Assembly (NCBI GenBank): GCA_000996025.1
Contig: LBYF01000001.1
Coordinates: 3,507-67,506, forward strand
Reading direction: 5' to 3'
Origin: Parcubacteria group bacterium GW2011_GWA2_40_14
Lineage (GTDB): Bacteria; Patescibacteriota; Minisyncoccia; Phycocordibacterales; DATDWN01
DNA length: 64,000 nucleotides
Below the pieces are notes generated by a model, which saw only the letters and a program-made list of their open reading frames with translations, did no database searches and was not told the DNA's origin. The position numbers and the translations under genes were made by a program. How positions within the stretch are numbered: the stretch's first letter is position 1; each line of letters begins with the position of its first letter. Shown one piece after another: positions 1 through 64,000 of this stretch.

Positions 1-490
1 CTTTTGAGAGTGGTTGGCCTGTATTTTTTGCAAGCATCTTATTTAGAGTCTCACGATTTTTTAGAATGCGTTTTGCGGATATTTCTATATCAGAAGCTTG
101 TCCTTCGGTTCCGCCATGAGGTTGGTGAATCATAACTTCAGCATTTGGCAGGGCAAATCTTTTGCCTTTTGCGCCGGCGGAGAGTATGACTGCTCCCATA
201 GATGCGGCAAGTCCAACACCTACAGTAGAGATATCATTTTTGAGGTGATTCATAGTATCTACTATTGCAAGACCGGCAGTGATTGAACCTCCAGGTGAGT
301 TTACATAGAAAGAAATGTCTTTTTTGGAATCTTCAGACTGGAGGAAAAGCATTTGGGCGATAATAAGGTTTGCCACATGGTCGTCAATAGGACCATCCAG
401 GAAAATAATATTGTCGCGCAAAAGCCGTGAGAAAATATCGTAAGCTCTTTCCCCGAATTGTGATTTTTCTATTACTGTAGGTATAAGCAT
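1..490 (-). CDS. clpP: ClpP protease proteolytic subunit (3' end outside window)
   Basis: Hand translation from ATG at 490: [24 protein letters not shown]...NSPGGS...LAASMG...MIHQP. Not in the ORF track because it is truncated. Confidence 0.97.
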
Positions 491-491
491 A

Positions 492-574
492 AATATACGA
501 AATAACGAATTAAAACACGAATGGCTACGAATAATTCGTTGCAATTCGTAGACTCATTTGTTACTTCGTATATT
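492..574. repeat. Family A periodic palindrome (ACGAA/TTCGT units) upstream of clpP
   Basis: aatatacgaaataacgaattaaaacacgaatggctacgaa...ttcgttgcaattcgtagactcatttgttacttcgtatatt; near-identical to 8887-8963 and to the reverse complement of 6933-7015. Confidence 0.9.
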
Positions 575-619
575 ATCAGAAAATAAAAAATAGTCAAAAT
601 TGTGTTATATTAGGTAATC

Positions 620-1354
620 ATGAGACTTCATAGATTTTATGTAGACAAACCTATCACCGATGAAACATTTGATGTGAATGACAGAGACTTAATTGCCCAG
701 TGGCGGAGTGTTTTTCGCTACAATGTCGGTAGTCAAGTGGTACTTTTTGATGGTTCGGGGGTAGATTATCTTTGCATGATTACATCACTTCGCAATCTTG
801 GCGCCACTGTTTCTATTATAAAAAAGACCAAGAATGATTTTGTTCCGAGTTGTGAACTGTGGCTGTGTGTTGGAATTATAAAAAAAGATAATTTTGAGCT
901 GGTGGTGGAGAAAGCAACAGAACTTGGGGTGTTACATATCGTTCCAATACTTTGCGACAGAAGCGAGAAAAAAAATATAAATATGGAACGCTTACAAAAA
1001 ATTGCAATTGAGTCTAGCGAGCAGTCCGGCAGGGGAGATGTGCCTGTTATACACGAAATCATTAACCTTTCTATGTTACTAATGTCAAAGAGTCCCTTTG
1101 ACATTATGCCAAAGGAGAAAATAGTATTACAGCTAAATAGCCGATATATCGGTGATTTTCTTGAAAAGCAACCGCTGGAAGCGAGCAGTGGTCGCATGAC
1201 CAAGTTGGCGGTTTTTATTGGTCCGGAAGGTGGATGGAGTGATAACGAACTGAAAGATTTTGCTCTGCACAACATACCCTCTGTCTCTCTTGGCCACCAA
1301 ATCCTCCGCACCGAAACCGCATCCATCGCCGTTTCAAGTTTATTGCTTTTGTAA
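620..1354 (+). CDS. rsmE: 16S rRNA m3U1498 methyltransferase RsmE
   Basis: EKATELGV, EQSGR, IGPEGG and LG.QILRTETA motifs. Confidence 0.95.
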   Translation: MRLHRFYVDKPITDETFDVNDRDLIAQWRSVFRYNVGSQVVLFDGSGVDYLCMITSLRNLGATVSIIKKTKNDFVPSCELWLCVGIIKKDNFELVVEKATELGVLHIVPILCDRSEKKNINMERLQKIAIESSEQSGRGDVPVIHEIINLSMLLMSKSPFDIMPKEKIVLQLNSRYIGDFLEKQPLEASSGRMTKLAVFIGPEGGWSDNELKDFALHNIPSVSLGHQILRTETASIAVSSLLLL

Positions 1355-1358
1355 AAAT

Positions 1359-1387
1359 AAATGTGTAAGGGTTCGCCTTACACATTT
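1359..1387. terminator. Hairpin between convergent rsmE and tig
   Basis: aaatgtgtaagg-gttcg-ccttacacattt: 12-bp stem, 5-nt loop. Confidence 0.6.
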
Positions 1388-1528
1388 GGTTTCATTTGAG
1401 GAGCCAGTTATTGAATTGTGTTAATAGTAGTTGTGTCACCCAAAAGGCAATTACTGACGGTATCAAACCTATTAGAAATTGTTTTGTAATTCTCATACAA
1501 ATCTCCAGTCTCCTTTCCTATTTGCATT

Positions 1529-2386
1529 TTAACATTTTTCCAGAAATTGGAATACCAACTCGTTAGTCAGAAAAGTCTCCACATACATTCGTACTCGGAA
1601 ACGGTCAGCATCTTTGTGATGGACCAGAATATTTTCCATCTCTTTTTTTACATCCTCCTCTTTTGGCACAATATTTTCTTCTTTTGCTATTGTATTTAAT
1701 ATCACTTGCGATTTGGCTCGTTTGATTGCTGTGTCTTTCCATTCCATACGCAAATCATTTTCAGTTTTCTTTATACGTTTCAAATAGTCCTCAAATGATA
1801 TGCCGGATTTACCAATATCGTCTTTGAACTGGGCCAACATTTTCTCCATCTCGCCTTCCACGATTATTTTTGGCAGGTCAATTGTTGATTCACTCATAAT
1901 TTTTTCCAAAATCCCTATTCGTCTTTTGTCTTTCTCTGTCGTAGCGTCCGCCTTATATGTTTTATTGCTTTCGGTCTCTGTCAGCGAAATACTAGATGCG
2001 ATTTTTTTGTAATCGGTTAGCGAAACCTCCGGCATAAGGGCCGTTTTTATTTTGAATTCCAAAGGATTTCTAGGAGCCATTTTTGTAATAGATATCTCTG
2101 GTCGTCCGATTGCATCCACATGATGTTCTTCTAAAATGTTTGGATACTCTTCGGACAAGGCCATTTCTGCCGCTTCTTCCAAAATTCTCATTTCGCCAAC
2201 TTTTTGTACGAGGATAGCATCCGGAACATTTCCTTTGCGAAAACCAGCTATTTCCACAGATTCTTTCAGTCTATTGAGTGCTTTTTGTCGCATAAGCGAC
2301 ATTTTTTCAACAGTGATTGCGCCTACAATCTCCAGTTCTCTCTCGGGAAGGGAATTAAGCGTTATGTCTTTGTATCCTTTTATCAT
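1529..2386 (-). CDS. tig: Trigger factor, N- and C-domains only
   Basis: GFRKGNVP ribosome-binding loop and C-domain-like LPKIIVEGE...; only about 285 aa; likely ATG at 2386. Confidence 0.88.
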   Translation of the reverse strand: MIKGYKDITLNSLPERELEIVGAITVEKMSLMRQKALNRLKESVEIAGFRKGNVPDAILVQKVGEMRILEEAAEMALSEEYPNILEEHHVDAIGRPEISITKMAPRNPLEFKIKTALMPEVSLTDYKKIASSISLTETESNKTYKADATTEKDKRRIGILEKIMSESTIDLPKIIVEGEMEKMLAQFKDDIGKSGISFEDYLKRIKKTENDLRMEWKDTAIKRAKSQVILNTIAKEENIVPKEEDVKKEMENILVHHKDADRFRVRMYVETFLTNELVFQFLEKC

Positions 2387-2423
2387 AATGTTTTCTAGTC
2401 TATATTTTTCGTGGATTTTTTGC

Positions 2424-2468
2424 AATCTAAAAACTTGCTAACACTGGGTGTTAGCAAGTTTTTAGATT
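2424..2468. repeat. 21-bp-stem hairpin with ACAC-TGG-GTGT core
   Basis: aatctaaaaacttgctaacac-tgg-gtgttagcaagtttttagatt; same core occurs twice at 26868-26926. Confidence 0.85.
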
Positions 2469-2505
2469 TAGAACTGCAAACTTTTTAAATCTTTTGACTT
2501 ATCTC

Positions 2506-2772
2506 TTACTCTGCTTCTGGGCTAAGGTTCGTAGTGTTTGTGCTACTTAAGTCTGCCTCTATTGAGCCCAGGTCATCTGACGAACTCATGCTTTTTATTG
2601 TTGCCGCTTCAGAAATATCTGCTGTCGGCTCACTACCGCCCCCGACTAAATTTTGAGCTGTTTTTGATTCCTCAATTCGCTTGCCCCAGAAATATAGTCC
2701 GCCGAGGATAATCAAAGCGATGATAACGATTGTGCCCACGATAGAGCCGATTGATGATTTGTTTTCTTCCAT
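2506..2772 (-). CDS. Small single-pass membrane hypothetical protein
   Basis: N-terminal TM segment IVGTIVIIALIILGGLYFWG and an acidic Ser-rich tail. Confidence 0.8.
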   Translation of the reverse strand: MEENKSSIGSIVGTIVIIALIILGGLYFWGKRIEESKTAQNLVGGGSEPTADISEAATIKSMSSSDDLGSIEADLSSTNTTNLSPEAE

Positions 2773-2806
2773 GGTGTTTGGTTAATTTTCAATTTTTAAA
2801 CAATTT

Positions 2807-3517
2807 TTAATTTTGTACTTTTGTTTCTGTTTTCACAGTAGTAGAAACTCCTTTCAGACTACCAACTGCTTTTTCTAGAGATTTGCGAGCGCTCCCCAAA
2901 TTTTTCTCAATATCTTTCGCTATTTTAGCCAAAGCGGAGAGAGAGACTTTTGCTTGTGCTCTGGTTGTTGTTGCATTTTCTAGAGCGACTGTCGCCTCTG
3001 CAGTTGTTTTGAGACTGATAAGTAAAACTTTTGCCGCCTCAAGTGATACTTTTGCATCATTAACATATCTTTCAGCAACTAGAATATCTCCTCCGGCATT
3101 TTTTATTTTTTCAATTCTACTCTGAACTCGGACTACAAGCCCTTCTAGTCGTTCAATAGTTGCTTGAAATCTCGCATTCATCTTTTCAAAACGATTTTCC
3201 ACCCTTTCTCTTAATTTCTCTATTCTCTTTTCTTCAATTTTTCCTTTTACCTCCTCTTTTCTCTCTTTTATATCACTTTTTGCCTCTTCTCGCCTATCTT
3301 TTATTTCACCCTTAGCTTCTATTCTTATAGCTTTGACATCCGCTCTTGTTTCTGTTCGAATTTCCTTTTTACCTTCAATTAATGCTTTTAACCTTGGTAA
3401 TAATTTTTGTTTTGTTTCCACCGTTACATTTGTATCCGTATCTGTTTCTGCATACGCAAATCCTGCGCTGGATAAAACAAGCATGGCAATTAATGTTTTT
3501 AGTATTATATGTTTCAT
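2807..3517 (-). CDS. Secreted coiled-coil hypothetical protein
   Basis: Signal peptide ending AYA; long E/K/R helical region. Confidence 0.82.
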   Translation of the reverse strand: MKHIILKTLIAMLVLSSAGFAYAETDTDTNVTVETKQKLLPRLKALIEGKKEIRTETRADVKAIRIEAKGEIKDRREEAKSDIKERKEEVKGKIEEKRIEKLRERVENRFEKMNARFQATIERLEGLVVRVQSRIEKIKNAGGDILVAERYVNDAKVSLEAAKVLLISLKTTAEATVALENATTTRAQAKVSLSALAKIAKDIEKNLGSARKSLEKAVGSLKGVSTTVKTETKVQN

Positions 3518-3656
3518 TTGTTTTGTTATTATAATTTATTACCAGAACTTATCTGGCAGTAGCTCCATTATACAGTAAAAAGCCACTGTCTACAATAAGC
3601 AAGGGCTTTCATAACAAAAGAGGACTAAAGCCCTATTTTACTTGATAGTCTAGTTT

Positions 3657-4241
3657 TTACTCAAAATTCTTTAGATAGATATCTTTGTATCTTTGTTTAC
3701 ATTCCTCGATAACCTTGATAGCTTCATCTTTATCAAAAAAACCCTTGGTAATACCTGCACCAGGTTTTTTTAGGTATTTAATGTGTTCCCAGTAATAAGT
3801 GGTTTCTTTTTTGAATTGTTCGCCCAGGTCTTCAACTGACTGGATGTGGTCACTTCTTCGATCATCTGCAAGCACGGCGATTATTTTGTCGTCAACTTCT
3901 CCAGCATCTTCAAACTTCATAACTCCAATGATTCGAGCTTCAACTAAACACCCAGGTACAAGTGGTTCCATAACATTTACAATTTCAACATCAAGAGGAT
4001 CATTATCATAGTCCCAAGTTTGTGGGATTGCTCCGTAAGCAAAAGGGCAAGCAAGAGAGGAGTAACCAACCCGGTCAAGTTTTAACTGTCCTGATTCGGT
4101 TACGGTCTCGTATTTGTTTATAGTACCAGAATTAATCTCAACAATTGCGTTGACTCTATCTGATTGTTCGTCTACAAAAGCCGGTAGGACATGCAACAGA
4201 TTGAGCATGTATTTTGAAGGTTTGTGATTTATGTTTGCCAT
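3657..4241 (-). CDS. ppa: Family I inorganic pyrophosphatase
   Basis: NKYE, LKLDR, YGAIPQT, DNDPLDV and DDKII motifs. Confidence 0.95.
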   Translation of the reverse strand: MANINHKPSKYMLNLLHVLPAFVDEQSDRVNAIVEINSGTINKYETVTESGQLKLDRVGYSSLACPFAYGAIPQTWDYDNDPLDVEIVNVMEPLVPGCLVEARIIGVMKFEDAGEVDDKIIAVLADDRRSDHIQSVEDLGEQFKKETTYYWEHIKYLKKPGAGITKGFFDKDEAIKVIEECKQRYKDIYLKNFE

Positions 4242-4255
4242 ACTGATTGATTATA

Positions 4256-5491
4256 TTATTTTTCTTCCTTAATTTCAACAGGAGTTTCTTCAACCTTCTC
4301 TTCTTTTATTTCACCTCGAGGATTTGTGGACTTTATATCTATTTTCCACCCAGTCAGTTTGGCCGCCAGCCGGACATTTTGTCCACCTTTGCCTATAGCC
4401 AAAGATTGCTGGTCTTCGGAAACAGTGACGCTTGCTTGTTTTTCTGTCTCATTTATTTCTACAGACAATACTTTGGCAGGGGACAGAGCATCTTCTATAA
4501 ATTTCTTAGGGGCTTCCGACCATTCAATAATATCTATTTTTTCTCCACCAAGCTCGGACATGACAGTAGAAACACGAACACCGCGCCCACCGACCATAGA
4601 GCCGACAGGGTCAATATGAGCATCTTTGGACGTCACGGCTATTTTTGTCCGAGAGCCGGCTTCACGGGCAATAGACTTTACAACCACAGTGCCATTGGCA
4701 ATCTCTGGTGTTTCTGTTTCAAAAAGTTTTTCTAAAAATTTTGGATGTGAACGAGAAAGTCGCAAAAACACTCCTTTGCTAGAGTCTTCCACTCGATAGA
4801 GATAGGCCCGGACACGCTCGCCTTGAGCAAATCGCTCTCCCGGAATCTGTTCTTCGTACGGTAATATACCTGGGGCACGACCCATATCTATGAAAATATT
4901 TCCTCGCTCCATTCTTTGTACTGTGCCAGAGACAATTTCACCTTCTTTCTTGCCATACTCACTGACAATATGTATTTTCTCGGCCTCGCGAATTTTCTGC
5001 ATGATAACTTGTTTGGCGGTTTGAGCGGCAATGCGACCATAGTCTCCTTGCGATTCCAGAGGGAAAACCATTTCATCACCCAAGGCAATATCTTTTTTGA
5101 TGCGTCGAGCATCGCTTAACATAATATGATGTTCGGGGTTATAGAGTTCAATTTCGGCATCGGGCGTCCCGGTGCCGATGTTGCCTTCTGCTCCGACGAC
5201 GTCACTTTTGGCCTTTTGGGACTTGCTGCCAAAGGCAGGTTCAACGTCGGCATCGGGACGCTCTGTCATAAAGACAGTATTTTCATCCACCACAATTTTA
5301 ACCTGAAACATTTCAGTTTTTCCGGTATTGAGGTCAAATTTTGCTCGCACAATCTGGCCTTTCTTGCCATATTCTTTTTTGTAGGCAGTTGCCAAAGCAA
5401 GCTCAATGGCTTCTATTATTTTTTCTTTTGGAATCCCGCGCTCTTCTTCAAGTTGGGTTAGCACAGAATTTACTACTTTTAGATCAATCAT
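4256..5491 (-). CDS. nusA: Transcription factor NusA
   Basis: GRIAAQTAKQVI, S1 and KH motifs, AIGKGGQNVRLAAKLTGWKIDI. Confidence 0.98.
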   Translation of the reverse strand: MIDLKVVNSVLTQLEEERGIPKEKIIEAIELALATAYKKEYGKKGQIVRAKFDLNTGKTEMFQVKIVVDENTVFMTERPDADVEPAFGSKSQKAKSDVVGAEGNIGTGTPDAEIELYNPEHHIMLSDARRIKKDIALGDEMVFPLESQGDYGRIAAQTAKQVIMQKIREAEKIHIVSEYGKKEGEIVSGTVQRMERGNIFIDMGRAPGILPYEEQIPGERFAQGERVRAYLYRVEDSSKGVFLRLSRSHPKFLEKLFETETPEIANGTVVVKSIAREAGSRTKIAVTSKDAHIDPVGSMVGGRGVRVSTVMSELGGEKIDIIEWSEAPKKFIEDALSPAKVLSVEINETEKQASVTVSEDQQSLAIGKGGQNVRLAAKLTGWKIDIKSTNPRGEIKEEKVEETPVEIKEEK

Positions 5492-5497
5492 ACAAAT

Positions 5498-5536
5498 AAG
5501 TTTATAAAGTTATAAAGTTTGTAAAGTTCATAAAGC
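5498..5536. repeat. Family B repeat, single arm, directly upstream of the nusA ATG
   Basis: aagtttat aaagttat aaagtttgt aaagttcat aaagc; same units as 37627, 38786 and 56759. Confidence 0.8.
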
Positions 5537-5544
5537 TAATTTTG

Positions 5545-5616
5545 ATAAAAAGAATGTCCGCTCCCATGAGCGAACTTCAATGCACCTATACTATCATAAG
5601 CTCTATAGTCTTGTCA
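5545..5616 (-). promoter_or_regulatory. nusA promoter plus leader terminator-like hairpin
   Basis: Minus strand TTGACA-18-TAGTAT, then gttcgctc-atgg-gagcggac-attcttttt. Confidence 0.6.
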
Positions 5617-5698
5617 ACAAAACAAAAAAAGAAAAACCCACCTAAGTCTTGCAAAGCAAAACTTAGGTGGGTCCAATCCCAATGTTCAATCGGAAAGT

Positions 5699-6772
5699 TC
5701 ATAACGACACAGAGGTTCCCATCTCTTTGGAAAAGAGCATTTTGTCTACCGATTTTGCCAGATCAACCTTGATGATGTCGCCCAGGCCAATCTGTCCTGT
5801 GGCAATCAAATTGGAAAGTGGATAGACCAAAAACTTTTCGATCGCTCGCTTCAAATGACGCGCGCCATACTTTAGGTCCGTTCCTTGACGAAGCAGGAAT
5901 TCCTTGGCTTCTCCTGTGCATCTGAAGATGAACTGTTTGCCGGACTGCGACGCCAGGATGCGGTTCTGAACGTCGTTGAGTTCGATGTCCAGGATCTGCC
6001 TGAGGTGTTGTTGATTCAATGTGCGGAACACCACGACCTTATCGAGTCTGTTCATGAACTCCGGCGAAAACTTGCGCTTCGCCACTTCGAGAGCAGTGCG
6101 GTACATCTTCCGGTCGATATCGGCCAGATTGGATTCATCGGTCCGTACACCGGACGTGAATCCGATTCCGCCGGTCAGCATTTCACTCATCTCAACCGCC
6201 CCGAGGTTGGATGTCATGAACACCACGCATCGCGACAAGTCCACCTTGCGGTTGTCGCCTAAGGTGAGCGTGGCTTTATCCAGAATACCCAAGAGAAGCT
6301 GCCACAGCGCGTTATTGGCCTTTTCGATTTCGTCGAAGAGTATGAAACTTAACTTGCAAGTATCGGTCTGGTACTGATCAATTGCCCCCTGCGTCAAAAT
6401 CGGCGGAGTTTCGCGGTGTCCCAGATAGCCCGGAGGCGATCCGATGAGTTTCGCAATCTCATGGCTGTGCTGAAACTCGGCGCAATCGAGCTTGATAAAT
6501 GCCCGGGGGCTACCAAACAGGATTTCCGCGGAAGCTTCGACAACTCTGGTTTTTCCGGAACCGGTCGGTCCCAAAAACAGGAGGTTACCAATGGGACGAT
6601 TGGGCTGTGCCATACCTACCAGATAGACTTGGTACATGTTCACAATTTGACGAACTGCGCGATCCTGACCAATGATTTTGTTCAGCAGACCCTGTTCAAA
6701 GTCCAAGATTTCGTTGCTTTTTCTATCGGGGTTTAACACTACTTCTTCAGACTTTTTCATTACAGGCTTCAT
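5699..6772 (-). CDS. Stand-alone AAA+ ATPase resembling ClpA/ClpB NBD2 plus small domain
   Basis: GPTGSGKT, KLIGSPPGYLGH, LFDEIEKA, PEFMNRLD, YGARHLKR; no N-domain or NBD1; SD-like AAAGGAG upstream. Confidence 0.9.
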   Translation of the reverse strand: MKPVMKKSEEVVLNPDRKSNEILDFEQGLLNKIIGQDRAVRQIVNMYQVYLVGMAQPNRPIGNLLFLGPTGSGKTRVVEASAEILFGSPRAFIKLDCAEFQHSHEIAKLIGSPPGYLGHRETPPILTQGAIDQYQTDTCKLSFILFDEIEKANNALWQLLLGILDKATLTLGDNRKVDLSRCVVFMTSNLGAVEMSEMLTGGIGFTSGVRTDESNLADIDRKMYRTALEVAKRKFSPEFMNRLDKVVVFRTLNQQHLRQILDIELNDVQNRILASQSGKQFIFRCTGEAKEFLLRQGTDLKYGARHLKRAIEKFLVYPLSNLIATGQIGLGDIIKVDLAKSVDKMLFSKEMGTSVSL

Positions 6773-6932
6773 AGTCTCTCCTTTGGATTAAAGCAGACAT
6801 TTAGAATTTGAAACACTATCAAAAAACAATCTGATTTACTTATAATATATTTACGAAAAAATATCAAATCAGAGTTTATCTGTTCTTATTCACACAATTT
6901 CGTGCCGGAGGAAGAATATTTTGATATACTAG

Positions 6933-7015
6933 ATACGAAGTAACGAATAAGTTAACGAATTGCAACGAATAGAATCCATTCGTAGCCATTCGTGTTTTAA
7001 TTCGTTACTTCGTAT
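6933..7015. repeat. Family A periodic palindrome occupying the pilB 5' region
   Basis: Lies between TATACT (6925-6930) and ATG 7016. Confidence 0.9.
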
Positions 7016-8785
7016 ATGCATATTGAAGAAAAACAATTAAAAGATTTTATTTTGGACTCGGGGCTTGTCTCGCGGGCTGACTTAACTCTGGCTGAAAAAG
7101 AAGGTCTGGAAAAGGGAGTAAGCTTGGGCAAAGTTTTGGTGAGCAAAGGAAAGCTTTCAGAAGATGATTTACGACGGATGCAGGCCTATATTCTGGGTAT
7201 TCCTTTTGTGGACCTCAAGGGCGAGAAATTGCCATTTGAAGTTCTCTCTCTTATTCCGGAGCCGATTGCTCGCAATCACAATATTGTAGCTTTCAAGAAA
7301 ACAGACTCTAGTTTGGAGGTAGCTATGTTAGACACCGAGGATTTGACTGCCATTGATTTTATCAAAAAGAAAGTAGGCCTCCGAATTTTACCTCGCTTGA
7401 CCGATGCCGACTCTGTCAAAAGCGCAATCCTCCAATATCAAAAGTCTCTCAAGGCGGAGTTTGGCGATTTAATTGCCAAGGAGGTTTCGTCACTTGAATT
7501 GAATCCGCTGAAACGAAGTGAAGGCGATGAAAACGAGGTCATAACTACGACAGAAGATTTGAAAAAAATGGCCGATGATGTGCCTGTGGTGCGCATAGTG
7601 GATACATTGCTGAAGCATGCCATTTTGCAAAACGCATCCGACATTCACATAGAGCCGCAGGAGCTGGAACTTCTGGTTCGCTATCGTATTGATGGCTTGC
7701 TTCACGATGCCATGCTCCTGCCGAAAAATGTGGGAGCATCCATTGCCGCTCGTATCAAAGTTTTGGCCATGCTCAAGCTTGATGAAAAGCGTTTGCCACA
7801 GGACGGCAGATTCAAAATTGACATGAATGGCGAGAAAGTTTCTTTTCGTGTTTCCACCTTGCCGACATATTATGGTGAGAAAACAGTTATGCGACTCCTC
7901 CGCGAAAATGTTTCCGGCTTTACACTGGAATCCCTCGGTTTTCATGGTGTGGGACTGGAGCGTATTCACAGAGCCGTCCAATCCACGACCGGCATGATAC
8001 TGGCTACCGGCCCGACTGGTTCTGGAAAAACCACCACTTTGTATACTATTTTGGATATTTTAAATACTGTTGATGTCAATATTTCCACAATTGAAGACCC
8101 AATAGAATATCAGATGAAGCGTATTAACCAAACTCAAGTTCGTCCAGAGATAGGATTAACATTTGCAAACGGATTGCGCACTTTGGTTCGCCAAGACCCG
8201 GATATTATTATGGTCGGTGAAATTCGTGACAATGAAACGGCTAATCTGGCTATAAATGCGTCGCTCACCGGTCATGTCGTTCTCTCAACACTTCATACAA
8301 ACTCTGCCGCCGGAGCCGTCCCTCGCTTGATAGATATGAAAGTGGAACCGTTTCTTATTGTTTCCACTGTTAATGTTATTATTGCCCAGCGTCTTATCCG
8401 AAAACTTGGAGATGGAAAAGAAAAATATTTTTTGACCAAAGCCGAGCTTCTAACTTTGGGCAAGAGAGTTAATTTAGACAAAGTCTTAGCTACTTTGAAG
8501 GAAGAAAAAATTGTAGGTCAAAGCGATGTTTGGGAACAAGTTCCTTTTTGGCGCCTGAAAAAGAATGTTTCATCCGAAGACGGTTTCTCCGGACGCATTG
8601 GCATTCACGAAATATTGAAAGTTTCTTTGCCAATAAAAGATATTATTCTCAAAGACGGCACCTCGGACGCAATCCAAAAACAAGCTGAAAGCGAAGGTAT
8701 GCTGACTATGTTTGAGGACGGCATCTTCAAAGCGGTACAAGGTGTAACCACCATTGAGGAAGTTCTTAGGGTTATCTCGGAATAG
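7016..8785 (+). CDS. pilB: Type IV pilus assembly ATPase PilB/GspE
   Basis: ASDIHIEP, RLPQDGR, GPTGSGKTTTLY, RQDPDIIMVGEIRD, STLHTN. Confidence 0.95.
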   Translation: MHIEEKQLKDFILDSGLVSRADLTLAEKEGLEKGVSLGKVLVSKGKLSEDDLRRMQAYILGIPFVDLKGEKLPFEVLSLIPEPIARNHNIVAFKKTDSSLEVAMLDTEDLTAIDFIKKKVGLRILPRLTDADSVKSAILQYQKSLKAEFGDLIAKEVSSLELNPLKRSEGDENEVITTTEDLKKMADDVPVVRIVDTLLKHAILQNASDIHIEPQELELLVRYRIDGLLHDAMLLPKNVGASIAARIKVLAMLKLDEKRLPQDGRFKIDMNGEKVSFRVSTLPTYYGEKTVMRLLRENVSGFTLESLGFHGVGLERIHRAVQSTTGMILATGPTGSGKTTTLYTILDILNTVDVNISTIEDPIEYQMKRINQTQVRPEIGLTFANGLRTLVRQDPDIIMVGEIRDNETANLAINASLTGHVVLSTLHTNSAAGAVPRLIDMKVEPFLIVSTVNVIIAQRLIRKLGDGKEKYFLTKAELLTLGKRVNLDKVLATLKEEKIVGQSDVWEQVPFWRLKKNVSSEDGFSGRIGIHEILKVSLPIKDIILKDGTSDAIQKQAESEGMLTMFEDGIFKAVQGVTTIEEVLRVISE

Positions 8786-8886
8786 ACGAAGACTTCCAAA
8801 TCTGGCGCATTTCGTTGTTGGAAAGCAAAAAATAAATCTTATACACAATTTTTGTGAAAATAAAATAAAATTTTGGTACAATAAAC

Positions 8887-8963
8887 ATACGAAATAACGA
8901 ATTAAAACACGAATGGCTACGGATTATTCGTTGCAATTCGTAGACCCATTCGTTACTTCGTAT
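8887..8963. repeat. Family A periodic palindrome occupying the pilC 5' region
   Basis: Lies between TACAAT (8877-8882) and ATG 8968. Confidence 0.9.
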
Positions 8964-8967
8964 ATTT

Positions 8968-10182
8968 ATGTTATTTCATTACAAAGCACTGGATAGTACA
9001 GGGAAAGAGGTTGAGGCAAATCTGGAAGCCAAGGACAGGTTTGCTCTGTATCATGCCGTAAAAAAAGATGGCAATACAGTTATCTTTACAGAGGAAGTCA
9101 AAGCCAAAGGAAGATTTTCCTTGATAAAACTTTTACCATTTTTGGATAATGTTACAGCCCATGACAAAATAATTTTTGCCAGAAATCTTTCCAAAATGAT
9201 TCTGGCCGGTCTGCCCATTACTCGGGCCCTCTCTATTATGGAGAGGCAAGCCCGCGGCGGATTAAAGTCAGTTTTGAAAAATTTGAGTGAATCGGTAGGA
9301 AAAGGCACTACACTTTCCGAATCAATGAAAAATTTTCCAGATGTTTTTTCAACCCTTTTTACTTCAATGGTCCGAGCTGGAGAAGAATCAGGGAATTTGG
9401 CAACTAGCTTGGAGAATGTTGGTATGCAAATGGAGAAAACATACCAGCTTAATCGTAAAATACGCGGAGCAATGCTCTATCCGGCCATTATTCTGCTACT
9501 GATGGTCGCTATAGGTATTCTGATGATGGTTTATATGGTGCCGACATTAACTGCCACATTTATCGGTCTCAATTTAGACCTGCCGGTTTCTACACGCATT
9601 ATCATTTTTGTCAGTAATTTTCTAGCCGGTTATTTTACATTTTTTATTTTGGGAGTTGTGGTGACGACTGTCCTCCTCGTTTTTGCTTTTCGTAGCGACC
9701 AAGGGAAACGACTTTTAGAGGCGTTTCTTCTTCGCCTACCTATTATCGGAGAAATAGTAAAGGAGATTAATTCAGCGCGGACGGCCCGAACATTATCCTC
9801 GCTTCTTTCTTCGGGGGTGGATATTGTCTTGGCAGTCGGAGTGACAAAAGATGTCATACAAAACTCCTATTACAAAAAAGTTTTGGAAGAAGTGCAGATT
9901 AATATTCAAAAAGGAGAGGCCATCTCATCAGTTTTTTCATCTCATATTGATTTATATCCTATTTTTGTCGGGGAAATGGTAAATGTGGGAGAGGAAACGG
10001 GTAAAATAGCCGAAATGCTTAGCAATGTTGCTTTATTTTATGAGGAAGAAGTAGACCAAAAGACAAAAGATATTTCCTCTTTGATTGAACCGTTTTTGAT
10101 GATTTTTATTGGTTTGGCAGTTGGATTTTTCGCCATGGCGGTTATTAGCCCTATCTACTCATTAGGGGACTCCATACAATGA
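8968..10182 (+). CDS. pilC: Type IV pilus platform protein PilC/GspF
   Basis: AGEESGNL, GAMLYP, VGEETG and LIEP motifs; three TM segments. Confidence 0.95.
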   Translation: MLFHYKALDSTGKEVEANLEAKDRFALYHAVKKDGNTVIFTEEVKAKGRFSLIKLLPFLDNVTAHDKIIFARNLSKMILAGLPITRALSIMERQARGGLKSVLKNLSESVGKGTTLSESMKNFPDVFSTLFTSMVRAGEESGNLATSLENVGMQMEKTYQLNRKIRGAMLYPAIILLLMVAIGILMMVYMVPTLTATFIGLNLDLPVSTRIIIFVSNFLAGYFTFFILGVVVTTVLLVFAFRSDQGKRLLEAFLLRLPIIGEIVKEINSARTARTLSSLLSSGVDIVLAVGVTKDVIQNSYYKKVLEEVQINIQKGEAISSVFSSHIDLYPIFVGEMVNVGEETGKIAEMLSNVALFYEEEVDQKTKDISSLIEPFLMIFIGLAVGFFAMAVISPIYSLGDSIQ

Positions 10183-10643
10183 AATTAAATTATAAATCTG
10201 GGTTTACAATTTTTGAATTTCTCATAGCCATTTCTATCATGGCTCTTCTTGTGGCCATAGTATTTTCTGGTTTTATAAACTTGAGGAAACATCAGGCCTT
10301 AAAATTGGATACGGAAACTATCGCGGGAATATTACGAGAAGCTAGGAGTGAAACTCTGGCATCCAAAAATGGAACGCGATATGGAGTGCATTTCTCGGCT
10401 ACAAAAGTTACTCTCTTTGCCGGTTCTGTGTACAATCCAAGCGACCCCAATAACAAAGATTTTATGTTGAATGCAAGTGATGCAGTTTTTAACATCACTC
10501 TTGCCGGTGGAGGAAGCGATGTTATCTTTAATCGTTTGACCGGAGAAACATCGCAAAATGGCGTGATTACTCTTTCCTCCCCATCCACAGCACAAATAAA
10601 AACTGTTACAGTATACAAAACAGGAGTAGTTGAAAGTAATTAG
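10179..10643 (+). CDS. Type IV pilin-like protein
   Basis: Prepilin motif SG|FTIFE followed by a hydrophobic helix. Confidence 0.85.
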   Translation: MKLNYKSGFTIFEFLIAISIMALLVAIVFSGFINLRKHQALKLDTETIAGILREARSETLASKNGTRYGVHFSATKVTLFAGSVYNPSDPNNKDFMLNASDAVFNITLAGGGSDVIFNRLTGETSQNGVITLSSPSTAQIKTVTVYKTGVVESN

Positions 10644-10669
10644 GGAGTCTATAATACAATTTATATACA

Positions 10670-11158
10670 ATGTGGTCATACAATAAAAAAAACAATCGCG
10701 GTATGGCTCTAATAGAAATAGTCATAGGGGCCTCTATCATATCGGTCGGCATTTTGGCCATTTCTACCGCTTACAATACATATGTACAGCATGCTTTTGC
10801 AAACGAGAAAAATATCCAGGCGGCCTATATTTTGGAGGAGGGATTGGAAGCGGTAACACTCCTGCGTGACAAGGGGTGGAATGCAAATATCAAACTGCTT
10901 TCCACCACAACCACATATTATTTGACCTTGGTCCCGACCTACTGGGCTACCACAACCACACCACAATATATTGATGGAACATTTCTACGAAATATTGCTA
11001 TTACCGATGTAAAGCGCGACCTAAACGACCGTATCGCCACCGCAGGCACATATGACCCAAACACAAAACTAGTCACGGCGACAGTTTCCTATTTCCAAGG
11101 ACACGGCACGACCACGCGCTCCCTTTCAACTTATATAGCTAACATATATAACAACTGA
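10670..11158 (+). CDS. Minor pilin-like protein (PilV-like)
   Basis: RG|MALIE prepilin motif. Confidence 0.83.
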   Translation: MWSYNKKNNRGMALIEIVIGASIISVGILAISTAYNTYVQHAFANEKNIQAAYILEEGLEAVTLLRDKGWNANIKLLSTTTTYYLTLVPTYWATTTTPQYIDGTFLRNIAITDVKRDLNDRIATAGTYDPNTKLVTATVSYFQGHGTTTRSLSTYIANIYNN

Positions 11159-11160
11159 AC

Positions 11161-11670
11161 ATGAAAGTCCTTACATACAAATCAGGATATTCGCTTGTGG
11201 AAATGCTTATATATGTCTCTATTTTATCGGTCATTTCGTTTTTAATGGTTAGTACGGTGCTCTCTTTTATCGGCTCGTATAGACAGCTTGTGGCCTTGCG
11301 TATCGTGGAGCATTCGGGCATAGATGCTATGGAAAAAATGACTCGTGATATTCGGGCCGGTACGACAATTGATACAGTGAACAGCACATTTGGAACAAAT
11401 CCGGGTGTTTTGACTTTGATTACCACAGCAAACAATGTTTCCACTACCACAAAATTTTATCTTCAAAACGGTATTGTCAAAGTAGACATAAATGGAAGTT
11501 ATTTCGGTCCCATAACTTCCTCCACTGCATCCACAACCAGTATCGTATTTACAAAATTAAACAGCTCTATTTCTAACGCAGTAAAAATTGACATGACTGT
11601 ATCGGCTACAGTTGGCACGACAAGTAGAACGAAAACCTATCACTCCACGGTTATTTTAAAAGGACAATAG
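11161..11670 (+). CDS. Minor pilin-like protein (PilW-like)
   Basis: SG|YSLVE prepilin motif. Confidence 0.83.
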   Translation: MKVLTYKSGYSLVEMLIYVSILSVISFLMVSTVLSFIGSYRQLVALRIVEHSGIDAMEKMTRDIRAGTTIDTVNSTFGTNPGVLTLITTANNVSTTTKFYLQNGIVKVDINGSYFGPITSSTASTTSIVFTKLNSSISNAVKIDMTVSATVGTTSRTKTYHSTVILKGQ

Positions 11671-11701
11671 GGAAAAATTTCTAATTTCTAATTTTTAAAT
11701 A

Positions 11702-13000
11702 ATGGAGCAGAAGCAAAAAATGAAATATGATAAGGGAGCGGCTATGTTAATAGCAGTGATTTTATTTTTATTTGTCTCCTCCACAATTGTTCTTGGCATT
11801 ACCGCGCCAATCTTAAAGCAAGCAAGAATTTCTACCGACCTCGTTCGTTCAAAAGAAAGTTATTATTACGCCGAAGGGGCGCTGGAAGATGCTTTTTACA
11901 GAATTAAAAATGGCAAGAGTATTAGTTCTGGAGATACAATAATTACAAACGGCTATACCACTACGATTACTATCACCACGGCATCTGGAGTTAAAACTAT
12001 TCTCGCCGTGTCAAATCGAGATGGCATTATTAGAAAAATGCAATCCCAAGTAGTTGCTGGTGTGGGAGCATCTTTTAATTACGGTGTTCAAGTCGGTCTT
12101 GGAGGTTTTGTTTTGGAAAATAGTTCAACCATAACGGGCAATATTTACTCTGGTGGTCCCATAACTGGTGCTGGAAATACCATAAGTGGCGATGCTGTTT
12201 CCTCCGGTTCCTCTGGACTTATAGATGATGTTCACATCACCAATTCAGCTTACGCTCATACCATACAAGATTCTGATGTAGATGCTAATGCTTATTATGT
12301 AATAAAAACTAACACTACTGTAGGTGGCACTTCTTTTCCAAATAGTCCAGACCAACCTGTTGCCAACCTACCCATTTCCGATGAGCAGATTGCTCTACTA
12401 GAAGCCGACGCGGTAGCCGGGGGAGTCATAAGTTCTCCTTGTCCTTACAAAATTACTTCTACAGTAACTTTGGGTCCAAAGAAAATTACATGTGATTTGG
12501 AGGTCAGTGGTAGCGCAGTTGTCACTCTTGCCGGTTCTGTTTGGGTAACGGGTGATATTGATATAAAAAACAGCGCCTTAATTAAAATATCTTCCAGTTT
12601 TCCGGAAAATACAAGTCCGGCTCTTATAGCTGACAATCCGGCCAACAGGTCTTCAGGCAGTAAGATATCTTTGCAAAACACCGCCACTTTCCAGGGCTCC
12701 GGAGGTTCCGGTAATTCAGACTCTTACATATTTGCCATATCTCAAAACAATAGCGCCGAAACAGGCGGTACAAATGACGCTATTTCTATGAAAAACAGCA
12801 GTGCCGGGGAGGTTGTGTTGTACGCTGGTCATGGACAAATAAGCATAGAGAACAGCGCTACATTAAGGCAAGTTACTGGCTACAAAATTAAAATGAAAAA
12901 CTCGGCCAATCTTATATATGAGGAAGGTCTGGCCGACACGCTTTTCTCTTCAGGACCTTCGGGTGGGTGGAATATTTCCACTTGGCAAGAAGTACAATAA
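11702..13000 (+). CDS. PilX-like minor pilin with beta-rich C-terminal domain
   Basis: KG|AAMLI (no E5) and YYAEGALEDA; S/T/G-rich body ending W.E. Confidence 0.8.
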   Translation: MEQKQKMKYDKGAAMLIAVILFLFVSSTIVLGITAPILKQARISTDLVRSKESYYYAEGALEDAFYRIKNGKSISSGDTIITNGYTTTITITTASGVKTILAVSNRDGIIRKMQSQVVAGVGASFNYGVQVGLGGFVLENSSTITGNIYSGGPITGAGNTISGDAVSSGSSGLIDDVHITNSAYAHTIQDSDVDANAYYVIKTNTTVGGTSFPNSPDQPVANLPISDEQIALLEADAVAGGVISSPCPYKITSTVTLGPKKITCDLEVSGSAVVTLAGSVWVTGDIDIKNSALIKISSSFPENTSPALIADNPANRSSGSKISLQNTATFQGSGGSGNSDSYIFAISQNNSAETGGTNDAISMKNSSAGEVVLYAGHGQISIENSATLRQVTGYKIKMKNSANLIYEEGLADTLFSSGPSGGWNISTWQEVQ

Positions 13001-13021
13001 TCCCGTGTTACAATAAAACTC

Positions 13022-13780
13022 ATGAGAAAATTCAAAAAACTGATTATTGGAAACTGGAAGATGAACCCGCTTACTCTGGAAGAGGCCAAAGAAATGACCA
13101 CAAGAATAAAACGACTAACAAAATCTCTAAAAAAGACAAAGGTCGTTCTCTGCCCACCCTTCATTTTTCTTTCCGCGCTTCTCTCTAGTAAAAGCAGAGC
13201 AGTCTCCCTCGGCGCGCAGGATGCATTCTACCAATCAGCAGGACCATACACTGGAGAAGTCAGTTCAACTCAACTTTCCGCTTTTGGTGTTGATTATGTA
13301 ATCGTTGGACATTCAGAAAGGCGCTCTCATGGCGAAAGCGACGATATTGTAAACAAAAAAGTTAAAGCGACTGTAGGTGACGGTATGACTGCCGTACTGT
13401 GTGTTGGAGAAAAAGTTCACGACCAGCATGGAGAATATTTCAGTTTGGTAAAACAGCAGATTATTTCCGGGCTGAAAGATATTTCCAAAAAATCACTTGA
13501 TAGGATTGTTATTGCTTACGAGCCGGTCTGGGCTGTTGGCGCGAAAGAGGCCATGCGTCCTGCCGACATTGCTGAAATGGCCATTTTTATAAAGAAAACT
13601 TTGCGAGACGCATACGGTATTTTTGGAGACGATGTCAGAATTTTATATGGCGGAGATGTGACAGTGGGGAATTGTCTGGAAATTACCCTCGATGGTCATG
13701 TTGGAGGACTTCTCATAGGCCGTGAAAGTTTGAAAGTCAAAAATTTTATTGAGATTATAAAGATTATTGACTCAATATGA
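13022..13780 (+). CDS. tpiA: Triosephosphate isomerase
   Basis: GNWKMN, GHSERR, AYEPVWAVG. Confidence 0.97.
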   Translation: MRKFKKLIIGNWKMNPLTLEEAKEMTTRIKRLTKSLKKTKVVLCPPFIFLSALLSSKSRAVSLGAQDAFYQSAGPYTGEVSSTQLSAFGVDYVIVGHSERRSHGESDDIVNKKVKATVGDGMTAVLCVGEKVHDQHGEYFSLVKQQIISGLKDISKKSLDRIVIAYEPVWAVGAKEAMRPADIAEMAIFIKKTLRDAYGIFGDDVRILYGGDVTVGNCLEITLDGHVGGLLIGRESLKVKNFIEIIKIIDSI

Positions 13781-14943
13781 TTAAATATTTAGATCAGTTA
13801 GAAAAAGATGATCTAAAAGGCAAAAAAGTTTTGCTTCGGCTGGATTTAAATGTGTCTGTTGCAGATGGCAAAGTGGTTGACCAGTTTCGGCTGGAAAAAA
13901 TAATTCCGACAATTGATTTTCTGCGAGAACACGACGCTCAAACTATTATTATTTCTCATGCAGAAAATAAAGAAGGTCAAAATGAAAGTCTTTTAACTGT
14001 ATGGAATTATTTGAAAGGATATTTTCCTGTGGAATTTTGTCCGACATATTTTACGCCGGAGGCAATTGATAAACTTTTGAAAATGCAGGACAAAGACGTA
14101 TTACTTTTTGAAAATGTTAGGAATAACATGGGTGAGAAAGAAAATAATCCAGAATTTGCCAAAAAATTAGCGCAAATGGCAGATATTTACGTAAATGATG
14201 CTTTCGGAGTTTCACATCGTCAGCATGCTTCAATTGTCGGTGTGCCACAATTCCTTCCACATTACGGCGGATTACTTATGCGACAGGAAATAGAGCATCT
14301 CTCACGTATTTTCAACCCACAACATCCGTTTGTTTTTATTTTGGGTGGAGCAAAGTTTGACACTAAACTTCCTCTGATAAAAAAATATCTGGAAAAAGCT
14401 GACCATGTCTTTGTCGGTGGCGCTCTTGCAAACGATATTTTCAAAGCCCGTGGCTATGAAGTCGGCACCTCTCTTGTGTCAAAGGCCGCCTTTGACACTT
14501 CTATTTTAGAAAATCCAAAGCTTGTTTTGCCTATTGATGTGACTGTAGCGAAAGATGATAAGAGTGTTTCATTTAAAAAACCAAATGAGGTAAAAAGTGA
14601 CGAATGTATTGTAGATGCTGGACCAGAAACTATTGAACAATTAAAAAACCTTTGTAATGATGCCCATTCGACAAGCTCAGGGCAGGCAAAAACAGTTGTT
14701 TGGAACGGACCGCTTGGCAATTATGAAAAAGGTTTTGGTGATAAAACGGAAAGTCTGGCAGAAATTATTGTGGAAATGACAAAAAATGACATTGAAACAA
14801 TTATTGGTGGGGGAGACACGCTGGCCTCAATTCATAAACTCGGCTTGAACGATTCTTTCACTTTCATCTCAACCGGTGGTGGGGCAATGCTGGATTTTCT
14901 TGTCAACGAAACCCTCCCCGGTCTTCGTGCTTTAGAAAAATAA
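13777..14943 (+). CDS. pgk: Phosphoglycerate kinase
   Basis: RLDLNV, NDAFGVSHR, GGAK, WNGPLG, STGGGAML. Confidence 0.97.
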   Translation: MIKYLDQLEKDDLKGKKVLLRLDLNVSVADGKVVDQFRLEKIIPTIDFLREHDAQTIIISHAENKEGQNESLLTVWNYLKGYFPVEFCPTYFTPEAIDKLLKMQDKDVLLFENVRNNMGEKENNPEFAKKLAQMADIYVNDAFGVSHRQHASIVGVPQFLPHYGGLLMRQEIEHLSRIFNPQHPFVFILGGAKFDTKLPLIKKYLEKADHVFVGGALANDIFKARGYEVGTSLVSKAAFDTSILENPKLVLPIDVTVAKDDKSVSFKKPNEVKSDECIVDAGPETIEQLKNLCNDAHSTSSGQAKTVVWNGPLGNYEKGFGDKTESLAEIIVEMTKNDIETIIGGGDTLASIHKLGLNDSFTFISTGGGAMLDFLVNETLPGLRALEK

Positions 14944-14957
14944 TTTTGGACTATAGA

Positions 14958-15010
14958 TTGACATATTTTTTGGTTTCGTTACACTTAATAAGTTGAACTG
15001 TTTAACAGTT
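14958..15010 (+). promoter_or_regulatory. Sigma70-type promoter with operator-like inverted repeat
   Basis: TTGACA-16-TACACT followed by AACTGTT-T-AACAGTT. Confidence 0.6.
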
Positions 15011-15042
15011 GAACTTTATAGTAATCATAATACGCATATTTT

Positions 15043-15327
15043 ATGTCTATAGTCACAATCAAAAATAAATATCAAATTGTTATTCCTCAAAGTGTTCGCA
15101 AACAAGTTGGGGTTGTTGTCGGTGACTTTCTGGAAGCTACAGTTGAAAAAGGCAAGATTGTCTTTCAGCCAAAATCCCTAGTTGATCGAGGTATTGCGCA
15201 GAGTTTAAAAGAATTTAAACAAGGACATTCTTTTGGTCCATTTGCCACTGCTAATGAAGTAATAGCGTCGCTTAAAGGTCAATTGAAAAAACGCGCTCTA
15301 GAGAAACATAAAAAAGTTTTGAAATAA
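15043..15327 (+). CDS. AbrB/MazE-type DNA-binding antitoxin-like protein
   Basis: N-terminal KYQIVIPQSVRKQVGVVVGD swapped-hairpin signature. Confidence 0.85.
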   Translation: MSIVTIKNKYQIVIPQSVRKQVGVVVGDFLEATVEKGKIVFQPKSLVDRGIAQSLKEFKQGHSFGPFATANEVIASLKGQLKKRALEKHKKVLK

Positions 15328-15354
15328 TGAAAGCAATTTATAAATCCTTATCAT

Positions 15355-15759
15355 CTAAAAACTTTTTATTTTTTCGGCTGTCTGGTTCGCTAAGTTTTTA
15401 TCATAATCATTTGTCCTCCAGTGTGTGTGACCATCCGCTATATGTCGTGGTATGAGATGGAAATGTGTATGAAATACAACTTGGCCAGCAGCCTTTTCTA
15501 TGTTTGTAATGATGTTCATACCTTCAGCATTGACTACTTTTTGAATAATTGGACCAAGTTTTTTGGCTTGGGAAGCGATATAAGCTAGTACATCATCCGG
15601 TGTTTCAAAATAATTTTTATAATGAATTTTTGGGATAAGCACTGTATGCCCGTCATTATTTGGATTGATGCTTAAAAAGGCAAGACATTTATCGTCCTCA
15701 TAAACTTTTTCTGTAGGGATTTCTCCTTTTATTATTTTACAAAAAACGCAATCTTCCAT
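15355..15759 (-). CDS. HIT family hydrolase
   Basis: DCVFCKII and GQVVFHTHFHLIPR. Confidence 0.95.
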   Translation of the reverse strand: MEDCVFCKIIKGEIPTEKVYEDDKCLAFLSINPNNDGHTVLIPKIHYKNYFETPDDVLAYIASQAKKLGPIIQKVVNAEGMNIITNIEKAAGQVVFHTHFHLIPRHIADGHTHWRTNDYDKNLANQTAEKIKSF

Positions 15760-15821
15760 GGGAAAATAATAGCATATCTCAGTTGTTATTCACTATTTCG
15801 GACTGTGGTAGACTGATACCT

Positions 15822-17645
15822 ATGAAAACGTATGCTATTCGTGAAGAGATTCCAAAAGATGTGTACGAGGCTCTAAGAGCGCATGATCCTCTAGTGCGCT
15901 CACTCCTTTACTCTCGCGGTGTCACAGATGGCGCTGCAGCAGATGTTTTTCTCAACCCCAACTATGATACGCATACTCACGATCCATTTTTGCTCCTAAA
16001 TATGGACAAGGTTGTGGAGAGAATTTTGAAAGCAATTGAGAGTAATGAAAAAGTAGCGATTTACAGCGATTATGATTGTGATGGCATACCGGGTGCTGTA
16101 GTTCTACACGATTTTTTAAAAAAAATAGGTTTCACAAATTTTGTAAATTATATACCAATGCGCAATGAAGAGGGTTATGGTCTAAATCACGATGCCATAG
16201 AAAGTTTGATAGCTGATGACGTGAAATTAATCATTACAATAGACTGCGGTATAACTGATTATACACATGCAGAATTTGCCCAGAGTGAAGGGATTGATTT
16301 GATTATCACAGACCACCATATTCCGGGAAAGGAAGTGCCGAAAGCATTTGCGGTGATAAATCCAAAACAAAAAGGATGCAAATATCCAGAGAAAATGATT
16401 TGCGGCTCTGGTGTCATTTTCAAAGTTGTTCAGGCGCTTATGAAAACAATGTCAAGGACTGCCCTTGACATGAATCCAAAGATGTCAAAGGCAGTCCTTG
16501 ACATTCCGCTTGGTTGGGAAAAATGGCTTCTGGATATGGTTGGTCTTGCCACGTTTTCGGACATGGTGCCGCTTGTGGGGGAGAACAGAGTTTTCTCGTA
16601 CTACGGTATGAAAGTTTTGCGTAAAAGTCCGCGAGTTGGGCTTATGAAAATGTTTAAGTCGCTCAAAATAAATCAACAAACGGTGACCGAAGACGATATT
16701 GCTTTTATGATTACACCTCGTATTAACGCCGCATCGCGTATGGGTATTCCACGAGATGCTTTTACATTACTTTCCACAACAGACGAAGTGGAGGCAGGAA
16801 AATATGCTGAACATTTAAATAAAAATAATGATGAGCGCAAAGGTGTAGTAGGAAGTATGGTCAAAGAAATAAAAAAATGGATTGCAAGTAGGGATGAAAT
16901 CCCGCCGAAGCAAAGTATAAATAAAGCTCAGGCGAATGCTACGACTGAGTCAGCTACGACAGCGATGAGGGGAGTGATTGTGCATGGCAATCCGCTTTGG
17001 AAACCGTCACTTCTTGGTTTGGTGGCAAACAGTTTTTCCGATGAACATTCACGTCCAGTATTTTTCTGGGGGCGGGAGGGCAATAAAGAGGGGAGCACGA
17101 TAATAAAAGGTTCGTGTCGTGCTGGTGGAGATACAGACGTTGTTAAGCTTATGGAAAAAGTCAAAGATATCTTAGTTGATTATGGTGGACACACGGGCGC
17201 AGGAGGATTTTCACTTCTTCAGGAAAATATTCATATGCTTGAAGAGAGATTAAACGAAGCTTTTCAGAAGCTAGCTCAGGAAGAAGAAATAATCCTTGAT
17301 ACACTCGTAGATACAAAACTCTCACTTGATGATGTGAACTGGCAGACATATTCGCACATAGAAAAATTCGCCCCATTCGGACTAGCAAATCCAAAACCGT
17401 TGTTTCTTTTTGAAAATATAATTGTTGACGCGGTGAAACAGTTCGGTAAAGATAAAAATCATTTGGAATTGAAATTTAAGAAATCAGACGGAAAAGATGT
17501 CACAGCTATCGCATTTTTCTCCACACAAGAAAAGTTCCCAGTGTCTCTCGACTCTGGAAACGTAATTAACCTCGTGGCAACTCTGGAAAAATCCACATTC
17601 CGCAACTTTCCAGAATTACGTCTGCGAATCGTAGACATTTTTTAG
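15822..17645 (+). CDS. recJ: ssDNA exonuclease RecJ
   Basis: DYDCDG, ITDHH, PRINAASRM, YGGH, PFGLANPKP; ATG at 15822. Confidence 0.96.
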   Translation: MKTYAIREEIPKDVYEALRAHDPLVRSLLYSRGVTDGAAADVFLNPNYDTHTHDPFLLLNMDKVVERILKAIESNEKVAIYSDYDCDGIPGAVVLHDFLKKIGFTNFVNYIPMRNEEGYGLNHDAIESLIADDVKLIITIDCGITDYTHAEFAQSEGIDLIITDHHIPGKEVPKAFAVINPKQKGCKYPEKMICGSGVIFKVVQALMKTMSRTALDMNPKMSKAVLDIPLGWEKWLLDMVGLATFSDMVPLVGENRVFSYYGMKVLRKSPRVGLMKMFKSLKINQQTVTEDDIAFMITPRINAASRMGIPRDAFTLLSTTDEVEAGKYAEHLNKNNDERKGVVGSMVKEIKKWIASRDEIPPKQSINKAQANATTESATTAMRGVIVHGNPLWKPSLLGLVANSFSDEHSRPVFFWGREGNKEGSTIIKGSCRAGGDTDVVKLMEKVKDILVDYGGHTGAGGFSLLQENIHMLEERLNEAFQKLAQEEEIILDTLVDTKLSLDDVNWQTYSHIEKFAPFGLANPKPLFLFENIIVDAVKQFGKDKNHLELKFKKSDGKDVTAIAFFSTQEKFPVSLDSGNVINLVATLEKSTFRNFPELRLRIVDIF

Positions 17646-17679
17646 TTAACCCTTGACCACACTAATCTTTCTGATAATA

Positions 17680-17723
17680 CACATACGTTAACTTCTTGCT
17701 ATAGCAAGAAGTTAACGTATGTG
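17680..17723. repeat. Perfect 44-bp loop-less palindrome
   Basis: cacatacgttaacttcttgcta|tagcaagaagttaacgtatgtg. Confidence 0.95.
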
Positions 17724-17768
17724 GGTCTAAGAAGTTATTTATTGTGGATTGCCGTGTATAATGATGAA

Positions 17769-18449
17769 ATGGAAACAGTTATATTTACTGACGGTTCCGC
17801 TCGGGGCAATCCCGGACCGGGAGGTTGGGGAGCTATTGTCTTGACGTCTGACACAGCTATGGAGCTTGGTGGTAGGGAGGGACATACAACAAACAACAGG
17901 ATGGAACTTTTGGCTGTTATTTCTGCGCTGGAAAATGTAGCAACACATGAGGAAATCACCGTTTATACTGATTCAGCCTACATAGTCAACGGTATTACTC
18001 GTTGGGTCAAAGGATGGGCAGAAAATAAATGGAAAACCACTAAGAAAGAAGAAGTTTTAAATAAAGATTTGTGGCAACAGCTTACGCGGGCAACTGAACG
18101 CAGAGTAATTAAGTGGGAATTGGTAAAAGGACATGCGGGAGTAGGGGGAAATGAAAGGTGTGACGCTATCGCCACCGAATTTGCCGACAATAATCCTCTG
18201 GTTCTCTATAATGGTTCGCGTGAACGCTATGGTGTGGATGTTTCTGGTATTCAAACCAAAGAAGCAAAAAAATCAAAATCTAAAAGCAAAACCACAGCCT
18301 ATTCGTATGTAAGCGAAATTAACGGAGAGATTAAAGTCCACAAAACATGGGAAGAATGCAAGGCTCGAGTGCATGGAGTAGCCGCTCGTTTCAAGAAATC
18401 CGTCTCACCCGCAGACGAAGAGGAAATCATTCGTGAGTTCACCGAATAA
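17769..18449 (+). CDS. rnhA: RNase HI with C-terminal viroplasmin/hybrid-binding-like domain
   Basis: FTDGSARGNPGPGG, TTNNRMEL, KGHAG..GNERCD; tail TWEECKARVHG..ARFKK. Confidence 0.93.
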   Translation: METVIFTDGSARGNPGPGGWGAIVLTSDTAMELGGREGHTTNNRMELLAVISALENVATHEEITVYTDSAYIVNGITRWVKGWAENKWKTTKKEEVLNKDLWQQLTRATERRVIKWELVKGHAGVGGNERCDAIATEFADNNPLVLYNGSRERYGVDVSGIQTKEAKKSKSKSKTTAYSYVSEINGEIKVHKTWEECKARVHGVAARFKKSVSPADEEEIIREFTE

Positions 18450-18523
18450 TTTGCATATGTATTCAAGAAACTCAATTATAATTTTGGCACAGTATATTGT
18501 ACCAAAATAGAAATATTAAACTC

Positions 18524-19999
18524 ATGATTATTTCAAGTATTTTTGGTTTTATTTCAGGTATTGGCGTGGGTTCATTTTTTTATATCAATCTCGGAATTTT
18601 TCTTGCCCTCGGGTTTTTGATAATAATATTTTTTATATATAAAAATTTTGTTCCTGAGGAAAATCGTCGTGTTTTAGTTTTTATTTCCATTTTTCTTCTA
18701 GGAACACTCTGTGGATTAGCTAGAGTAACATTTTCCAATCTTTATACCACATCGCAACTCGGTTCATTTGTAGAACAGAAAATTTCTACGGAGGGTATTA
18801 TCGTCGGTGAGCCGGATGTTAGAGAAAACAATACAAAATTGACCGTGCGTTTGTCGCAAGTTAATTTTTTAAATAGCACTACTTCTGTTTCAGAGAAAAT
18901 ATTGGTAACCACATCTCTGTATCCAGAATTTCATTATGGCGACAAAGTTGCAATAGTTTTAACTTTGAAAGAGCCAAAAAATATAGATTCTGGCGATGGA
19001 CATGTCTTTGATTATAAAGGGTATCTGAAAGTCAGGGGAATTTGGTATACAGCCAGTTTTGTCAAAATAAGCCTTATTTCTAGGGGCCATGGCAGTTTGA
19101 TTAAAACGGGATTATTCAAAATAAAGCACGCATTTACGGCTTCATTAAATAGAGTATTGCCCGAGCCAGAATCCAGTCTCATGGCAGGATTACTTCTCGG
19201 TACAAAACAATCTTTGGGCAAAGATTTACTTCTGGAATTTCAGAAGACGGGTGTGTCACATATAATTGTGCTTTCTGGTTACAATATTGCCATTGTGGCA
19301 ACAAGCATTATGTCTTTTTTGAGTTTCTTGCCGAAAAGTTTTTCTTTCAGTTTTGGAATTGGCAGTATTATTTTGTTTACTATTCTCTCTGGAGGAAGCG
19401 CTTCAGCATGGCGAGCGGCTATTATGGTCATGGCCGCTCTTGTAGCCAAAAGATATAACCGCGATTACAAAGCCAGTCGCGTACTCGGCTTTGCTATCGT
19501 GCTTATGCTTGCTCCCAACCCACTCCTTCTTATTTTTGACCCATCATTTCAACTTTCAGTGTTGGCTACTATCGGAATTATTTTTGTTTCACCTCTTATT
19601 TTCCCATATTTTAAATGGGTAACAAAAAAATGGGAGTTCCGAGAAATTATTTCCACCACCATCGCCACTCAATTAACCGTCCTGCCATTTCTTATTTACA
19701 ATACAGGTCTTTTCTCTCTTGTTTCTCTGCCGGTGAACATTTTAATTCTTGCTACCATACCCACAACAATGTTTCTCGGTTTTATTACCGGTATCGCTGG
19801 TTTAATTTCACTTTATCTATCTTTCATCCCGGCATTTTTTGCTTATATTCTCCTCTGGTATCAGCTCACAGTCGTCCACATTGGAGCTAGCCTACCTTTC
19901 GGCTCAATTCTTCTCGCCACATTTTCTCCACTCGTTTTAATTTTCACCTACTTAATAATTTTCCTATTTTTGTATTTTCTAAAAAAGCAAACTATTTAA
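18524..19999 (+). CDS. comEC: ComEC/Rec2 membrane (competence-domain) part
   Basis: GLLLG, HIIVLSGYN, SAWRAAIM, SFQLS; multiple TM segments. Confidence 0.9.
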   Translation: MIISSIFGFISGIGVGSFFYINLGIFLALGFLIIIFFIYKNFVPEENRRVLVFISIFLLGTLCGLARVTFSNLYTTSQLGSFVEQKISTEGIIVGEPDVRENNTKLTVRLSQVNFLNSTTSVSEKILVTTSLYPEFHYGDKVAIVLTLKEPKNIDSGDGHVFDYKGYLKVRGIWYTASFVKISLISRGHGSLIKTGLFKIKHAFTASLNRVLPEPESSLMAGLLLGTKQSLGKDLLLEFQKTGVSHIIVLSGYNIAIVATSIMSFLSFLPKSFSFSFGIGSIILFTILSGGSASAWRAAIMVMAALVAKRYNRDYKASRVLGFAIVLMLAPNPLLLIFDPSFQLSVLATIGIIFVSPLIFPYFKWVTKKWEFREIISTTIATQLTVLPFLIYNTGLFSLVSLPVNILILATIPTTMFLGFITGIAGLISLYLSFIPAFFAYILLWYQLTVVHIGASLPFGSILLATFSPLVLIFTYLIIFLFLYFLKKQTI

Positions 20000-20441
20000 A
20001 GTATTTGCTGAAGTAGTCTTTACAGTACTCAAAACTATATTGAAATCCAGAATGTAATGGTTCTGGTAAGTTATCTATTTTAAACCAACCAAGCTCTTCA
20101 ATTTTATGAGGCTCATTATTTTTTACTTCATCTCAATTTACTTTGATGATAAACGGCATTGCAATCCAGTGAGTTTTTACACCGTTGAACATTCTAAAAA
20201 TATCATGTGCGGGAAGGCGCTCTGAAATCTCTCCTTTGCACCCGTATTCTTCCCGCACTTCTTGGAGAACATTTTCCTCGACTAAAAGATTAAATTCTAG
20301 TTTTCCTCCACCCGGATCCCATTTTCCTTGCTCATCCCTACACTGCAGACCTCTTTTGTGCATGAATAGATTTCCTTCTCCATCGTGGCAATAGAATGGA
20401 GTTGTGATACCAACATAGTCGTATCCAATTTTCATATCCAT
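19992..20441 (-). pseudogene. Nudix hydrolase interrupted by an in-frame TGA
   Basis: Nudix box GGKLE..EVREEYG; the frame continues past TGA (20133-20135) as DEVKNNEPHKIEELGWFKIDNLPEPLH to TAG at 19992. Confidence 0.85.
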
Positions 20442-20443
20442 AC

Positions 20444-21046
20444 TTATTTTGCTACACTGTTAAAATTCTCCTCAACCTTCTTCCAATTCAGATTTGCAAA
20501 AAAATCTTCAACGTATTGTTTCTTGCCAGATGGTTGGTAGTCGGCGACAAAGGCGTGTTCCCACATATCTAAAGCGAGTATCGGAGTGCATCCAACGAGC
20601 TGGCCGAGCTGATGGTCTTCAATGTAGGCGTTCAGTAGTCTGTGTTCTTTTGTATCTAGGTAGAGCATTGCCCAGCCTACTCCGCGAGTCATGGCGATTG
20701 ACTTGAACCTCGCAAGCCAAGTGTCAAATGAACCCCATAGATAGACAATTGATTTATATAATTCTCCGTCTGGTGAAATGGGAGATGGTCCGTCGGACAG
20801 AGAATCAAAATAAACTTCATGATTTCGCATACCGTCATATTCAAATCCAAACCTTCTCTGTGTTTCGTTGATAATGATAATATATGTATCCGTCTGGCCG
20901 GATTTTGTGAACTCATCGATTTTTTCCAAAGCAAAATTGGTATGTTTGACATATCCCGCATAGAGCTTCAAATGTTCCTCAATTGTCTTGCTCGAAACTC
21001 CTTTTAATTCGGGGATATTAAATTTTTTCTCTTCAAATTGCATCAT
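20444..21046 (-). CDS. sod: Fe/Mn superoxide dismutase
   Basis: EEHLKLY, NHEVYF and DMWEHAF metal-ligand motifs. Confidence 0.92.
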   Translation of the reverse strand: MMQFEEKKFNIPELKGVSSKTIEEHLKLYAGYVKHTNFALEKIDEFTKSGQTDTYIIIINETQRRFGFEYDGMRNHEVYFDSLSDGPSPISPDGELYKSIVYLWGSFDTWLARFKSIAMTRGVGWAMLYLDTKEHRLLNAYIEDHQLGQLVGCTPILALDMWEHAFVADYQPSGKKQYVEDFFANLNWKKVEENFNSVAK

Positions 21047-21094
21047 AGTAGTTTTTAAATTTTAAATTAAAAATTTTCCTATATACTATAGCAT

Positions 21095-22006
21095 ATGAGG
21101 CAAATTTTTCTGAATGTTCGGACTTATCTACGATGGTATGCTCTCATTTTTCTAGTATTTTTTAGCGTCATTTTGTGGTTTGCTGTAATCCACGAAGACA
21201 GAAATGGGATTTTGACTTTTGCTGTTCTGGATGTTGGCCAAGGCGATGCCCTTTTTATTGAATCTCCCACGGGTACGCAGGTTTTGGTGGATGGCGGTCC
21301 CGGCAAAACCCTTATGCGAGAAATAACCGCTGTCATGCCATGGTATGACAGACATATAGATATGTTGGTTGTAACCAATCCGGACAAAGACCACTACGAG
21401 GGATTCATACCTCTTACGGGCAAATATTCTATTGATGTAGTGGTTGAACCGGGAACAGTATCGCTAACTTCGGAGTATGCAGTGTTGGAAAAAGAAATTG
21501 CTGTGAAGAAAATAACCAAAATTTTGGCCAGACGAGGACAAATAATAGACCTCGGTGGAGGAGCGTATTTGCAAATCCTTTTTCCTGACCGTGACGTTTC
21601 CGGATTATCCTCAAATAACGGCTCAATTGTTACGCGTTTAGTTTATGGCCATACATCCGTTATCTTACAGGGCGATTCTACTTCAAATATAGAGAATTAT
21701 CTAGTTACACTAGGGGAGGGTAACTTAAAAAGCACCATACTCAAAGCTGGTCACCACGGCTCGCGGACAAGTACATCGGAAGAATATGTTACAGCGGTTT
21801 CACCGCTGTGGACGGTTATTTCTTCTGGGATAAATAATAGTTACGGACATCCGCACAAAGAAACGTTGGACACTTTGAATAAATTAAAAATCCCCACGCT
21901 CGATACTTGTAATAATGGCAGAATCATTTTTGAATCGGATGGCAAAAGTTTTATTCTGAAAAATAAAAATCCTATTCTCGCGATATCTGGATGTGTTAAG
22001 AAATAA
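21095..22006 (+). CDS. ComEC C-terminal metallo-beta-lactamase-fold protein
   Basis: DVGQGD, TNPDKDH, GHHGS, NSYGHPH; N-terminal TM segment. Confidence 0.9.
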   Translation: MRQIFLNVRTYLRWYALIFLVFFSVILWFAVIHEDRNGILTFAVLDVGQGDALFIESPTGTQVLVDGGPGKTLMREITAVMPWYDRHIDMLVVTNPDKDHYEGFIPLTGKYSIDVVVEPGTVSLTSEYAVLEKEIAVKKITKILARRGQIIDLGGGAYLQILFPDRDVSGLSSNNGSIVTRLVYGHTSVILQGDSTSNIENYLVTLGEGNLKSTILKAGHHGSRTSTSEEYVTAVSPLWTVISSGINNSYGHPHKETLDTLNKLKIPTLDTCNNGRIIFESDGKSFILKNKNPILAISGCVKK

Positions 22007-22015
22007 AATTTTCAT

Positions 22016-22071
22016 ATAATAAAATCATACACGTTCTTTGCGATCGCAAAGAACGTGTATGATTTTATTAT
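22016..22071. repeat. Perfect 56-bp loop-less palindrome
   Basis: ataataaaatcatacacgttctttgcga|tcgcaaagaacgtgtatgattttattat. Confidence 0.95.
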
Positions 22072-22089
22072 GAGTAAAACGTGGGAGTT

Positions 22090-22332
22090 CTAAATAAGGT
22101 CGGCTTTTTTGAGAGTAGCAAAAGCGCCGTTTTTCTGGATGGTTTTGATGCCACGAGCAGAGAGGGTCAGTGTCATTGACTTTTTCAGTTCAGGAATGTA
22201 GATCTTCTTTTTTTGAAGATTTGCGTATTTACGCTTCATTCCCGTGGGGTTGAACTGGGTTGCACGAGTGCGGTTTGAGTATCCACCTTGCAGTTGGGAA
22301 GATTTCCCAGTTATGATACATACTTTAGCCAT
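22090..22332 (-). CDS. rpmB: 50S ribosomal protein L28
   Basis: MAKVCIITGK...ANLQKK...LSARGIKTI; ATG at 22332. Confidence 0.93.
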   Translation of the reverse strand: MAKVCIITGKSSQLQGGYSNRTRATQFNPTGMKRKYANLQKKKIYIPELKKSMTLTLSARGIKTIQKNGAFATLKKADLI

Positions 22333-22341
22333 AGTGTTTAC

Positions 22342-22460
22342 GACTTCCAAATTTGGCGAACTCCTTGCTAAAATCTGAAAAATTCTCGTCACCGTACATG
22401 AGTACGACTCCTCGCTTTTTTCAGATTTTCACTTCGGATTTCATCCAAATTATGAAAGTC
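22342..22460 (+). mobile_element. Family E MITE/REP-like element
   Basis: Ends gacttccaaattt...aattatgaaagtc; core gtcaccgtac-atga-gtacgactcc. Confidence 0.75.
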
Positions 22461-22507
22461 TTGAATATATAATAATATCCGCGTTATGGTATCATAGAAT
22501 TATAAAT

Positions 22508-23122
22508 ATGCAAATTGATTTTATATTTTCCATTTTGATACTTATTTTTTCTGTCATTGTCCATGAGGTTTCTCACGGGTTTGCGGCATATTTGCAAGGC
22601 GACAATACGGCAAAATTTGCTGGACGATTAACCCTAAATCCCCTCAGTCATTTGGAATGGTTCGGTTCCTTCCTCCTGCCAGTCATGTCCTATTTTCTCG
22701 GAGGGTTTATTATTGGCTGGGCAAAACCGGTGCCGTTTAATCCATACAATTTACGCAACCAAAGATGGGGAGAATCCATTGTAGCTTTTGCTGGACCGGC
22801 TGCAAATATTTGTTTAGCTCTAATCTTCGGATTGCTTATTCGTTTTGGAGTTTTGATTCAGTTTGGTGAAGCTTTTGTCCAAATAGCCGTTATGATTGTT
22901 TTTATAAATCTTATCCTTGCTACATTTAATCTCATTCCCATACCACCACTGGACGGTTCCAAAATCCTTTTTTCTGTTTTGCCAAATAGTTTACTTGAAG
23001 TCCGTTCGTTTCTAGAAAGAAACAGTATATTTATTTTAATTTTCTTTATCTTTTTCCTCTGGCAATTTATTTTGCCTCTCGTATCTCTTGAATTTTCTCT
23101 CATTACTGGATTTGCCTTGTAA
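22508..23122 (+). CDS. Site-2 protease (peptidase M50)
   Basis: HEVSH, AGP and FNLIPIPPLDG motifs. Confidence 0.95.
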   Translation: MQIDFIFSILILIFSVIVHEVSHGFAAYLQGDNTAKFAGRLTLNPLSHLEWFGSFLLPVMSYFLGGFIIGWAKPVPFNPYNLRNQRWGESIVAFAGPAANICLALIFGLLIRFGVLIQFGEAFVQIAVMIVFINLILATFNLIPIPPLDGSKILFSVLPNSLLEVRSFLERNSIFILIFFIFFLWQFILPLVSLEFSLITGFAL

Positions 23123-23179
23123 AATAAAGCTTTTTGGTGGGTTAGAAAAGAAAATAGAAAAATTGCTTGATTTTCAATG

Positions 23180-23209
23180 TCATCTCATACGATATATCGT
23201 ATGAGATGA
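23180..23209. repeat. Perfect 30-bp loop-less palindrome
   Basis: tcatctcatacgata|tatcgtatgagatga. Confidence 0.9.
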
Positions 23210-23258
23210 AGTTTTGCATTTTGTTTGCAATTTTTTTCTATACACCACGAGCTTAAAA

Positions 23259-23379
23259 GACTTTCAGATTTGAGACAAGGTCGCGTATAAAATGCAAAAG
23301 AGAAGCGGAGGCGTACTTAGTGGTACGACGAGCATCACTTTTGCATTTTAGACGATGAGATTGGCCAAATGTGGAAGTC
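23259..23379 (-). mobile_element. Family E element (reverse orientation)
   Basis: Reverse complement shares atctcatcgtctaaaat and ttttatacgcgacct with the copy at 43406-43535. Confidence 0.8.
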
Positions 23380-23429
23380 AAAAACCACACGGTTGCAATA
23401 TTGGTACATATGTATTACCATTGCAACCA

Positions 23430-23843
23430 ATGTCTACGATAAATCAGTTAGTCCGTCACAAGCGAACAAAAGTTAAAGTTAAGCCGCGAGCAGTGGCTCT
23501 TACTCGCGGATTTAACAATCTGACAAACCGTCCGGTTTTTTATCCTGCTCCATTCAAACGAGGGGTTTGCACAAAAGTAACAACAAAGACTCCAAAGAAA
23601 CCAAACTCTGCTATACGAAAGATTGCCCGTGTTCGTCTGACAAACGGCATGGAAGTGACAGCTTATATTCCGGGTATGGGACATACTCTACAAGAGCACT
23701 CTGTGGTTTTGCTTCGAGGCGGAAAGGTGAAAGATGTCGGTGTACGTTATACTATTGTCCGAGGGATGTTAGACGCGACTGGGGTAGAAAAGAGAATGAA
23801 GGGGCGAAGCCGTTACGGTGCCAAGAGACCGAAAGGCAAATAA
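23430..23843 (+). CDS. rpsL: 30S ribosomal protein S12
   Basis: [22 protein letters not shown]; ATG at 23430. Confidence 0.98.
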
Positions 23844-23928
23844 TCGAGACACGAGTACCGAGATACGAGAAACGAAGAAAATAAATGCATTCATAATCGT
23901 AATTCGGGTCTCGTAACTCTTAACTCTA
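23844..23928. repeat. Family C heptamer-arm palindrome (rpsL/rpsG junction)
   Basis: tcgagac acgagta ccgagat acgagaa acgaa ... tcgtaat tcgggtc tcgtaac tcttaac tcta. Confidence 0.9.
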
Positions 23929-23936
23929 TCAAAAAG

Positions 23937-24425
23937 ATGAGAAGAAAAGTCATAAACAGAAATATAGTTGGAAAAGATATTGAGTTCAACTCGGAAAAAG
24001 TTGGCAAATTTATTAATTATGTTATGGAAAGGGGTCAGAAAGAAACTGCGCGAAAAATTGTTTACGACGCATTTGAAATAATAAAAGATAAGGCGTTAGC
24101 TACGAAAGAAGCTACGATCGCGGATGCGCTTGAAATTTTTGAAACAGCTTTGAAAAATACGGGACCTTTGACAGAAGTTCGTTCACGAAGAGTTGGTGGG
24201 GCCAACTATCAGATTCCTCGTGAAGTTCGCCCAGAGAGACGAGTTTTCCTTTCCATGAAATGGATTATTGACTCTGCTCGCGATGGCAAGGGCAAGCCAA
24301 TGGCAAAAAAATTGGCAGATGAAATTATTTTAGCAAGTAAAAATGAAGGTAAAGCTGTTAAAAAGAGGGAAGATACGCACAAGATGGCGGAGGCCAATAA
24401 GGCCTTCGCCCATTTTGCATGGTAG
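23937..24425 (+). CDS. rpsG: 30S ribosomal protein S7
   Basis: EVRSRRVGGANYQ, HKMAEANKAFAH. Confidence 0.98.
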   Translation: MRRKVINRNIVGKDIEFNSEKVGKFINYVMERGQKETARKIVYDAFEIIKDKALATKEATIADALEIFETALKNTGPLTEVRSRRVGGANYQIPREVRPERRVFLSMKWIIDSARDGKGKPMAKKLADEIILASKNEGKAVKKREDTHKMAEANKAFAHFAW

Positions 24426-24715
24426 TTTTTCTGGTCTTTTTGCCGAATTTCTTTGCTCTCGGTTTTGCCTGCTCCACGCAACGTACTGCTGTACGTTTTG
24501 GTCACAGTCAAAACCTGCGATCTTCGAAATTCAACAAAAATCCTCACAAAAACTTACAACTTTGACCTTTGCGAAAAATCCTCGGACCGAAAATATTCTC
24601 AACATCTGAATTTAACTAGGCAAGACCTAGTCATATATTATAGATTGCTCAAAAAGGTGTTTTAGTATATAGTCTTATCTATTCTTATCCGAGAGGATTT
24701 TTTATTTTATAAACG

Positions 24716-26857
24716 ATGAATAGAGATTACACATTAGATAAAGTCAGAAATTTTGGAATCATAGCCCACATTGATGCGGGTAAAACAACCACATCTGAAC
24801 GCGTTTTATTCTATACAGGGATGACTCACAAAATCGGTGAGGTGCATGAAGGTGAAACGGTTACTGATTGGATGGATCAGGAGCGCGAGCGCGGAATTAC
24901 TATCACGGCTGCGGCCATTACCTGCTTCTGGAATAAAACGGATACAGAGAAAAAACCTGACAGCATGTATCGTTTCAATATTATTGACACTCCTGGTCAC
25001 ATTGATTTTACTGCAGAGGTTAAACGCTCGCTTCGCGTACTTGACGGGGCAGTAGTGGTTTTTGACGGTGTTGCCGGGGTTGAACCACAATCAGAAACTA
25101 ACTGGCGATATGCAGATGACGGAAATGTTCCAAGAATATGTTTTATAAACAAACTTGACCGAACAGGAGCTTCTTTTGAGCGTTCATACGCATCTATTTT
25201 AGACCGATTAAATAAAAATGCCGTACGTATGCAGATTCCGATGGGTTTGGAAGATAAGTTTGAGGGTGTTATTGACCTTTTAAAAATGAAAGCATACTTT
25301 TTTGAAGGAAATATGGGAATAACCATACGAGAGGAAGAAATTCCAGCTGAATTTCTAGAAGAAGCGAAAAAATACAGAGCAGAACTGATAGAGAAAATAG
25401 TGGAGCAGGACGACAAGATGATGGAGGCGTTTCTAGAAGGCAAGGAGCCATCGTTTGAGGATTTGAAAAAAACTTTGCGCAAAGCAACTCTGGCGGTAAA
25501 AATTATTCCTGTTTTTGCCGGTTCTGCACTGAAAAACAAAGGCGTTCAGCTTGTCCTTGACGCAGTGGTGGATTACCTGCCATCTCCTGTTGATATGCTT
25601 CCGGTTTGCGGACTTGACCCAAAAACAGGCGAGGAGATTTTCCGTAAGCCATCAGACGAAGAGCCATTTTCTGCTCTGGCTTTCAAACTCCAAAACGACC
25701 CGTTTGTTGGGCAGCTGACATTTTTCCGTGTCTACTCCGGAACGTTAGAAGCTGGAACATATATATACAACTCAACAACGGGCGAGAAGGAACGCCTTGG
25801 ACGTATTGTTCGCCTCCAGGCAGACAAACGTGAGGAGGTCAAAAAAGTTTTCTCTGGAGAAATCGCTGCGGCAGTGGGATTAAAGAGCGCAAAAACTTCT
25901 CACACTCTCTGCGATGAAGACAAACCGATTATTCTAGACCCAATTAAATTTGTGGACCCTGTCGTCTCTTTGCGTATTGAACCAAAAACAAAAGCTGACC
26001 AAGAAAAAATGGGTATGTCACTCAAAAAACTTGGAGACGAAGACCCCACCTTTGTTATTTCCTCAAACAGCGAAACAGGTGAAAGTATTATTTCCGGAAT
26101 GGGTGAATTGCATTTGGAAATTATGGTGGAACGTTTGAAACGAGAGTTTGGGGTAGAAGTAAATGTCGGCAAACCACAAGTGGCATATAGAGAAACAATT
26201 TTGGGTACTGCAGAAGCGGAACATAAATACATAAAACAAACAGGAGGCAAAGGACAATACGGACACGTCAAACTGACACTGAAGCCTTTGGAGAAAATTG
26301 AAGAAGGAAAAAAGATTCCAAAGAACACACATAGATACGAGGATTTTGAATTTATTGACTCAATAAAGGGAGGGGTTATTCCGCAAGAATTTATTCCGGC
26401 TGTAGAAAAAGGCGTACATGAGGCCATGGACCGGGGAATTGTGGCCGGATACAAAATGGTCAATGTATCCTGCGAGCTTACCTACGGTTCTTATCACGAC
26501 GTGGACTCATCGGAAATTGCATACAAAATTGCCGCTTCGCAGGCATTTCAAGATGCGGCAAAGAGAGCTCGTCCTGTTATCCTTGAGCCGATTATGAAAG
26601 TGGAAGCAATCATGCCGGAACAGTTCATGGGAGACATCACTGGTTCGCTTTCTGGAAAACGAGGTCAGATAGAAGGTATGGATGAACGTGGAATGCTCCG
26701 AGTTATACACGCCAAAGTGCCTCTGTCTGAAATGTTTGGCTATACCACAGACATCCGTTCAATGACCCAAGGTCGCGGTTCAGTCCAAATGGAATTTGAC
26801 CACTATGAGGTGGTGCCACCGAACGTGGCTACAACAATTATAGAATCAAGAAAATAA
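24716..26857 (+). CDS. fusA: Elongation factor G
   Basis: [31 protein letters not shown]. Confidence 0.99.
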
Positions 26858-26867
26858 CATAAATTTT

Positions 26868-26926
26868 AAAAACTCTACAGACACTGGGTGTCTGTAGAGT
26901 TTTTTGCTAACACTGGGTGTTAGCAA
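26868..26926. repeat. Two tandem ACAC-TGG-GTGT hairpins after fusA (possible terminator)
   Basis: aaaaactctacagacac-tgg-gtgtctgtagagttttt and ttgctaacac-tgg-gtgttagcaa. Confidence 0.85.
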
Positions 26927-26969
26927 GTTTTTAATTGCGAGTAGTTTCTAAAGGCGATACAATATAAGT

Positions 26970-29528
26970 ATGAAAACTACTCCGGAGTATCCTACTCTCG
27001 CTATTTCATCTGAACTTGATGAAGTTTTAAATTCGAAAACACCTGCGCATTTTGATATTTTGCGTAAGCAAACTGAAACACCTCTGATTAGAGGAGGTGA
27101 AAAAGCTTTTTTGCAAGCAGCCAGAGAAAATCAGCCGACAGATTTACCTATTCCTTCCGATGAGGGAATTGTTCATTTTGAAAATGTAACAGTTTCTTCC
27201 TCTCCAGATAAAAATCGCCCTGAAAAAGTAAAAAATACGGAAGAAAAGAAAGAGGAAAAATTTCTTTTGCCTTCGCAAATATTGTTATCTCTGGATGAGA
27301 TGATAAAGAGTGGTCGCCTATTAAAATTCTTGAGATTTAGTGTGGCCGATGCAACTTCAAGTGACGACGTTGAATATTTTTTATTCATTGCCTGTGAAAA
27401 GGGTGATATTACAGTAGAAGAAAAACGAGAGATGCTCGCTTTTTTGAAATCGGAGACAACAGTTTCCTCCATCAGTGAAAAAGTGAAAAATCCTCCGAAT
27501 GCTGAAGGGGATTTAAAAATAGAAGAAGTGGTTGGAGAGACTTTACCGGAGCAGATAGAGGACACTCTTAGAGAGGCGCGTTCAGAATACGCAACACAAC
27601 TTATTGCTTGGAAAAATGAAATTCGGCAGAAAAAAGGAAAATTTGCAAAAGTTCTAGCAGACCTGGGTGGAGAACGGTCTCTGCCAGACCAAGAAAAGCC
27701 CCAAGAATTGAAAGATGCAGAAGAAGCTTATCTGGTAGCTAAAAAGAAAAAGAGACAAGTAATGTTTAGTCAGAGTGAAACTATGGTTGGAATGGAAGGC
27801 GACTACCAGTTCAATATGGAAATGATAAAAGAAGCCGAGAATGAATACATTTCTCTGCAAAGAAAAATTACAGAGTCACTGCCTCCTTTGGAAAAAGGCA
27901 TTGTCACAAAGGCCTTTGAAAAATGGGCCAAACTTCCTATGCCTGCACGGGTTGCTCTTAGTACGGCATTGCTTACAGGTACTTCTGTTGCTATTGGTTC
28001 TTTGGCACTCGGCGGCGCAGCGGCATATGGCGGATATCGTCTGGCACGCGGACTTGCTGGCGCCAGTGTCTCACAAGGAGTTGGTAAATTGGTAGACGGT
28101 ATATTTAGAAAAGGAAATGAAAGAATGAAGAGTAATATACTAGAGCAATATGGTACCAATATATCAGAAGAAAATTTTGAAAAGAAAGAGAAAGAAATGA
28201 TGCGAGCATTTGAGAAAGAAGAAAACGCTATAAAACGTCAGCGTTTATACAAAGCGACCGCGATGATAACTTCCGGTGGATTTGCAGCAGGAGTGCTTGG
28301 TAAAATTTCTTCTTTACAGAGCGCTGTGAATGCGCCAACTGTCGGAGGAGGAGTTCGTCTGTCGGAAAATATTCCAAAATCTGGGGTAATTGTATCGGAA
28401 CCTACGCCTCCTCCTGTGCCTGGACCCATGCTTGGACCAAAGGTGGTGGCAGAATTGCCGACAACGAAAGTGGAGCTTTCTCCGCGTGGATTTATTCAAG
28501 ATTTTGAAAATCTAAAAGCCAAGCTTGTAGAACAATATGGCGGGACGGATAAAGTGCCTGGGCAATACGAGCATTTTGTCAAAACTCCGGCTGTGAAACT
28601 GGCACAAGAGTTTGGTTTTTACGATGCAGAAAAAAATATGAGTGGAATAGGACTGAAAGGTGAGAGTTTGATACTGGACACAAAAGGCAACCTGGTCTAT
28701 CACCAGCTGGATGGTTCTGACCACATCATGATGGATACAAATACAGGAAGCGTGGAAGAAAAATTCAGTGGGAAAATGTTTACAAAGGATATTTCCGAAG
28801 AAGCAACTGCAGATAACGTTTCAGTTGAAACCAAGCCACAATCTGAAGTTTCTGTTGAACCGGAAGTAGTAGAAAATGCTCCACAGGCAACCGAGGCAGA
28901 AAATGTTCCTGAGATAAGTGAACCTGTTTCAGAGTCTGAAATGCCTGCTGAACCTCACGGAGCTGTTGAAAGCACTCCTATGGAAGCGGAAGCTAGTGTC
29001 TCCGAACCTCAGATTTTAAGGCATTTTCCAAGAAGCTTTGAAGAAACATCCATTAGTACACCTTCTGGAGTAACTCTCCACTATGACATTTCAACTGGCA
29101 AGAGCATTCCTGAATCGCTTCTTCTCAATGAGGTAGAATTTGCCCGTCGCTATAACTCTGGCGGAGCTGAAATATGGAAACTGGATGATAAATTTCAGAA
29201 TGGGAATGAATACAAAAATGTGCGCGCACTTTTAGCCCAATCAACCGAAGACCCAAGATATGTAAAACAGTTGGGCCGAATTGTGATGTCTGTGCCGTTT
29301 GAAGATGGCAAAATCCATATTGTTCAGGGTGTAGGCGGAGGCAATCCGAATGAAGCGACAGTTCTTTTGAATGGCAAAGAAGTTGCTAGAGGCACTCTGA
29401 CCCAAACCGGCCCGAAAATAGAATTAATCAAGGGACTCAAAGGAGGATTGCTTTTCCCTGACACGGCTTACGAGCGAGCATTCAAAAAAGTTTTACCTGT
29501 TATTAAGACATTAAAAATGAGAGAATAA
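26970..29528 (+). CDS. Large hypothetical protein with Gly/Ala hydrophobic segments and a Pro/Glu linker
   Basis: 852-aa ORF inserted between fusA and tuf; no family recognised. Confidence 0.85.
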   Translation: MKTTPEYPTLAISSELDEVLNSKTPAHFDILRKQTETPLIRGGEKAFLQAARENQPTDLPIPSDEGIVHFENVTVSSSPDKNRPEKVKNTEEKKEEKFLLPSQILLSLDEMIKSGRLLKFLRFSVADATSSDDVEYFLFIACEKGDITVEEKREMLAFLKSETTVSSISEKVKNPPNAEGDLKIEEVVGETLPEQIEDTLREARSEYATQLIAWKNEIRQKKGKFAKVLADLGGERSLPDQEKPQELKDAEEAYLVAKKKKRQVMFSQSETMVGMEGDYQFNMEMIKEAENEYISLQRKITESLPPLEKGIVTKAFEKWAKLPMPARVALSTALLTGTSVAIGSLALGGAAAYGGYRLARGLAGASVSQGVGKLVDGIFRKGNERMKSNILEQYGTNISEENFEKKEKEMMRAFEKEENAIKRQRLYKATAMITSGGFAAGVLGKISSLQSAVNAPTVGGGVRLSENIPKSGVIVSEPTPPPVPGPMLGPKVVAELPTTKVELSPRGFIQDFENLKAKLVEQYGGTDKVPGQYEHFVKTPAVKLAQEFGFYDAEKNMSGIGLKGESLILDTKGNLVYHQLDGSDHIMMDTNTGSVEEKFSGKMFTKDISEEATADNVSVETKPQSEVSVEPEVVENAPQATEAENVPEISEPVSESEMPAEPHGAVESTPMEAEASVSEPQILRHFPRSFEETSISTPSGVTLHYDISTGKSIPESLLLNEVEFARRYNSGGAEIWKLDDKFQNGNEYKNVRALLAQSTEDPRYVKQLGRIVMSVPFEDGKIHIVQGVGGGNPNEATVLLNGKEVARGTLTQTGPKIELIKGLKGGLLFPDTAYERAFKKVLPVIKTLKMRE

Positions 29529-29537
29529 ACATATTGT

Positions 29538-29837
29538 ATGAGCAACATTTTATCAAAGGATATAATAAAAGAATGGGGACTTGGTACTTTACCAGAAGCA
29601 AAACAATTGGAGATTGTAGAGCGTATGGGACGTCTCTTGTACCAGGCTTTACTTGTACGAGCTCTGGATATTCTCTCTGAAAAAGAGCAGGTGGAGTTTG
29701 ATTTGCTTTTGGACGAAGATACTACAACACCTCAAGATGTTTTAAAATTTCTGGAGTCAAAAATTCCAACATTTGACATTCTCCTTGCCGAAGAAAAACA
29801 AAAATTGAAAGAAGATTTACTTGTGCCCGTGGCGTAA
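29538..29837 (+). CDS. Small acidic helical hypothetical protein (DUF5663-like)
   Basis: 99 aa; pattern resembles a common CPR small-protein family. Confidence 0.75.
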   Translation: MSNILSKDIIKEWGLGTLPEAKQLEIVERMGRLLYQALLVRALDILSEKEQVEFDLLLDEDTTTPQDVLKFLESKIPTFDILLAEEKQKLKEDLLVPVA

Positions 29838-29927
29838 TTTGACATTGGAAGTCATTTTGTATAGTATATTAAACATCGCGTTTTCGTGATTTTTTAATTT
29901 TATAAACAATTTATTAAATAACCACAC

Positions 29928-29991
29928 GCTTTCAGATTTGGATGCCGAGCACCAGAAAATTCATTGGTGCTTCGGCGCCAAATGTGGAAGC
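29928..29991 (-). mobile_element. Short family E variant in the tuf leader
   Basis: gctttcagatttg...caaatgtggaagc; same ends as 23259-23379. Confidence 0.65.
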
Positions 29992-30016
29992 TCTGTGACT
30001 AACATACAAAAATACA

Positions 30017-31222
30017 ATGGCAGAATCAGCAAAATTTGATAGAAGCAAGCCCCACATCAATGTGGGTACTATTGGTCACGTTGACCACGGCAAGACTACA
30101 TTAACAGCAGCTATTTTGGCTGTGCTTGGAAGAGCTGGCGCGGGATATTCATCCAGACTAAAAGGAGTTGACCAAATCGACTCCGCACCTGAAGAAAAAG
30201 CTCGTGGAATCACCATCGCTTTATCCCACAACGAGTATGAGACACCTGCCCGTCACTATGCTCACGTGGATGCTCCTGGTCACGCCGACTATATTAAAAA
30301 CATGATTACTGGCGCCGCACAGATGGACGGCGCAGTCCTTGTGGTTGCCGCAACAGACGGTGTCATGCCTCAAACACGAGAGCATGTTCTCCTTGCAAAA
30401 CAAGTTGGTGTGCCAAAGATAATCGTATTTCTAAACAAATGCGATATGGTTCCAGACAAAGAGCTTATTGATTTGGTGGAGGAAGAAGTTCGAGAACTTC
30501 TAACAAAACAAGGTTTTGATGGCGCGGGAGCTCCTGTAATCCGAGGTTCAGGATTGAAAGCTCTTGAGTCAAAAGACAATACAGACGAATGGGCAATGAA
30601 AGTTCTGGACTTGGCTAGTGCATTGGACACATATTTCCCAATTCCACAGCGAGATTTGGACAAGCCATTCCTCATGCCAGTTGAAGACATTTTCTCTATT
30701 GAAGGACGAGGTACTGTAGTAACAGGCCGTATTGAAAGAGGCGTTGTTAAAGTTGGCGAGGAAATAGAATGTATTGGATTGAAAGACACACAGAAATATA
30801 CAGTTACTGGTATTGAAATGTTCAACAAGTCTCTTGACCAAGGTCAGGCAGGAGACAACGCTGGAATCTTGCTCCGTGGTGCCAAGAAAGAAGAAATTCA
30901 CCGAGGTCAGGTGCTGTCAAAGCCAAAGTCTGTTACTCCTCACACAGAATTTACAGCAGAGGTTTATATCTTGAAGAAAGAAGAAGGTGGACGACACACA
31001 CCTTTCTTTACTGGTTACAAACCGCAGTTTTACATCCGAACAACAGATGTTACAGGTGACGTTACTCTAAACGAAGGTGTTGAGATGGTCATGCCTGGAG
31101 ATACAGTCACTTTCAAAGTAAAGCTCGTTGCTCCGGTTGCGCTTGAAGACAATACGCGATTTGCTATACGCGAGGGAGGAAAGACTGTTGGCGCTGGGGT
31201 CGTTACCAAGATCATAGCGTAA
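30017..31222 (+). CDS. tuf: Elongation factor Tu
   Basis: [23 protein letters not shown]. Confidence 0.99.
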
Positions 31223-31338
31223 CTTCCAAATTCGGCGTACTGCGTTGTTGGACTTCAAAATTTGATTGTCACCGTACGACGAGTACGGCTCCAATCAAAT
31301 TCCTCGTCCGCCTAGCATCGCATCTAAATTTGAAAGTT
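31221..31338 (+). mobile_element. Family E element starting in the tuf stop codon
   Basis: aacttccaaatt...gtcaccgtac-gacga-gtacggctcc...aatttgaaagtt. Confidence 0.8.
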
Positions 31339-31413
31339 AGAGATTACTTACTATTTAGTTTTCAAAAGTTATAATAAAAAACTGCTCATGTGAGCAGTTT
31401 TTTGTATTGACTT

Positions 31414-31623
31414 TTATTTTTCATCTTCTATTTTAAATCCGTCTGCAGGTTGACCTTCTTTTAATGCTCGTACCGCAGCTTCCAAAGCAAGCACACTCAT
31501 TTTATATTGGTCTTCCTTGGCTTTGTTAATTATAGATAGAATTTATTCTCCTAAAGCTTTTTTCTTTTCAATTTCTCCCACTTGTTCTGGTGGCATCTCC
31601 ATACTGGATGTTTCTTCACTCAT
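31414..31623 (-). pseudogene. 70-codon ORF with one internal TAA
   Basis: MSEETSSMEMPPEQVGEIEKKKALGE*ILSIINKAKEDQYKMSVLALEAAVRALKEGQPADGFKIEDEK*. Confidence 0.6.
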
Positions 31624-31760
31624 GATTTTTTGTTATTTAATATGTCATCATTATAGCATGGGAAGTGATTTTGAGTTAATAACTTCACTACGATACCCCA
31701 TCATTTAGAGGCGGGGGTTTGTTTTGCCAAAAATTCATCTCTTACGATATCTCGTAATAA

Positions 31761-31798
31761 ATACACCTATCATACGCTATAGCGTATGATAGGTGTAT
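31761..31798. repeat. Perfect 38-bp loop-less palindrome
   Basis: atacacctatcatacgcta|tagcgtatgataggtgtat; homologous to 40268-40313. Confidence 0.95.
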
Positions 31799-31887
31799 AG
31801 TGAACTATTCATTTTAGGGTTACTATGTAGTTTTGTTTTTGTCAAAAATTTGCCAAAATTTAATTTAAAACTGATATAATTTAGTAA

Positions 31888-32291
31888 ATGATTAATTTCA
31901 AAAAACTACTGAAAGAGAAAAGGGCTTGATATATAAAACTGTCGGAAAAGTTTATCGTCCTATTTTGAAAGAATATGTTACTTTTAATTCTAAAGGTTTT
32001 TATCACTTACGATACGATACTCACGAGAAAGCGAGAAGGGTGAAAGAACAAATATACAAATTTAATTTGCTTCCACTTATTATTCCCGCAATTAAAAACG
32101 CAAAAAATGTGTTTGATTATAAAAAAGAGCAGTATTCCAAACTCCTTGGCAAATATTACGAAATATGGGAACTTCGAGAAACTGTTGGAGGGAAAAACCC
32201 AACTTCGCTATCTGTGATTTTGAGAAGGATCGGGAACGGAAATATTACATTTCTTAGTGTGTATGACAGAAAACCAAAAATGAAAAAATAG
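31888..32291 (+). pseudogene. Basic toxin/nuclease-like gene, apparently frameshifted near its 5' end
   Basis: TATAAT-7-ATG at 31888 reads MINFKKLLKEKRA*; the body (FNSKGFYHL...GNGNITFLSV) is in another frame from 31926. Confidence 0.6.
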
Positions 32292-32295
32292 AAAC

Positions 32296-32387
32296 AAAAA
32301 AGCCATCATGGGGATGGTATTTTTGTGACGTCCACTTTCGGCGTAGAGTAACCTCAAGCCGAATAAAGCTTGCGCTTGATGGACGCT
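32296..32387 (-). ncRNA. Candidate structured small RNA convergent on the 31888-32291 gene
   Basis: Minus-strand TTGACT-17-TATACT (32422-32394); outer stem gcgtcca/tggacgt, GCAA tetraloop hairpin, then a hairpin plus T-run. Confidence 0.6.
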
Positions 32388-32475
32388 AGAGGCAGTATAT
32401 ATGGAAAGGCATTAAAAGTCAATGAATGAATAAATTTGACCCCATAACTATTCTCTGCTAGTATCTTTCTTACAT

Positions 32476-32898
32476 ATGGTAACGAAAGAAGCTCCTACAA
32501 AGAAAGTGGCGGGAAAGACGGCGGTCAAAAAGACTGCGGCTAAAGTTGTTGCCAAACCTAAAGTTGCAAAGGCGCCCGCAAAGCAAGAAACAGTTTCCAA
32601 ACTGCGTATTCGGGTACAGGCCTACGAATACAAGATTCTTGATTTGTCAGTCAAGCAAATCATAGATACGGCTATTCGTTATGATGCTGTAGTGCAAGGA
32701 CCTATTCCTCTTCCGACAAATATAAAAAAATACACTGTCAATCGTTCGGCATTTATTTTTAAAAACGCCCGCGAGCAGTTTGAAATGCGAATTCACAAAC
32801 GACTGATTGATATTTTGAACCCTACTCCAAAGATAATGGAGGCACTGACGAATCTCTCACTTCCGAGTGGTGTAAATATTGATGTAAAAATTATTTAA
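32476..32898 (+). CDS. rpsJ: 30S ribosomal protein S10 with K/A-rich N-terminal extension
   Basis: GPIPLPT, REQFEMRIHKRLIDI. Confidence 0.97.
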   Translation: MVTKEAPTKKVAGKTAVKKTAAKVVAKPKVAKAPAKQETVSKLRIRVQAYEYKILDLSVKQIIDTAIRYDAVVQGPIPLPTNIKKYTVNRSAFIFKNAREQFEMRIHKRLIDILNPTPKIMEALTNLSLPSGVNIDVKII

Positions 32899-32941
32899 CC
32901 GTATGGTTGAATAAAAAGCTGATATCTGCTAATGTATCTCA

Positions 32942-32988
32942 ATCCCATTAGAACTAACGGATTTATAAAATCCTATTTCTAACGGGAT
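32942..32988. repeat. Intergenic hairpin at the rpsJ/rplC junction
   Basis: atcccattagaa...ggattt/aaatcc...ttctaacgggat. Confidence 0.65.
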
Positions 32989-33019
32989 AAATCGCCGTTA
33001 CGGCATTTTTATTTTTCTT

Positions 33020-33655
33020 ATGACTAAATTTATATTAGGCACAAAAATAAATATGACCCAAATCTTTGACGAGGCGGGGATTGTTCATCCAGTAACTGCC
33101 ATCAAGGCGGGACCGATGATTGTCACACAGGTTAAGTCTGAAAAAACAGATGGTTATTCTGCCATCCAAGTCGGTTTTGGCGCACGCAAAGCAAAAAATA
33201 TAAATAAACCTTTGAGAGGTCATATTAAAGATAATAATTTTATGTATCTTCGCGAATTTCGTACAGATGATACACAGGGTAACCCTGTGTATACTGTCGG
33301 CGATGCGATTGACATTTCCACTTTTTCTGAAGGTGATAAAGTTACTGTTTCCAGTATTTCAAAAGGCAAAGGTTTTCAAGGTGTTGTAAAGCGACACGGT
33401 TTTAAAGGGGGTCCTCGTTCACACGGACAAAAGCATTCCGAACGCGAGCCGGGCTCTATAGGTGGCGGTGGTCGTGACGGCGGACGTGTGGCAAAAGGAA
33501 AAAGAATGGCAGGTCGTATGGGCGGAGACAGAATCACTTCAAAAGGTTTGACGATAGTTTCTGTCAAACCAGAAACAGGCGAGCTTTTTATTCGTGGAGC
33601 GGTGCCGGGAAGAAGGGGAACATTAATAGAGATAAGAGATACGAGTAAAGAGTAA
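33020..33655 (+). CDS. rplC: 50S ribosomal protein L3
   Basis: SKGKGFQGVVKRHGF, REPGSIG. Confidence 0.98.
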   Translation: MTKFILGTKINMTQIFDEAGIVHPVTAIKAGPMIVTQVKSEKTDGYSAIQVGFGARKAKNINKPLRGHIKDNNFMYLREFRTDDTQGNPVYTVGDAIDISTFSEGDKVTVSSISKGKGFQGVVKRHGFKGGPRSHGQKHSEREPGSIGGGGRDGGRVAKGKRMAGRMGGDRITSKGLTIVSVKPETGELFIRGAVPGRRGTLIEIRDTSKE

Positions 33656-33701
33656 CGGATTTGAATTATTCGTAACTCGTATCTCGATACTCGTAACTCT
33701 A
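33627..33701. repeat. Family C palindrome overlapping the rplC 3' end
   Basis: tagagat aagagat acgagta aagagta acgga ... tcgtaac tcgtatc tcgatac tcgtaac tcta. Confidence 0.9.
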
Positions 33702-33710
33702 TTCAAAATT

Positions 33711-34427
33711 ATGGAAGGAACAATTTACAACCAAAAAGGAAAGGAATCAGGAAAAATCTCCCTGCCGGAAGCAGTTTTTGGTTTGAAGTGGAATGCCGAC
33801 CTTGTGCATCAGGTTGTTGTTTCTATGGAATCAAGCGCCCGTACACCTGTGGCTCATGCAAAAAACCGTGGGGATGTAAGAGGCGGAGGTAAAAAGCCAT
33901 GGAAGCAAAAAGGCACTGGTCGTGCTCGCCATGGTTCAATCCGTTCTCCCCTCTGGAGACATGGAGGTGTTACGCACGGCCCAACAAATCTGAAAAATTT
34001 TGATAGAAAAATAAACAAGAAAATGAAAGCCAAAGCGCTTTACACAATCCTTTCCAAAAAATTTAAAGATAATCAGGTAGTTTTTGTTGATAAGATTGAA
34101 TTTTCTTCTATAAAAACAAAATTTGCGAAAGAAGTGATGGATTCACTGTTTGATAAAGCTTCAAAAAAGAAAAACAATGCAATTCTTCTTACAATTCCAA
34201 AGAAAGATAAAAACGTGGAAAAAAGTTTCAGTAATTTTGGCAATCTAAAAGTGGATGAAATTCGAAACATTAGTCCGATTGATTTGATGAAATATAAATA
34301 TGTTGCTATCGTTGATCCAGAAAAAGGTCTACCACAAATTTCTAATAAAATCGAGGTAAGAGTAAAGAGTAAAGAGTTACGAAAAATCCAAAATTCAGAT
34401 TCTAAACTCGATACTCATAACTCGTAA
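33711..34427 (+). CDS. rplD: 50S ribosomal protein L4
   Basis: KPWKQKGTGRARHGS; C-terminal tail encoded by the family C repeat. Confidence 0.98.
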   Translation: MEGTIYNQKGKESGKISLPEAVFGLKWNADLVHQVVVSMESSARTPVAHAKNRGDVRGGGKKPWKQKGTGRARHGSIRSPLWRHGGVTHGPTNLKNFDRKINKKMKAKALYTILSKKFKDNQVVFVDKIEFSSIKTKFAKEVMDSLFDKASKKKNNAILLTIPKKDKNVEKSFSNFGNLKVDEIRNISPIDLMKYKYVAIVDPEKGLPQISNKIEVRVKSKELRKIQNSDSKLDTHNS

Positions 34428-34432
34428 CTCTA
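34351..34432. repeat. Family C palindrome inside the rplD 3' end
   Basis: tcgaggt aagagta aagagta aagagtt acgaa ... tctaaac tcgatac tcataac tcgtaac tcta. Confidence 0.9.
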
Positions 34433-34438
34433 CCCAAT

Positions 34439-34717
34439 ATGAATGATCTGACACATATTTTAATAAGACCGCACATTACCGAGAAAGCAACAATATCGGC
34501 GGAGTCTTCAGTCTATGTTTTTGAAATAGATGCTCGTACCACAAAAGCTATAGTGAAAAAAGCATTTGTAGAAAAATACAAAATCACTCCGCTAAAAATC
34601 AGAACGGTTACTATTCCAGCCAAGCAAGTTTTTGTCCGAGGCAAGAGAGGGACAAAGGCCAGTTACAAAAAGGCCTACATTTATTTAAAGAAAGGAACTA
34701 AGGTAGAAAATTTATAG
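34439..34717 (+). CDS. rplW: 50S ribosomal protein L23
   Basis: RPHITEKA, YKKAYIYLK. Confidence 0.96.
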   Translation: MNDLTHILIRPHITEKATISAESSVYVFEIDARTTKAIVKKAFVEKYKITPLKIRTVTIPAKQVFVRGKRGTKASYKKAYIYLKKGTKVENL

Positions 34718-34772
34718 GAATAATAAAGCCGCGCTAAAAGGACGGTTGCGCGACATGATTTCGCTAAATCAC

Positions 34773-35615
34773 ATGAAAAGATATAAACCAACAACAAAAT
34801 CCCGCCGACAAATGACAACTATTTCATTTGGGGATTTTGTGACAACAAACGAGCCGGAGAAATCGTTAACGCACGGTTTCCGAAGACAAATGGGACGAAA
34901 CCATCACGGCAAAGTAACAACTCGTCACAAAGGAGGTGGTCACAAAAGACTCTTCCGAGAGATTGATTTTAAATACGACAAAATAAATGTTCCGTACACT
35001 ATAAAAACAGTAGAGTATGACCCAAACCGCTCTGGCTTTATTGGCTTGGCACAGTATAAAGATGGTGAGAAAAGATACGTTCTTCTTCCTCGTGGAGTAA
35101 AAGTGGGCGATATCCTAGTGACTTCGGAGACAGCAGAAGTAAAAGTTGGAAACAGGCTACCTCTCCGTAACATCACTATCGGCACATTTGTTTACAATGT
35201 AGAAGTCAAGCCAAAAGGTGGCGCAAAAATGGCTCGTTCTGCAGGAAACTTTGTGGAGGTCATTGCAAAGGACGCCGGTTATGTGGACATCAAACTTCCT
35301 TCTACTGAAATCCGCAAAGTGTTGGACACAGCATGGGCATCAATTGGAGATGTTTCAAATCAGGAAAACCGACTGGTCAATCTCGGCAAAGCCGGCCGTT
35401 CACGATGGCTTGGCATACGCCCAACTGTTCGTGGTACGGCCATGAACCCAGTTGACCACCCACACGGAGGAGGTGAAGGTCGCCAAGGTCGCGGCCGCAG
35501 ACGAGCAATCTCCATCTACGGTAAGGGAACAGGAAAGGGTCAGAAGTCCCGAACTCCAAAGAAGTACTCCAATAAATTCATCGTCTCACGAAGAAAAGTT
35601 GGAAAAAGAAAGTAA
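34773..35615 (+). CDS. rplB: 50S ribosomal protein L2
   Basis: EYDPNRS, VRGTAMNPVDHPHGGGEG; ATG at 34773. Confidence 0.98.
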   Translation: MKRYKPTTKSRRQMTTISFGDFVTTNEPEKSLTHGFRRQMGRNHHGKVTTRHKGGGHKRLFREIDFKYDKINVPYTIKTVEYDPNRSGFIGLAQYKDGEKRYVLLPRGVKVGDILVTSETAEVKVGNRLPLRNITIGTFVYNVEVKPKGGAKMARSAGNFVEVIAKDAGYVDIKLPSTEIRKVLDTAWASIGDVSNQENRLVNLGKAGRSRWLGIRPTVRGTAMNPVDHPHGGGEGRQGRGRRRAISIYGKGTGKGQKSRTPKKYSNKFIVSRRKVGKRK

Positions 35616-35644
35616 AAATGATATAGTTGGTTGAGGAGGGACAC

Positions 35645-35893
35645 ATGAGTCTAGAAGAGAGAGAGAGCTTAGAGACAATCGCCAGTCAATTAGGAAAAGA
35701 ATTGGTCGGAGTTATTCCGGGCGTTTGGGGCACCAGTCTTACTGCAAGGCCTGTAAAAGAGCCAGAGTTAAAGCTTAAAGTGATTTGTACCGAGGAAGCT
35801 AAACAAAAAGTTCTTCAAAAATACGGCGACGATAGTTACCGAGGTCATAAACTTTATTTTCAAATTTCAGAACAAGGTCCTCGATTTGCGTAA
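35645..35893 (+). CDS. Small hypothetical protein inserted between rplB and rpsS
   Basis: GAGGAGG before ATG 35645; followed by a terminator-like hairpin agggcggtc..gaccgccct-tttt. Confidence 0.65.
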   Translation: MSLEERESLETIASQLGKELVGVIPGVWGTSLTARPVKEPELKLKVICTEEAKQKVLQKYGDDSYRGHKLYFQISEQGPRFA

Positions 35894-36100
35894 CCATAAT
35901 TTTCTCCAGGGCGGTCCAGGCGACCGCCCTTTTTCATTTGACAATATATAGTATATTATATAGTATGTAGCCCAAGTAAAGAGCCCATTACCTCTTATAC
36001 GATTTGTTTGCGGTAGTCGACAGAATACCACTAACAAAGTGGTTTTTAATTTGTTTTTTTATTCGTATCCATTCGTGTTTTAATTCGTTATTTCGTATTT

Positions 36101-36454
36101 ATGACAAGGTCATCAAAAAAAGGTCCATATGTAGATGAACGAGTTCTCAAGAAAATTGAGGGCAAAAAGCCACTTGAAACAGGGGTTATTAAAACGTGGT
36201 CAAGAGCTTGTGTCATATCACCAGAAATGGTCGGTTTTAATTTTGGTGTTCACAATGGCAGAACTCATCTGGAAGTTCTTGTCTCCGAAGACATGGTCGG
36301 ACACCGTCTGGGTGAATTTTCTCCAACTAAAAAGTTTATAAAACACGGAGGAAAGATGCAGAAAGAGCAAGAGCAGAAAGCAAAGGAAGGCGAGATTGCC
36401 GCCGCACAGTCTGCAAAGGCAGTGACCGCTGAACCAGCAGGAGCAAAAAAATAA
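36101..36454 (+). CDS. rpsS: 30S ribosomal protein S19
   Basis: [22 protein letters not shown]. Confidence 0.98.
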
Positions 36455-36458
36455 CCGC

Positions 36459-36554
36459 GATACAAATATGCGAATACATACGAATAAAACGAATAGAATA
36501 CAAGAAATGGAATTAATTTTCGTATCATTCGCATAAATTCGTATATTGGTATCG
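36459..36554. repeat. Family A-like palindrome (rpsS/rplV junction)
   Basis: cgatac..gcgaat..acgaat..acgaat / ttcgt..attcgc..attcgt..gtatcg. Confidence 0.75.
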
Positions 36555-36563
36555 ATAAACTAT

Positions 36564-36962
36564 ATGAAAACTGCTCACGCCACACTTTCAAATTTCCGAC
36601 AAGCACCACGCAAAATGCGTATGGTGGCAAATACTGTACGTGGTAAAAGAGTTGTTGATGCCTTGATTAATTTGGAATTTACTGCAAAAAAAGCCTCACT
36701 TCCTATAAAAACTCTTATACAATCTGCCGTGGCAAATGCAAAAGCTATGGACTTGCCTACAGAAAATCTAATAATAAAAACTATCAAAGTAGATTCAGGC
36801 AAAATTTTATACAGGCGAATGCCAGCCGCTCAAGGAAGCGCGCACCCTATACGTAAGAGAACCAGTTCAATCTTTGTTGAACTGGGCGAGAATCGAGAAC
36901 CGAGTACCGAGAAACGAAAAATCAAGAATCCAAAATCGAAACTCGTATCTCGTATCTCTTAA
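36564..36962 (+). CDS. rplV: 50S ribosomal protein L22
   Basis: RQAPRKMRMVA, IRKRTS; ATG at 36564; repeat-encoded tail. Confidence 0.96.
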   Translation: MKTAHATLSNFRQAPRKMRMVANTVRGKRVVDALINLEFTAKKASLPIKTLIQSAVANAKAMDLPTENLIIKTIKVDSGKILYRRMPAAQGSAHPIRKRTSSIFVELGENREPSTEKRKIKNPKSKLVSRIS

Positions 36963-36967
36963 CTCTA
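36886..36967. repeat. Family C palindrome inside the rplV 3' end
   Basis: gcgagaa tcgagaa ccgagta ccgagaa acgaa ... tcgaaac tcgtatc tcgtatc tcttaac tcta. Confidence 0.9.
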
Positions 36968-36973
36968 CCTACC

Positions 36974-37633
36974 ATGACACATACCGTTCATCCATATTCA
37001 CATCGCCTAGGAATCATCCGAGATTGGAAATCTCGCTGGTTTGGCGTAAAAAATAAATACAAGGAATTTTTGAAAAGTGATGTGCTTTTACGGGAGTATT
37101 TGGAGAAAAAACTTCGTGATAACTATGTCAGCAATATAGAAATGGAGCGAGGTGAGAAAGTGTTGCGTATTATTATTGAGACATCTCGTCCAGGTATGAT
37201 TATTGGTCGCTCAGGTGATGGCGCCGTTAAATTAAAAAAGGATATTTCTGCATTTTTGAATAAACATAAACTTTCTCCTCTCGGCGAAGTGAAAGTGGAT
37301 ATAAAAGAAATTAAATCTCCCGAGTCAAACGCCACAATCGTTGCCCAAATGGTTGCCGATGGATTGGAAAAGCGTTTGCCTTTCCGCCGTGTGGTGAAAC
37401 AGATGGTGGAAAAAGTTATGGCAAATCGTGATGTCCTTGGTGTAAAGATAGAATTGTCTGGACGACTCGGTGGCGCTTCAATGGCACGTCAGGAAAAAAT
37501 AAAGAAAGGTCGTATTCCGCTTCAGACTTTCCGCGCCGATGTGGATTTTTGTAAATATAAAACAAGAGTCCCTTATGGGGGTGTTGGTATTAAGGTTTGG
37601 ATATATAAGGGAGAAGTGTTCGCAAAAAAGTAA
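36974..37633 (+). CDS. rpsC: 30S ribosomal protein S3
   Basis: HPYSHRLG, RPGMIIGR, GRIPLQT. Confidence 0.98.
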   Translation: MTHTVHPYSHRLGIIRDWKSRWFGVKNKYKEFLKSDVLLREYLEKKLRDNYVSNIEMERGEKVLRIIIETSRPGMIIGRSGDGAVKLKKDISAFLNKHKLSPLGEVKVDIKEIKSPESNATIVAQMVADGLEKRLPFRRVVKQMVEKVMANRDVLGVKIELSGRLGGASMARQEKIKKGRIPLQTFRADVDFCKYKTRVPYGGVGIKVWIYKGEVFAKK

Positions 37634-37715
37634 AAAGTTTGTAAAGTTATAAAGTTCATAAAGTAAAATCCATAATCCACTTTACAAACTTTAAAAACTT
37701 TCAACTTTATAAACT
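37627..37715. repeat. Family B palindrome (rpsC/rplP junction)
   Basis: aaagtttgt aaagttat aaagttcat aaagt ... actttacaa actttaaaa actttca actttataa act. Confidence 0.9.
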
Positions 37716-37721
37716 AAATTT

Positions 37722-38138
37722 ATGTTGTTACCAAAAAAAGTAAAATACAGAAAGTGGCAAACATTTCGAAAGAACGCTAATAAAGTTGGTGTGGCTTCAC
37801 GTGGTACCACTATTTCTTTCGGCTCTCATGCCTTGAAAGCCCTGTCAGGAGCGCGTATTATGTCAAACCAGATTGAAGCTGGCAGAAAAGCCCTATCTCG
37901 CGCAGTTGGTAAGACCGGCAAGATTTGGATCCGCATTTTTCCAGATATGCCCCTGACCAAAAAGCCAGCTGAAGTGAAGCTTGGTAAAGGAAAGGGTGAT
38001 TTGTTTGGCTACTGCGCGCCGGTTAAGCCAGGAAGAATTATTTTTGAAGTTGATGGTGTTACGGATGCAGTTGCCAGAGAAGCTTTGCGAAAAGCTGGAA
38101 CGAAATTACCCCTCAAAACAAAGATAATCTCTCACTAG
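37722..38138 (+). CDS. rplP: 50S ribosomal protein L16
   Basis: QIEAGR, WIRIFPD, GKGKG. Confidence 0.98.
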
Positions 38139-38306
38139 AACTTCCAAATTATGACCAATGTGATTTTTCACAATTCAACTTCAGATTTTCCTCCTTACAG
38201 GAGCAGTACACCTTTTCGATCTTTTGAGTACAAAAACTCTGAAAAGGTCTTGCGAAGTCATACCCATGACTTCTCACTCGACCTTGGCCAAATTTGAAAG
38301 TTCTAG
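38135..38306 (+). mobile_element. Long family E variant (rplP/rpmC junction)
   Basis: Terminal inverted repeats ctagaacttccaaatt / aatttgaaagttctag. Confidence 0.75.
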
Positions 38307-38333
38307 CCAAATGTGAAATTTAGTGTATATTAA

Positions 38334-38537
38334 ATGAAATTTATGAAAGAGTTTACAAACAAAAGTAAAAAGGAACTACAGACAATACTTTCAGAAAAAA
38401 GACTAGCTTTGCGCACATTTCGCTTTTCCATAGCGGGTAGCAATATGCGCAATGTGAAAGAAGGTAGCGCACTGAAGAAAGATATTGCTATGGTGTTGAC
38501 TCTTTTGAATGTGAAAGCAAAAGTGAATAACGAATAA
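38334..38537 (+). CDS. rpmC: 50S ribosomal protein L29
   Basis: Position in the operon plus LRTFRF...KKDIA..LT. Confidence 0.9.
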   Translation: MKFMKEFTNKSKKELQTILSEKRLALRTFRFSIAGSNMRNVKEGSALKKDIAMVLTLLNVKAKVNNE

Positions 38538-38543
38538 AGAATA

Positions 38544-38801
38544 ATGAATAATGAAAAAATAAAAAATAATACAGTAAAAACTCTCTCGGGAGTAGTAGTG
38601 TCAAATAAGATGACAGACACTGTTGTGGTGGAAGTTGTTCGTTTTGTAAAACATCCAAAGTACGGCAAGTACGTCTCTAAAAGCAAAAAGTTTAAAGCCC
38701 ACGATGTCGGCAATACAAAGCAAATTGGGGATAAGGTTACCATAGAGGAGTGCAGACCAATTTCAAAAGATAAACACTTTAGAATAGTCGAAAGTTCGTA
38801 A
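38544..38801 (+). CDS. rpsQ: 30S ribosomal protein S17
   Basis: [23 protein letters not shown]. Confidence 0.97.
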
Positions 38802-38872
38802 AGTTATAAAGTTCATAAAGCAGACTCAAAACCCACTTTACAAACTTTAAAAACTTTATAACTTTATAAACT
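38786..38872. repeat. Family B palindrome (rpsQ/rplN junction)
   Basis: aaagttcgt aaagttat aaagttcat aaag ... actttacaa actttaaaa actttata actttataa act. Confidence 0.9.
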
Positions 38873-38878
38873 AAAATT

Positions 38879-39250
38879 ATGATCCAACCGCAATCAATTG
38901 TCAAAATAGCAGATAACACCGGAGCAAAAATCGGACGCGTGTTCAAAGTGCTCGGAAGTTCCAAAAAGAGATACGCCAGCATAGGCGAGTTGGTGGTTCT
39001 CTCTGTCCAGAAAGCTGAACCTAGAAAAACAACAAAGAAAAAAGATATTTTGTATGCAGTGGTTGTCCGTCAACGAGCGCCTTTTCGAAGAAAGGACGGC
39101 TCATATATTCGTTTTGACGAAAATGCAGTAGTTATAGTGGTCAAAGATAAAAAAGAGCCGGTAGCAGGACGTATTTTCGGTCCTATCCCGCGGGAACTTG
39201 GTGAGATGGGGTATCAAAAGATTATTAGTTTAGCCCCAGAAGTAGTCTAA
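38879..39250 (+). CDS. rplN: 50S ribosomal protein L14
   Basis: ADNTGAK, RFDENA, ISLAPEVV. Confidence 0.98.
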   Translation: MIQPQSIVKIADNTGAKIGRVFKVLGSSKKRYASIGELVVLSVQKAEPRKTTKKKDILYAVVVRQRAPFRRKDGSYIRFDENAVVIVVKDKKEPVAGRIFGPIPRELGEMGYQKIISLAPEVV

Positions 39251-39252
39251 AA

Positions 39253-39327
39253 TTGAGTCAAGAGTAGCGAGATAAGAGTCACGAAGAATGCAAAATCGTA
39301 ACTCGAGTCTCGGAACTCGTAACTCTA
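39253..39327. repeat. Family C palindrome (rplN/rplX junction)
   Basis: ttgagtc aagagta gcgagat aagagtc acgaa ... tcgtaac tcgagtc tcggaac tcgtaac tcta. Confidence 0.9.
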
Positions 39328-39335
39328 TCAATATC

Positions 39336-39602
39336 ATGAATGTAAAAAAAGATGACAAAGTAATAGTGCTCACCGGTAAAGACAAAGGTAAAACAGGAAC
39401 CGTTGTCAAATCATTTCCAAAAGAAAACAGAGTCATTGTTTCTGGTGTAAATATTTTGAAAGTTCATCAGAAGCCTCGAAAGAGTGGAGAGAAAGGACAG
39501 ATACTAGACAAGACCATGCCGATAGATGTATCCAACGTAAAAAGGGTCGAGGCACGAGGTACGAGAAAAGAGACCCGAAAAATCAAAGGCTCAAAATCGT
39601 AA
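39336..39602 (+). CDS. rplX: 50S ribosomal protein L24
   Basis: VKKDDKVIVLTGKDKGKTG, PIDVSNV; likely ATG at 39336. Confidence 0.96.
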   Translation: MNVKKDDKVIVLTGKDKGKTGTVVKSFPKENRVIVSGVNILKVHQKPRKSGEKGQILDKTMPIDVSNVKRVEARGTRKETRKIKGSKS

Positions 39603-39628
39603 CTCTATACTCGTAACTCTTAACTCTA
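39547..39628. repeat. Family C palindrome overlapping the rplX 3' end
   Basis: tcgaggc acgaggt acgagaa aagagac ccgaa ... tcgtaac tctatac tcgtaac tcttaac tcta. Confidence 0.9.
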
Positions 39629-39637
39629 TTAAAAACT

Positions 39638-40234
39638 ATGGAATCAATCAAAGAAAAAACAAAAGAAGCTTTTGATATTATGAAATCGGAGTTTCATTAT
39701 AAAAACATCATGCAAGCCCCAAAAATAGAAAAGGTGGTGATTTCTTGTGGTGTTGGTTCGCAGAAAGACAAAAAGAAACTAGACCTTATAGAAGACCGCC
39801 TCTTAAAAATCACAGGACAGAAACCTGTTCGCAAGGGCGCAAAAATATCAATCGCCGCTTTCAAAGTGCGAGAAGGGGATACTGTCGGTATGCAAATCAC
39901 TTTGCGTGGACAGAGAATGTATGATTTTCTGGACCGATTGGTCAATATTGCACTTCCTCGCACGAAAGATTTTCGAGGAATCTCAGCAAATGCAGTTGAT
40001 GAAATGGGTAACTACACTTTAGGTATAAAAGAAAACACTATTTTCCCAGAGTCGTCCGATGAAGATTTGAAAGATGTTTTCGGTCTTGCCGTTACTATTG
40101 TTACAAATGTTAAAAACAAAGATGAGACAAAAGCTTTTTTGACTCACCTCGGTTTTCCCTTCAAAAAACAATCAGCCGATAAGGCGAAAGCTACGACAGT
40201 CCATGTATCAAAAAGCCGAGCCCCAAAGAAGTAA
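39638..40234 (+). CDS. rplE: 50S ribosomal protein L5
   Basis: ITGQKP, TLRG, LPRTKDFRG. Confidence 0.98.
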   Translation: MESIKEKTKEAFDIMKSEFHYKNIMQAPKIEKVVISCGVGSQKDKKKLDLIEDRLLKITGQKPVRKGAKISIAAFKVREGDTVGMQITLRGQRMYDFLDRLVNIALPRTKDFRGISANAVDEMGNYTLGIKENTIFPESSDEDLKDVFGLAVTIVTNVKNKDETKAFLTHLGFPFKKQSADKAKATTVHVSKSRAPKK

Positions 40235-40267
40235 AATTATTTTCATCTACAATAAATGGAATTTTTT

Positions 40268-40313
40268 ACTCATACACCTATCACACGCTATAGCGTGTGA
40301 TAGGTGTATGAGT
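40268..40313. repeat. Perfect 46-bp loop-less palindrome
   Basis: actcatacacctatcacacgcta|tagcgtgtgataggtgtatgagt. Confidence 0.95.
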
Positions 40314-40424
40314 TGAACAAGTTTTAATAGGTTTATATATTATTATGTGCTAATATTAATAATAGAAGTTGAGACAGTTTAGTCTCAATATATTTTGTCA
40401 GAAATCACGACTAAAGGAGAAAGT

Positions 40425-40810
40425 ATGAAGTCAAAGAGTTATCTTGGATTTTTGATGTTGTTGGCGTTGATGTTATTTTTGGTTTTGCTTCCGTCCGCAT
40501 TTTCAAGTGTCTATCAAAACACCGGAAACGGGTTGATTCCAGAGTGGACATTTGGAACAAAAACACAAGACCGTGTTGAGACAAACCAAAAGAAGGAGTG
40601 TTTTGAGACGGATGCAAAACAGCCATTCAAGTTTGATGTCTGTTATGTGCCAAACAGACCTTAGAGAAAGAAAGACGTTCCAGCTTCGACCTTGCCGAAC
40701 TTTTCTCTGCTGTAAAGTCCACGAACTATAAGGAGTTAAAACTTGTATTTGTGGCCACAAGTAGGAGTGGAGATGTAAGTAAAGTTGAATGCACATTCAA
40801 GTTTCAATGA
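40425..40810 (+). pseudogene. Secreted hypothetical protein, probably frameshifted near 40640-40660
   Basis: SD AAAGGAG and a signal peptide; stop at 40664, but an adjacent frame continues LEKERRSSFDLAELF...VECTFKFQ* to 40810, followed by a terminator. Confidence 0.5.
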
Positions 40811-40937
40811 ACTGGGCGGGTGGATTTTCAAGGCGGTGAGGAGAGACCTGCCGCCTTTTTGTTTTGTTTGACAATTTGTGTGTATATATGGTAGTTTGTT
40901 TTTAGAATCAGTTCGTCAAAAACAGGGGGGATTATCG

Positions 40938-41912
40938 ATGTCAAAGACTCAACAGCTTGGCAAAAACATGAGTCCAAGCAAAACAAAACTGGGAAAGTTT
41001 TTACGAAAATGTCGTATTAAACTTGGATTAAGGCAAGTTGAAGTAGGCAGACTTTCAATGGTTAAACAATCAGACTACAGTCATTTTGAAACTGGTAGAT
41101 CCAAATATCTCAATCCCAAACAAATCAAAGGTTTAGCCAAAACTCTGAAGTGTCAAGAGGTGGAATTGGAAATTCTTGTTCCACCAAAACCAAAACCAAA
41201 ACAGGAACCTACAACTGAACTCGGCTTACTTATCCGCAACCGAAGGGAAGAGCTTGGGCTGACGATTGAGACTTTTGCCAAAAAGCTCAAAATATCCCTG
41301 GCACAAGCAAAATGTTTGGAAACCCGAATAGCCGAGCGAATGAAGTACAAGTTGTTTGAACCTCTTTTAAGAGTTCTGGAATTAAAACCGTCAGATTTAG
41401 GTAGATTTGTGGGCTGGACTAAAAACGAAAGCCTCACCAGTTTAGGTCAAGTCATCCGTTCACGCCGTAAAGAGCTTGGATTTTCGTTAGCAAGTCTTGG
41501 CCAGAAATTAGGTATCACTCGCGAGCGAGTACGTCAGATTGAGAATAATCGGTCTTCCTTTAGTAATAAAGGGAATAAACTTAAGAAGATAGCTAAAATT
41601 CTCAATCTGAATTTTTCTGAATTGCAAGCATTACAGCCGGCGCGGAGATTCAAAAGAGGCAAGATAGGTACCGACACATTTGGTGGGTTTCTGACTGCTC
41701 GGAGGGTAGAACTTCACCTGACACAATACGAACTTGCTGAACGTGTGGGAATTTCACCAAACACAATCTGTGCCACAGAATTAGGAAAATTTGTGCCTAA
41801 TTCCGATATGTTGGGAAAGATGGCGACGGCTCTTGACTGCGTTATTCCATCTCAACTCATTCTGATTCCTCGTAAGCGCGGTCGTCCTCGGAAGGATTTG
41901 ATTAACTCGTGA
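40938..41912 (+). CDS. Four tandem XRE-type HTH domains plus a C-terminal AT-hook-like motif
   Basis: Four LG..(I/L)R.RR.ELGL-type repeats; tail RKRGRPRK. Confidence 0.85.
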   Translation: MSKTQQLGKNMSPSKTKLGKFLRKCRIKLGLRQVEVGRLSMVKQSDYSHFETGRSKYLNPKQIKGLAKTLKCQEVELEILVPPKPKPKQEPTTELGLLIRNRREELGLTIETFAKKLKISLAQAKCLETRIAERMKYKLFEPLLRVLELKPSDLGRFVGWTKNESLTSLGQVIRSRRKELGFSLASLGQKLGITRERVRQIENNRSSFSNKGNKLKKIAKILNLNFSELQALQPARRFKRGKIGTDTFGGFLTARRVELHLTQYELAERVGISPNTICATELGKFVPNSDMLGKMATALDCVIPSQLILIPRKRGRPRKDLINS

Positions 41913-42030
41913 CTGAACTGAATAGCCCGTGACCCTCTTTTGGGGTCATGGGCTCATTTATTTTCATTTGACTTTGTAGATTCTCTTTGCTACTATCTTT
42001 TGAGCTTGCAAAAGCTATTTTTTGTTAGAT

Positions 42031-42216
42031 ATGGCGAAAACATCCGTAAAAGCTAGAGCGGCAAAAGTGCCGAAATTTAAAACACGAGCTACAAATCGTT
42101 GTTTTAAATGCGGACGCGGACATGGATTTATGAGAGACTTCGGTCTATGCAGAATCTGTTTTAGGGAATTAGCAAACGAAGGCAAAATCCCCGGTGTTAA
42201 AAAGTCTAGCTGGTAA
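42031..42216 (+). CDS. rpsN: 30S ribosomal protein S14 (Zn-binding type Z)
   Basis: RCFKCGR...LCRICFRE...KSSW. Confidence 0.97.
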
Positions 42217-42220
42217 CCAG

Positions 42221-42334
42221 AAAAATGTAAACTGTAAAAATCAAAATGGAAAATGACAGATTAAAATTAAAAATGATGAATTCAGAAATTTTGCATTTTA
42301 CATTGTCATTTTGATTTTTGATATTTACATTTTT
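42221..42334. repeat. Family D AT-rich palindrome (rpsN/rpsH junction)
   Basis: Heptamer arms aaaatgt aaactgt aaaaatc aaaatgg aaaatga; 42-nt core identical in three copies. Confidence 0.9.
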
Positions 42335-42345
42335 AATTATATTTT

Positions 42346-42732
42346 ATGGACCCAATTGCAGACATGATTGTCCGAATAAAGAATGCATCAGATTCAAAGA
42401 AAAAATCTGTGGTTTTTCCACATTCAAAATTGAAACTGACTATTGCGGACGTTTTGATGAAAGAGGGATTTATAAAATCTTTCAGTAAGAAAGGCAAAAA
42501 ATTGATTAAGTTTATTGAAGTGGAGCTTATTCATACGGATGGCGTCCCAAGAATTCACGGAGTAGAGCGTGTATCAAAATCTTCCAAGAGGATTTATCAA
42601 AAATCTAAAGATATTCGAAAAGTTAAATCTGGAATGGGAGCTCTTGTACTTTCCACACCAAAAGGCATTATGACGGACAAGCAAGCAAGGATAGAAAATG
42701 TCGGTGGAGAAGCTCTCTTCAAAGTGTGGTAA
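42346..42732 (+). CDS. rpsH: 30S ribosomal protein S8
   Basis: MDPIADM..RIKNA, STPKGIMTD, GGE. Confidence 0.98.
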   Translation: MDPIADMIVRIKNASDSKKKSVVFPHSKLKLTIADVLMKEGFIKSFSKKGKKLIKFIEVELIHTDGVPRIHGVERVSKSSKRIYQKSKDIRKVKSGMGALVLSTPKGIMTDKQARIENVGGEALFKVW

Positions 42733-42740
42733 CACTTTGA

Positions 42741-42860
42741 AGAATGTAAAGTGTAAATATCAAAATGAAAAATTATAGATTAAAATTAAAAATGATGAAT
42801 TCAGAAATTTTGCATTTTACATTGTCATTTTACACTTCGATTTTTTAATTTTACATTTAC
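42741..42860. repeat. Family D palindrome (rpsH/rplF junction)
   Basis: Core agattaaaattaaaaatgatgaattcagaaattttgcatttt. Confidence 0.9.
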
Positions 42861-42864
42861 TACC

Positions 42865-43410
42865 ATGTCAAGAATCGGAAAAAAAGTAATAGCAATTCCT
42901 GAAAAGACCGAAGTATCCATAACTTACGGAATTTTCACCGTAAAAGGCCCGTTAGGAACTCTTACAAAAAAATTCAAGCCAGAAATTGAAATCACAATCG
43001 GGGCAAATGAAAAAAGTAGCGAAGTTAGACTTGTGCCAAAGCGTATAACTCTAGAGAACAAAGCTTTGTGGGGGACATACGCTTCTCATATTATGAATAT
43101 GATTTCTGGTGTAACTACCCCATACATTAAGAAATTGATTATTGAAGGTATTGGATACAAATCAGAAGTTAAGGGTGATAAACTTGTTCTTGCTCTCGGC
43201 TTTTCTCATCCTGTTATTGTTCCTATACCGGCGACACTTAAAGTTACTGCCGAGAAAAATATAATCACAGTAACTGGTATAGACAAAGAGGAGGTCGGTG
43301 GATTTGTGGCCAATATTCGCTCTCTCAAAGTACCAGAGCCATATAAAGGAAAAGGAATTAGGTATGAGGGGGAAGTAATCAAACGCAAGCAAGGCAAGAA
43401 AACTGCCTAA
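42865..43410 (+). CDS. rplF: 50S ribosomal protein L6
   Basis: MSRIGK, LGFSHP, PEPYKGKGIRY. Confidence 0.98.
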   Translation: MSRIGKKVIAIPEKTEVSITYGIFTVKGPLGTLTKKFKPEIEITIGANEKSSEVRLVPKRITLENKALWGTYASHIMNMISGVTTPYIKKLIIEGIGYKSEVKGDKLVLALGFSHPVIVPIPATLKVTAEKNIITVTGIDKEEVGGFVANIRSLKVPEPYKGKGIRYEGEVIKRKQGKKTA

Positions 43411-43535
43411 ACTTTCAAATTATGACCCATCTCATCGTCTAAAATTTGAAAAAGAATCGTCACCTACGCACTCAGGTAGGCTCCAATTCTTTTTCAAATT
43501 TTATACGCGACCTAGGTCAAATTTGAAAGTTTAGG
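43406..43535 (+). mobile_element. Family E element (rplF/rplR junction)
   Basis: Perfect 16-bp terminal inverted repeat cctaaactttcaaatt/aatttgaaagtttagg; core gtcacctac..gtaggctcc. Confidence 0.8.
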
Positions 43536-43539
43536 TATC

Positions 43540-43899
43540 ATGGAAATTATGAAATCATCAAATGTAAAAAAAGAAAAGAGAATACGGAGACATGCCAGGA
43601 TTCGGGCAAAGATTTCTGGCACGGCGGATTTACCACGCTTATCGGTTTTCAAATCAAATAAACATATCTCCGTTCAACTTATTGATGACCAAAATGGACA
43701 AACGCTCGCTTCAGCTCACTCACGCGATGTTAAAGGTAAAACCATGATGGAAAAAGCAGGCGAGGTCGGACAGCTCATTGCCGAAAAAGCAAAAGCAAAA
43801 AAAATCACTGAAGTTGCCTTTGACCGCGGAGGATTTATTTATACAGGAAACATTAAAACACTGGCGGACGGAGCTAGGAAAGGAGGGTTACATTTTTAA
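43540..43899 (+). CDS. rplR: 50S ribosomal protein L18
   Basis: PRLSVFKSNKHI, FDRGG. Confidence 0.97.
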   Translation: MEIMKSSNVKKEKRIRRHARIRAKISGTADLPRLSVFKSNKHISVQLIDDQNGQTLASAHSRDVKGKTMMEKAGEVGQLIAEKAKAKKITEVAFDRGGFIYTGNIKTLADGARKGGLHF

Positions 43900-43908
43900 T
43901 TTATTATC

Positions 43909-44487
43909 ATGGAACCAGAAATACAAAAAGAAATAATAAACGAAGAAGTCATAGAAACACCTGTTGTAAAGGGTATTATTTCTGTACCTGCTATCCGTGA
44001 ATTCAGAAAGAATTCTCGCAAGCCATCTCCTCGTCGGGAAGGACGTGTCAAAGCGGAGTTTGACCAGAAAATTGTCAGCATCAGACGTGTTACTCGTGTT
44101 GTTACCGGTGGTCGTCGCTTTGCTTTCTCTGTCGGTATAGTTATCGGTGATAGAAAGGGCAGAGTGGGTGTTGGACAAGGAAAGGCCGGAGATACACCTC
44201 TTGCTATAGACAAAGCGGTACGCGATGCAAGAAAAAATATGATTAGAGTGGCTATGACAAAGAACTCCTCCATTTCTCACGAGGTGGATGCCAAGTTCGG
44301 GAGCTCTCGCGTTCTTATCATGCGAGCTCCGGGCAAGGGAATTCTAGCGGGTTCTTCTGTCCGAACAGTTCTGGAATTTGCCGGTGTAAAAGAAGTAAGC
44401 GCAAAGTTGTTTTCTAGGAGCAAAAATAAAGTAAACAATGCCAAAGCGGCCATTAAAGCTTTAGCACAGCTAAAGCCTAAAATGTAA
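43909..44487 (+). CDS. rpsE: 30S ribosomal protein S5
   Basis: RRVTRVVTGGRRF, VIGD. Confidence 0.98.
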   Translation: MEPEIQKEIINEEVIETPVVKGIISVPAIREFRKNSRKPSPRREGRVKAEFDQKIVSIRRVTRVVTGGRRFAFSVGIVIGDRKGRVGVGQGKAGDTPLAIDKAVRDARKNMIRVAMTKNSSISHEVDAKFGSSRVLIMRAPGKGILAGSSVRTVLEFAGVKEVSAKLFSRSKNKVNNAKAAIKALAQLKPKM

Positions 44488-44595
44488 AATTTAAAAATCA
44501 AAATGGAAAATGACAGATTAAAATTAAAAATGATGAATTCAGAAATTTTGCATTTTGTATTGTCATTTTAATTTTTGATATTTACATTTTTAATT
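44478..44595. repeat. Family D palindrome (rpsE/rplO junction)
   Basis: Same 42-nt core; the rpsE stop codon lies in the left arm. Confidence 0.9.
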
Positions 44596-44602
44596 TATTA
44601 TC

Positions 44603-45043
44603 ATGCAATCCCATAACTTAAAAAGAAATCACCCGAACAAAAAGTCCCGACAAAAAGGTCGTGGCGGTACTCGTGGCAAGACAGCTGGTCGTGGTACAAA
44701 AGGCCAAAATGCCAGAGCTGGACACAAAAAACGTCCGGAAATTCGCGATTTTATAAAACGAATACCAAAGCTTCGCGGTCGTGGTAAAAATATAAACACA
44801 AGCATCCAAAACAAACCTTCTGTTGTTAATGTTGGAGATTTGAATAAAATGTTTAAGGCGGGAGATATCGTATCACCTCAAACACTTCTAAAAAATGGTA
44901 TGGTTAAGATGTTCGCTGGTGTTCTGCCGAGAGTAAAAATTCTTGCTACTGGAGCTTTGGATAAAATCCTTATAATAAAAGATTGCCAAGTTTCAGCATC
45001 TGCAAAGGTCGCTATAGAAAAAGCAGGTGGGCAGATAGTTTAA
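44603..45043 (+). CDS. rplO: 50S ribosomal protein L15
   Basis: GRGGTRGKTAGRGTKGQNAR, IEKAGG. Confidence 0.97.
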   Translation: MQSHNLKRNHPNKKSRQKGRGGTRGKTAGRGTKGQNARAGHKKRPEIRDFIKRIPKLRGRGKNINTSIQNKPSVVNVGDLNKMFKAGDIVSPQTLLKNGMVKMFAGVLPRVKILATGALDKILIIKDCQVSASAKVAIEKAGGQIV

Positions 45044-45070
45044 AGCAAAGCATAACTTACACAACTAATC

Positions 45071-46330
45071 ATGAATAAATTAAAACTAGTTTTACAAGAC
45101 AAAATACTGCGAAAGCGCATACTTTTTACTCTTTCTGCATTGGTTATTTTCCGCATACTGGCCTCTATCCCCGTTCCTGGTGTGGATGGCAGTCGCTTGG
45201 CCCAATTTTTTGCAAGTAATGAATTTTTTGGCTTGCTTAATATTTTCTCTGGAGGCGGACTTTCTCAATTATCCATCGTTATGCTTGGTGTTGGTCCATA
45301 TATCACTGGCTCTATCATCATGCAGCTTTCAACCATCATGTTTCCCAAGCTGAAGGAGATGTATCAAGAAGAAGGCCAAGCTGGTCGCAGAAAATTTGCA
45401 CAGTATGGTCGTATCTTGACTATTCCCCTGGCTCTTATCCAAGGTTTCAGTTTTATTAAAATCCTTCAGAGTCAACAAGTTCTCGGGGAATTGTCCTATT
45501 TTACTCTGGGAGTTGACCTTATTATTATTACGGCTGGTTCAATTCTCCTGATGTGGATTGGAGAACTTATTTCTGAATATGGCGTAGGCAATGGGCTTTC
45601 GCTTATTATATTTGCCGGCATTGTGGCTAGTTTGCCTGCAACCGTCAGTCAGCTCATCTTTGCTTTTGACCCTGCACAGCTTCCACTTTATATTGTGGCT
45701 TTCGTTGCTTCTATTTTGGTTATTATCGGTGTGGTTATTATCACCGAAGCGGAGCGGCCAATACCTGTGACCTATGCCAAGCAAGTTCGCGGTAATAGGG
45801 TCTATGGCGGTACCTCTACCTATCTGCCTTTGCGCATAAATCAAGCTGGGGTTATTCCTATTATATTTGCTTTGTCCATTTTACTTTTTCCTCAAATGAT
45901 TTTGCGCTTTTTGCAGAATTCAAGCTATACATTTCTAAGTAGCATTTCAAGGACTCTCCTAGATGTTTTGGCTAATCAATGGTTCTATGCCATAGCATAT
46001 TTCTTTTTGGTTTTTGTTTTTACTTATTTCTACACGGCTGTTACATTTGACCCTGACCAAATCTCTACAAATCTCCAGAAAAATGGGGCTTTCATTCCTG
46101 GTGTTCGTCCAGGACACTCAACTTCCGAGCACATCTCTCGGATACTCACTCGTTTGACCTTGGTTGGGGCTATTTTCCTCGGTTTTATCGCCGTTCTTCC
46201 CCTCATCATGAGTGGGGTTACGGGCATTACTGCAATTTCCATCGGAGGGACAGCCCTTTTGATTGTTGTGTCGGTGGTTATTGACCTGATTAAAAAAATC
46301 GACGCGCAAGTTTCTATTAGAGAATATTAG
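45071..46330 (+). CDS. secY: Preprotein translocase SecY
   Basis: PYITGSIIMQL, GVGNGLSLIIF, FIPGVRPG, GGTALLIVV. Confidence 0.99.
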   Translation: MNKLKLVLQDKILRKRILFTLSALVIFRILASIPVPGVDGSRLAQFFASNEFFGLLNIFSGGGLSQLSIVMLGVGPYITGSIIMQLSTIMFPKLKEMYQEEGQAGRRKFAQYGRILTIPLALIQGFSFIKILQSQQVLGELSYFTLGVDLIIITAGSILLMWIGELISEYGVGNGLSLIIFAGIVASLPATVSQLIFAFDPAQLPLYIVAFVASILVIIGVVIITEAERPIPVTYAKQVRGNRVYGGTSTYLPLRINQAGVIPIIFALSILLFPQMILRFLQNSSYTFLSSISRTLLDVLANQWFYAIAYFFLVFVFTYFYTAVTFDPDQISTNLQKNGAFIPGVRPGHSTSEHISRILTRLTLVGAIFLGFIAVLPLIMSGVTGITAISIGGTALLIVVSVVIDLIKKIDAQVSIREY

Positions 46331-46407
46331 TAAAAACCTCGATAAAAGACTTCCATACTGTTGTTTGTTTTTAACTTTTGTAAGAAAATTGCATATGCTA
46401 TAATCTT

Positions 46408-47022
46408 ATGTATATGGACAGAGGAGAAGAATACAAAAAAAGGCTAAAAGACTTTCTAGATTCTGATACTACAGAAGCAAAAATTGCAATGGTGGCTCTT
46501 TGTGTATTTGCTGTAGCCTCCCTCCCCATTCTCGTGGTTGGGGTTGCGGCTATGGGTAATGTGGTGCAGACGTTTCAGATGTTTAAGAGGTCTAAAAAGT
46601 ATTCTAGAATGCAAATTCAAAGCGCGGTTGAAAGTACTAAGCGTCAAAAGCTTATAGAATATGTTACTGACAAAGACGGAAAAACAATAGTAAAAATTAC
46701 AAAGAAAGGTGAAACTAAGTTAAGAACTTTTGACATTGAGCTTATGTGTATTAATACGCCAAAGAAATGGGATGGTAAATGGAGATTGGTCATGTTTGAT
46801 ATTCCTATGCGATTTACAAAAGGCAGAGAAGCTCTGAGATATCATTTGAAAAATTTAGGTTTTCTCCAATTTCAGAAATCCGCATGGATACACCCTTTTC
46901 CTTGTGAAGATGAAATCTTGTTTATTGCCGATTTTTTTGGAATAGGGAAGCACGTGGAAATTTTAACTGTAGAAAATCTCTTAAACGACGAAAAATTAAA
47001 GAAACATTTCCGACTTGATTAG
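46408..47022 (+). CDS. PaaX-like regulator (winged helix plus Cas2-like domain)
   Basis: ITKKG followed by WDGKWRLVMFDIP...LGFLQFQKSAW. Confidence 0.85.
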   Translation: MYMDRGEEYKKRLKDFLDSDTTEAKIAMVALCVFAVASLPILVVGVAAMGNVVQTFQMFKRSKKYSRMQIQSAVESTKRQKLIEYVTDKDGKTIVKITKKGETKLRTFDIELMCINTPKKWDGKWRLVMFDIPMRFTKGREALRYHLKNLGFLQFQKSAWIHPFPCEDEILFIADFFGIGKHVEILTVENLLNDEKLKKHFRLD

Positions 47023-47176
47023 TTTTTTTCTTACATAAGATTACAGCATATGCAGAAAAGTTATTAATTATACAAATCATATAAATTGAAACAATGTTTT
47101 GCAAGTTGTGGTTTCCGACATTCTTATACAAGACATAAATGACCAGAAAGAGTTTTTCTGCTATACTTATTTAAGT

Positions 47177-47845
47177 ATGTTTATATGGAATCTATTAGTT
47201 AAAAATTTTCCTGAATACTGTGAATCAGTAGCTGGCTTTTGGACGGTTGAACCACTGAACGCACTAACTAACTTCGCGTTTTTTATCGGAGCATATTATT
47301 TATTGAAATATATCCGTGTTAATAATTTAAAAAACCGCTTAAGCATTTTCTTGACAGGATTAATGGTAGTTATGGGATTAGGCAGTCTATTGTGGCATTC
47401 GTATAGATCAGAAATAACGATGTTGCTTGATACCTTGCCGATTTACATTTTCTTTATTTTAGCCCTTTATCTTTTTGTACAGGTTCTTACAAAAAATAAA
47501 AAACTTACCATTGTTATTTTGGCTTTATTAGGATTAATATATTATTTAATTTTTACTTATATTCCTGGTCTAAATATTTTTAGTGGTTCACTAAAGTATA
47601 TTTTTATTCTTATAGTTTTAGTAGCATTAAGTTTTTTTATAAGAAAGAAGTATGGATATGATTATAACTTTTTAACACCACTAGGCATCTTTTTAGTGGC
47701 GATAATGTTAAGGACGATTGATATTTTTATGTGTCCATTTTTCCCATTCGGAACTCATTTTATATGGCATATTTTGATTGCAATAGCTATGTATTTCGGT
47801 TCAACTCTAATTTTGCGTTTAAATGCTAAAATGAATCAAGTCTGA
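47177..47845 (+). CDS. Ceramidase-like (CREST superfamily) membrane hydrolase
   Basis: YCE, EPLNALTN, GSLLWH, DTLP and GTHFIWH motifs. Confidence 0.8.
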   Translation: MFIWNLLVKNFPEYCESVAGFWTVEPLNALTNFAFFIGAYYLLKYIRVNNLKNRLSIFLTGLMVVMGLGSLLWHSYRSEITMLLDTLPIYIFFILALYLFVQVLTKNKKLTIVILALLGLIYYLIFTYIPGLNIFSGSLKYIFILIVLVALSFFIRKKYGYDYNFLTPLGIFLVAIMLRTIDIFMCPFFPFGTHFIWHILIAIAMYFGSTLILRLNAKMNQV

Positions 47846-47887
47846 TTAACAATTTCAATTCTCGTGTTTTTGGTGTATAATAAAGAA

Positions 47888-48184
47888 ATGAAATTAAGTA
47901 TTGAGGAAATAAAAGAAAAAATAACTCCGATTTTGGAGAAGTACGGCGTGACTTACGCCGGTGTTTTCGGTAGTGTGGCGCGCGGTGATGCTCGTCCGGA
48001 CAGTGACGTGGATATTCTCGTTAAAATCCGTAATCCCATTAGCATATTCGTCTTTTTTAAGATGAATGATGAATTGGAAGAAATATTGGGACGAAAGGTG
48101 GATTTAGTGACGGAAAACTCTCTTATTCGTTATTTCAAGCCATATGTGATGCTTGATTTAAAGCCACTCTATGAAGTCAGATAA
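47888..48184 (+). CDS. Minimal nucleotidyltransferase antitoxin (MntA-like)
   Basis: GSVARGDARPDSDVD (GSx10DxD). Confidence 0.92.
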   Translation: MKLSIEEIKEKITPILEKYGVTYAGVFGSVARGDARPDSDVDILVKIRNPISIFVFFKMNDELEEILGRKVDLVTENSLIRYFKPYVMLDLKPLYEVR

Positions 48185-48488
48185 AGTATACTGCGAATAT
48201 ATTATCAGTTGTATAGATAAAGTTGGCCGTTTTACTTCTGGAATGAAACGAGAGGATTTTCTTGCAAGTGAGTTAGTGCAAAGTGCAGTAATCTTGCAAC
48301 TCCTTCTTATTGGTGAATTGTCAAAAAATTTATCGTCTGAATTTAAGAAAAGTACTGATTTGCCTTGGACACAAATTTCCGGTTTCCGAAATAGAGCAAT
48401 CCATAATTATTATGAACTTGAGCTGGAATTCGTTTGGTTTGCAGTTCAAAATGATTTGTTTCCTATTAAAGAAGCTGTCTCCAAATAA
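48171..48488 (+). CDS. HEPN/DUF86 RNase toxin (HepT-like)
   Basis: RNRAIHNY (Rx4HxY); overlaps the MNT gene. Confidence 0.92.
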   Translation: MKSDKVYCEYIISCIDKVGRFTSGMKREDFLASELVQSAVILQLLLIGELSKNLSSEFKKSTDLPWTQISGFRNRAIHNYYELELEFVWFAVQNDLFPIKEAVSK

Positions 48489-48493
48489 AAATC

Positions 48494-49084
48494 ATGTCTC
48501 CTCAAACTTTTATTTTTATCGGCAGGTCCGGGTGTGGTAAAGGAACACAGGCCGAGCTTTTACAAAAACGGGTCAAAGAAAAAGACCAATCGAGTGAGAT
48601 TTTTTATCTTGAAACTGGAGCATATTTCAGAGAGTTTTTAAGGGGAGAAAAATATTCAAATAAATTAGCAAATGAAATATATAAAAAAGGCGAGCGCCAG
48701 CCGGACTTTCTGGCTGTGCATATTTGGTCGCATATTCTTATCGGAGATTTCAAAGGCACAGAGCACGCATTTTTTGACGGTATTTGCCGCTCTCTTCCGG
48801 AAGCCACCACTTTTACCACTGCTTTGGAGTTTTATGGACGCAAAGCCATTGTAATTTATCTGAATGTTTCGCGGGAATGGTCGGAGGAGCGCCTTCTTCT
48901 CCGCGGGCGAGCAGATGACAAGAGTAAGGAAGAAATAAAAAAACGACTTGACTGGTTTGATAAAGATTCGTATCCTGCAGTAGAGTATTTTAATATGCAC
49001 AAACAATATACTCTTTTGGATATAAACGGCGAGCAGAGTATAGAAAAGGTACATGCCGATATTGTAGGGAAGCTGGGATGGTAG
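48494..49084 (+). CDS. adk: Adenylate kinase-family NMP kinase, short-LID type
   Basis: GRSGCGKGTQ P-loop, DG..R, RGRADD; lies in the secY-adk-map position. Confidence 0.8.
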   Translation: MSPQTFIFIGRSGCGKGTQAELLQKRVKEKDQSSEIFYLETGAYFREFLRGEKYSNKLANEIYKKGERQPDFLAVHIWSHILIGDFKGTEHAFFDGICRSLPEATTFTTALEFYGRKAIVIYLNVSREWSEERLLLRGRADDKSKEEIKKRLDWFDKDSYPAVEYFNMHKQYTLLDINGEQSIEKVHADIVGKLGW

Positions 49085-49129
49085 CAAAACCCTTGACTTC
49101 TGTATATACTCCGCATATACTGTGTATAT

Positions 49130-49399
49130 ATGACACAAGTAGTTATAAATTTCAAAACGGATGCTAAGCTAAAGAGCGCAGCCAAAGATGTTCTCGATGA
49201 GATGGGTCTGAATTTTTCCATTGCTTTTAACGCCTACATGAAAAAGTTGATTACTGAGAGGAGAATAGAGTTTACCACGCCAGAGATACCCAACGCTCGA
49301 CTCCGGAAAGCAATAAAAGAGGCGGATAAAGAGTATAAGAGCGGTAAGTTAAAGTTTTATACTGATATGCGCGAGATGCGCAAGTCATTAGGTGTATAA
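49130..49399 (+). CDS. RelB/DinJ antitoxin
   Basis: RHH-like LKSAAKDVLDEMGLNFSIA, PNARL..AI.E. Confidence 0.9.
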   Translation: MTQVVINFKTDAKLKSAAKDVLDEMGLNFSIAFNAYMKKLITERRIEFTTPEIPNARLRKAIKEADKEYKSGKLKFYTDMREMRKSLGV

Positions 49400-49402
49400 A
49401 CT

Positions 49403-49663
49403 ATGCACATCGCTTTTTCTTCGAGTCTTAATAAAAAGATTAAGAAAATTCCAACAAAAATAGTTGATAAATTTTTTGAGCGATTGGAGATTTTTAAAAA
49501 GGATATATTTAGTCCAATTTTAAACAATCATAAATTGCACGCTGAATACGAAGGGTGTAGCAGTATAAATGTCACAGGTAATTTTCGAGCGATATTTAAG
49601 CATGTCGATGATAATCATGTCGTTTTTTCTGATTTAGATACTCACCCCGAACTCTACGGCTAA
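49403..49663 (+). CDS. RelE/YafQ-family toxin
   Basis: LNNHKL, SINVTGNFRAIF, TH.ELY. Confidence 0.9.
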   Translation: MHIAFSSSLNKKIKKIPTKIVDKFFERLEIFKKDIFSPILNNHKLHAEYEGCSSINVTGNFRAIFKHVDDNHVVFSDLDTHPELYG

Positions 49664-49679
49664 TTTTTATTTTTGAATT

Positions 49680-50447
49680 ATGATTACAATAAAAAAACCA
49701 GAAGAAATAGAAATTTTGAAAGAAGGCGGGAGACGGCTTGGTATTGTTTTGCGCAAAGTAAGCGAGATTGTCAAACCAGGCATTTCTACACAGGAACTTG
49801 AGGACTTGGCACGCAAACTGATAGAAGATGGTGGTGATACCGCATCATTTCTAAATTACAAACCGCGTGGAGCAAAACGGCCGTTTCCTGCGGCCATATG
49901 TGTGTCCATAAACAACGAAATCGTTCACGGTATTCCCAACGAAAGGCCACGCATAATTCAAGAGGGCGACATTGTTTCTCTTGATTTAGGTATTACACAC
50001 AAAGGTATAATAACAGACAGTGCCGTGTCTGTGGGTGTTGGTAAAATGGCGCCTATTGACCAGAAGCTGATAGACCATTGCAGGGAAGCTTTAGCACTCG
50101 GTATCAAGGCCGCTCGCGGCGGTAATCACATAGGCGATATTGGCTATGCAATAGAGTCGTTTGCCCGCCCTCTGGGCTACGGGCTATCAGAGGGGCTTGC
50201 AGGACATGGGGTTGGTTACAAGGTTCACGAAGACCCATTTGTGCCAAACGAAGGGGAAATCGGTAGAGGCGAGCTTCTGCGTCCAGGTATGGTCCTAGCC
50301 CTTGAGCCGATGCTGACTCTCGGCACAGACAAAATAGTTCTAGACAAAGATGGCTATACATACAAAACCGCCGATGGTACAAACGCCGCCCACTGGGAAC
50401 ATTCTATTGTCATCACGGAAGGAGAGCCGATAATTTTGACAAAATAA
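49680..50447 (+). CDS. map: Methionine aminopeptidase
   Basis: VHGIP, GHGVG..VHEDP, ALEPM, AHWEHS. Confidence 0.98.
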   Translation: MITIKKPEEIEILKEGGRRLGIVLRKVSEIVKPGISTQELEDLARKLIEDGGDTASFLNYKPRGAKRPFPAAICVSINNEIVHGIPNERPRIIQEGDIVSLDLGITHKGIITDSAVSVGVGKMAPIDQKLIDHCREALALGIKAARGGNHIGDIGYAIESFARPLGYGLSEGLAGHGVGYKVHEDPFVPNEGEIGRGELLRPGMVLALEPMLTLGTDKIVLDKDGYTYKTADGTNAAHWEHSIVITEGEPIILTK

Positions 50448-50503
50448 ATATTTAAACATACAAATAGTTGCTTTTCAGAGAAATATGATTTACTATACGT
50501 TAC

Positions 50504-50692
50504 ATGAACACTATGACTAAAAAAGTAAAAAAACAAAAAAATCTTTTACAGCATATTTTTAACGAAATCCGCTTATTGCGAAGCGAGGTAACTTTATTTA
50601 TGCCTGACGAAAATTTAAATGGGTATGCCCATCCATCAAGAATAAAAAAATCTTTCGAAAGAGCTTTACGTCAATACCCAAGAACAATCTAA
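50504..50692 (+). CDS. Small hypothetical protein, probable antitoxin
   Basis: TAATG coupling to the downstream RelE-like gene. Confidence 0.65.
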   Translation: MNTMTKKVKKQKNLLQHIFNEIRLLRSEVTLFMPDENLNGYAHPSRIKKSFERALRQYPRTI

Positions 50693-50949
50693 TGTATGTC
50701 ATTAAAACTTCTGATTTTGAAAGAGCATATAAAAGGTTACCTTTTGGCATACAAAAACTTTGTCTTATTCAAGAAGAAAGATTTGCTTTAAGTTCTCGCG
50801 ATCCAAGGTTACATATAAAAAAACTGAAAGATTTTGATGATGCCTTTTCTTTCAGGATTACTAGAAAATATCGGGCATTGTTTTATTTTCAAAATGCAGA
50901 GACTGTGATATGTTTTGATATTGACCATCGTAAAGATGTTTACAAATAG
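50692..50949 (+). CDS. RelE/ParE-like toxin
   Basis: FERAYKRLP, LHIKKL, FSFRITRKYR, HRKDVY. Confidence 0.85.
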   Translation: MYVIKTSDFERAYKRLPFGIQKLCLIQEERFALSSRDPRLHIKKLKDFDDAFSFRITRKYRALFYFQNAETVICFDIDHRKDVYK

Positions 50950-50985
50950 TTGCTTTTTATTACCGTATCGATATACTGATGCTCT

Positions 50986-52056
50986 ATGAAAGTTGATACT
51001 TTGAAGCTGTCCAGAACTAAAGTTGCTGGTCTTACAAAAAAATTTGATTTAAATAACCCCGTATCGCGCAAGCTATATTTTGTGGCTAAGGTGGGTAAAG
51101 AGATAAAGGCTCTGCAAAAATATTTAAAATCGGGCAAGCGTTTTGTGGCATTTCTCATTGGTATAAAAAATTCCGGTAAAGGAACGTATGCAAAATTGTT
51201 TCTGGAAGCAGTAGGTCCTCTCGCCGTCCATATATCTATCGGGGATATTGTGCGCGATGTTCATACGAGCATCGAAACCCCAACTGGCAAGAAAAAATTA
51301 ATCAATTTTTTGAAGAAAAACTATCGCGGATTTCATAGTCCAGAAGAAACTATTAAAGCAATACTCGGACGCAGTCAATCAACTCTCATTACTTCTGAAC
51401 TTATTTTGGCCCTTATCAAATTTGAAATAAGCAAACATCCGAACCAGTCATTATTTATTGACGGTTTCCCTCGCGCTTTTGACCAGATTCCGTACTCACT
51501 CTTTTTGAAAGAGATTATTGGTTATCAAGGAGTGCCAGACGTTTTTGTTTTCTTTAATGTTCCAACCAGTGTGATTGACGAGCGCATTAAGACTCGGGTT
51601 ATTTGTCCTGTTTGCAAAACATCGAGGGGTTTGAAACTTTTGCCAACAACAAAAGTCGGATATGATGCAAAAAATAAAAAGTTTTATCTAGAATGTGACA
51701 ATCTTTCCTGTCCTGGCTCACGAATGATAGCGAAAGAGGGCGACGAGCTTGGTATAGAACCTATCCGTGAACGAATCGAAACTGATTCAAAAATTTCCAA
51801 AGAATTACAAAAAATTCACGGTGTGCCAAAAGTATTTCTGCGCAACGCCATTCCAGTTGTACACGCCAAAAAAATCGTAGATGATTACGAAATTACCCCT
51901 GAATATCAGTACAAACTAGATAAATCAGGTAAGGCGGTTATTGTAGAAGTACCATGGACAGTTAAAGACGACCAGGGAGTAAAATCTTACAGTCTCCTGC
52001 CCTCTGCGGTTGTCATTTCACTTATAAAGCAATTAGCCAATATTCTTACTAAATAA
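50986..52056 (+). CDS. Long adenylate kinase-like protein with Cys4 LID
   Basis: GIKNSGKGT, HISIGDIVR, IDGFPR, CPVC...CDNLSC. Confidence 0.85.
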   Translation: MKVDTLKLSRTKVAGLTKKFDLNNPVSRKLYFVAKVGKEIKALQKYLKSGKRFVAFLIGIKNSGKGTYAKLFLEAVGPLAVHISIGDIVRDVHTSIETPTGKKKLINFLKKNYRGFHSPEETIKAILGRSQSTLITSELILALIKFEISKHPNQSLFIDGFPRAFDQIPYSLFLKEIIGYQGVPDVFVFFNVPTSVIDERIKTRVICPVCKTSRGLKLLPTTKVGYDAKNKKFYLECDNLSCPGSRMIAKEGDELGIEPIRERIETDSKISKELQKIHGVPKVFLRNAIPVVHAKKIVDDYEITPEYQYKLDKSGKAVIVEVPWTVKDDQGVKSYSLLPSAVVISLIKQLANILTK

Positions 52057-52589
52057 GCTTTCTCATGACAAAGTCATTAATTATCACTTAGTTCAGGAAG
52101 ACATTCTCTACGACGTTAATTTAGACGGTATATTAGAATAGAAGCTGCTTCGCGCTTTTATTTCACTCACCCTACGTCAGGCTTAAAAGTCAATAGCCCA
52201 ACTTCATCGTGTATTCCTCCAGCTGTGATACAATATAAACAGGGTTACGTATATTTTCTACCTAACCATTTTTTAGGGAGTCCAATATTTTTGTGCCACG
52301 ATGAGTAAAATTTATTATTTTGTTCTGACGAGTACAATTGCGGACACCCACCTACGAGTTTTGTAGGAGAATATTCGTAATCCGATTAAGCTATCCAGTA
52401 TTTTTGCAAAAAGAGCTGGATGTTTTAATTTATCTTATTTTCGGATTTTTTGTAATCCTGAATACACATCATCAAAATTACAAAATCGTTAATAAGTACT
52501 TATTTATAGCCATATATACTTTGTTAATTCATTGAATATATTAACTTAATCAATTTGGATTATAAACAAATTCGTGTTAAAATAGATGT

Positions 52590-52868
52590 ATGAATACACC
52601 CTTAAGTCAGTTTATAAAACAGAGGCCTCATTTGATTTGGTATACCAAAAACTATGACGGTTTGGACGCCGAATCCATCGTTGAAGCTACACTAAACTAT
52701 GGTAATTGGGACGATGTGCAGGAACTTATAAAAATTCTAGGAATGAAAAAAACCGCCCAGATTTTCCGAGAAAAATCCAAACCGGATAAATTTGGCAGAC
52801 AGAATTACGATTCTCGGGTAAAAAATTATTTTCAACTATACTTTGGTAAATATGTCAAACATGCATAA
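52590..52868 (+). CDS. Hypothetical partner (putative antitoxin) of the AbiEii gene
   Basis: LIWY, IVEATLNYGNWDD; overlaps the next gene. Confidence 0.75.
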   Translation: MNTPLSQFIKQRPHLIWYTKNYDGLDAESIVEATLNYGNWDDVQELIKILGMKKTAQIFREKSKPDKFGRQNYDSRVKNYFQLYFGKYVKHA

Positions 52869-53472
52869 AGAAATTTTTACACAAGAACAGATTAAACTTC
52901 TACCTTTGATTAGGAAATTTTCCAAGGATTTCGGTCTTGTTGGTGGGACAGCCATTGCATTGCATTTAGGTCATAGGCGCTCAATAGACTTTGACATGTT
53001 TTCCAATAAACCGTTCAATAATGTGGCTGTGCGTAGGAAAATAAAAAATACGCACAGTATTCAAAAGGTCTTCAAAGACGAAACAGGACAATACACTTTT
53101 TTTGTTAATGAGGTGCAAATGACTTTTTATCATTTTCCCTATGAGATTGATTATTCGGAAAAATTTGAAGATTATGTCAAAATACCAAATCTGCTCATTC
53201 TCGCTGCGATGAAAGCTTTTGCTCTTGGTGGAAGAAATAAATGGAAGGACTATGTTGATTTATATTTTATTCTCAATAACCGTTTTTCTGTAGATGAAAT
53301 CTCCAAAAAAGCCAAAGAACTTTTCCAGGGAGAATTTAATGAAAAAATTTTTCGAAATCAGCTAGCTTATTTTGACGATATAAATTACAAGGAAACGGTG
53401 GACTTTCTGCCGGATTTTGAAGTGAGCGATGAAACGGTAAAAAAAGCTCTGATTGATTTTAGTATTTCCTGA
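52861..53472 (+). CDS. AbiEii-family nucleotidyltransferase toxin
   Basis: LVGGTAIALHLGHRRSIDFD, KDYVDLY. Confidence 0.92.
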   Translation: MHKEIFTQEQIKLLPLIRKFSKDFGLVGGTAIALHLGHRRSIDFDMFSNKPFNNVAVRRKIKNTHSIQKVFKDETGQYTFFVNEVQMTFYHFPYEIDYSEKFEDYVKIPNLLILAAMKAFALGGRNKWKDYVDLYFILNNRFSVDEISKKAKELFQGEFNEKIFRNQLAYFDDINYKETVDFLPDFEVSDETVKKALIDFSIS

Positions 53473-53654
53473 CATTGAAAGGGATATGTATAAAAACGAT
53501 TTATTTAAGTTCACAGATTTTACTTTCGAGCCCAAACACATTCAATTTTCCCAAGAAATTTTAAGAGAATCTCGAGTGCCGAACGAGGTATGGGTCATTG
53601 CTTCCCGGAAGTTCGAGTAAAATTGGACGAACTTAAAGCTATTAAAGTCACAGT

Positions 53655-54056
53655 ATGATGTTTCAAACAAAACTTTTTAAACAAGCATTCCTTCTGCTTT
53701 TTGTTGTTGGTATTTTAAATTTGGTTGGAACAGAACTATATTTGTATTGGACACTCTGGTGGTATGACATTATTCTACATTTTCTCTCTGCTGGGGTGGT
53801 TTCTCTAGCTACCATTGTATTCTTTCGCATCTTTCTTGGAAAACGGTTGTCAGGTCAGACATTAATTAAATATGCGGTTTTTTGCGCCCTAGTAGTTGGT
53901 ATTATCTGGGAAATATATGAACTTTATTTTGAGATGACATATCTTTCTGACGGCATGATTTATGTAACAGACACAGTATCAGACCTTATTATGGACATTG
54001 CAGGTGGACTTCTCGGTTCAATATATGCAATTAGATTAGTAAAAAATAATGAGTAA
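53655..54056 (+). CDS. Small multi-pass membrane protein
   Basis: WYDIILH, WEIYE and DT.SDL motifs; four TM segments. Confidence 0.8.
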   Translation: MMFQTKLFKQAFLLLFVVGILNLVGTELYLYWTLWWYDIILHFLSAGVVSLATIVFFRIFLGKRLSGQTLIKYAVFCALVVGIIWEIYELYFEMTYLSDGMIYVTDTVSDLIMDIAGGLLGSIYAIRLVKNNE

Positions 54057-55422
54057 ATTACAAATAACTTTTTATGGCGGAGTAGGCACTGTTACAGGGG
54101 CAAATTTCTTGCTTGAAAGTAATAACACCAAGATTCTTATTGATTGTGGACTATTACAAGGCACACCCGATGGAGTGGAGGAAAATAGGAAACCATTTCC
54201 ATATGATACAAAATCAATAGATTATCTTTTTATCACCCATGCTCACATGGACCATATAGGCAGAGTGTGCAAGCTAGTCAGAGATGGTTTTAGAGGGACA
54301 ATTTATTCAACACCTGAAACAAGAGAGATTGCTAGTGTCATGATTCTTGATGCATTAAAAATAATGGACCAAAATTATCGCAATCCACAAAACGGAGTTA
54401 GCGAAAGGCCATTATATGAACTAGCTGACTATAACCAAGCGTTTTCTATATGGAAAACCATAGAATATGATACCCAAACTGAAATTAATGAAGAATTTTC
54501 AGTTTATCTGAAAGATGGTGGGCATATTCTGGGCTCTGCCATGTATGAATTTAGTTATAATGGTAAAAAAGTTGTTTTTACGGGCGATTCTGGGAATTCT
54601 CCCTCACCGCTTTTGAAAAATACAGAAAATGTGACTGATGCAGATTATCTAATCATTGACAGTGTTTATGGCGACAGAAATCATGAGCCAAAAGAGGAAA
54701 GAGACCAAAGATTTAAGCAAATTATTTTAGATACGATAGAAAAAAGAGGGGCACTAGTTATTCCAGCATTTTCTGTAGAGCGAACGCAAGTTATTTTGTA
54801 TGAATTAAATAATCTAGTTGAAGAAAAAAAGATCCCATCTGTGCCAGTTTTTCTAGATTCACCTTTGGGTTCAAAAGTGACGAACATTTACGCTAGAAGT
54901 TCAAAAGATTTTAATACTGGAGTGCAGAGAGAAATAAAAGAAGGAGATGATATTTTTAATTTTCCAAAACTGACTATCACTGCGGGTTCAGGGGATTCCA
55001 AACAGATTGTCAGTATTCCAAATCCCAAAATAATCGTGGCGGGTTCAGGAATGTCTTCTGGTGGCAGGGTATTGTGGCACGAGATGCAATACTTGCCAGA
55101 CCCAAAGAACACAGTACTTCTCATGGGCTACCAAGCACTTGGCACATTGGGTAGAAGAATACAGGACAAACCAAAGGAAGTGGAAATACATGGTCAAATC
55201 GTACCCATTCGTGCTCGTATAGAAATGATTTCCGGCTACTCATCGCACAAAGACTCTGATAGCTTGGTGGCTATGGTTGAGCAAACAAAAGCTACGTTGA
55301 AAAAAGTTTTTGTAGTCATGGGCGAACCAAAGTCATCCACATATCTGGCCCAGCGTCTGCGCGATGAGCTTCTCGTGGAAGCTATTTACCCAGAAAAAGG
55401 CAAACCTTATCTATTGGAGTAA
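54049..55422 (+). CDS. MBL/beta-CASP RNA-processing metallohydrolase
   Basis: THAHMDHIG, GHILGS, GSGMSSGGR, YSSH. Confidence 0.93.
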   Translation: MSKLQITFYGGVGTVTGANFLLESNNTKILIDCGLLQGTPDGVEENRKPFPYDTKSIDYLFITHAHMDHIGRVCKLVRDGFRGTIYSTPETREIASVMILDALKIMDQNYRNPQNGVSERPLYELADYNQAFSIWKTIEYDTQTEINEEFSVYLKDGGHILGSAMYEFSYNGKKVVFTGDSGNSPSPLLKNTENVTDADYLIIDSVYGDRNHEPKEERDQRFKQIILDTIEKRGALVIPAFSVERTQVILYELNNLVEEKKIPSVPVFLDSPLGSKVTNIYARSSKDFNTGVQREIKEGDDIFNFPKLTITAGSGDSKQIVSIPNPKIIVAGSGMSSGGRVLWHEMQYLPDPKNTVLLMGYQALGTLGRRIQDKPKEVEIHGQIVPIRARIEMISGYSSHKDSDSLVAMVEQTKATLKKVFVVMGEPKSSTYLAQRLRDELLVEAIYPEKGKPYLLE

Positions 55423-55467
55423 ATTGCTAATTGATTTTTAATGACGAAGTGATATACTGGAGGCACT

Positions 55468-55656
55468 ATGAGCAAAGCTGAAAAGGAAATTGTAAAAGTG
55501 GTCAAAAAGACAATTCTCGAATCTATTCATGGGGTTTTTGCCGACCCTGATCAAGGACTGGAACTCAAAGAATCTATAAAAAGACGCCTGAAAAAAGCAT
55601 CGTTATCTCCCAAAGGATTTATTACCCTTCCATCCGCCAGAAGAAAATTTGCTTAA
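55468..55656 (+). CDS. Small probable antitoxin
   Basis: DPDQGLELK motif; directly upstream of a RelE gene. Confidence 0.75.
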   Translation: MSKAEKEIVKVVKKTILESIHGVFADPDQGLELKESIKRRLKKASLSPKGFITLPSARRKFA

Positions 55657-55661
55657 TTTAT

Positions 55662-55925
55662 ATGTTGCGCTGGAAAGTAATTTTTTCGCTTGACGCACAA
55701 GATGATTTGGATAATTTGTCTCGCTCAGTGCGGGATAGGGTTTTTGATAAGCTGGGATGGTTTGAAAATAATTTTGACTCAATAACACCTCTCCTTTTAA
55801 CTGGGAAGTTTAACGGTTTCTACAAGTTGCGAGTGGGTGATTGGCGGGTAATGTATCAGATTGATTGGAATAAAAATTATATTATTATTCATGTTATTGA
55901 CCACAGATCAAACATCTACAAGTAA
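55662..55925 (+). CDS. RelE/ParE-family toxin
   Basis: YKLRVGDWRV, HRSNIY. Confidence 0.92.
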   Translation: MLRWKVIFSLDAQDDLDNLSRSVRDRVFDKLGWFENNFDSITPLLLTGKFNGFYKLRVGDWRVMYQIDWNKNYIIIHVIDHRSNIYK

Positions 55926-56059
55926 CTGTTATGAGGAAACGCTTTAAAAATAAGAGAGAGAGTCATGTGCTTTATGTAAACCCCATAAGCGAGGTTGGGC
56001 AATGCGCTGGAGTTCAAAAGAAGCCGAACTACTTAGAGTTTTTGAAAGAGAGAAGGCTC

Positions 56060-56404
56060 TTACTTTGCGAATTCCAGAATTTTTTTAAATGTATTAGGAT
56101 TTTCAATAACAAGAGTAGCTAGAATTTTGCGGTCTAGGAGGATGCCTTTCTTTTTTAAACCACCCATAAGTTTGCTATATGATGTCCCAAGTTCTTTTGA
56201 GGCGTATGAAATTTTGACATTCCAGAGTTTGCGAGCGTCGCCCTTTTTGTCTCGTCTGTGCGCAAAAGCGTAAGCTCCAGCGTGAAAGATGGCTTCTTGG
56301 GCTTCCCGCTCCTTTGTAGAACGGCCATGTCGATAGCCTTTTGTCTTACGAAGAATGTTTTTACGATTCTTTAATGCATTGACCCCTTTTTTTACTCGTG
56401 TCAT
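56060..56404 (-). CDS. rplT: 50S ribosomal protein L20
   Basis: MTRVKKG, KGYR, LDRKILA. Confidence 0.97.
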   Translation of the reverse strand: MTRVKKGVNALKNRKNILRKTKGYRHGRSTKEREAQEAIFHAGAYAFAHRRDKKGDARKLWNVKISYASKELGTSYSKLMGGLKKKGILLDRKILATLVIENPNTFKKILEFAK

Positions 56405-56413
56405 AAATGTTAC

Positions 56414-56531
56414 GATTTACATATTTGGCCAATCTCTGCGTTAAAACTGCAAAAATGCTCGTCACCTACCAACGAGGTAGGCTCCTCAATTTTTGCAATT
56501 TTGCCTTGATATTGTCTCAAATCTGTAAATC
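56414..56531 (+). mobile_element. Family E element (rpmI/rplT junction)
   Basis: gatttacatatttggccaatctc...gtcacctacc..ggtaggctcc...ttgtctcaaatctgtaaatc. Confidence 0.78.
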
Positions 56532-56563
56532 TCGTTTTCATAATTATTTTTAATTTTTAACTT

Positions 56564-56752
56564 TTAATTTGTAATAAATCTTGCCTTATCTTTGTTACTC
56601 ATCGGGAAATTGACCATGCCTTTTTTGGCAAGTTGAGAACGGCGACTTTCTTTTGCATTGAAATGGTTTTGACCAGTTTTTCTTGCCGAAATTTTTCCAT
56701 TCTTGCTGACTTTTAGTCGTTTTGTAAAACTTTTATTTGTTTTTGTGCTCAT
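56564..56752 (-). CDS. rpmI: 50S ribosomal protein L35
   Basis: KTNKS..KRLKVSKNGKI; lies between infC and rplT. Confidence 0.92.
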   Translation of the reverse strand: MSTKTNKSFTKRLKVSKNGKISARKTGQNHFNAKESRRSQLAKKGMVNFPMSNKDKARFITN

Positions 56753-56758
56753 ATGTTT

Positions 56759-56851
56759 AGTTTGTAAAGTTATAAAGTTTGTAAAGTTTCTAAAGTGGAA
56801 TGCATTTGATGTTACTTTATGAACTTTATAACTTTATGAACTTTCTAACTT
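56759..56851. repeat. Family B palindrome (infC/rpmI junction)
   Basis: aaagttat aaagtttgt aaagtttct aaagt ... actttatga actttata actttatga actttcta act. Confidence 0.9.
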
Positions 56852-57354
56852 CTCTCGATTACTATCGAGAGACCTTTCAAACTTTTCTTGGCGGGATCTG
56901 CCACTTTATATTCTTCGGTAATCAGTTTCAAAACCCTTTCTATGCGTTCCTTTAGAAACTTGATATCCATATATTTGGTTCTACCTGGCAAAAAAAGGTC
57001 TATTTTGATGCGATTTCCTTCCTTGAGCCAGCCACTGGCCTTTTTGGCTTTGAGCTCTAAGTCGTGTTCCCCAGTGCCTACTTTTATTTGAATATTCTTT
57101 ACCTCTACCGTATGTTGCTTGGTTTTTGCTGTTTTAAGCTTTTTGTTTTCAGCGTATTGAAATTTACCATAATCCATGATTTTTGCAACCGGTGGGTTGG
57201 CGTTTGGTGATATTAGAATAAGGTCAAGCCCCGCCTCACGGGCTTTTTCCAAAGCTTCTTTGAAAGAGATAACTCCCAGATTCGTGCCATCATCTAAAAG
57301 CACACGTAACTCTGGAGCTTGGATTTGATTGTTTATTTTTACGAATGTAGACAA
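56845..57354 (-). CDS. infC: Translation initiation factor IF3 (non-ATG start)
   Basis: INNQI, PPVAKIMDYGKFQY, EHDL; no in-frame ATG near the start. Confidence 0.96.
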   Translation of the reverse strand: MSTFVKINNQIQAPELRVLLDDGTNLGVISFKEALEKAREAGLDLILISPNANPPVAKIMDYGKFQYAENKKLKTAKTKQHTVEVKNIQIKVGTGEHDLELKAKKASGWLKEGNRIKIDLFLPGRTKYMDIKFLKERIERVLKLITEEYKVADPAKKSLKGLSIVIERS

Positions 57355-57514
57355 TATTTTAGAACTGAATGTTCGCGATTTAACTTATAATAAAATATAG
57401 CAATAAGATATCATATTTTTTTTGGGAATGCAAAATTCATACAAGCAGTTGACTTTGGAGAGATATTACTTTAGTTTTATCTATGGATTAGCACATCGAC
57501 ATAAGGAGGCATTC

Positions 57515-58252
57515 ATGGATGCAAAAGAAAAAATTATCCTCGCACTGGATGTTAATTCCAGAGAGGAAGCACTAGAGTTGGTTCGGATATTCAGGAATTT
57601 CGTTTCAATGTTCAAAGTAGGATTGCGGCTTTTTGTGGCTTGCGGGCCAAACCTTGTCAAAGAAATCATCGGGCAAGGGAATAAGGTTTTTCTTGACTTG
57701 AAATTTAATGATACGCCAAAGACAGTAGGAGAGGCGACCAAAGAAGCTTCCATGCTGGGCGTGGAAATGTTCACTGTTCACGCCTCTGCTGGTATTTCTG
57801 CCATGAAGGAGGCAGTTGCCAATAAGGGGAATTCAAAACTGCTGATTACCACGGTTCTGACCTCGCTTTCGGATAACCATCTGAATCCTCGTAATACTAC
57901 GCGTTATATTTTAGGAGAAATAACACAACAGAAGGTCAGGCACTTCTCCGAAGACGCTGTTTATGTTGGGGCAGATGGCATTACCTGTTCACCTCAAGAC
58001 CTCAAAATGCTTGAGTTTCACATGGGACATGAATCCTTTCGGCGGTTACTAAAAGTAACTCCTGGAATTTGCGAAACAAATGATCTGCCAAGTGGTCAAA
58101 AACGCACAATGACAGCAAGAGAAGCTATCTTGGATGGAGCAGATTATCTCGTTCTTAGCCGAGTTATTACAGAAACAAAAGTAGGTAGTCCGATGAACGC
58201 GCTACTTCGCATCACTGCGGAAATTTCTTCCGTCGAAAGGAGAACGAATTGA
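57515..58252 (+). CDS. pyrF: Orotidine-5'-phosphate decarboxylase-like protein
   Basis: IILALD, FKVG, FLDLKFND, TVHA, TVLTS; SD AAGGAGG. Confidence 0.88.
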   Translation: MDAKEKIILALDVNSREEALELVRIFRNFVSMFKVGLRLFVACGPNLVKEIIGQGNKVFLDLKFNDTPKTVGEATKEASMLGVEMFTVHASAGISAMKEAVANKGNSKLLITTVLTSLSDNHLNPRNTTRYILGEITQQKVRHFSEDAVYVGADGITCSPQDLKMLEFHMGHESFRRLLKVTPGICETNDLPSGQKRTMTAREAILDGADYLVLSRVITETKVGSPMNALLRITAEISSVERRTN

Positions 58253-58980
58253 ATATTTTGGAAATGAATCGAGCGAAGCTTATGACCTTGCCTATCTGGA
58301 AAGTGCGGGAGCCGTTCAGTGCCGACGAAATTTTCCACATCGTAGATGTTTTCGGGGCTTCCTGGTCGTATGACTATGAAGCGGCAAAAAGAGGTAAGGT
58401 AGGCTTGCATGCTAAGCTGAAATCCGGCCGACACGCCAATCGAGCCTTTAATTCGCGGGTCTTGTTTCAAGCTCCGAATATCAGACGTATCATGGCTTGC
58501 CAGATTGCCATGCGTTTGTATGGAGTTCTTCCGCAAACCCCTGACTATGTAGCCGGCATTCCCAACGGCGCAACAGACTTGGGTAAAGACCTTGCCTGGA
58601 TATTGAGCGCCAAAGAAGCCGAGATGAAAAAGTGTAATGGGAAGATTCATCTTGTAACGAACATTGGCTTGAGCTCAATTCTTTTTGTGGACGATTTCTT
58701 TTCCGTAGGTACAGGCTTGCGAGAAGCAGTCTTGCAGACTCACCAATCTCAACCGGAGGCAAATATAGTAAACTGCGCTCCATCCATTCTGAATCTGGGA
58801 GAGAAAAACCTTATTGTAGTTGAAGATGTCGGGATTTTTCCAATATTTTCAGTCGCCGATGGAAAAGTTCAAAGTTGGGAAAAATCTAAGTGTGTGCTCT
58901 GCAATGAGTTTGGTTCCAAACCAATAAAGTTCAAAGAGACCGATGAAAACTGGACTCTTCTGACCACATCTCAAAAATAA
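58249..58980 (+). CDS. Orotate phosphoribosyltransferase-like protein
   Basis: HAKLKSGRH and a PRPP-loop-like FVDDFFSVGTG; overlaps pyrF. Confidence 0.75.
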   Translation: MNILEMNRAKLMTLPIWKVREPFSADEIFHIVDVFGASWSYDYEAAKRGKVGLHAKLKSGRHANRAFNSRVLFQAPNIRRIMACQIAMRLYGVLPQTPDYVAGIPNGATDLGKDLAWILSAKEAEMKKCNGKIHLVTNIGLSSILFVDDFFSVGTGLREAVLQTHQSQPEANIVNCAPSILNLGEKNLIVVEDVGIFPIFSVADGKVQSWEKSKCVLCNEFGSKPIKFKETDENWTLLTTSQK

Positions 58981-59094
58981 AGAAAGGAGAAACGGGGCGG
59001 ACTGCATGTTCGCCTCTGTTTATGTTTATGGCATATATACAAAAAGTATGTTATTGTGGAGAGTAAACTATTTAATATTTTTAAAATCAAAAAC

Positions 59095-59691
59095 ATGAAA
59101 ACAGAAAATTCTGTACTGATGAAACAGGCACGAGAAGCACTCTCGGGCAAATGGGGTTTAGCGATTTGGGCATTTTTTCTCTACTTTTTAATTACTTTGA
59201 TCATTCAAAATATTCCAAAAGTTGGGTCATTTATCCCGTTGTTCATCAGTGGACCAATGGCTCTTGGCTTTGCTATTTTTTCTTTGTCTATATCAAGAAA
59301 TCAAAACCCAAAACTTGAACAAATATTTGAGGGTTTTAAAAGATTCGGTACATCACTTGTAGCGTTTATACTGATGAGTTTGTTTACATTATTATGGACG
59401 CTCCTTCTCATAGTTCCGGGCATTATAGCCAGTTTATCGTATTCAATGACATTTTATATTATCGCTGATGACAGTTCTATGGGAGCAATAGAAACCATAA
59501 AAAGAAGCAAAAAAATGATGTACGGTTTCAAATGGAAGTATTTAGAACTACAACTTCGATTTTTAGGTTGGGCTCTCTTGTCTATCCTGACGCTCGGCAT
59601 TGGTCTCCTTTGGCTTGTTCCGTATATGAGTATCAGTAATGCTAAATTCTACGAGGATATAAAAATAGTTAACCTGACACCTGTATTTTAA
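59095..59691 (+). CDS. DUF975-family membrane protein
   Basis: AREALSGKWG, LLIVPGII..LSYS, TLGIGLLWLVPY. Confidence 0.88.
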   Translation: MKTENSVLMKQAREALSGKWGLAIWAFFLYFLITLIIQNIPKVGSFIPLFISGPMALGFAIFSLSISRNQNPKLEQIFEGFKRFGTSLVAFILMSLFTLLWTLLLIVPGIIASLSYSMTFYIIADDSSMGAIETIKRSKKMMYGFKWKYLELQLRFLGWALLSILTLGIGLLWLVPYMSISNAKFYEDIKIVNLTPVF

Positions 59692-59908
59692 TACAGGTGT
59701 TGCAATTGATTGTTGAACTAGATTAATTATACAAAAAGCCTTAAAAATAGGGCTTTTTGTTAGTTTGTGGACATGGACCCAAATACTTGGAACCAGTTGC
59801 ATGATTATGTACTGGAATGGCACCCGGCTGTAGAGGAAAATTCTCGTCGAGTGGAAGAAAAGTAATCAATAATTGAAATATTAAAAATAATTTGAGACAA
59901 TACAGTCA

Positions 59909-60295
59909 ATGAAAAAAGATTTTGATGATTGGAACAAAAAGAAAAAGAAAATTCATAAAAATGATAATGCTCCATTTTGTCACGAAAGGGAGCTCTGGTG
60001 GGGTGCTCTCGGTGTGAACATAGGTTCTGAACAAGATGGTTCTGGTAAAGAAGATTCTCGTCCAATACTTGTACTGAAAGGTTTGAGTGTCCAAACATGC
60101 GTCGTTATACCTCTTACTACTTCTACAAGTATTCATACACTGCGACCATCAGTCGGAATTGTGGAAGATGAAGAAGCACATGCTTTGATGTCACAAATTA
60201 GAGTCATTGATACAAAACGACTAATCCGCAAAATAGGTTATCTTGATAAAAAGATATTTCAACAGATACGAAAAATCGCCAAAGACATGCTTTAG
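59909..60295 (+). CDS. PemK/MazF-family toxin with no adjacent protein antitoxin
   Basis: GVNIGSEQDG, RPILVL, IPLTT, SQIRVIDTKRL. Confidence 0.92.
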   Translation: MKKDFDDWNKKKKKIHKNDNAPFCHERELWWGALGVNIGSEQDGSGKEDSRPILVLKGLSVQTCVVIPLTTSTSIHTLRPSVGIVEDEEAHALMSQIRVIDTKRLIRKIGYLDKKIFQQIRKIAKDML

Positions 60296-60360
60296 CGATT
60301 TTTCTCCCTCTTATTTTTTCTGCCGTTTGCCTCTTACGAGGCGAGGCCGAAGCCACTTGT
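60296..60360 (-). ncRNA. Candidate small RNA convergent on pemK (3' end uncertain)
   Basis: Minus-strand TTGACA-16-(TGc)TATACT (60394-60367); hairpins GGC-UUCG-GCC and GCCUC-GUAA-GAGGC. Confidence 0.62.
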
Positions 60361-60413
60361 ACTGTAAGTATAGCAAGTCTCTAATGAATGTCAAATTAAA
60401 TATAATAAAACGA

Positions 60414-61340
60414 ATGAAAGAAAATCTACAACTTAATGAAGAAATTGTAAAAATTATTCAAAAATTAAAACTAGAACCAGTTCGAATGTCTTTTGCAGTT
60501 ATAAATTTACATACTCCAGAGCCAGAAATTGCTGGATATCACATGGATGAGTTTATATATCCCGCAAGTATATATAAAGTTTTTGTGGGAGCAGAAATTT
60601 TGCGGAAAGTTTATGAAAAAATATTGAACCTATCGGATATAGTAGAAATCAAATCTCCAAATGATGTTGATAGGGATATTTGCCTTTTTCCTAAAACTAC
60701 TAGCAAAGACCACAGACCACCCTTGAAAGCTGGCGATAAAATGACCATTGATTATCTCCTTGATCTTGTATTCAGTCGAAGTGACAATACTGCTTCTAAT
60801 ACGCTCATAGATATTGCAGGTAGAGAAGATATCAATAGCCATATTATTTTACCAAATGGATGGAAAGGAAGTGAAGTTACTAGAAAATTTCTTGACCGAT
60901 TAAAAGAAGAAAAAGAATATAGAGTTTCGCGTATTACCGTATCAAATGCTCGGTATCTGGCAGAATTTTTTTATAAAATAGAAAAAGGAGAATTAGTTAG
61001 TAAATGGGTCTCAGAGAAATTAAAAGCTTACATGCAAAATTGGAATCGTGAAGGAAGAAGTGGATTAAACCTTCCTGAGTTTGTTAATTACTATAGAAAA
61101 GGCGGATGGCTTGAAATAAATGGATACAAATATAACTTTTTAAGCGCGATAAAAAACGTCACCAAGAAAGGATATGCGGTCAACAAATGGAGTAATGACG
61201 CTGGAGTAGTCACTGGTCAAAATTCACATTATGCTCTGGCACTTTTATCACTTACTAAGTCAGCGTGGCCATGGACAGAGTTTCCTTTGAAATCATTTGC
61301 AAAAGAGATACACATCTTGATGGAAAAATTAGATAGATAA
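60414..61340 (+). CDS. Class A beta-lactamase-like serine hydrolase
   Basis: SIYK (SxxK), SDN, KGG and NDAG motifs; ATG at 60414. Confidence 0.88.
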   Translation: MKENLQLNEEIVKIIQKLKLEPVRMSFAVINLHTPEPEIAGYHMDEFIYPASIYKVFVGAEILRKVYEKILNLSDIVEIKSPNDVDRDICLFPKTTSKDHRPPLKAGDKMTIDYLLDLVFSRSDNTASNTLIDIAGREDINSHIILPNGWKGSEVTRKFLDRLKEEKEYRVSRITVSNARYLAEFFYKIEKGELVSKWVSEKLKAYMQNWNREGRSGLNLPEFVNYYRKGGWLEINGYKYNFLSAIKNVTKKGYAVNKWSNDAGVVTGQNSHYALALLSLTKSAWPWTEFPLKSFAKEIHILMEKLDR

Positions 61341-61446
61341 ATTTTATACAACAAAATAGCCTTATTTTAGGGCTTTTTGTTGTTGTGGCGCTTCACGAGT
61401 ACATTCAGCATCCTACAAAAATATAGTCGCTTCGCTTGTTATTTTG

Positions 61447-61842
61447 TGGAAGTGGCGATATCGAAATCGCATGCATACAGAGAATTGAAACGAATCTACA
61501 GCGCGTAGTTTATTTAATGTTTAAATCATATTGCTTGGAACAAACAAAATGCGATACAATCGAGTCTTCTTTATTTCAAAATATTTCCGAGACAAAAAAT
61601 ATTTCTAACCTCAAGTTATGTCAATCAACTCCTCGTACGAGATATGTGAGGAGCGACCGTCTCTTAGGGCTGTTGTTTAGACAGTGGCGTAAGAGAAAGC
61701 GAAGTCGTTTGCTCCATAAAATGGAGAGACGATTGCTTTAGATAAGTTTTTTACACTTAATCTTTCCAAACTGTTTTAGGAGAGCTTGGCGCTCCGCGTT
61801 GCCTGAATCAATGTCATCTATATGTCAAAACCTGTCACTCCC
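61447..61842 (-). ncRNA. ssrA: tmRNA
   Basis: 5' GGGAGUGACAGGUUUUGAC; acceptor stem GGGAGUG/CACUUCC-A with G3:U; T-arm GCGAU-UUCGAU-AUCGC; P2 pairings cauauaga/ucuguaug; tag ORF present; adjacent to smpB. Confidence 0.93.
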
Positions 61843-61919
61843 GAAAAATAGTAGTCAATAGCTAGTATTTAGTAGCCAGGTGAAGACAACTACTTTTCGG
61901 GAATTTTTGGTTTATCTTG

Positions 61920-62363
61920 TCAACGATCTTTAAAATCTCTTCCTATCTCTCTTTCCGTATCTCGTTTTTTCAATGTCTCGCGTTTATCAAACTTTTTCTT
62001 ACCTTTTGCAGTGGCAATATCAATCTTCACTTTCGGTCCTTTATTATATACCGAAAGAGGGACAATTGTCAACCTGTTTTTTTGGTCTATGGATACGAGC
62101 TCGGATATCTCTTTTTTTGTAAGCAATAGTTTGCGATTGCGGTAGGGGTCATAATCTTTCGGCGTATTTGCCGGCTGATATGGTGGAACGAACATCCCAA
62201 CTACGTATGCTTCACCACCTCGTATGGTAATATGAGCACCCTCCAATGAGCCCTGACCAGCTTTTAGGGATTTTACTTCAAAACCAAAAAGCTCTATGCC
62301 AGCAACATAGGTATCCAATATCTCGTAATTAAACCTAGCTTTTTTATTGGTTATGAGTGACAT
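61920..62363 (-). CDS. smpB: SsrA-binding protein
   Basis: NKKARFNY, GIEL.G.EVKSL, RKLLL, GKKKFDKR. Confidence 0.98.
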   Translation of the reverse strand: MSLITNKKARFNYEILDTYVAGIELFGFEVKSLKAGQGSLEGAHITIRGGEAYVVGMFVPPYQPANTPKDYDPYRNRKLLLTKKEISELVSIDQKNRLTIVPLSVYNKGPKVKIDIATAKGKKKFDKRETLKKRDTEREIGRDFKDR

Positions 62364-62433
62364 GCCATAATCCTAACACAAAAACTTTTACTTCACTTTT
62401 ACTTTACTTAAATTCGTGTATACTACGGCTAAT

Positions 62434-64000
62434 ATGAATAGTCCCAATCAAAAGTCATCAGAAAAGACCAAGATAATTATAAAGAAAACAAACAAAGGTG
62501 ACAAAGGGCCAGAAGGTAACTCTATTGTCAGCTACATTGTTTCTGTGCTGATCATGTTTATTGTTTTATCCGCATTGTACTCTTTTGTTTCTGGCAAAAC
62601 TGAGAAGAAAGCGGAAAACATTCCTATTTCAGAGTTGGCGGCGGATATTAAATCTGGCGTCGTAAAAAATATTATCGTCAAAGGAGATGTGCTTCTCGTT
62701 GAGTATACATCCGGCGACGAAAAAACATCCAAGAAAGAAACAGACGTTGCTTTATCGCAAACCCTGGTGAATTATAGTGTGACCAAAGAGCAACTTGCTC
62801 TTATAAGCATAAATATAAAAGAGGAAAGCAGTCTTAGTTACTGGCTCATGAATCTGGCGCCGATTATTTTTCCAATTTTATTTATTTTTGTTTTTATTTG
62901 GTTTATCTCCAGGCAAGTTAAAGGTGCTGGCATACAAGCGTTGACTTTTGGCCAGTCCAAAGCGCGGATGATTGACCCAAACGACAAGAACAGCCGAGTA
63001 ACTTTCAAAGACGTGGCTGGTTGCAAGGAAGCAAAAGAAGAACTGGCAGAAATAGTGGACTTTCTGCGTAATCCAAAAAAGTTTTTAGACATTGGGGCTC
63101 GTATTCCAAAAGGTATTCTACTTATGGGGCCACCGGGTAGTGGAAAAACTCTACTGGCAAGAGCTGTTAGCGGTGAAGCTGGTGTGGCCTTTTTTTCCAT
63201 CTCTGGCTCGGAGTTCGTGGAAATGTTTGTTGGTGTGGGAGCGTCACGAGTCAGAGATTTGTTTCTCTTGGCCAAGAAAAATGCCCCAGCTATTATTTTT
63301 GTAGATGAGATAGATGCTGTTGGGCGAATACGTGGCGCTGGTCTCGGTGGGGGAAACGACGAGCGCGAACAAACATTGAATCAGATTCTAGTTGAGATGG
63401 ATGGTTTTGAGCCGAATGAAAAAGTTATTGTTATGGCTGCAACGAATCGTCCAGACGTTCTGGACCCTGCCCTCCTTCGTCCCGGCAGGTTTGATAGGCG
63501 AGTAACTCTGGACTTACCAGACCGCAAAGACCGTGAAGATATTTTGATTGTTCATAGCAAAGAAAAACCATTTGCAGAAGATGTAAATCTGAAAGTTATA
63601 GCCGAACGTACTCCGGGATTTTCTGGCGCGGATTTGTATTCACTTATGAACGAAGGAGCAATACTTGCCGCTCGTGAAAATCGCACCACGGTTGCTCAAT
63701 ACGACCTTATACGTTCTATTGAAAAAGTTATGCTCGGTCCTGAACGCAAAAGTCACATTCTTTCCAAAAAAGAAAAAGAAATCACTGCCTATCACGAAGC
63801 GGGACACGCAGTTTTGGCATCTCTTTTGCCATATGCCGACCCGGTACACAAGATTTCAATTATTGCTCGTGGTCATGCCGCTGGGTATGTTTTGAAACTT
63901 CCACTAGAAGACAGCAGAATGCAATCAAAAAAAGAATTTCTGGATGATATTGCAGTTTCCCTAGGAGGATATGTTACAGAGAAATTGCTTTTTGATGACT
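62434..64000 (+). CDS. ftsH: ATP-dependent Zn metalloprotease FtsH (3' end outside window)
   Basis: Hand translation from ATG 62434: two TM segments, [27 protein letters not shown]. Confidence 0.97.

What the first reader, a model, noticed from the sequence alone, without database searches (positions are those of the whole stretch)
23844..39628. Family C: six 5x7-nt periodic-arm hairpins at ribosomal-protein gene junctions, each ending 7-10 nt before the next ATG
Seen: copies at 23844, 33627, 34351, 36886, 39253 and 39547. Each has five purine-rich heptamers (NNGAGNN x4, then CG(A/G)A), a variable loop and five complementary heptamers ending AACTCT. The gap to the ATG is 9, 10, 7, 7, 9 and 10 nt, with no Shine-Dalgarno. 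Heptamer register and the GAG/CTC cores are kept while other positions vary, so the stem has regularly spaced mismatches. Inference: the fixed geometry suggests function (SD-independent translational coupling, an RNA-processing signal, or a protein-binding lattice) rather than random repeat spread.
Basis: partly seen in the sequence, partly recalled or inferred. Interest (0 to 1): 0.85.

Follow-up and report, generated by a model that had tools for sequence, protein, structure and literature searches.

The report
Gene-less hairpin inserts between ribosomal genes
Six hairpin-shaped inserts built from 7-base repeats sit between ribosomal-protein genes of a tiny groundwater bacterium; the same kind of arms frames a small gene and interrupts ribosomal RNA in relatives, so they are likely gutted copies of a selfish cassette rather than a translation signal.

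Summary
The six hairpins are real, at the stated places and gaps (11 arm matches against 0.01 expected). The genome holds 9 junction copies, 2 whole copies in frame inside trmD and gatB, and 2 lone arms. None of 40 congeners carries this arm family; their junctions are mostly short or hold other repeat families. In two genomes of the order, arms of this family frame a four-helix-bundle gene (PF05635). In one of them they also sit inside 23S rRNA and at rplC|rplD. Copies agree in register like offspring of one master and show no within-copy covariation. Shine-Dalgarno motifs are rare genome-wide, and four copies overlap the upstream gene. Best reading: gene-less derivatives of an intervening-sequence-type cassette, likely copied into tolerated, highly transcribed sites through short matches to host codons; the copying step is unknown. 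A start-codon function is not excluded: 8 of 9 junction copies precede ribosomal-protein genes. This scan has reported the class before on other DNA and on a sister family in this genome.

The parts
23844..23927 (+). Family C hairpin at rpsL|rpsG; begins right after the rpsL stop, ends 9 nt before the rpsG ATG
   Evidence: z -4.0
33627..33700 (+). Family C hairpin at rplC|rplD; first GAG is an in-frame Glu codon of rplC, whose stop (33653-33655) lies in the left arm
   Evidence: same family at the same junction in G180
34351..34431 (+). Family C hairpin at rplD|rplW; rplD reads through to a stop in the right arm (34425-34427)
36886..36966 (+). Family C hairpin at rplV|rpsC; encodes the rplV C-terminal tail (stop 36960-36962), where relatives mostly have a Lys-rich tail
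39253..39326 (+). Family C hairpin at rplN|rplX; intergenic, 2 nt after the rplN stop, 9 nt before the rplX ATG
   Evidence: 49 of 56 arm bases shared with the rplQ|rplM copy on contig C13
39547..39627 (+). Family C hairpin at rplX|rplE; rplX stop (39600-39602) lies in the right arm

Best explanation
The six hairpins are copies of one small element with mirror-image 7-base-repeat arms, and they are likely gene-less derivatives of a selfish cassette that in other Paceibacteria carries a four-helix-bundle gene between the same kind of arms. Shown: the same arm family frames a PF05635 gene, interrupts 23S rRNA and sits at rplC|rplD in G180; the copies here agree in register; they are missing from congeners. 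Inferred: the empty form arose by loss of the gene, leaving the first and last repeat units; it spread within this lineage by copying (donor and enzyme unknown; the cassette's protein acting in trans is the likeliest helper); it enters where host codons already resemble an arm unit (for example Glu-x-Arg), without a target duplication; and it persists where it does little harm: tight junctions of highly expressed operons, loose protein tails and loops, rRNA helix tips. The fixed 3' gap likely follows from short empty spacers, a tail that travels with the element, and selection to keep the last 6-10 nt before ATG single-stranded in an organism without Shine-Dalgarno motifs.
For: Full form: G180 C10 cassette has four GAG units, a fifth unit holding codons 3-4 of the gene, the gene (PF05635 E 2e-36; PDB 2gsc E 1e-18), and a CTC arm that encodes its last residues and ends 5 nt before the next ATG; G177 C4 likewise. 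34 of 39 four-helix-bundle hits in relatives have paired periodic arms, against 5 of 39 mismatched controls on the pairing score. Family C lies in G180 23S rRNA at two sites, and a sister family at two 23S sites of this genome. Copying: in-register agreement 291 against 232 +/- 10 (left) and 369 against 334 +/- 8 (right) for unit-shuffled arms; three copies of another family in G008 are 119-120 of 120 nt identical up to the ATG. Patchy: 0 of 40 congeners, 6 of 400 other genomes of the order; hairpin-rich genomes are scattered on the tree; the sister genome G015 has another family at four of the same junctions. The trmD, gatB and mnmA loops are plain in some congeners and hold other families in others. 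First GAG is an in-frame Glu in 4 of 4 overlapping window copies. Junction load tracks four-helix-bundle gene count, rho 0.55, n 37 (kin not independent).
Against: No intact four-helix-bundle gene in this 97.8% complete genome (one truncated weak hit without arms), and hairpin-rich G017 and G008 have none either. No filled and empty allele pair of one species was seen. In the GTDB scan only 1 of 119 loci with this repeat unit had such a gene upstream; 9 were empty hairpins, 64 lone arrays, 42 had short flanks, 3 had long loops, so the unit also lives without cassettes. Family C arms go with two different protein subclades. The in-frame Glu rule fails for the trmD and C24 copies (read). GAG/CTC cores stay almost invariant while spacers drift, which means some constraint still acts. 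The bias to ribosomal-protein genes (8 of 9) is not explained by any test here. No mobility enzyme was identified.
Confidence: 0.75

Rival explanations
1. The hairpins are a selected translation device: the stem brings stop and start together, or the 3' arm binds a factor that recruits ribosomes without a Shine-Dalgarno motif.
For: 9 of 9 junction copies end 6-10 nt before ATG, 8 of 9 at ribosomal-protein genes; sense orientation 11 of 11; cores nearly invariant; two hairpins of other families end at start codons in divergent spacers; PMC4679880 reports most TAACTGA sets just upstream of starts.
Against: No covariation; 21 of 39 relatives' loci show no periodic tract at any scored junction; either arm alone can be left before the ATG in relatives; copies in coding loops and 23S rRNA; the upstream stop falls before, in the left arm or in the right arm; SD motifs are rare genome-wide.
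Confidence: 0.12
2. Each hairpin grew in place from host sequence by 7-nt slippage and template switching; families reflect convergence on favoured heptamers.
For: Host codons supply seed units (L3 ends in E-I/V-R in several hairpin-free relatives; MnmA Y-E-L-R-E-S is shared with congeners); copy lengths differ in steps of 7 in 8 of 9 copies; lone arrays of the unit occur in many phyla.
Against: Units agree by position across loci (P < 0.0001 and 0.0014); four distant copies share a near-identical loop; G008 copies are 119-120 of 120 identical; the arms frame a gene elsewhere.
Confidence: 0.08
3. The stems are domesticated RNA-processing sites: RNase III cuts them as it cuts rRNA intervening sequences, which sets the levels of single cistrons.
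For: An RNase III gene is present; Coxiella's heptamer-armed IVS is cut by RNase III in vitro (PMC4990558); the same arm families lie in 23S rRNA.
Against: Family C stems are broken every few pairs; the rRNA copies carry an extra basal stem that the mRNA copies lack; four copies are partly translated; patchy distribution.
Confidence: 0.05

Closest known systems
ORF-bearing intervening sequences (IVS) of 23S rRNA with an S23p / 23S_rRNA_IVP (PF05635, TIGR02436) gene, e.g. Coxiella burnetii helix 45 (PMC4990558, passages read)
   Same: Terminal inverted repeats forming a stem, heptamer repeats beside the gene's start, copy number changing by whole units, patchy distribution; the same arm family occurs in 23S rRNA and around a PF05635 gene in G180.
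   Different: The window copies lie in mRNA, carry no gene, are partly translated, and lack the basal stem of the rRNA copies; excision is untested.
Intergenic TAACTGA heptamer repeats of Beggiatoaceae, Cyanobacteria and Bacteroidetes (MacGregor 2015, PMC4679880, parts 1-6 of 9 read)
   Same: 7-nt unit close to TAACTC(G/T), forward orientation just upstream of start codons without SD, over-represented at translation genes, some in-frame copies in variable protein regions.
   Different: Described there as direct repeats (one inverted case in 170), with no paired purine arm and no link to four-helix-bundle genes; read as a regulatory network.
Diversity-generating retroelements (RT plus Avd; PMC3240598, passages read)
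   Same: The cassette protein has a weak bAvd match (E 1e-4, under the cut-off); the genome has three RT genes, one beside a bAvd gene; DGR cDNA integrates at identities of 8 bp or more.
   Different: No adenine-specific variation among copies; no template/variable repeat pair is involved.
Rickettsia palindromic elements, REP/REPIN and cyanobacterial STRR (recalled; one search returned no usable paper)
   Same: Small non-autonomous palindromes that spread between genes and in frame into protein loops (RPE); 7-nt tandem units (STRR).
   Different: Periodic paired arms tied to a four-helix-bundle gene; no matching transposase was looked for or seen.

Membership tests
23S rRNA intervening sequence (S23p type) | Lies within a helix of 23S rRNA | tested here: not met
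   The six window copies lie in mRNA. The same family does lie at two 23S sites in G180, and a sister family at two sites in this genome.
23S rRNA intervening sequence (S23p type) | Terminal inverted repeats that form a stem | tested here: met
   z -2.0 to -4.6; core positions pair in 98-100% of cells.
23S rRNA intervening sequence (S23p type) | Encloses an S23p / PF05635 ORF | tested here: not met
   No ORF in the loops; no intact gene in the genome. Met for the same arm family in G180 and G177.
23S rRNA intervening sequence (S23p type) | Excised from the RNA by RNase III without re-ligation | not testable with these tools
   RNase III gene present; no RNA run was listed.
23S rRNA intervening sequence (S23p type) | Patchy presence among kin | tested here: met
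   0 of 40 congeners; 6 of 400 genomes of the order.
TAACTGA-type heptamer repeats (MacGregor 2015) | [quoted passage not shown] | tested here: met
   9 of 9 junction copies.
TAACTGA-type heptamer repeats (MacGregor 2015) | Exact TAACTGA unit in direct arrays without an inverted partner | tested here: not met
   Unit is NNNNCTC, degenerate, and paired with a purine arm.
Diversity-generating retroelement product | Adenine-specific variation on the RNA strand | tested here: not met
   Deviation at A columns 65 of 320, at T columns 33 of 160, P 1.0; two sister families P 1.0 and 0.09.
Diversity-generating retroelement product | RT and Avd available in the genome | tested here: met
   Three RVT_1 hits; bAvd gene beside the C7 RT.
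MITE | Target-site duplication flanking the inverted ends | tested here: inconclusive
   None seen by eye at gatB, trmD and the junctions against empty orthologs; ends merge with host codons. Closest empty orthologs are about 80% identical in protein, so short duplications could have decayed.
REP/REPIN with RAYT transposase | Tagged palindromes flanking a RAYT gene | not tested
   No RAYT search was run; the genes found between arms of this family were PF05635.

The most novel reading that the evidence does not exclude
Family C is the non-autonomous form of an undescribed RNA-based mobile system: an Avd-like pentamer (five subunits, five 7-nt units per arm) binds the arms, a host reverse transcriptase copies the hairpin, and the copy enters the most transcribed loci (rRNA helices, ribosomal-protein junctions) in sense orientation through short matches to host codons, rewriting ribosomal-protein tails and start regions as it goes.
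Probability: 0.2. Interest if true: 0.85.

Novelty: new variant of a known kind. Interest (0 to 1): 0.5.

Why it matters
It ties three separate puzzles to one element: the origin of rRNA intervening sequences, the unexplained heptamer repeats before bacterial start codons, and the function of the four-helix-bundle protein family. Here one arm family is seen in all three states (gene-bearing cassette, rRNA insert, empty mRNA insert), which gives a defined protein and a defined 80-nt substrate for binding and mobility tests. The inserts also supply new C-terminal tails to L3, L4, L22 and L24 and new loops to TrmD and GatB, and they mislead annotation (false starts, long tails). The class has been reported by this scan many times, so this window adds detail rather than a new class.

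Tried and rejected
Rfam: no family on the hairpins; only tmRNA in the window. Promoter and terminator scan of 32300-40400: none of the five copies there scores as a terminator. Within-copy covariation: none (11 copies, the gatB copy was parsed with only two left units and kept). Adenine-specific mutagenesis: none. Convergent-gap test: all periodic families gave 34 paired hits against 2 in shuffles, 24 co-directional, 5 divergent, 3 convergent, 1 edge, 1 coding; 12 were checked by hand and two are truly convergent, so the class is not barred from convergent gaps; the detector missed 4 of the 11 family C copies and caught a few other palindromes. Core conversion in place (AAG to GAG) between G015 and this genome at four shared junctions was considered: the alignments show no shared loops, and G180 has family C at rplC|rplD independently, so repeated entry at the same sites is preferred but not proved. 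Expression: no RNA holder listed. Contigs of four DNA runs matched the window with 0-1 differences where they covered it; an empty rplN|rplX join in two runs at 85% likeness probably comes from another organism. RT count also tracks junction load (rho 0.43) but two hairpin-rich genomes have no RT hit, so it is not used as support. The 16S 3' end was not found with one motif. No complex or structure prediction was run. Literature searches gave nothing usable.
Full report
Setting. The window is the str, S10 and spc gene cluster of a 637.5-kb, 26-contig genome, 97.8% complete, found in groundwater and soil metagenomes. Size and gene content fit the Paceibacteria/Parcubacteria group of candidate phyla; that label is my inference, and earlier notes on look-alike DNA use it too.

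Observation. The six copies are at 23844, 33627, 34351, 36886, 39253 and 39547. Each has four NNGAGNN units, a fifth unit with CG(A/G)A, a loop and a mirror arm of CTC-ending units. Gaps to the next ATG are 9, 10, 7, 7, 9 and 10 nt. The arm pattern occurs 11 times in the window against 0.01 by chance; z-scores are -2.0 to -4.6. Rfam has no match. Four copies overlap the upstream gene: rplC, rplD, rplV and rplX read about 9 to 25 codons into the hairpin. And SD-like 4-mers precede only 8.6% of 532 genes called by my own gene caller, against 5.5% after shuffling.

Copies in the genome. Besides the six there are three more junction copies (ssb|rpsR, rplQ|rplM, and before a PilB-like ATPase; these labels are recalled from the protein sequences), two whole hairpins in frame inside trmD and gatB, and two lone purine arms in frame in mnmA and a methylpurine glycosylase gene. 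All 9 junction copies are co-directional and end 6-10 nt before an ATG; 8 of 9 lead into ribosomal-protein genes. All 11 whole copies are A-rich on the host sense strand, so they share one orientation. Co-direction alone means little, since 460 of 587 junctions are co-directional. Family C is one of several periodic hairpin families: 34 paired hits genome-wide against 2 in shuffles, at least two of them in truly convergent gaps (12 hits checked).

Covariation and descent. The GAG/CTC cores pair in 98-100% of cells. The spacer positions pair no better with their own partner arm than with other copies' arms (43 against 45.7 +/- 3.3, P 0.83, 11 copies). So the stem is not being tuned copy by copy. 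Across copies, units agree by position more than shuffled units do (291 against 232 +/- 10; 369 against 334 +/- 8; 9 of the 11 copies used), and 8 of 9 lengths differ by multiples of 7. Four distant copies share a near-identical loop. These are offspring of one master that have slipped in 7-nt steps. Variation is equal at A and T columns (65 of 320, 33 of 160), which argues against DGR-type adenine mutagenesis.

Relatives. I fetched the cluster from 39 of 40 relatives. Family C is missing at the six junctions in 0 of 26, 27, 38, 37, 37 and 3 genomes; median gaps are 4-18 nt. The right-arm pattern is in 0 of 40 congeners and 6 of 400 genomes of the order. Junction load is uneven: 21 of 39 loci have no periodic tract at any scored junction and 10 have three or more, and the rich genomes are scattered on a 15-protein tree (G021 dropped for too few genes). 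The sister genome G015 has an AAG/CTT family at four of the junctions where this genome has family C. Either arm alone can be left before the ATG. In G008 three copies of another family are 119-120 of 120 nt identical right up to the ATG of three different genes: the class copies itself, tail included. The trmD, gatB and mnmA loops are plain in some of the five congeners checked and hold other families in G017, G010 or G005.

The full form. TIGR02436 four-helix-bundle genes were found in 12 of 41 genomes, none in this one. Of 39 such hits from two searches, 34 have paired periodic arms; 5 of 39 mismatched controls reach the pairing score. Two have family C arms. In G180 the left arm has four GAG units, the last holding the gene's ATG, then a fifth unit like the fifth unit here; the right arm encodes the last residues and ends 5 nt before the next ATG. 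The protein is PF05635 (E 2e-36), matches PDB 2gsc, and bAvd weakly (E 1e-4, under the cut-off). G180 also has empty family C at rplC|rplD, starting at the same Glu codon of L3, and at two sites in 23S rRNA. This genome has its sister family at two 23S sites; by eye 9 of 21 genomes examined have periodic hairpins at one or more of three 23S sites. I take these for the helix 9, 25 and 45 regions from recalled numbering. The rRNA copies carry an extra basal stem that mRNA copies lack. Junction load correlates with four-helix-bundle gene count (rho 0.55) and RT count (rho 0.43), n 37; kin are not independent and G017 and G008 are rich with neither. Against a tight link: of 119 GTDB loci with this repeat unit only 1 had such a gene upstream, 9 were empty hairpins and 64 lone arrays.

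Ends. The first GAG is an in-frame Glu codon in 4 of 4 overlapping window copies, and hairpin-free relatives often end L3 in E-I/V-R, which already spells most of a unit. The gatB right arm runs into the host's D-T-P codons and the mnmA arm into Y-E-L-R-E-S. The trmD and C24 copies do not follow the Glu rule. I saw no target duplication. This suggests entry through short matches; it is inferred from inspection, not from a statistical test.

How it most likely works. Shown: a copied, oriented, patchy element whose arm family also frames a PF05635 gene and interrupts 23S rRNA. Inferred: the empty form comes from loss of the gene; it is copied with help in trans; it survives at tolerant sites; the 3' gap reflects short spacers, a carried tail and the need for an open start region. 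Whether DNA or RNA is the intermediate is open. Sense orientation and the preference for rRNA and ribosomal-protein operons fit an RNA step, and the genome has three RT genes, one beside a bAvd gene, but no direct sign was found. Confidence 0.75 for the cassette-derived insert, 0.12 for a selected translation device, 0.08 for growth in place, 0.05 for a processing signal.

What is known. Coxiella's 23S IVS has terminal inverted repeats, heptamer repeats before its S23p gene and is cut by RNase III (PMC4990558, passages; general IVS passage in PMC8708148). MacGregor described TAACTGA direct repeats before SD-less starts and proposed translational regulation (PMC4679880, parts 1-6 of 9). DGR cDNA integrates at 8 bp or more of identity (PMC3240598, passages). 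No supplements were read. Searches found no paper that describes heptamer-armed four-helix-bundle cassettes or their empty forms at operon junctions; most subscription journals are outside the library. This scan has reported the class before in other genomes and for a sister family in this window; those are unchecked notes, not support. The elements work like intervening sequences but fail two membership features (rRNA location, enclosed ORF), so I file them as a variant.

Verdict. Real; first interpretation partly supported; new variant of a known kind; interest 0.5.

Noticed in passing
window 36455-36560, 37634-37716, 38794-38873, 42217-42345, 42733-42864, 44488-44602, 6923-7025, 56750-56853: Hairpins of three other periodic families at rpsS|rplV, rpsC|rplP, rpsQ|rplN, rpsN|rpsH, rpsH|rplF, rpsE|rplO, before pilB (a divergent spacer) and at infC|rpmI; same class, different units.
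   Followed up: partly
G000 C21:4355-4480 and 5095-5220 (L330): Gene-less hairpins of the AAAGT/ACTTT family inserted in this genome's own 23S rRNA, each on an extra G+C-rich basal stem.
   Followed up: yes
G000 C21:3850-4040: A third 23S insert of about 180 nt folds as a long stem and holds what looks like an internally deleted small endonuclease gene (GIY-YIG-like; resemblance recalled, not tested).
   Followed up: no
window 24426-24560, 31223-31340, 38139-38300, 43411-43535: Structured repeats of 130-190 nt that start right at stop codons, not 7-periodic; similar ones occur in many congeners.
   Followed up: no
G000 C7:7778-9128; C5:26520-27266; C4:25093-25695: Three DGR-sized reverse transcriptase genes; the C7 one has a bAvd gene next to it on the other strand.
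   Followed up: partly
G000 C6:2970-3330: Truncated four-helix-bundle-like ORF (PF05635 E 1.6e-4, under the cut-off) without paired arms.
   Followed up: partly
L040, L041, L042, L044, L242, L244; G000 C8:178-282: The junction before a PrgI-family gene holds four-helix-bundle cassettes with different arms in six genomes, and an empty hairpin in this genome.
   Followed up: partly
G005:C27:11159-11773; G023:C1:12706-13317: Reverse transcriptase genes lying within the stretch fetched for the ribosomal-protein cluster, probably in the long rplE-rpsN gap.
   Followed up: no
window 26970-29837, 40878-41912, 47864-49663: An 852-aa and a 99-aa gene between fusA and tuf, a 344-aa multi-HTH gene between rplE and rpsN, and toxin-antitoxin pairs after secY.
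   Followed up: no
L087-L205 (GTDB scan): The unit TCGTAAC forms long tandem arrays in many phyla, mostly without a partner arm.
   Followed up: partly

Follow-up and report, generated by a model that had tools for sequence, protein, structure and literature searches.

The window, by which we mean the whole stretch of 64,000 nucleotides analysed, belongs to a 638-kb genome that is 97.8% complete (G000). The nearest named loci come from Patescibacteria (Yonathbacteria, Parcubacteria, Saccharibacteria), a phylum to which this genome very likely belongs as well. Within the window a DUF975 gene, the gene pemK (our study locus, L008) and a beta-lactamase-like gene follow one another in that order. 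MazF/PemK toxins normally pair with MazE-type protein antitoxins. The features of the locus, with its hairpins numbered P1 to P3, are as follows.

59731–59760, plus strand: terminator-like hairpin at the end of the upstream DUF975 transcription unit (Pfam DUF975)
59873–59901, plus strand: predicted toxin-gene promoter with an extended TG, scoring 9/12 and ending 7 nt before the ATG
59909–60295, plus strand: pemK, a predicted PemK/MazF-fold endoribonuclease gene of 128 aa (Pfam PemK_toxin, E 1.5e-11)
59921–59959, plus strand: clade-specific N-terminal helix, residues 5–17 (W8 invariant, F5 and K12 at least 90%)
60367–60394, minus strand: convergent sigma-70 promoter TTGACA-16-TG-TATACT, scoring 11/12
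60355–60360, minus strand: predicted single-stranded 5´ leader ACAAGU, with the predicted start at 60360, 7 nt after the −10 box
60345–60354, minus strand: P1, a 3-bp hairpin with a UUCG loop that covaries across the clade
60329–60342, minus strand: P2, a 5-bp GC-rich hairpin with a GUAA (GNRA) loop; a U tract comes next in 58/77 relatives, where P2 is a likely terminator
60270–60304, both strands: P3, an inverted repeat across the last pemK codons and the stop, with a U tract on each strand; predicted bidirectional terminator
60265–60360, minus strand: predicted small RNA, ~95 nt here and ~50–55 nt in most relatives, folding at z −3.8

The hairpin that closes the DUF975 unit likely insulates the toxin gene. 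With only 7 nt between the end of the predicted toxin promoter and the ATG, the mRNA likely has no leader; across 79 loci of the toxin's clade a −10-like box lies 5–9 nt before the ATG 27 times, compared with 4–17 times in other 5-nt bins, a signal that is weak on its own. An acidic 30-codon ORF at 59773–59865 (plus strand), between the terminator and the toxin promoter, has no convincing match in the other loci compared and is probably a remnant or a chance ORF.

A sequence-only reading of this DNA had pointed to a minus-strand promoter behind pemK followed by two hairpins with cUUCGg and GUAA loops, and both are present. The promoter is the best of eight promoter-like sites in 3 kb, where shuffles yield 9.5 sites at a looser threshold of 9/12; its boxes and spacing are conserved, and the two tetraloops are canonical on the minus strand only. 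P3 is a third hairpin beyond those two. Its arms change together in L001, L002, L003, L005, L006 and L009, and it is predicted to form the 3´ end of the small RNA in the subclade of the study locus. An integron attC site, suggested by TAAC at several stops, was set aside on inspection because the inverted repeat is made of the last codons and is missing in most subclades. The z of −3.8 for the predicted small RNA owes mostly to P3: the 67-nt minus-strand segment with P1 and P2 alone folds at an unremarkable z of −1.07, and P1 is absent from its minimum-energy structure. The evidence from this single locus is thus weak, and support for the RNA comes from its relatives.

The pemK RNA motif of Firmicutes is among the Rfam families. 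An Rfam search gave no match near the gathering score at 59650–60500; the sole match in the window is a tmRNA at 61444–61842 (minus strand), downstream of an smpB-like ORF at 61920–62363. The ATG of the beta-lactamase-like gene, at 60414, is preceded at a distance of 7 nt by a plus-strand TATAAT box (within 60395–60416), back to back with the small-RNA promoter. At 55468–55925 (plus strand), 4 kb from pemK, an 87-aa toxin of the ParE/RelE family follows a 62-aa ORF, the two forming an ordinary type II-like pair of genes, and the genome also carries a canonical MazE–MazF pair on another contig (C17, locus L219).

The toxin protein and its N-terminal helix

The 128-aa protein is modelled as a soluble MazF fold (pLDDT 92). 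In structure comparisons the model is closest to M. tuberculosis MazF-mt1 (Z 14.2, rmsd 1.6 over 101 residues), with which Foldseek agrees, and it is nearer to MazF than to CptN (Z 10.0), ToxN (Z 7.0) or AbiQ (Z 5.8). E41 and R51 are invariant among 105 clade sequences and positions 70–71 are mostly T/S; these positions align with the catalytic region of B. subtilis MazF, and we take the catalytic Glu, Arg and Thr residues to have the roles assigned to them in MazF. Databases name the clade proteins type II toxins. Pfam detects only PemK_toxin and a weak CcdB, NCBIfam calls MazF for 49 of the 105 members, PADLOC recognises 0/105, and membership of the ToxN, CptN or TenpN sequence families was not found by Pfam, NCBIfam or PADLOC.

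The clade shares with type II MazEF/PemIK the fold, the catalytic Glu/Arg/Thr positions and a predicted homodimer, but it lacks MazE and has an extra N-terminal helix and a downstream RNA gene, and in a quick tree it branches apart from the phylum's canonical MazF (SH-aLRT 99). The helix (residues 5–17) falls outside the alignment with every solved MazF compared. With its invariant W8 and conserved K3 and K12, it co-occurs with the RNA cassette described below. The dimer model scored 0.83 against 0.01 for the best control, with 100% of contacts reproduced and pLDDT of at least 90, and so passed a mark reached by 20/30 solved pairs and 1/23 single chains; as MazF dimers have already been solved, this pass may reflect likeness to them. 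The model predicts that the helix packs against loop 37–41 and at the two-fold axis of the dimer, with residues 3–16 touching that loop of the other subunit. Loop 37–41 is presumably the loop displaced by protein antitoxins. The median net charge of the clade toxins is +9, which overlaps the canonical MazF range of −3 to +16. The name of one homologue, 68% identical (P0036), comes from a 9.7-Mb contig recorded as Bradyrhizobium, which would reflect transfer or contamination.

The RNA cassette in the clade

Homologues occur in 55 of 401 genomes of the phylum, with up to 7 matches in one genome, and the clade profile recovers 776 clusters (50% identity, E up to 1e-30) in a set of 1.84 billion representatives. 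Flanks were examined for the stronger homologue matches only, and canonical PemK/MazF loci identified through Pfam served as controls. A rule-based detector that requires the promoter followed by a short and then a longer stem recovered a minus-strand cassette at 77 of 92 clade loci; its rules were written after the loci had been viewed, and related loci are not independent counts. Its background was 5/92 on the plus strand, 5/88 further downstream and 0/18 at canonical MazF loci (a further control was excluded for its short flank). Inspection by eye shows a variant cassette in most of the 15 clade loci that it missed; L028 and L205 appear to have none and their ORFs are apparently intact, with a 70-aa ORF overlapping the L205 start. 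The best −35 box in the 92 loci is TTGACA in 53 and TTGACT in 21, and the spacer is 16–17 nt in 80. In every case seen the cassette is convergent with the toxin gene, and the modules occupy unrelated gene neighbourhoods. The host genome itself has four clade copies, one of them a fragment, all with the cassette; its canonical copy on C17 has MazE instead.

The earlier expectation that a downstream motif and promoter would be conserved behind homologues holds for the promoter and the stem, at these 77 of 92 loci; the GGCCGAAGCC sequence itself is confined to one subclade, and the stem is the conserved feature. When a 22-letter motif of this subclade was searched in metagenomes, PemK lay directly upstream at 101 of 118 loci (19 near-duplicates). 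Of the other 17, four had <300 nt of flank, and by eye the remaining 13 comprised one chance match, five toxin-gene remnants and otherwise solo cassettes. Viral contigs gave a single match to a 19-letter subclade motif, in an unrelated ORF without PemK, which we set aside as chance; viral presence of the clade rests on Campylobacter prophages.

The sequence-only reading had also found no antitoxin-like ORF beside pemK, and the clade agrees. At the study locus no ORF of at least 40 aa on the toxin's strand abuts the pemK start, and two overlapping minus-strand ORFs are without a Pfam match. Among 89 clade loci with enough flank (3 more had too little), 54 have no abutting ORF, and none of the 35 ORFs abutting clade genes belongs to an antitoxin family; canonical loci have MazE in 11 of 19 and a Panacea domain in one. 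A hidden small protein antitoxin was rejected, as no small ORF is common to the clade (733 ORFs, 92 loci). Nor was a type III-style RNA found upstream of pemK, where 146 nt fold at z −0.03 and have no Rfam match; the conserved RNA lies downstream on the opposite strand.

Covariation, which the same reading had named as a check, is evident in the first hairpin. With the promoter as the only anchor, the P1 5´ arm starts 11–13 nt after the −10 box in 74 of 86 loci, and it pairs with its own Watson–Crick 3´ arm in 62 of 86, compared with 14% for foreign arms; 11 arm sequences pair. In 34 aligned sequences all 11 pairs have two-sided changes, 88% of cells are paired and covariation is 0.577 versus 0.188 (0/500 shuffles), but these sequences were chosen for having both stems, so that their counts show the kinds of change and not their frequency, and the promoter-anchored arm test is the fairer one. 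Aligning 77 RNAs by sequence only put the stems out of register, as did an alignment restricted to P1, and neither was used; all structures predicted and counted were nested. The strand is indicated by the loops and by G-U pairs. Canonical tetraloops cap P2-type long stems in 47 of 64 cases on the minus strand and in 1 on the plus, and P1 stems in 28 of 54 and 0, respectively; interrupted stems have G-U on the minus strand 14 times and on the plus strand 2 times, with 16 others.

The predicted first bases of the RNA are ACA in 29/86 loci and AUA in 13/86. Given the U tract after P2 in 58 of 77 loci, the usual RNA would be ~50–55 nt long, with P2 as its likely terminator. A plus-strand U tract after P2 occurs in only 4 of 77 loci, so the toxin mRNA probably runs through the RNA gene and would be fully complementary to the RNA. 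We found no pairing of the RNA with the toxin start region (mean z 0.04, 76 loci), and a block of translation initiation by the RNA in trans was rejected on this ground. A covariance model of 46 positions built from short-P1 Patescibacteria seeds (R1) gave 31.4 bits at the study locus, itself a seed, and found the C11 copy of the host genome but missed those on C10 and C14; it also gave two weaker matches in this genome, including a hairpin that precedes a tRNA-like sequence. R1 had no match at E up to 5 on the Campylobacterota RNAs, including CJpv3 (below).

Several loci depart from the simple cassette. Downstream of pemK in L158 and L206, two to three non-identical hairpin units follow one promoter (by eye); the L206 units have short repeated linkers in common, like a small antitoxin array, and L034 may be similar. 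In L013, L035, L167 and L207 a second, different cassette lies 100–250 nt past the first, mostly with its own promoter, which suggests that modules inserted repeatedly at the same site and that the older toxin was lost. In L211 (on C10 of the host genome), L024, L025, L029 and others, the toxin frame reads through the RNA gene and the C-terminal tail is the antisense of the hairpins.

Campylobacterota relatives and cjrA/cjpT

Clade members are also found in the C. jejuni prophage CJIE4, on pVir, and on Helicobacter and Nitratiruptor plasmids. These proteins score 104–147 bits against the clade profile, a quick tree places them inside the clade, and the convergent −10 box and hairpins are present in all five intact Campylobacterota copies examined. 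On a C. coli plasmid (L250) PemK is broken close to its start, and we saw no cassette downstream of it; many similar copies on Campylobacter plasmids align as two separate pieces.

From the −10 box we placed the RNA start on pVir at 31119, in exact agreement with the published start of CJpv3, a 77-nt RNA that the accessible part of Dugar et al. 2013 places at 31119–31043 on the minus strand and reports as detected by Northern blot (PMC3656092). The CJpv3 end falls 5 nt short of the toxin ORF. The start signals (step height) tabulated there for pVir are 16164 for CJpv3 and 28 for the toxin mRNA (PMC3656092 Tables S12, S5). For strain RM1221 the same source gives an enriched antisense start behind CJE1470, with a signal of 74 versus 221 for the mRNA (PMC3656092), and this start coincides with our predicted promoter. 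Transcription of an equivalent RNA is shown in Campylobacter relatives only, at these two loci. For the study locus, none of the contigs from four runs fell on the stretch, which counts neither for nor against expression. The prophage MazF protein was detected in 5/5 isolates, with no MazE gene according to the accessible part of Clark et al. 2014 (PMC3995785).

Among the 48 features of pVir, PemK alone carries a toxin–antitoxin annotation, and in strain IA3902 the PemK slot holds a two-protein YafQ pair. Shen and colleagues reportedly described, in 2016, cjrA/cjpT on the pVir of C. jejuni 81-176 as a type I system, with toxicity, rescue and plasmid maintenance shown, and are said to have found a type II pair in the corresponding slot. 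The YafQ pair in IA3902 matches that type II pair, which is circumstantial support for the identity of the pVir PemK gene and CJpv3 with cjpT and cjrA. In the accessible parts of PMC7826846, PMC10470494 and a bioRxiv preprint, CjrA is the antisense RNA antitoxin of a type I system on 81-176 pVir.

The pVir PemK protein scores 105 bits on the clade profile, nests in the clade (quick tree), has the same N-terminal helix and is without MazE, and its convergent RNA, starting 7 nt after the −10 box, has an AAUU-GGC hairpin and a GC-rich end hairpin. The Campylobacter RNA differs in carrying an additional hairpin at its 5´ end and in its longer P1; its likeness to the Patescibacteria RNA is architectural, and cjrA/cjpT is published as type I on one plasmid. 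We consider it very likely that cjrA is CJpv3, and the pVir PemK locus is probably cjrA/cjpT. If cjrA is CJpv3, toxicity, rescue and plasmid maintenance have reportedly already been shown for one member of the family, and the arrangement is not categorically new. The claim that it lies outside the known toxin–antitoxin types is not supported, both for this reason and because convergent antitoxin RNAs overlapping the toxin gene at the 3´ end are standard in Gram-positive type I systems, e.g., txpA/RatA, according to the accessible text of PMC8167048. The family as a whole is probably an unrecognised large group around cjrA/cjpT, and we found no description of it or of its RNA motif in the literature within reach of our search, which left out most subscription papers. 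What is new here is how broadly the family is spread (55/401 genomes of the phylum), a conserved RNA structure that Rfam lacks, and the argument for protein binding.

Possible modes of action of the RNA

That the locus is an RNA-antitoxin module is, in our assessment, highly probable. A single downstream convergent RNA as the putative antitoxin had been proposed from the outset, and conservation, covariation, the exclusion of MazE and the published Campylobacter expression all favour it; none of the outcomes named beforehand as refuting it was seen. Whether the RNA neutralises the toxin by binding the protein, as in type III systems, we regard as an even call, with direct binding slightly ahead of antisense decay.

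With type III ToxIN, CptIN and TenpIN (also AbiF and AvcID) the clade shares the superfold of the RNase toxin and a structured RNA partner, with repeated RNA units in a few loci. It differs in that its RNA lies downstream on the opposite strand under a promoter of its own and usually consists of one unit, with two hairpins (nested prediction only), whereas known type III antitoxins are usually pseudoknot repeats, according to the accessible part of PMC12283969. For AbiF, a cis RNA is described as binding the toxin (PMC12737573, accessible part).

Under direct binding, the toxin would be an active single-strand RNase dimer, presumably made from its own short-leader mRNA, and the strong convergent promoter would yield an abundant RNA of 50–95 nt, with transcription ending at P2 or P3. 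P1 and an A/U-rich leader of 5–7 nt would bind the dimer at its basic surface, close to the added helix, and fill the RNA channel. When the RNA supply stops, on plasmid or element loss or on phage shut-off, free toxin would cut host RNA; antisense action on the mRNA 3´ end may be a second layer. Direct binding is favoured by the fixed distance of P1 from the start despite sequence change, by the extra-stable loops, by the lack of start-region pairing together with toxin mRNAs that have short or no leaders, by the presence of toxin protein in growing C. jejuni, by the co-occurrence of the helix with the RNA, and by the units repeated after one promoter in L158 and L206. Since termination alone explains the covariation of P2, only P1 and the leader call for a partner. 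Several observations argue against direct binding: convergence in every cassette, which binding does not require; the probable read-through of the mRNA; the RNase III gene in the genome; the type I label printed for the Campylobacter member (PMC10470494, accessible part); the RNA start signal in RM1221, which is below that of the mRNA in the available data (74 < 221); the silence of R1 on the Campylobacterota RNAs; the two loci that appear to be without a cassette (L028, L205); and a +9 charge that is within the canonical range.

The main alternative is type I antisense action, in which the RNA would pair with the mRNA 3´ end, RNase III would cut the duplex and convergent transcription would lower toxin output, with P1 as a stabilising 5´ hairpin and P2/P3 as terminator. 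We hold this to be the less probable reading, yet one of real weight. The convergent geometry at every cassette seen, a toxin mRNA that probably reads across the RNA gene, the overlap of P3 with the last pemK codons at the study locus and a gene with an RNase III motif on C4 of the host genome are what antisense decay would lead one to expect. Against it, the RNA is short, mostly paired and capped by extra-stable loops. Such loops are poor for kissing interactions. The RNA also lacks pairing to the toxin start region, mRNA leaders are short or absent, so that translation could begin before the 3´ target exists, and the clade-specific helix and the repeated units are left unexplained. Published work bears on both sides, as far as the accessible texts go: txpA/RatA works by antisense decay (PMC8167048), CjrA is called an antisense type I antitoxin (PMC10470494) and the RNA is in large excess on pVir (16164 versus 28), but toxin protein is detectable in growing C. 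jejuni (PMC3995785). Like txpA/RatA, bsrG/SR4 and fst/RNAII, the clade has convergent genes with overlapping 3´ ends and an RNA predicted to be complementary to the toxin mRNA 3´ end, and fst and RNAII are described as sharing a bidirectional terminator, as P3 would be at the study locus. Their toxins, however, are small membrane peptides and not a 128-aa soluble MazF enzyme fold, and the clade RNA is without start-region pairing and keeps its structure across proteins that are ~30% identical.

The N-terminal helix could instead be a built-in inhibitor, or the protein a tame RNA-binding protein, with the RNA as an activator, guide, substrate or partner. The modelled contact of residues 3–16 with loop 37–41 of the other subunit, the protein seen in growing cells (PMC3995785, accessible part) and the two clade loci that seem to be without the RNA are consistent with this. 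We nevertheless consider it quite unlikely, as the catalytic residues are invariant, decayed loci keep the RNA cassette when the toxin is truncated or collapsed, and the pVir module sits in the slot of the IA3902 two-protein YafQ pair. Loss of the toxin before the antitoxin is the usual order of decay in toxin–antitoxin pairs. The least likely reading, to which we give a very low probability, is that the hairpins are mere terminators, mRNA 3´ structure or the DNA-level end of a mobile cassette, with an incidental promoter and neutralisation by a MazE encoded elsewhere: P2 and P3 are terminator-like, the genome has the canonical MazE–MazF pair on C17 (L219) and the module occurs in unrelated neighbourhoods, but promoter boxes and spacing are conserved, loops and G-U pairs (14 versus 2) favour the minus strand, and the predicted RNA is the measured primary transcript at two Campylobacter loci (PMC3656092, accessible part).

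Building on direct binding, we tentatively propose, at slightly less than even confidence, that a large clade of MazF proper, widespread in Patescibacteria, present on plasmids and prophages of Campylobacterota and given a type II annotation throughout, swapped MazE for an N-terminal helix and a 50-nt two-hairpin RNA decoy that binds the dimer. Such a module would be a new type III family, convergent and pseudoknot-free, and a living intermediate from MazF to ToxN; cjrA/cjpT would then have to be reclassified. MazF genes that stand alone are routinely recorded as type II toxins with a missing partner, whereas in this clade an unannotated RNA appears to take that place. Should the RNA bind the protein, it would be among the smallest antitoxin RNAs, and one RNase fold would have moved from protein to RNA control, a shift that is the question raised by the common MazF/ToxN fold. 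If it acts as an antisense RNA, the clade would make up a very large type I family whose toxin is an enzyme. Either mechanism would explain the MazE-less MazF of C. jejuni prophages.

Among the gene neighbourhoods, peptidase S24 (LexA/UmuD-like) genes abut PemK genes in L003, L201, L204 and L226, of which three are clade loci and one is canonical.
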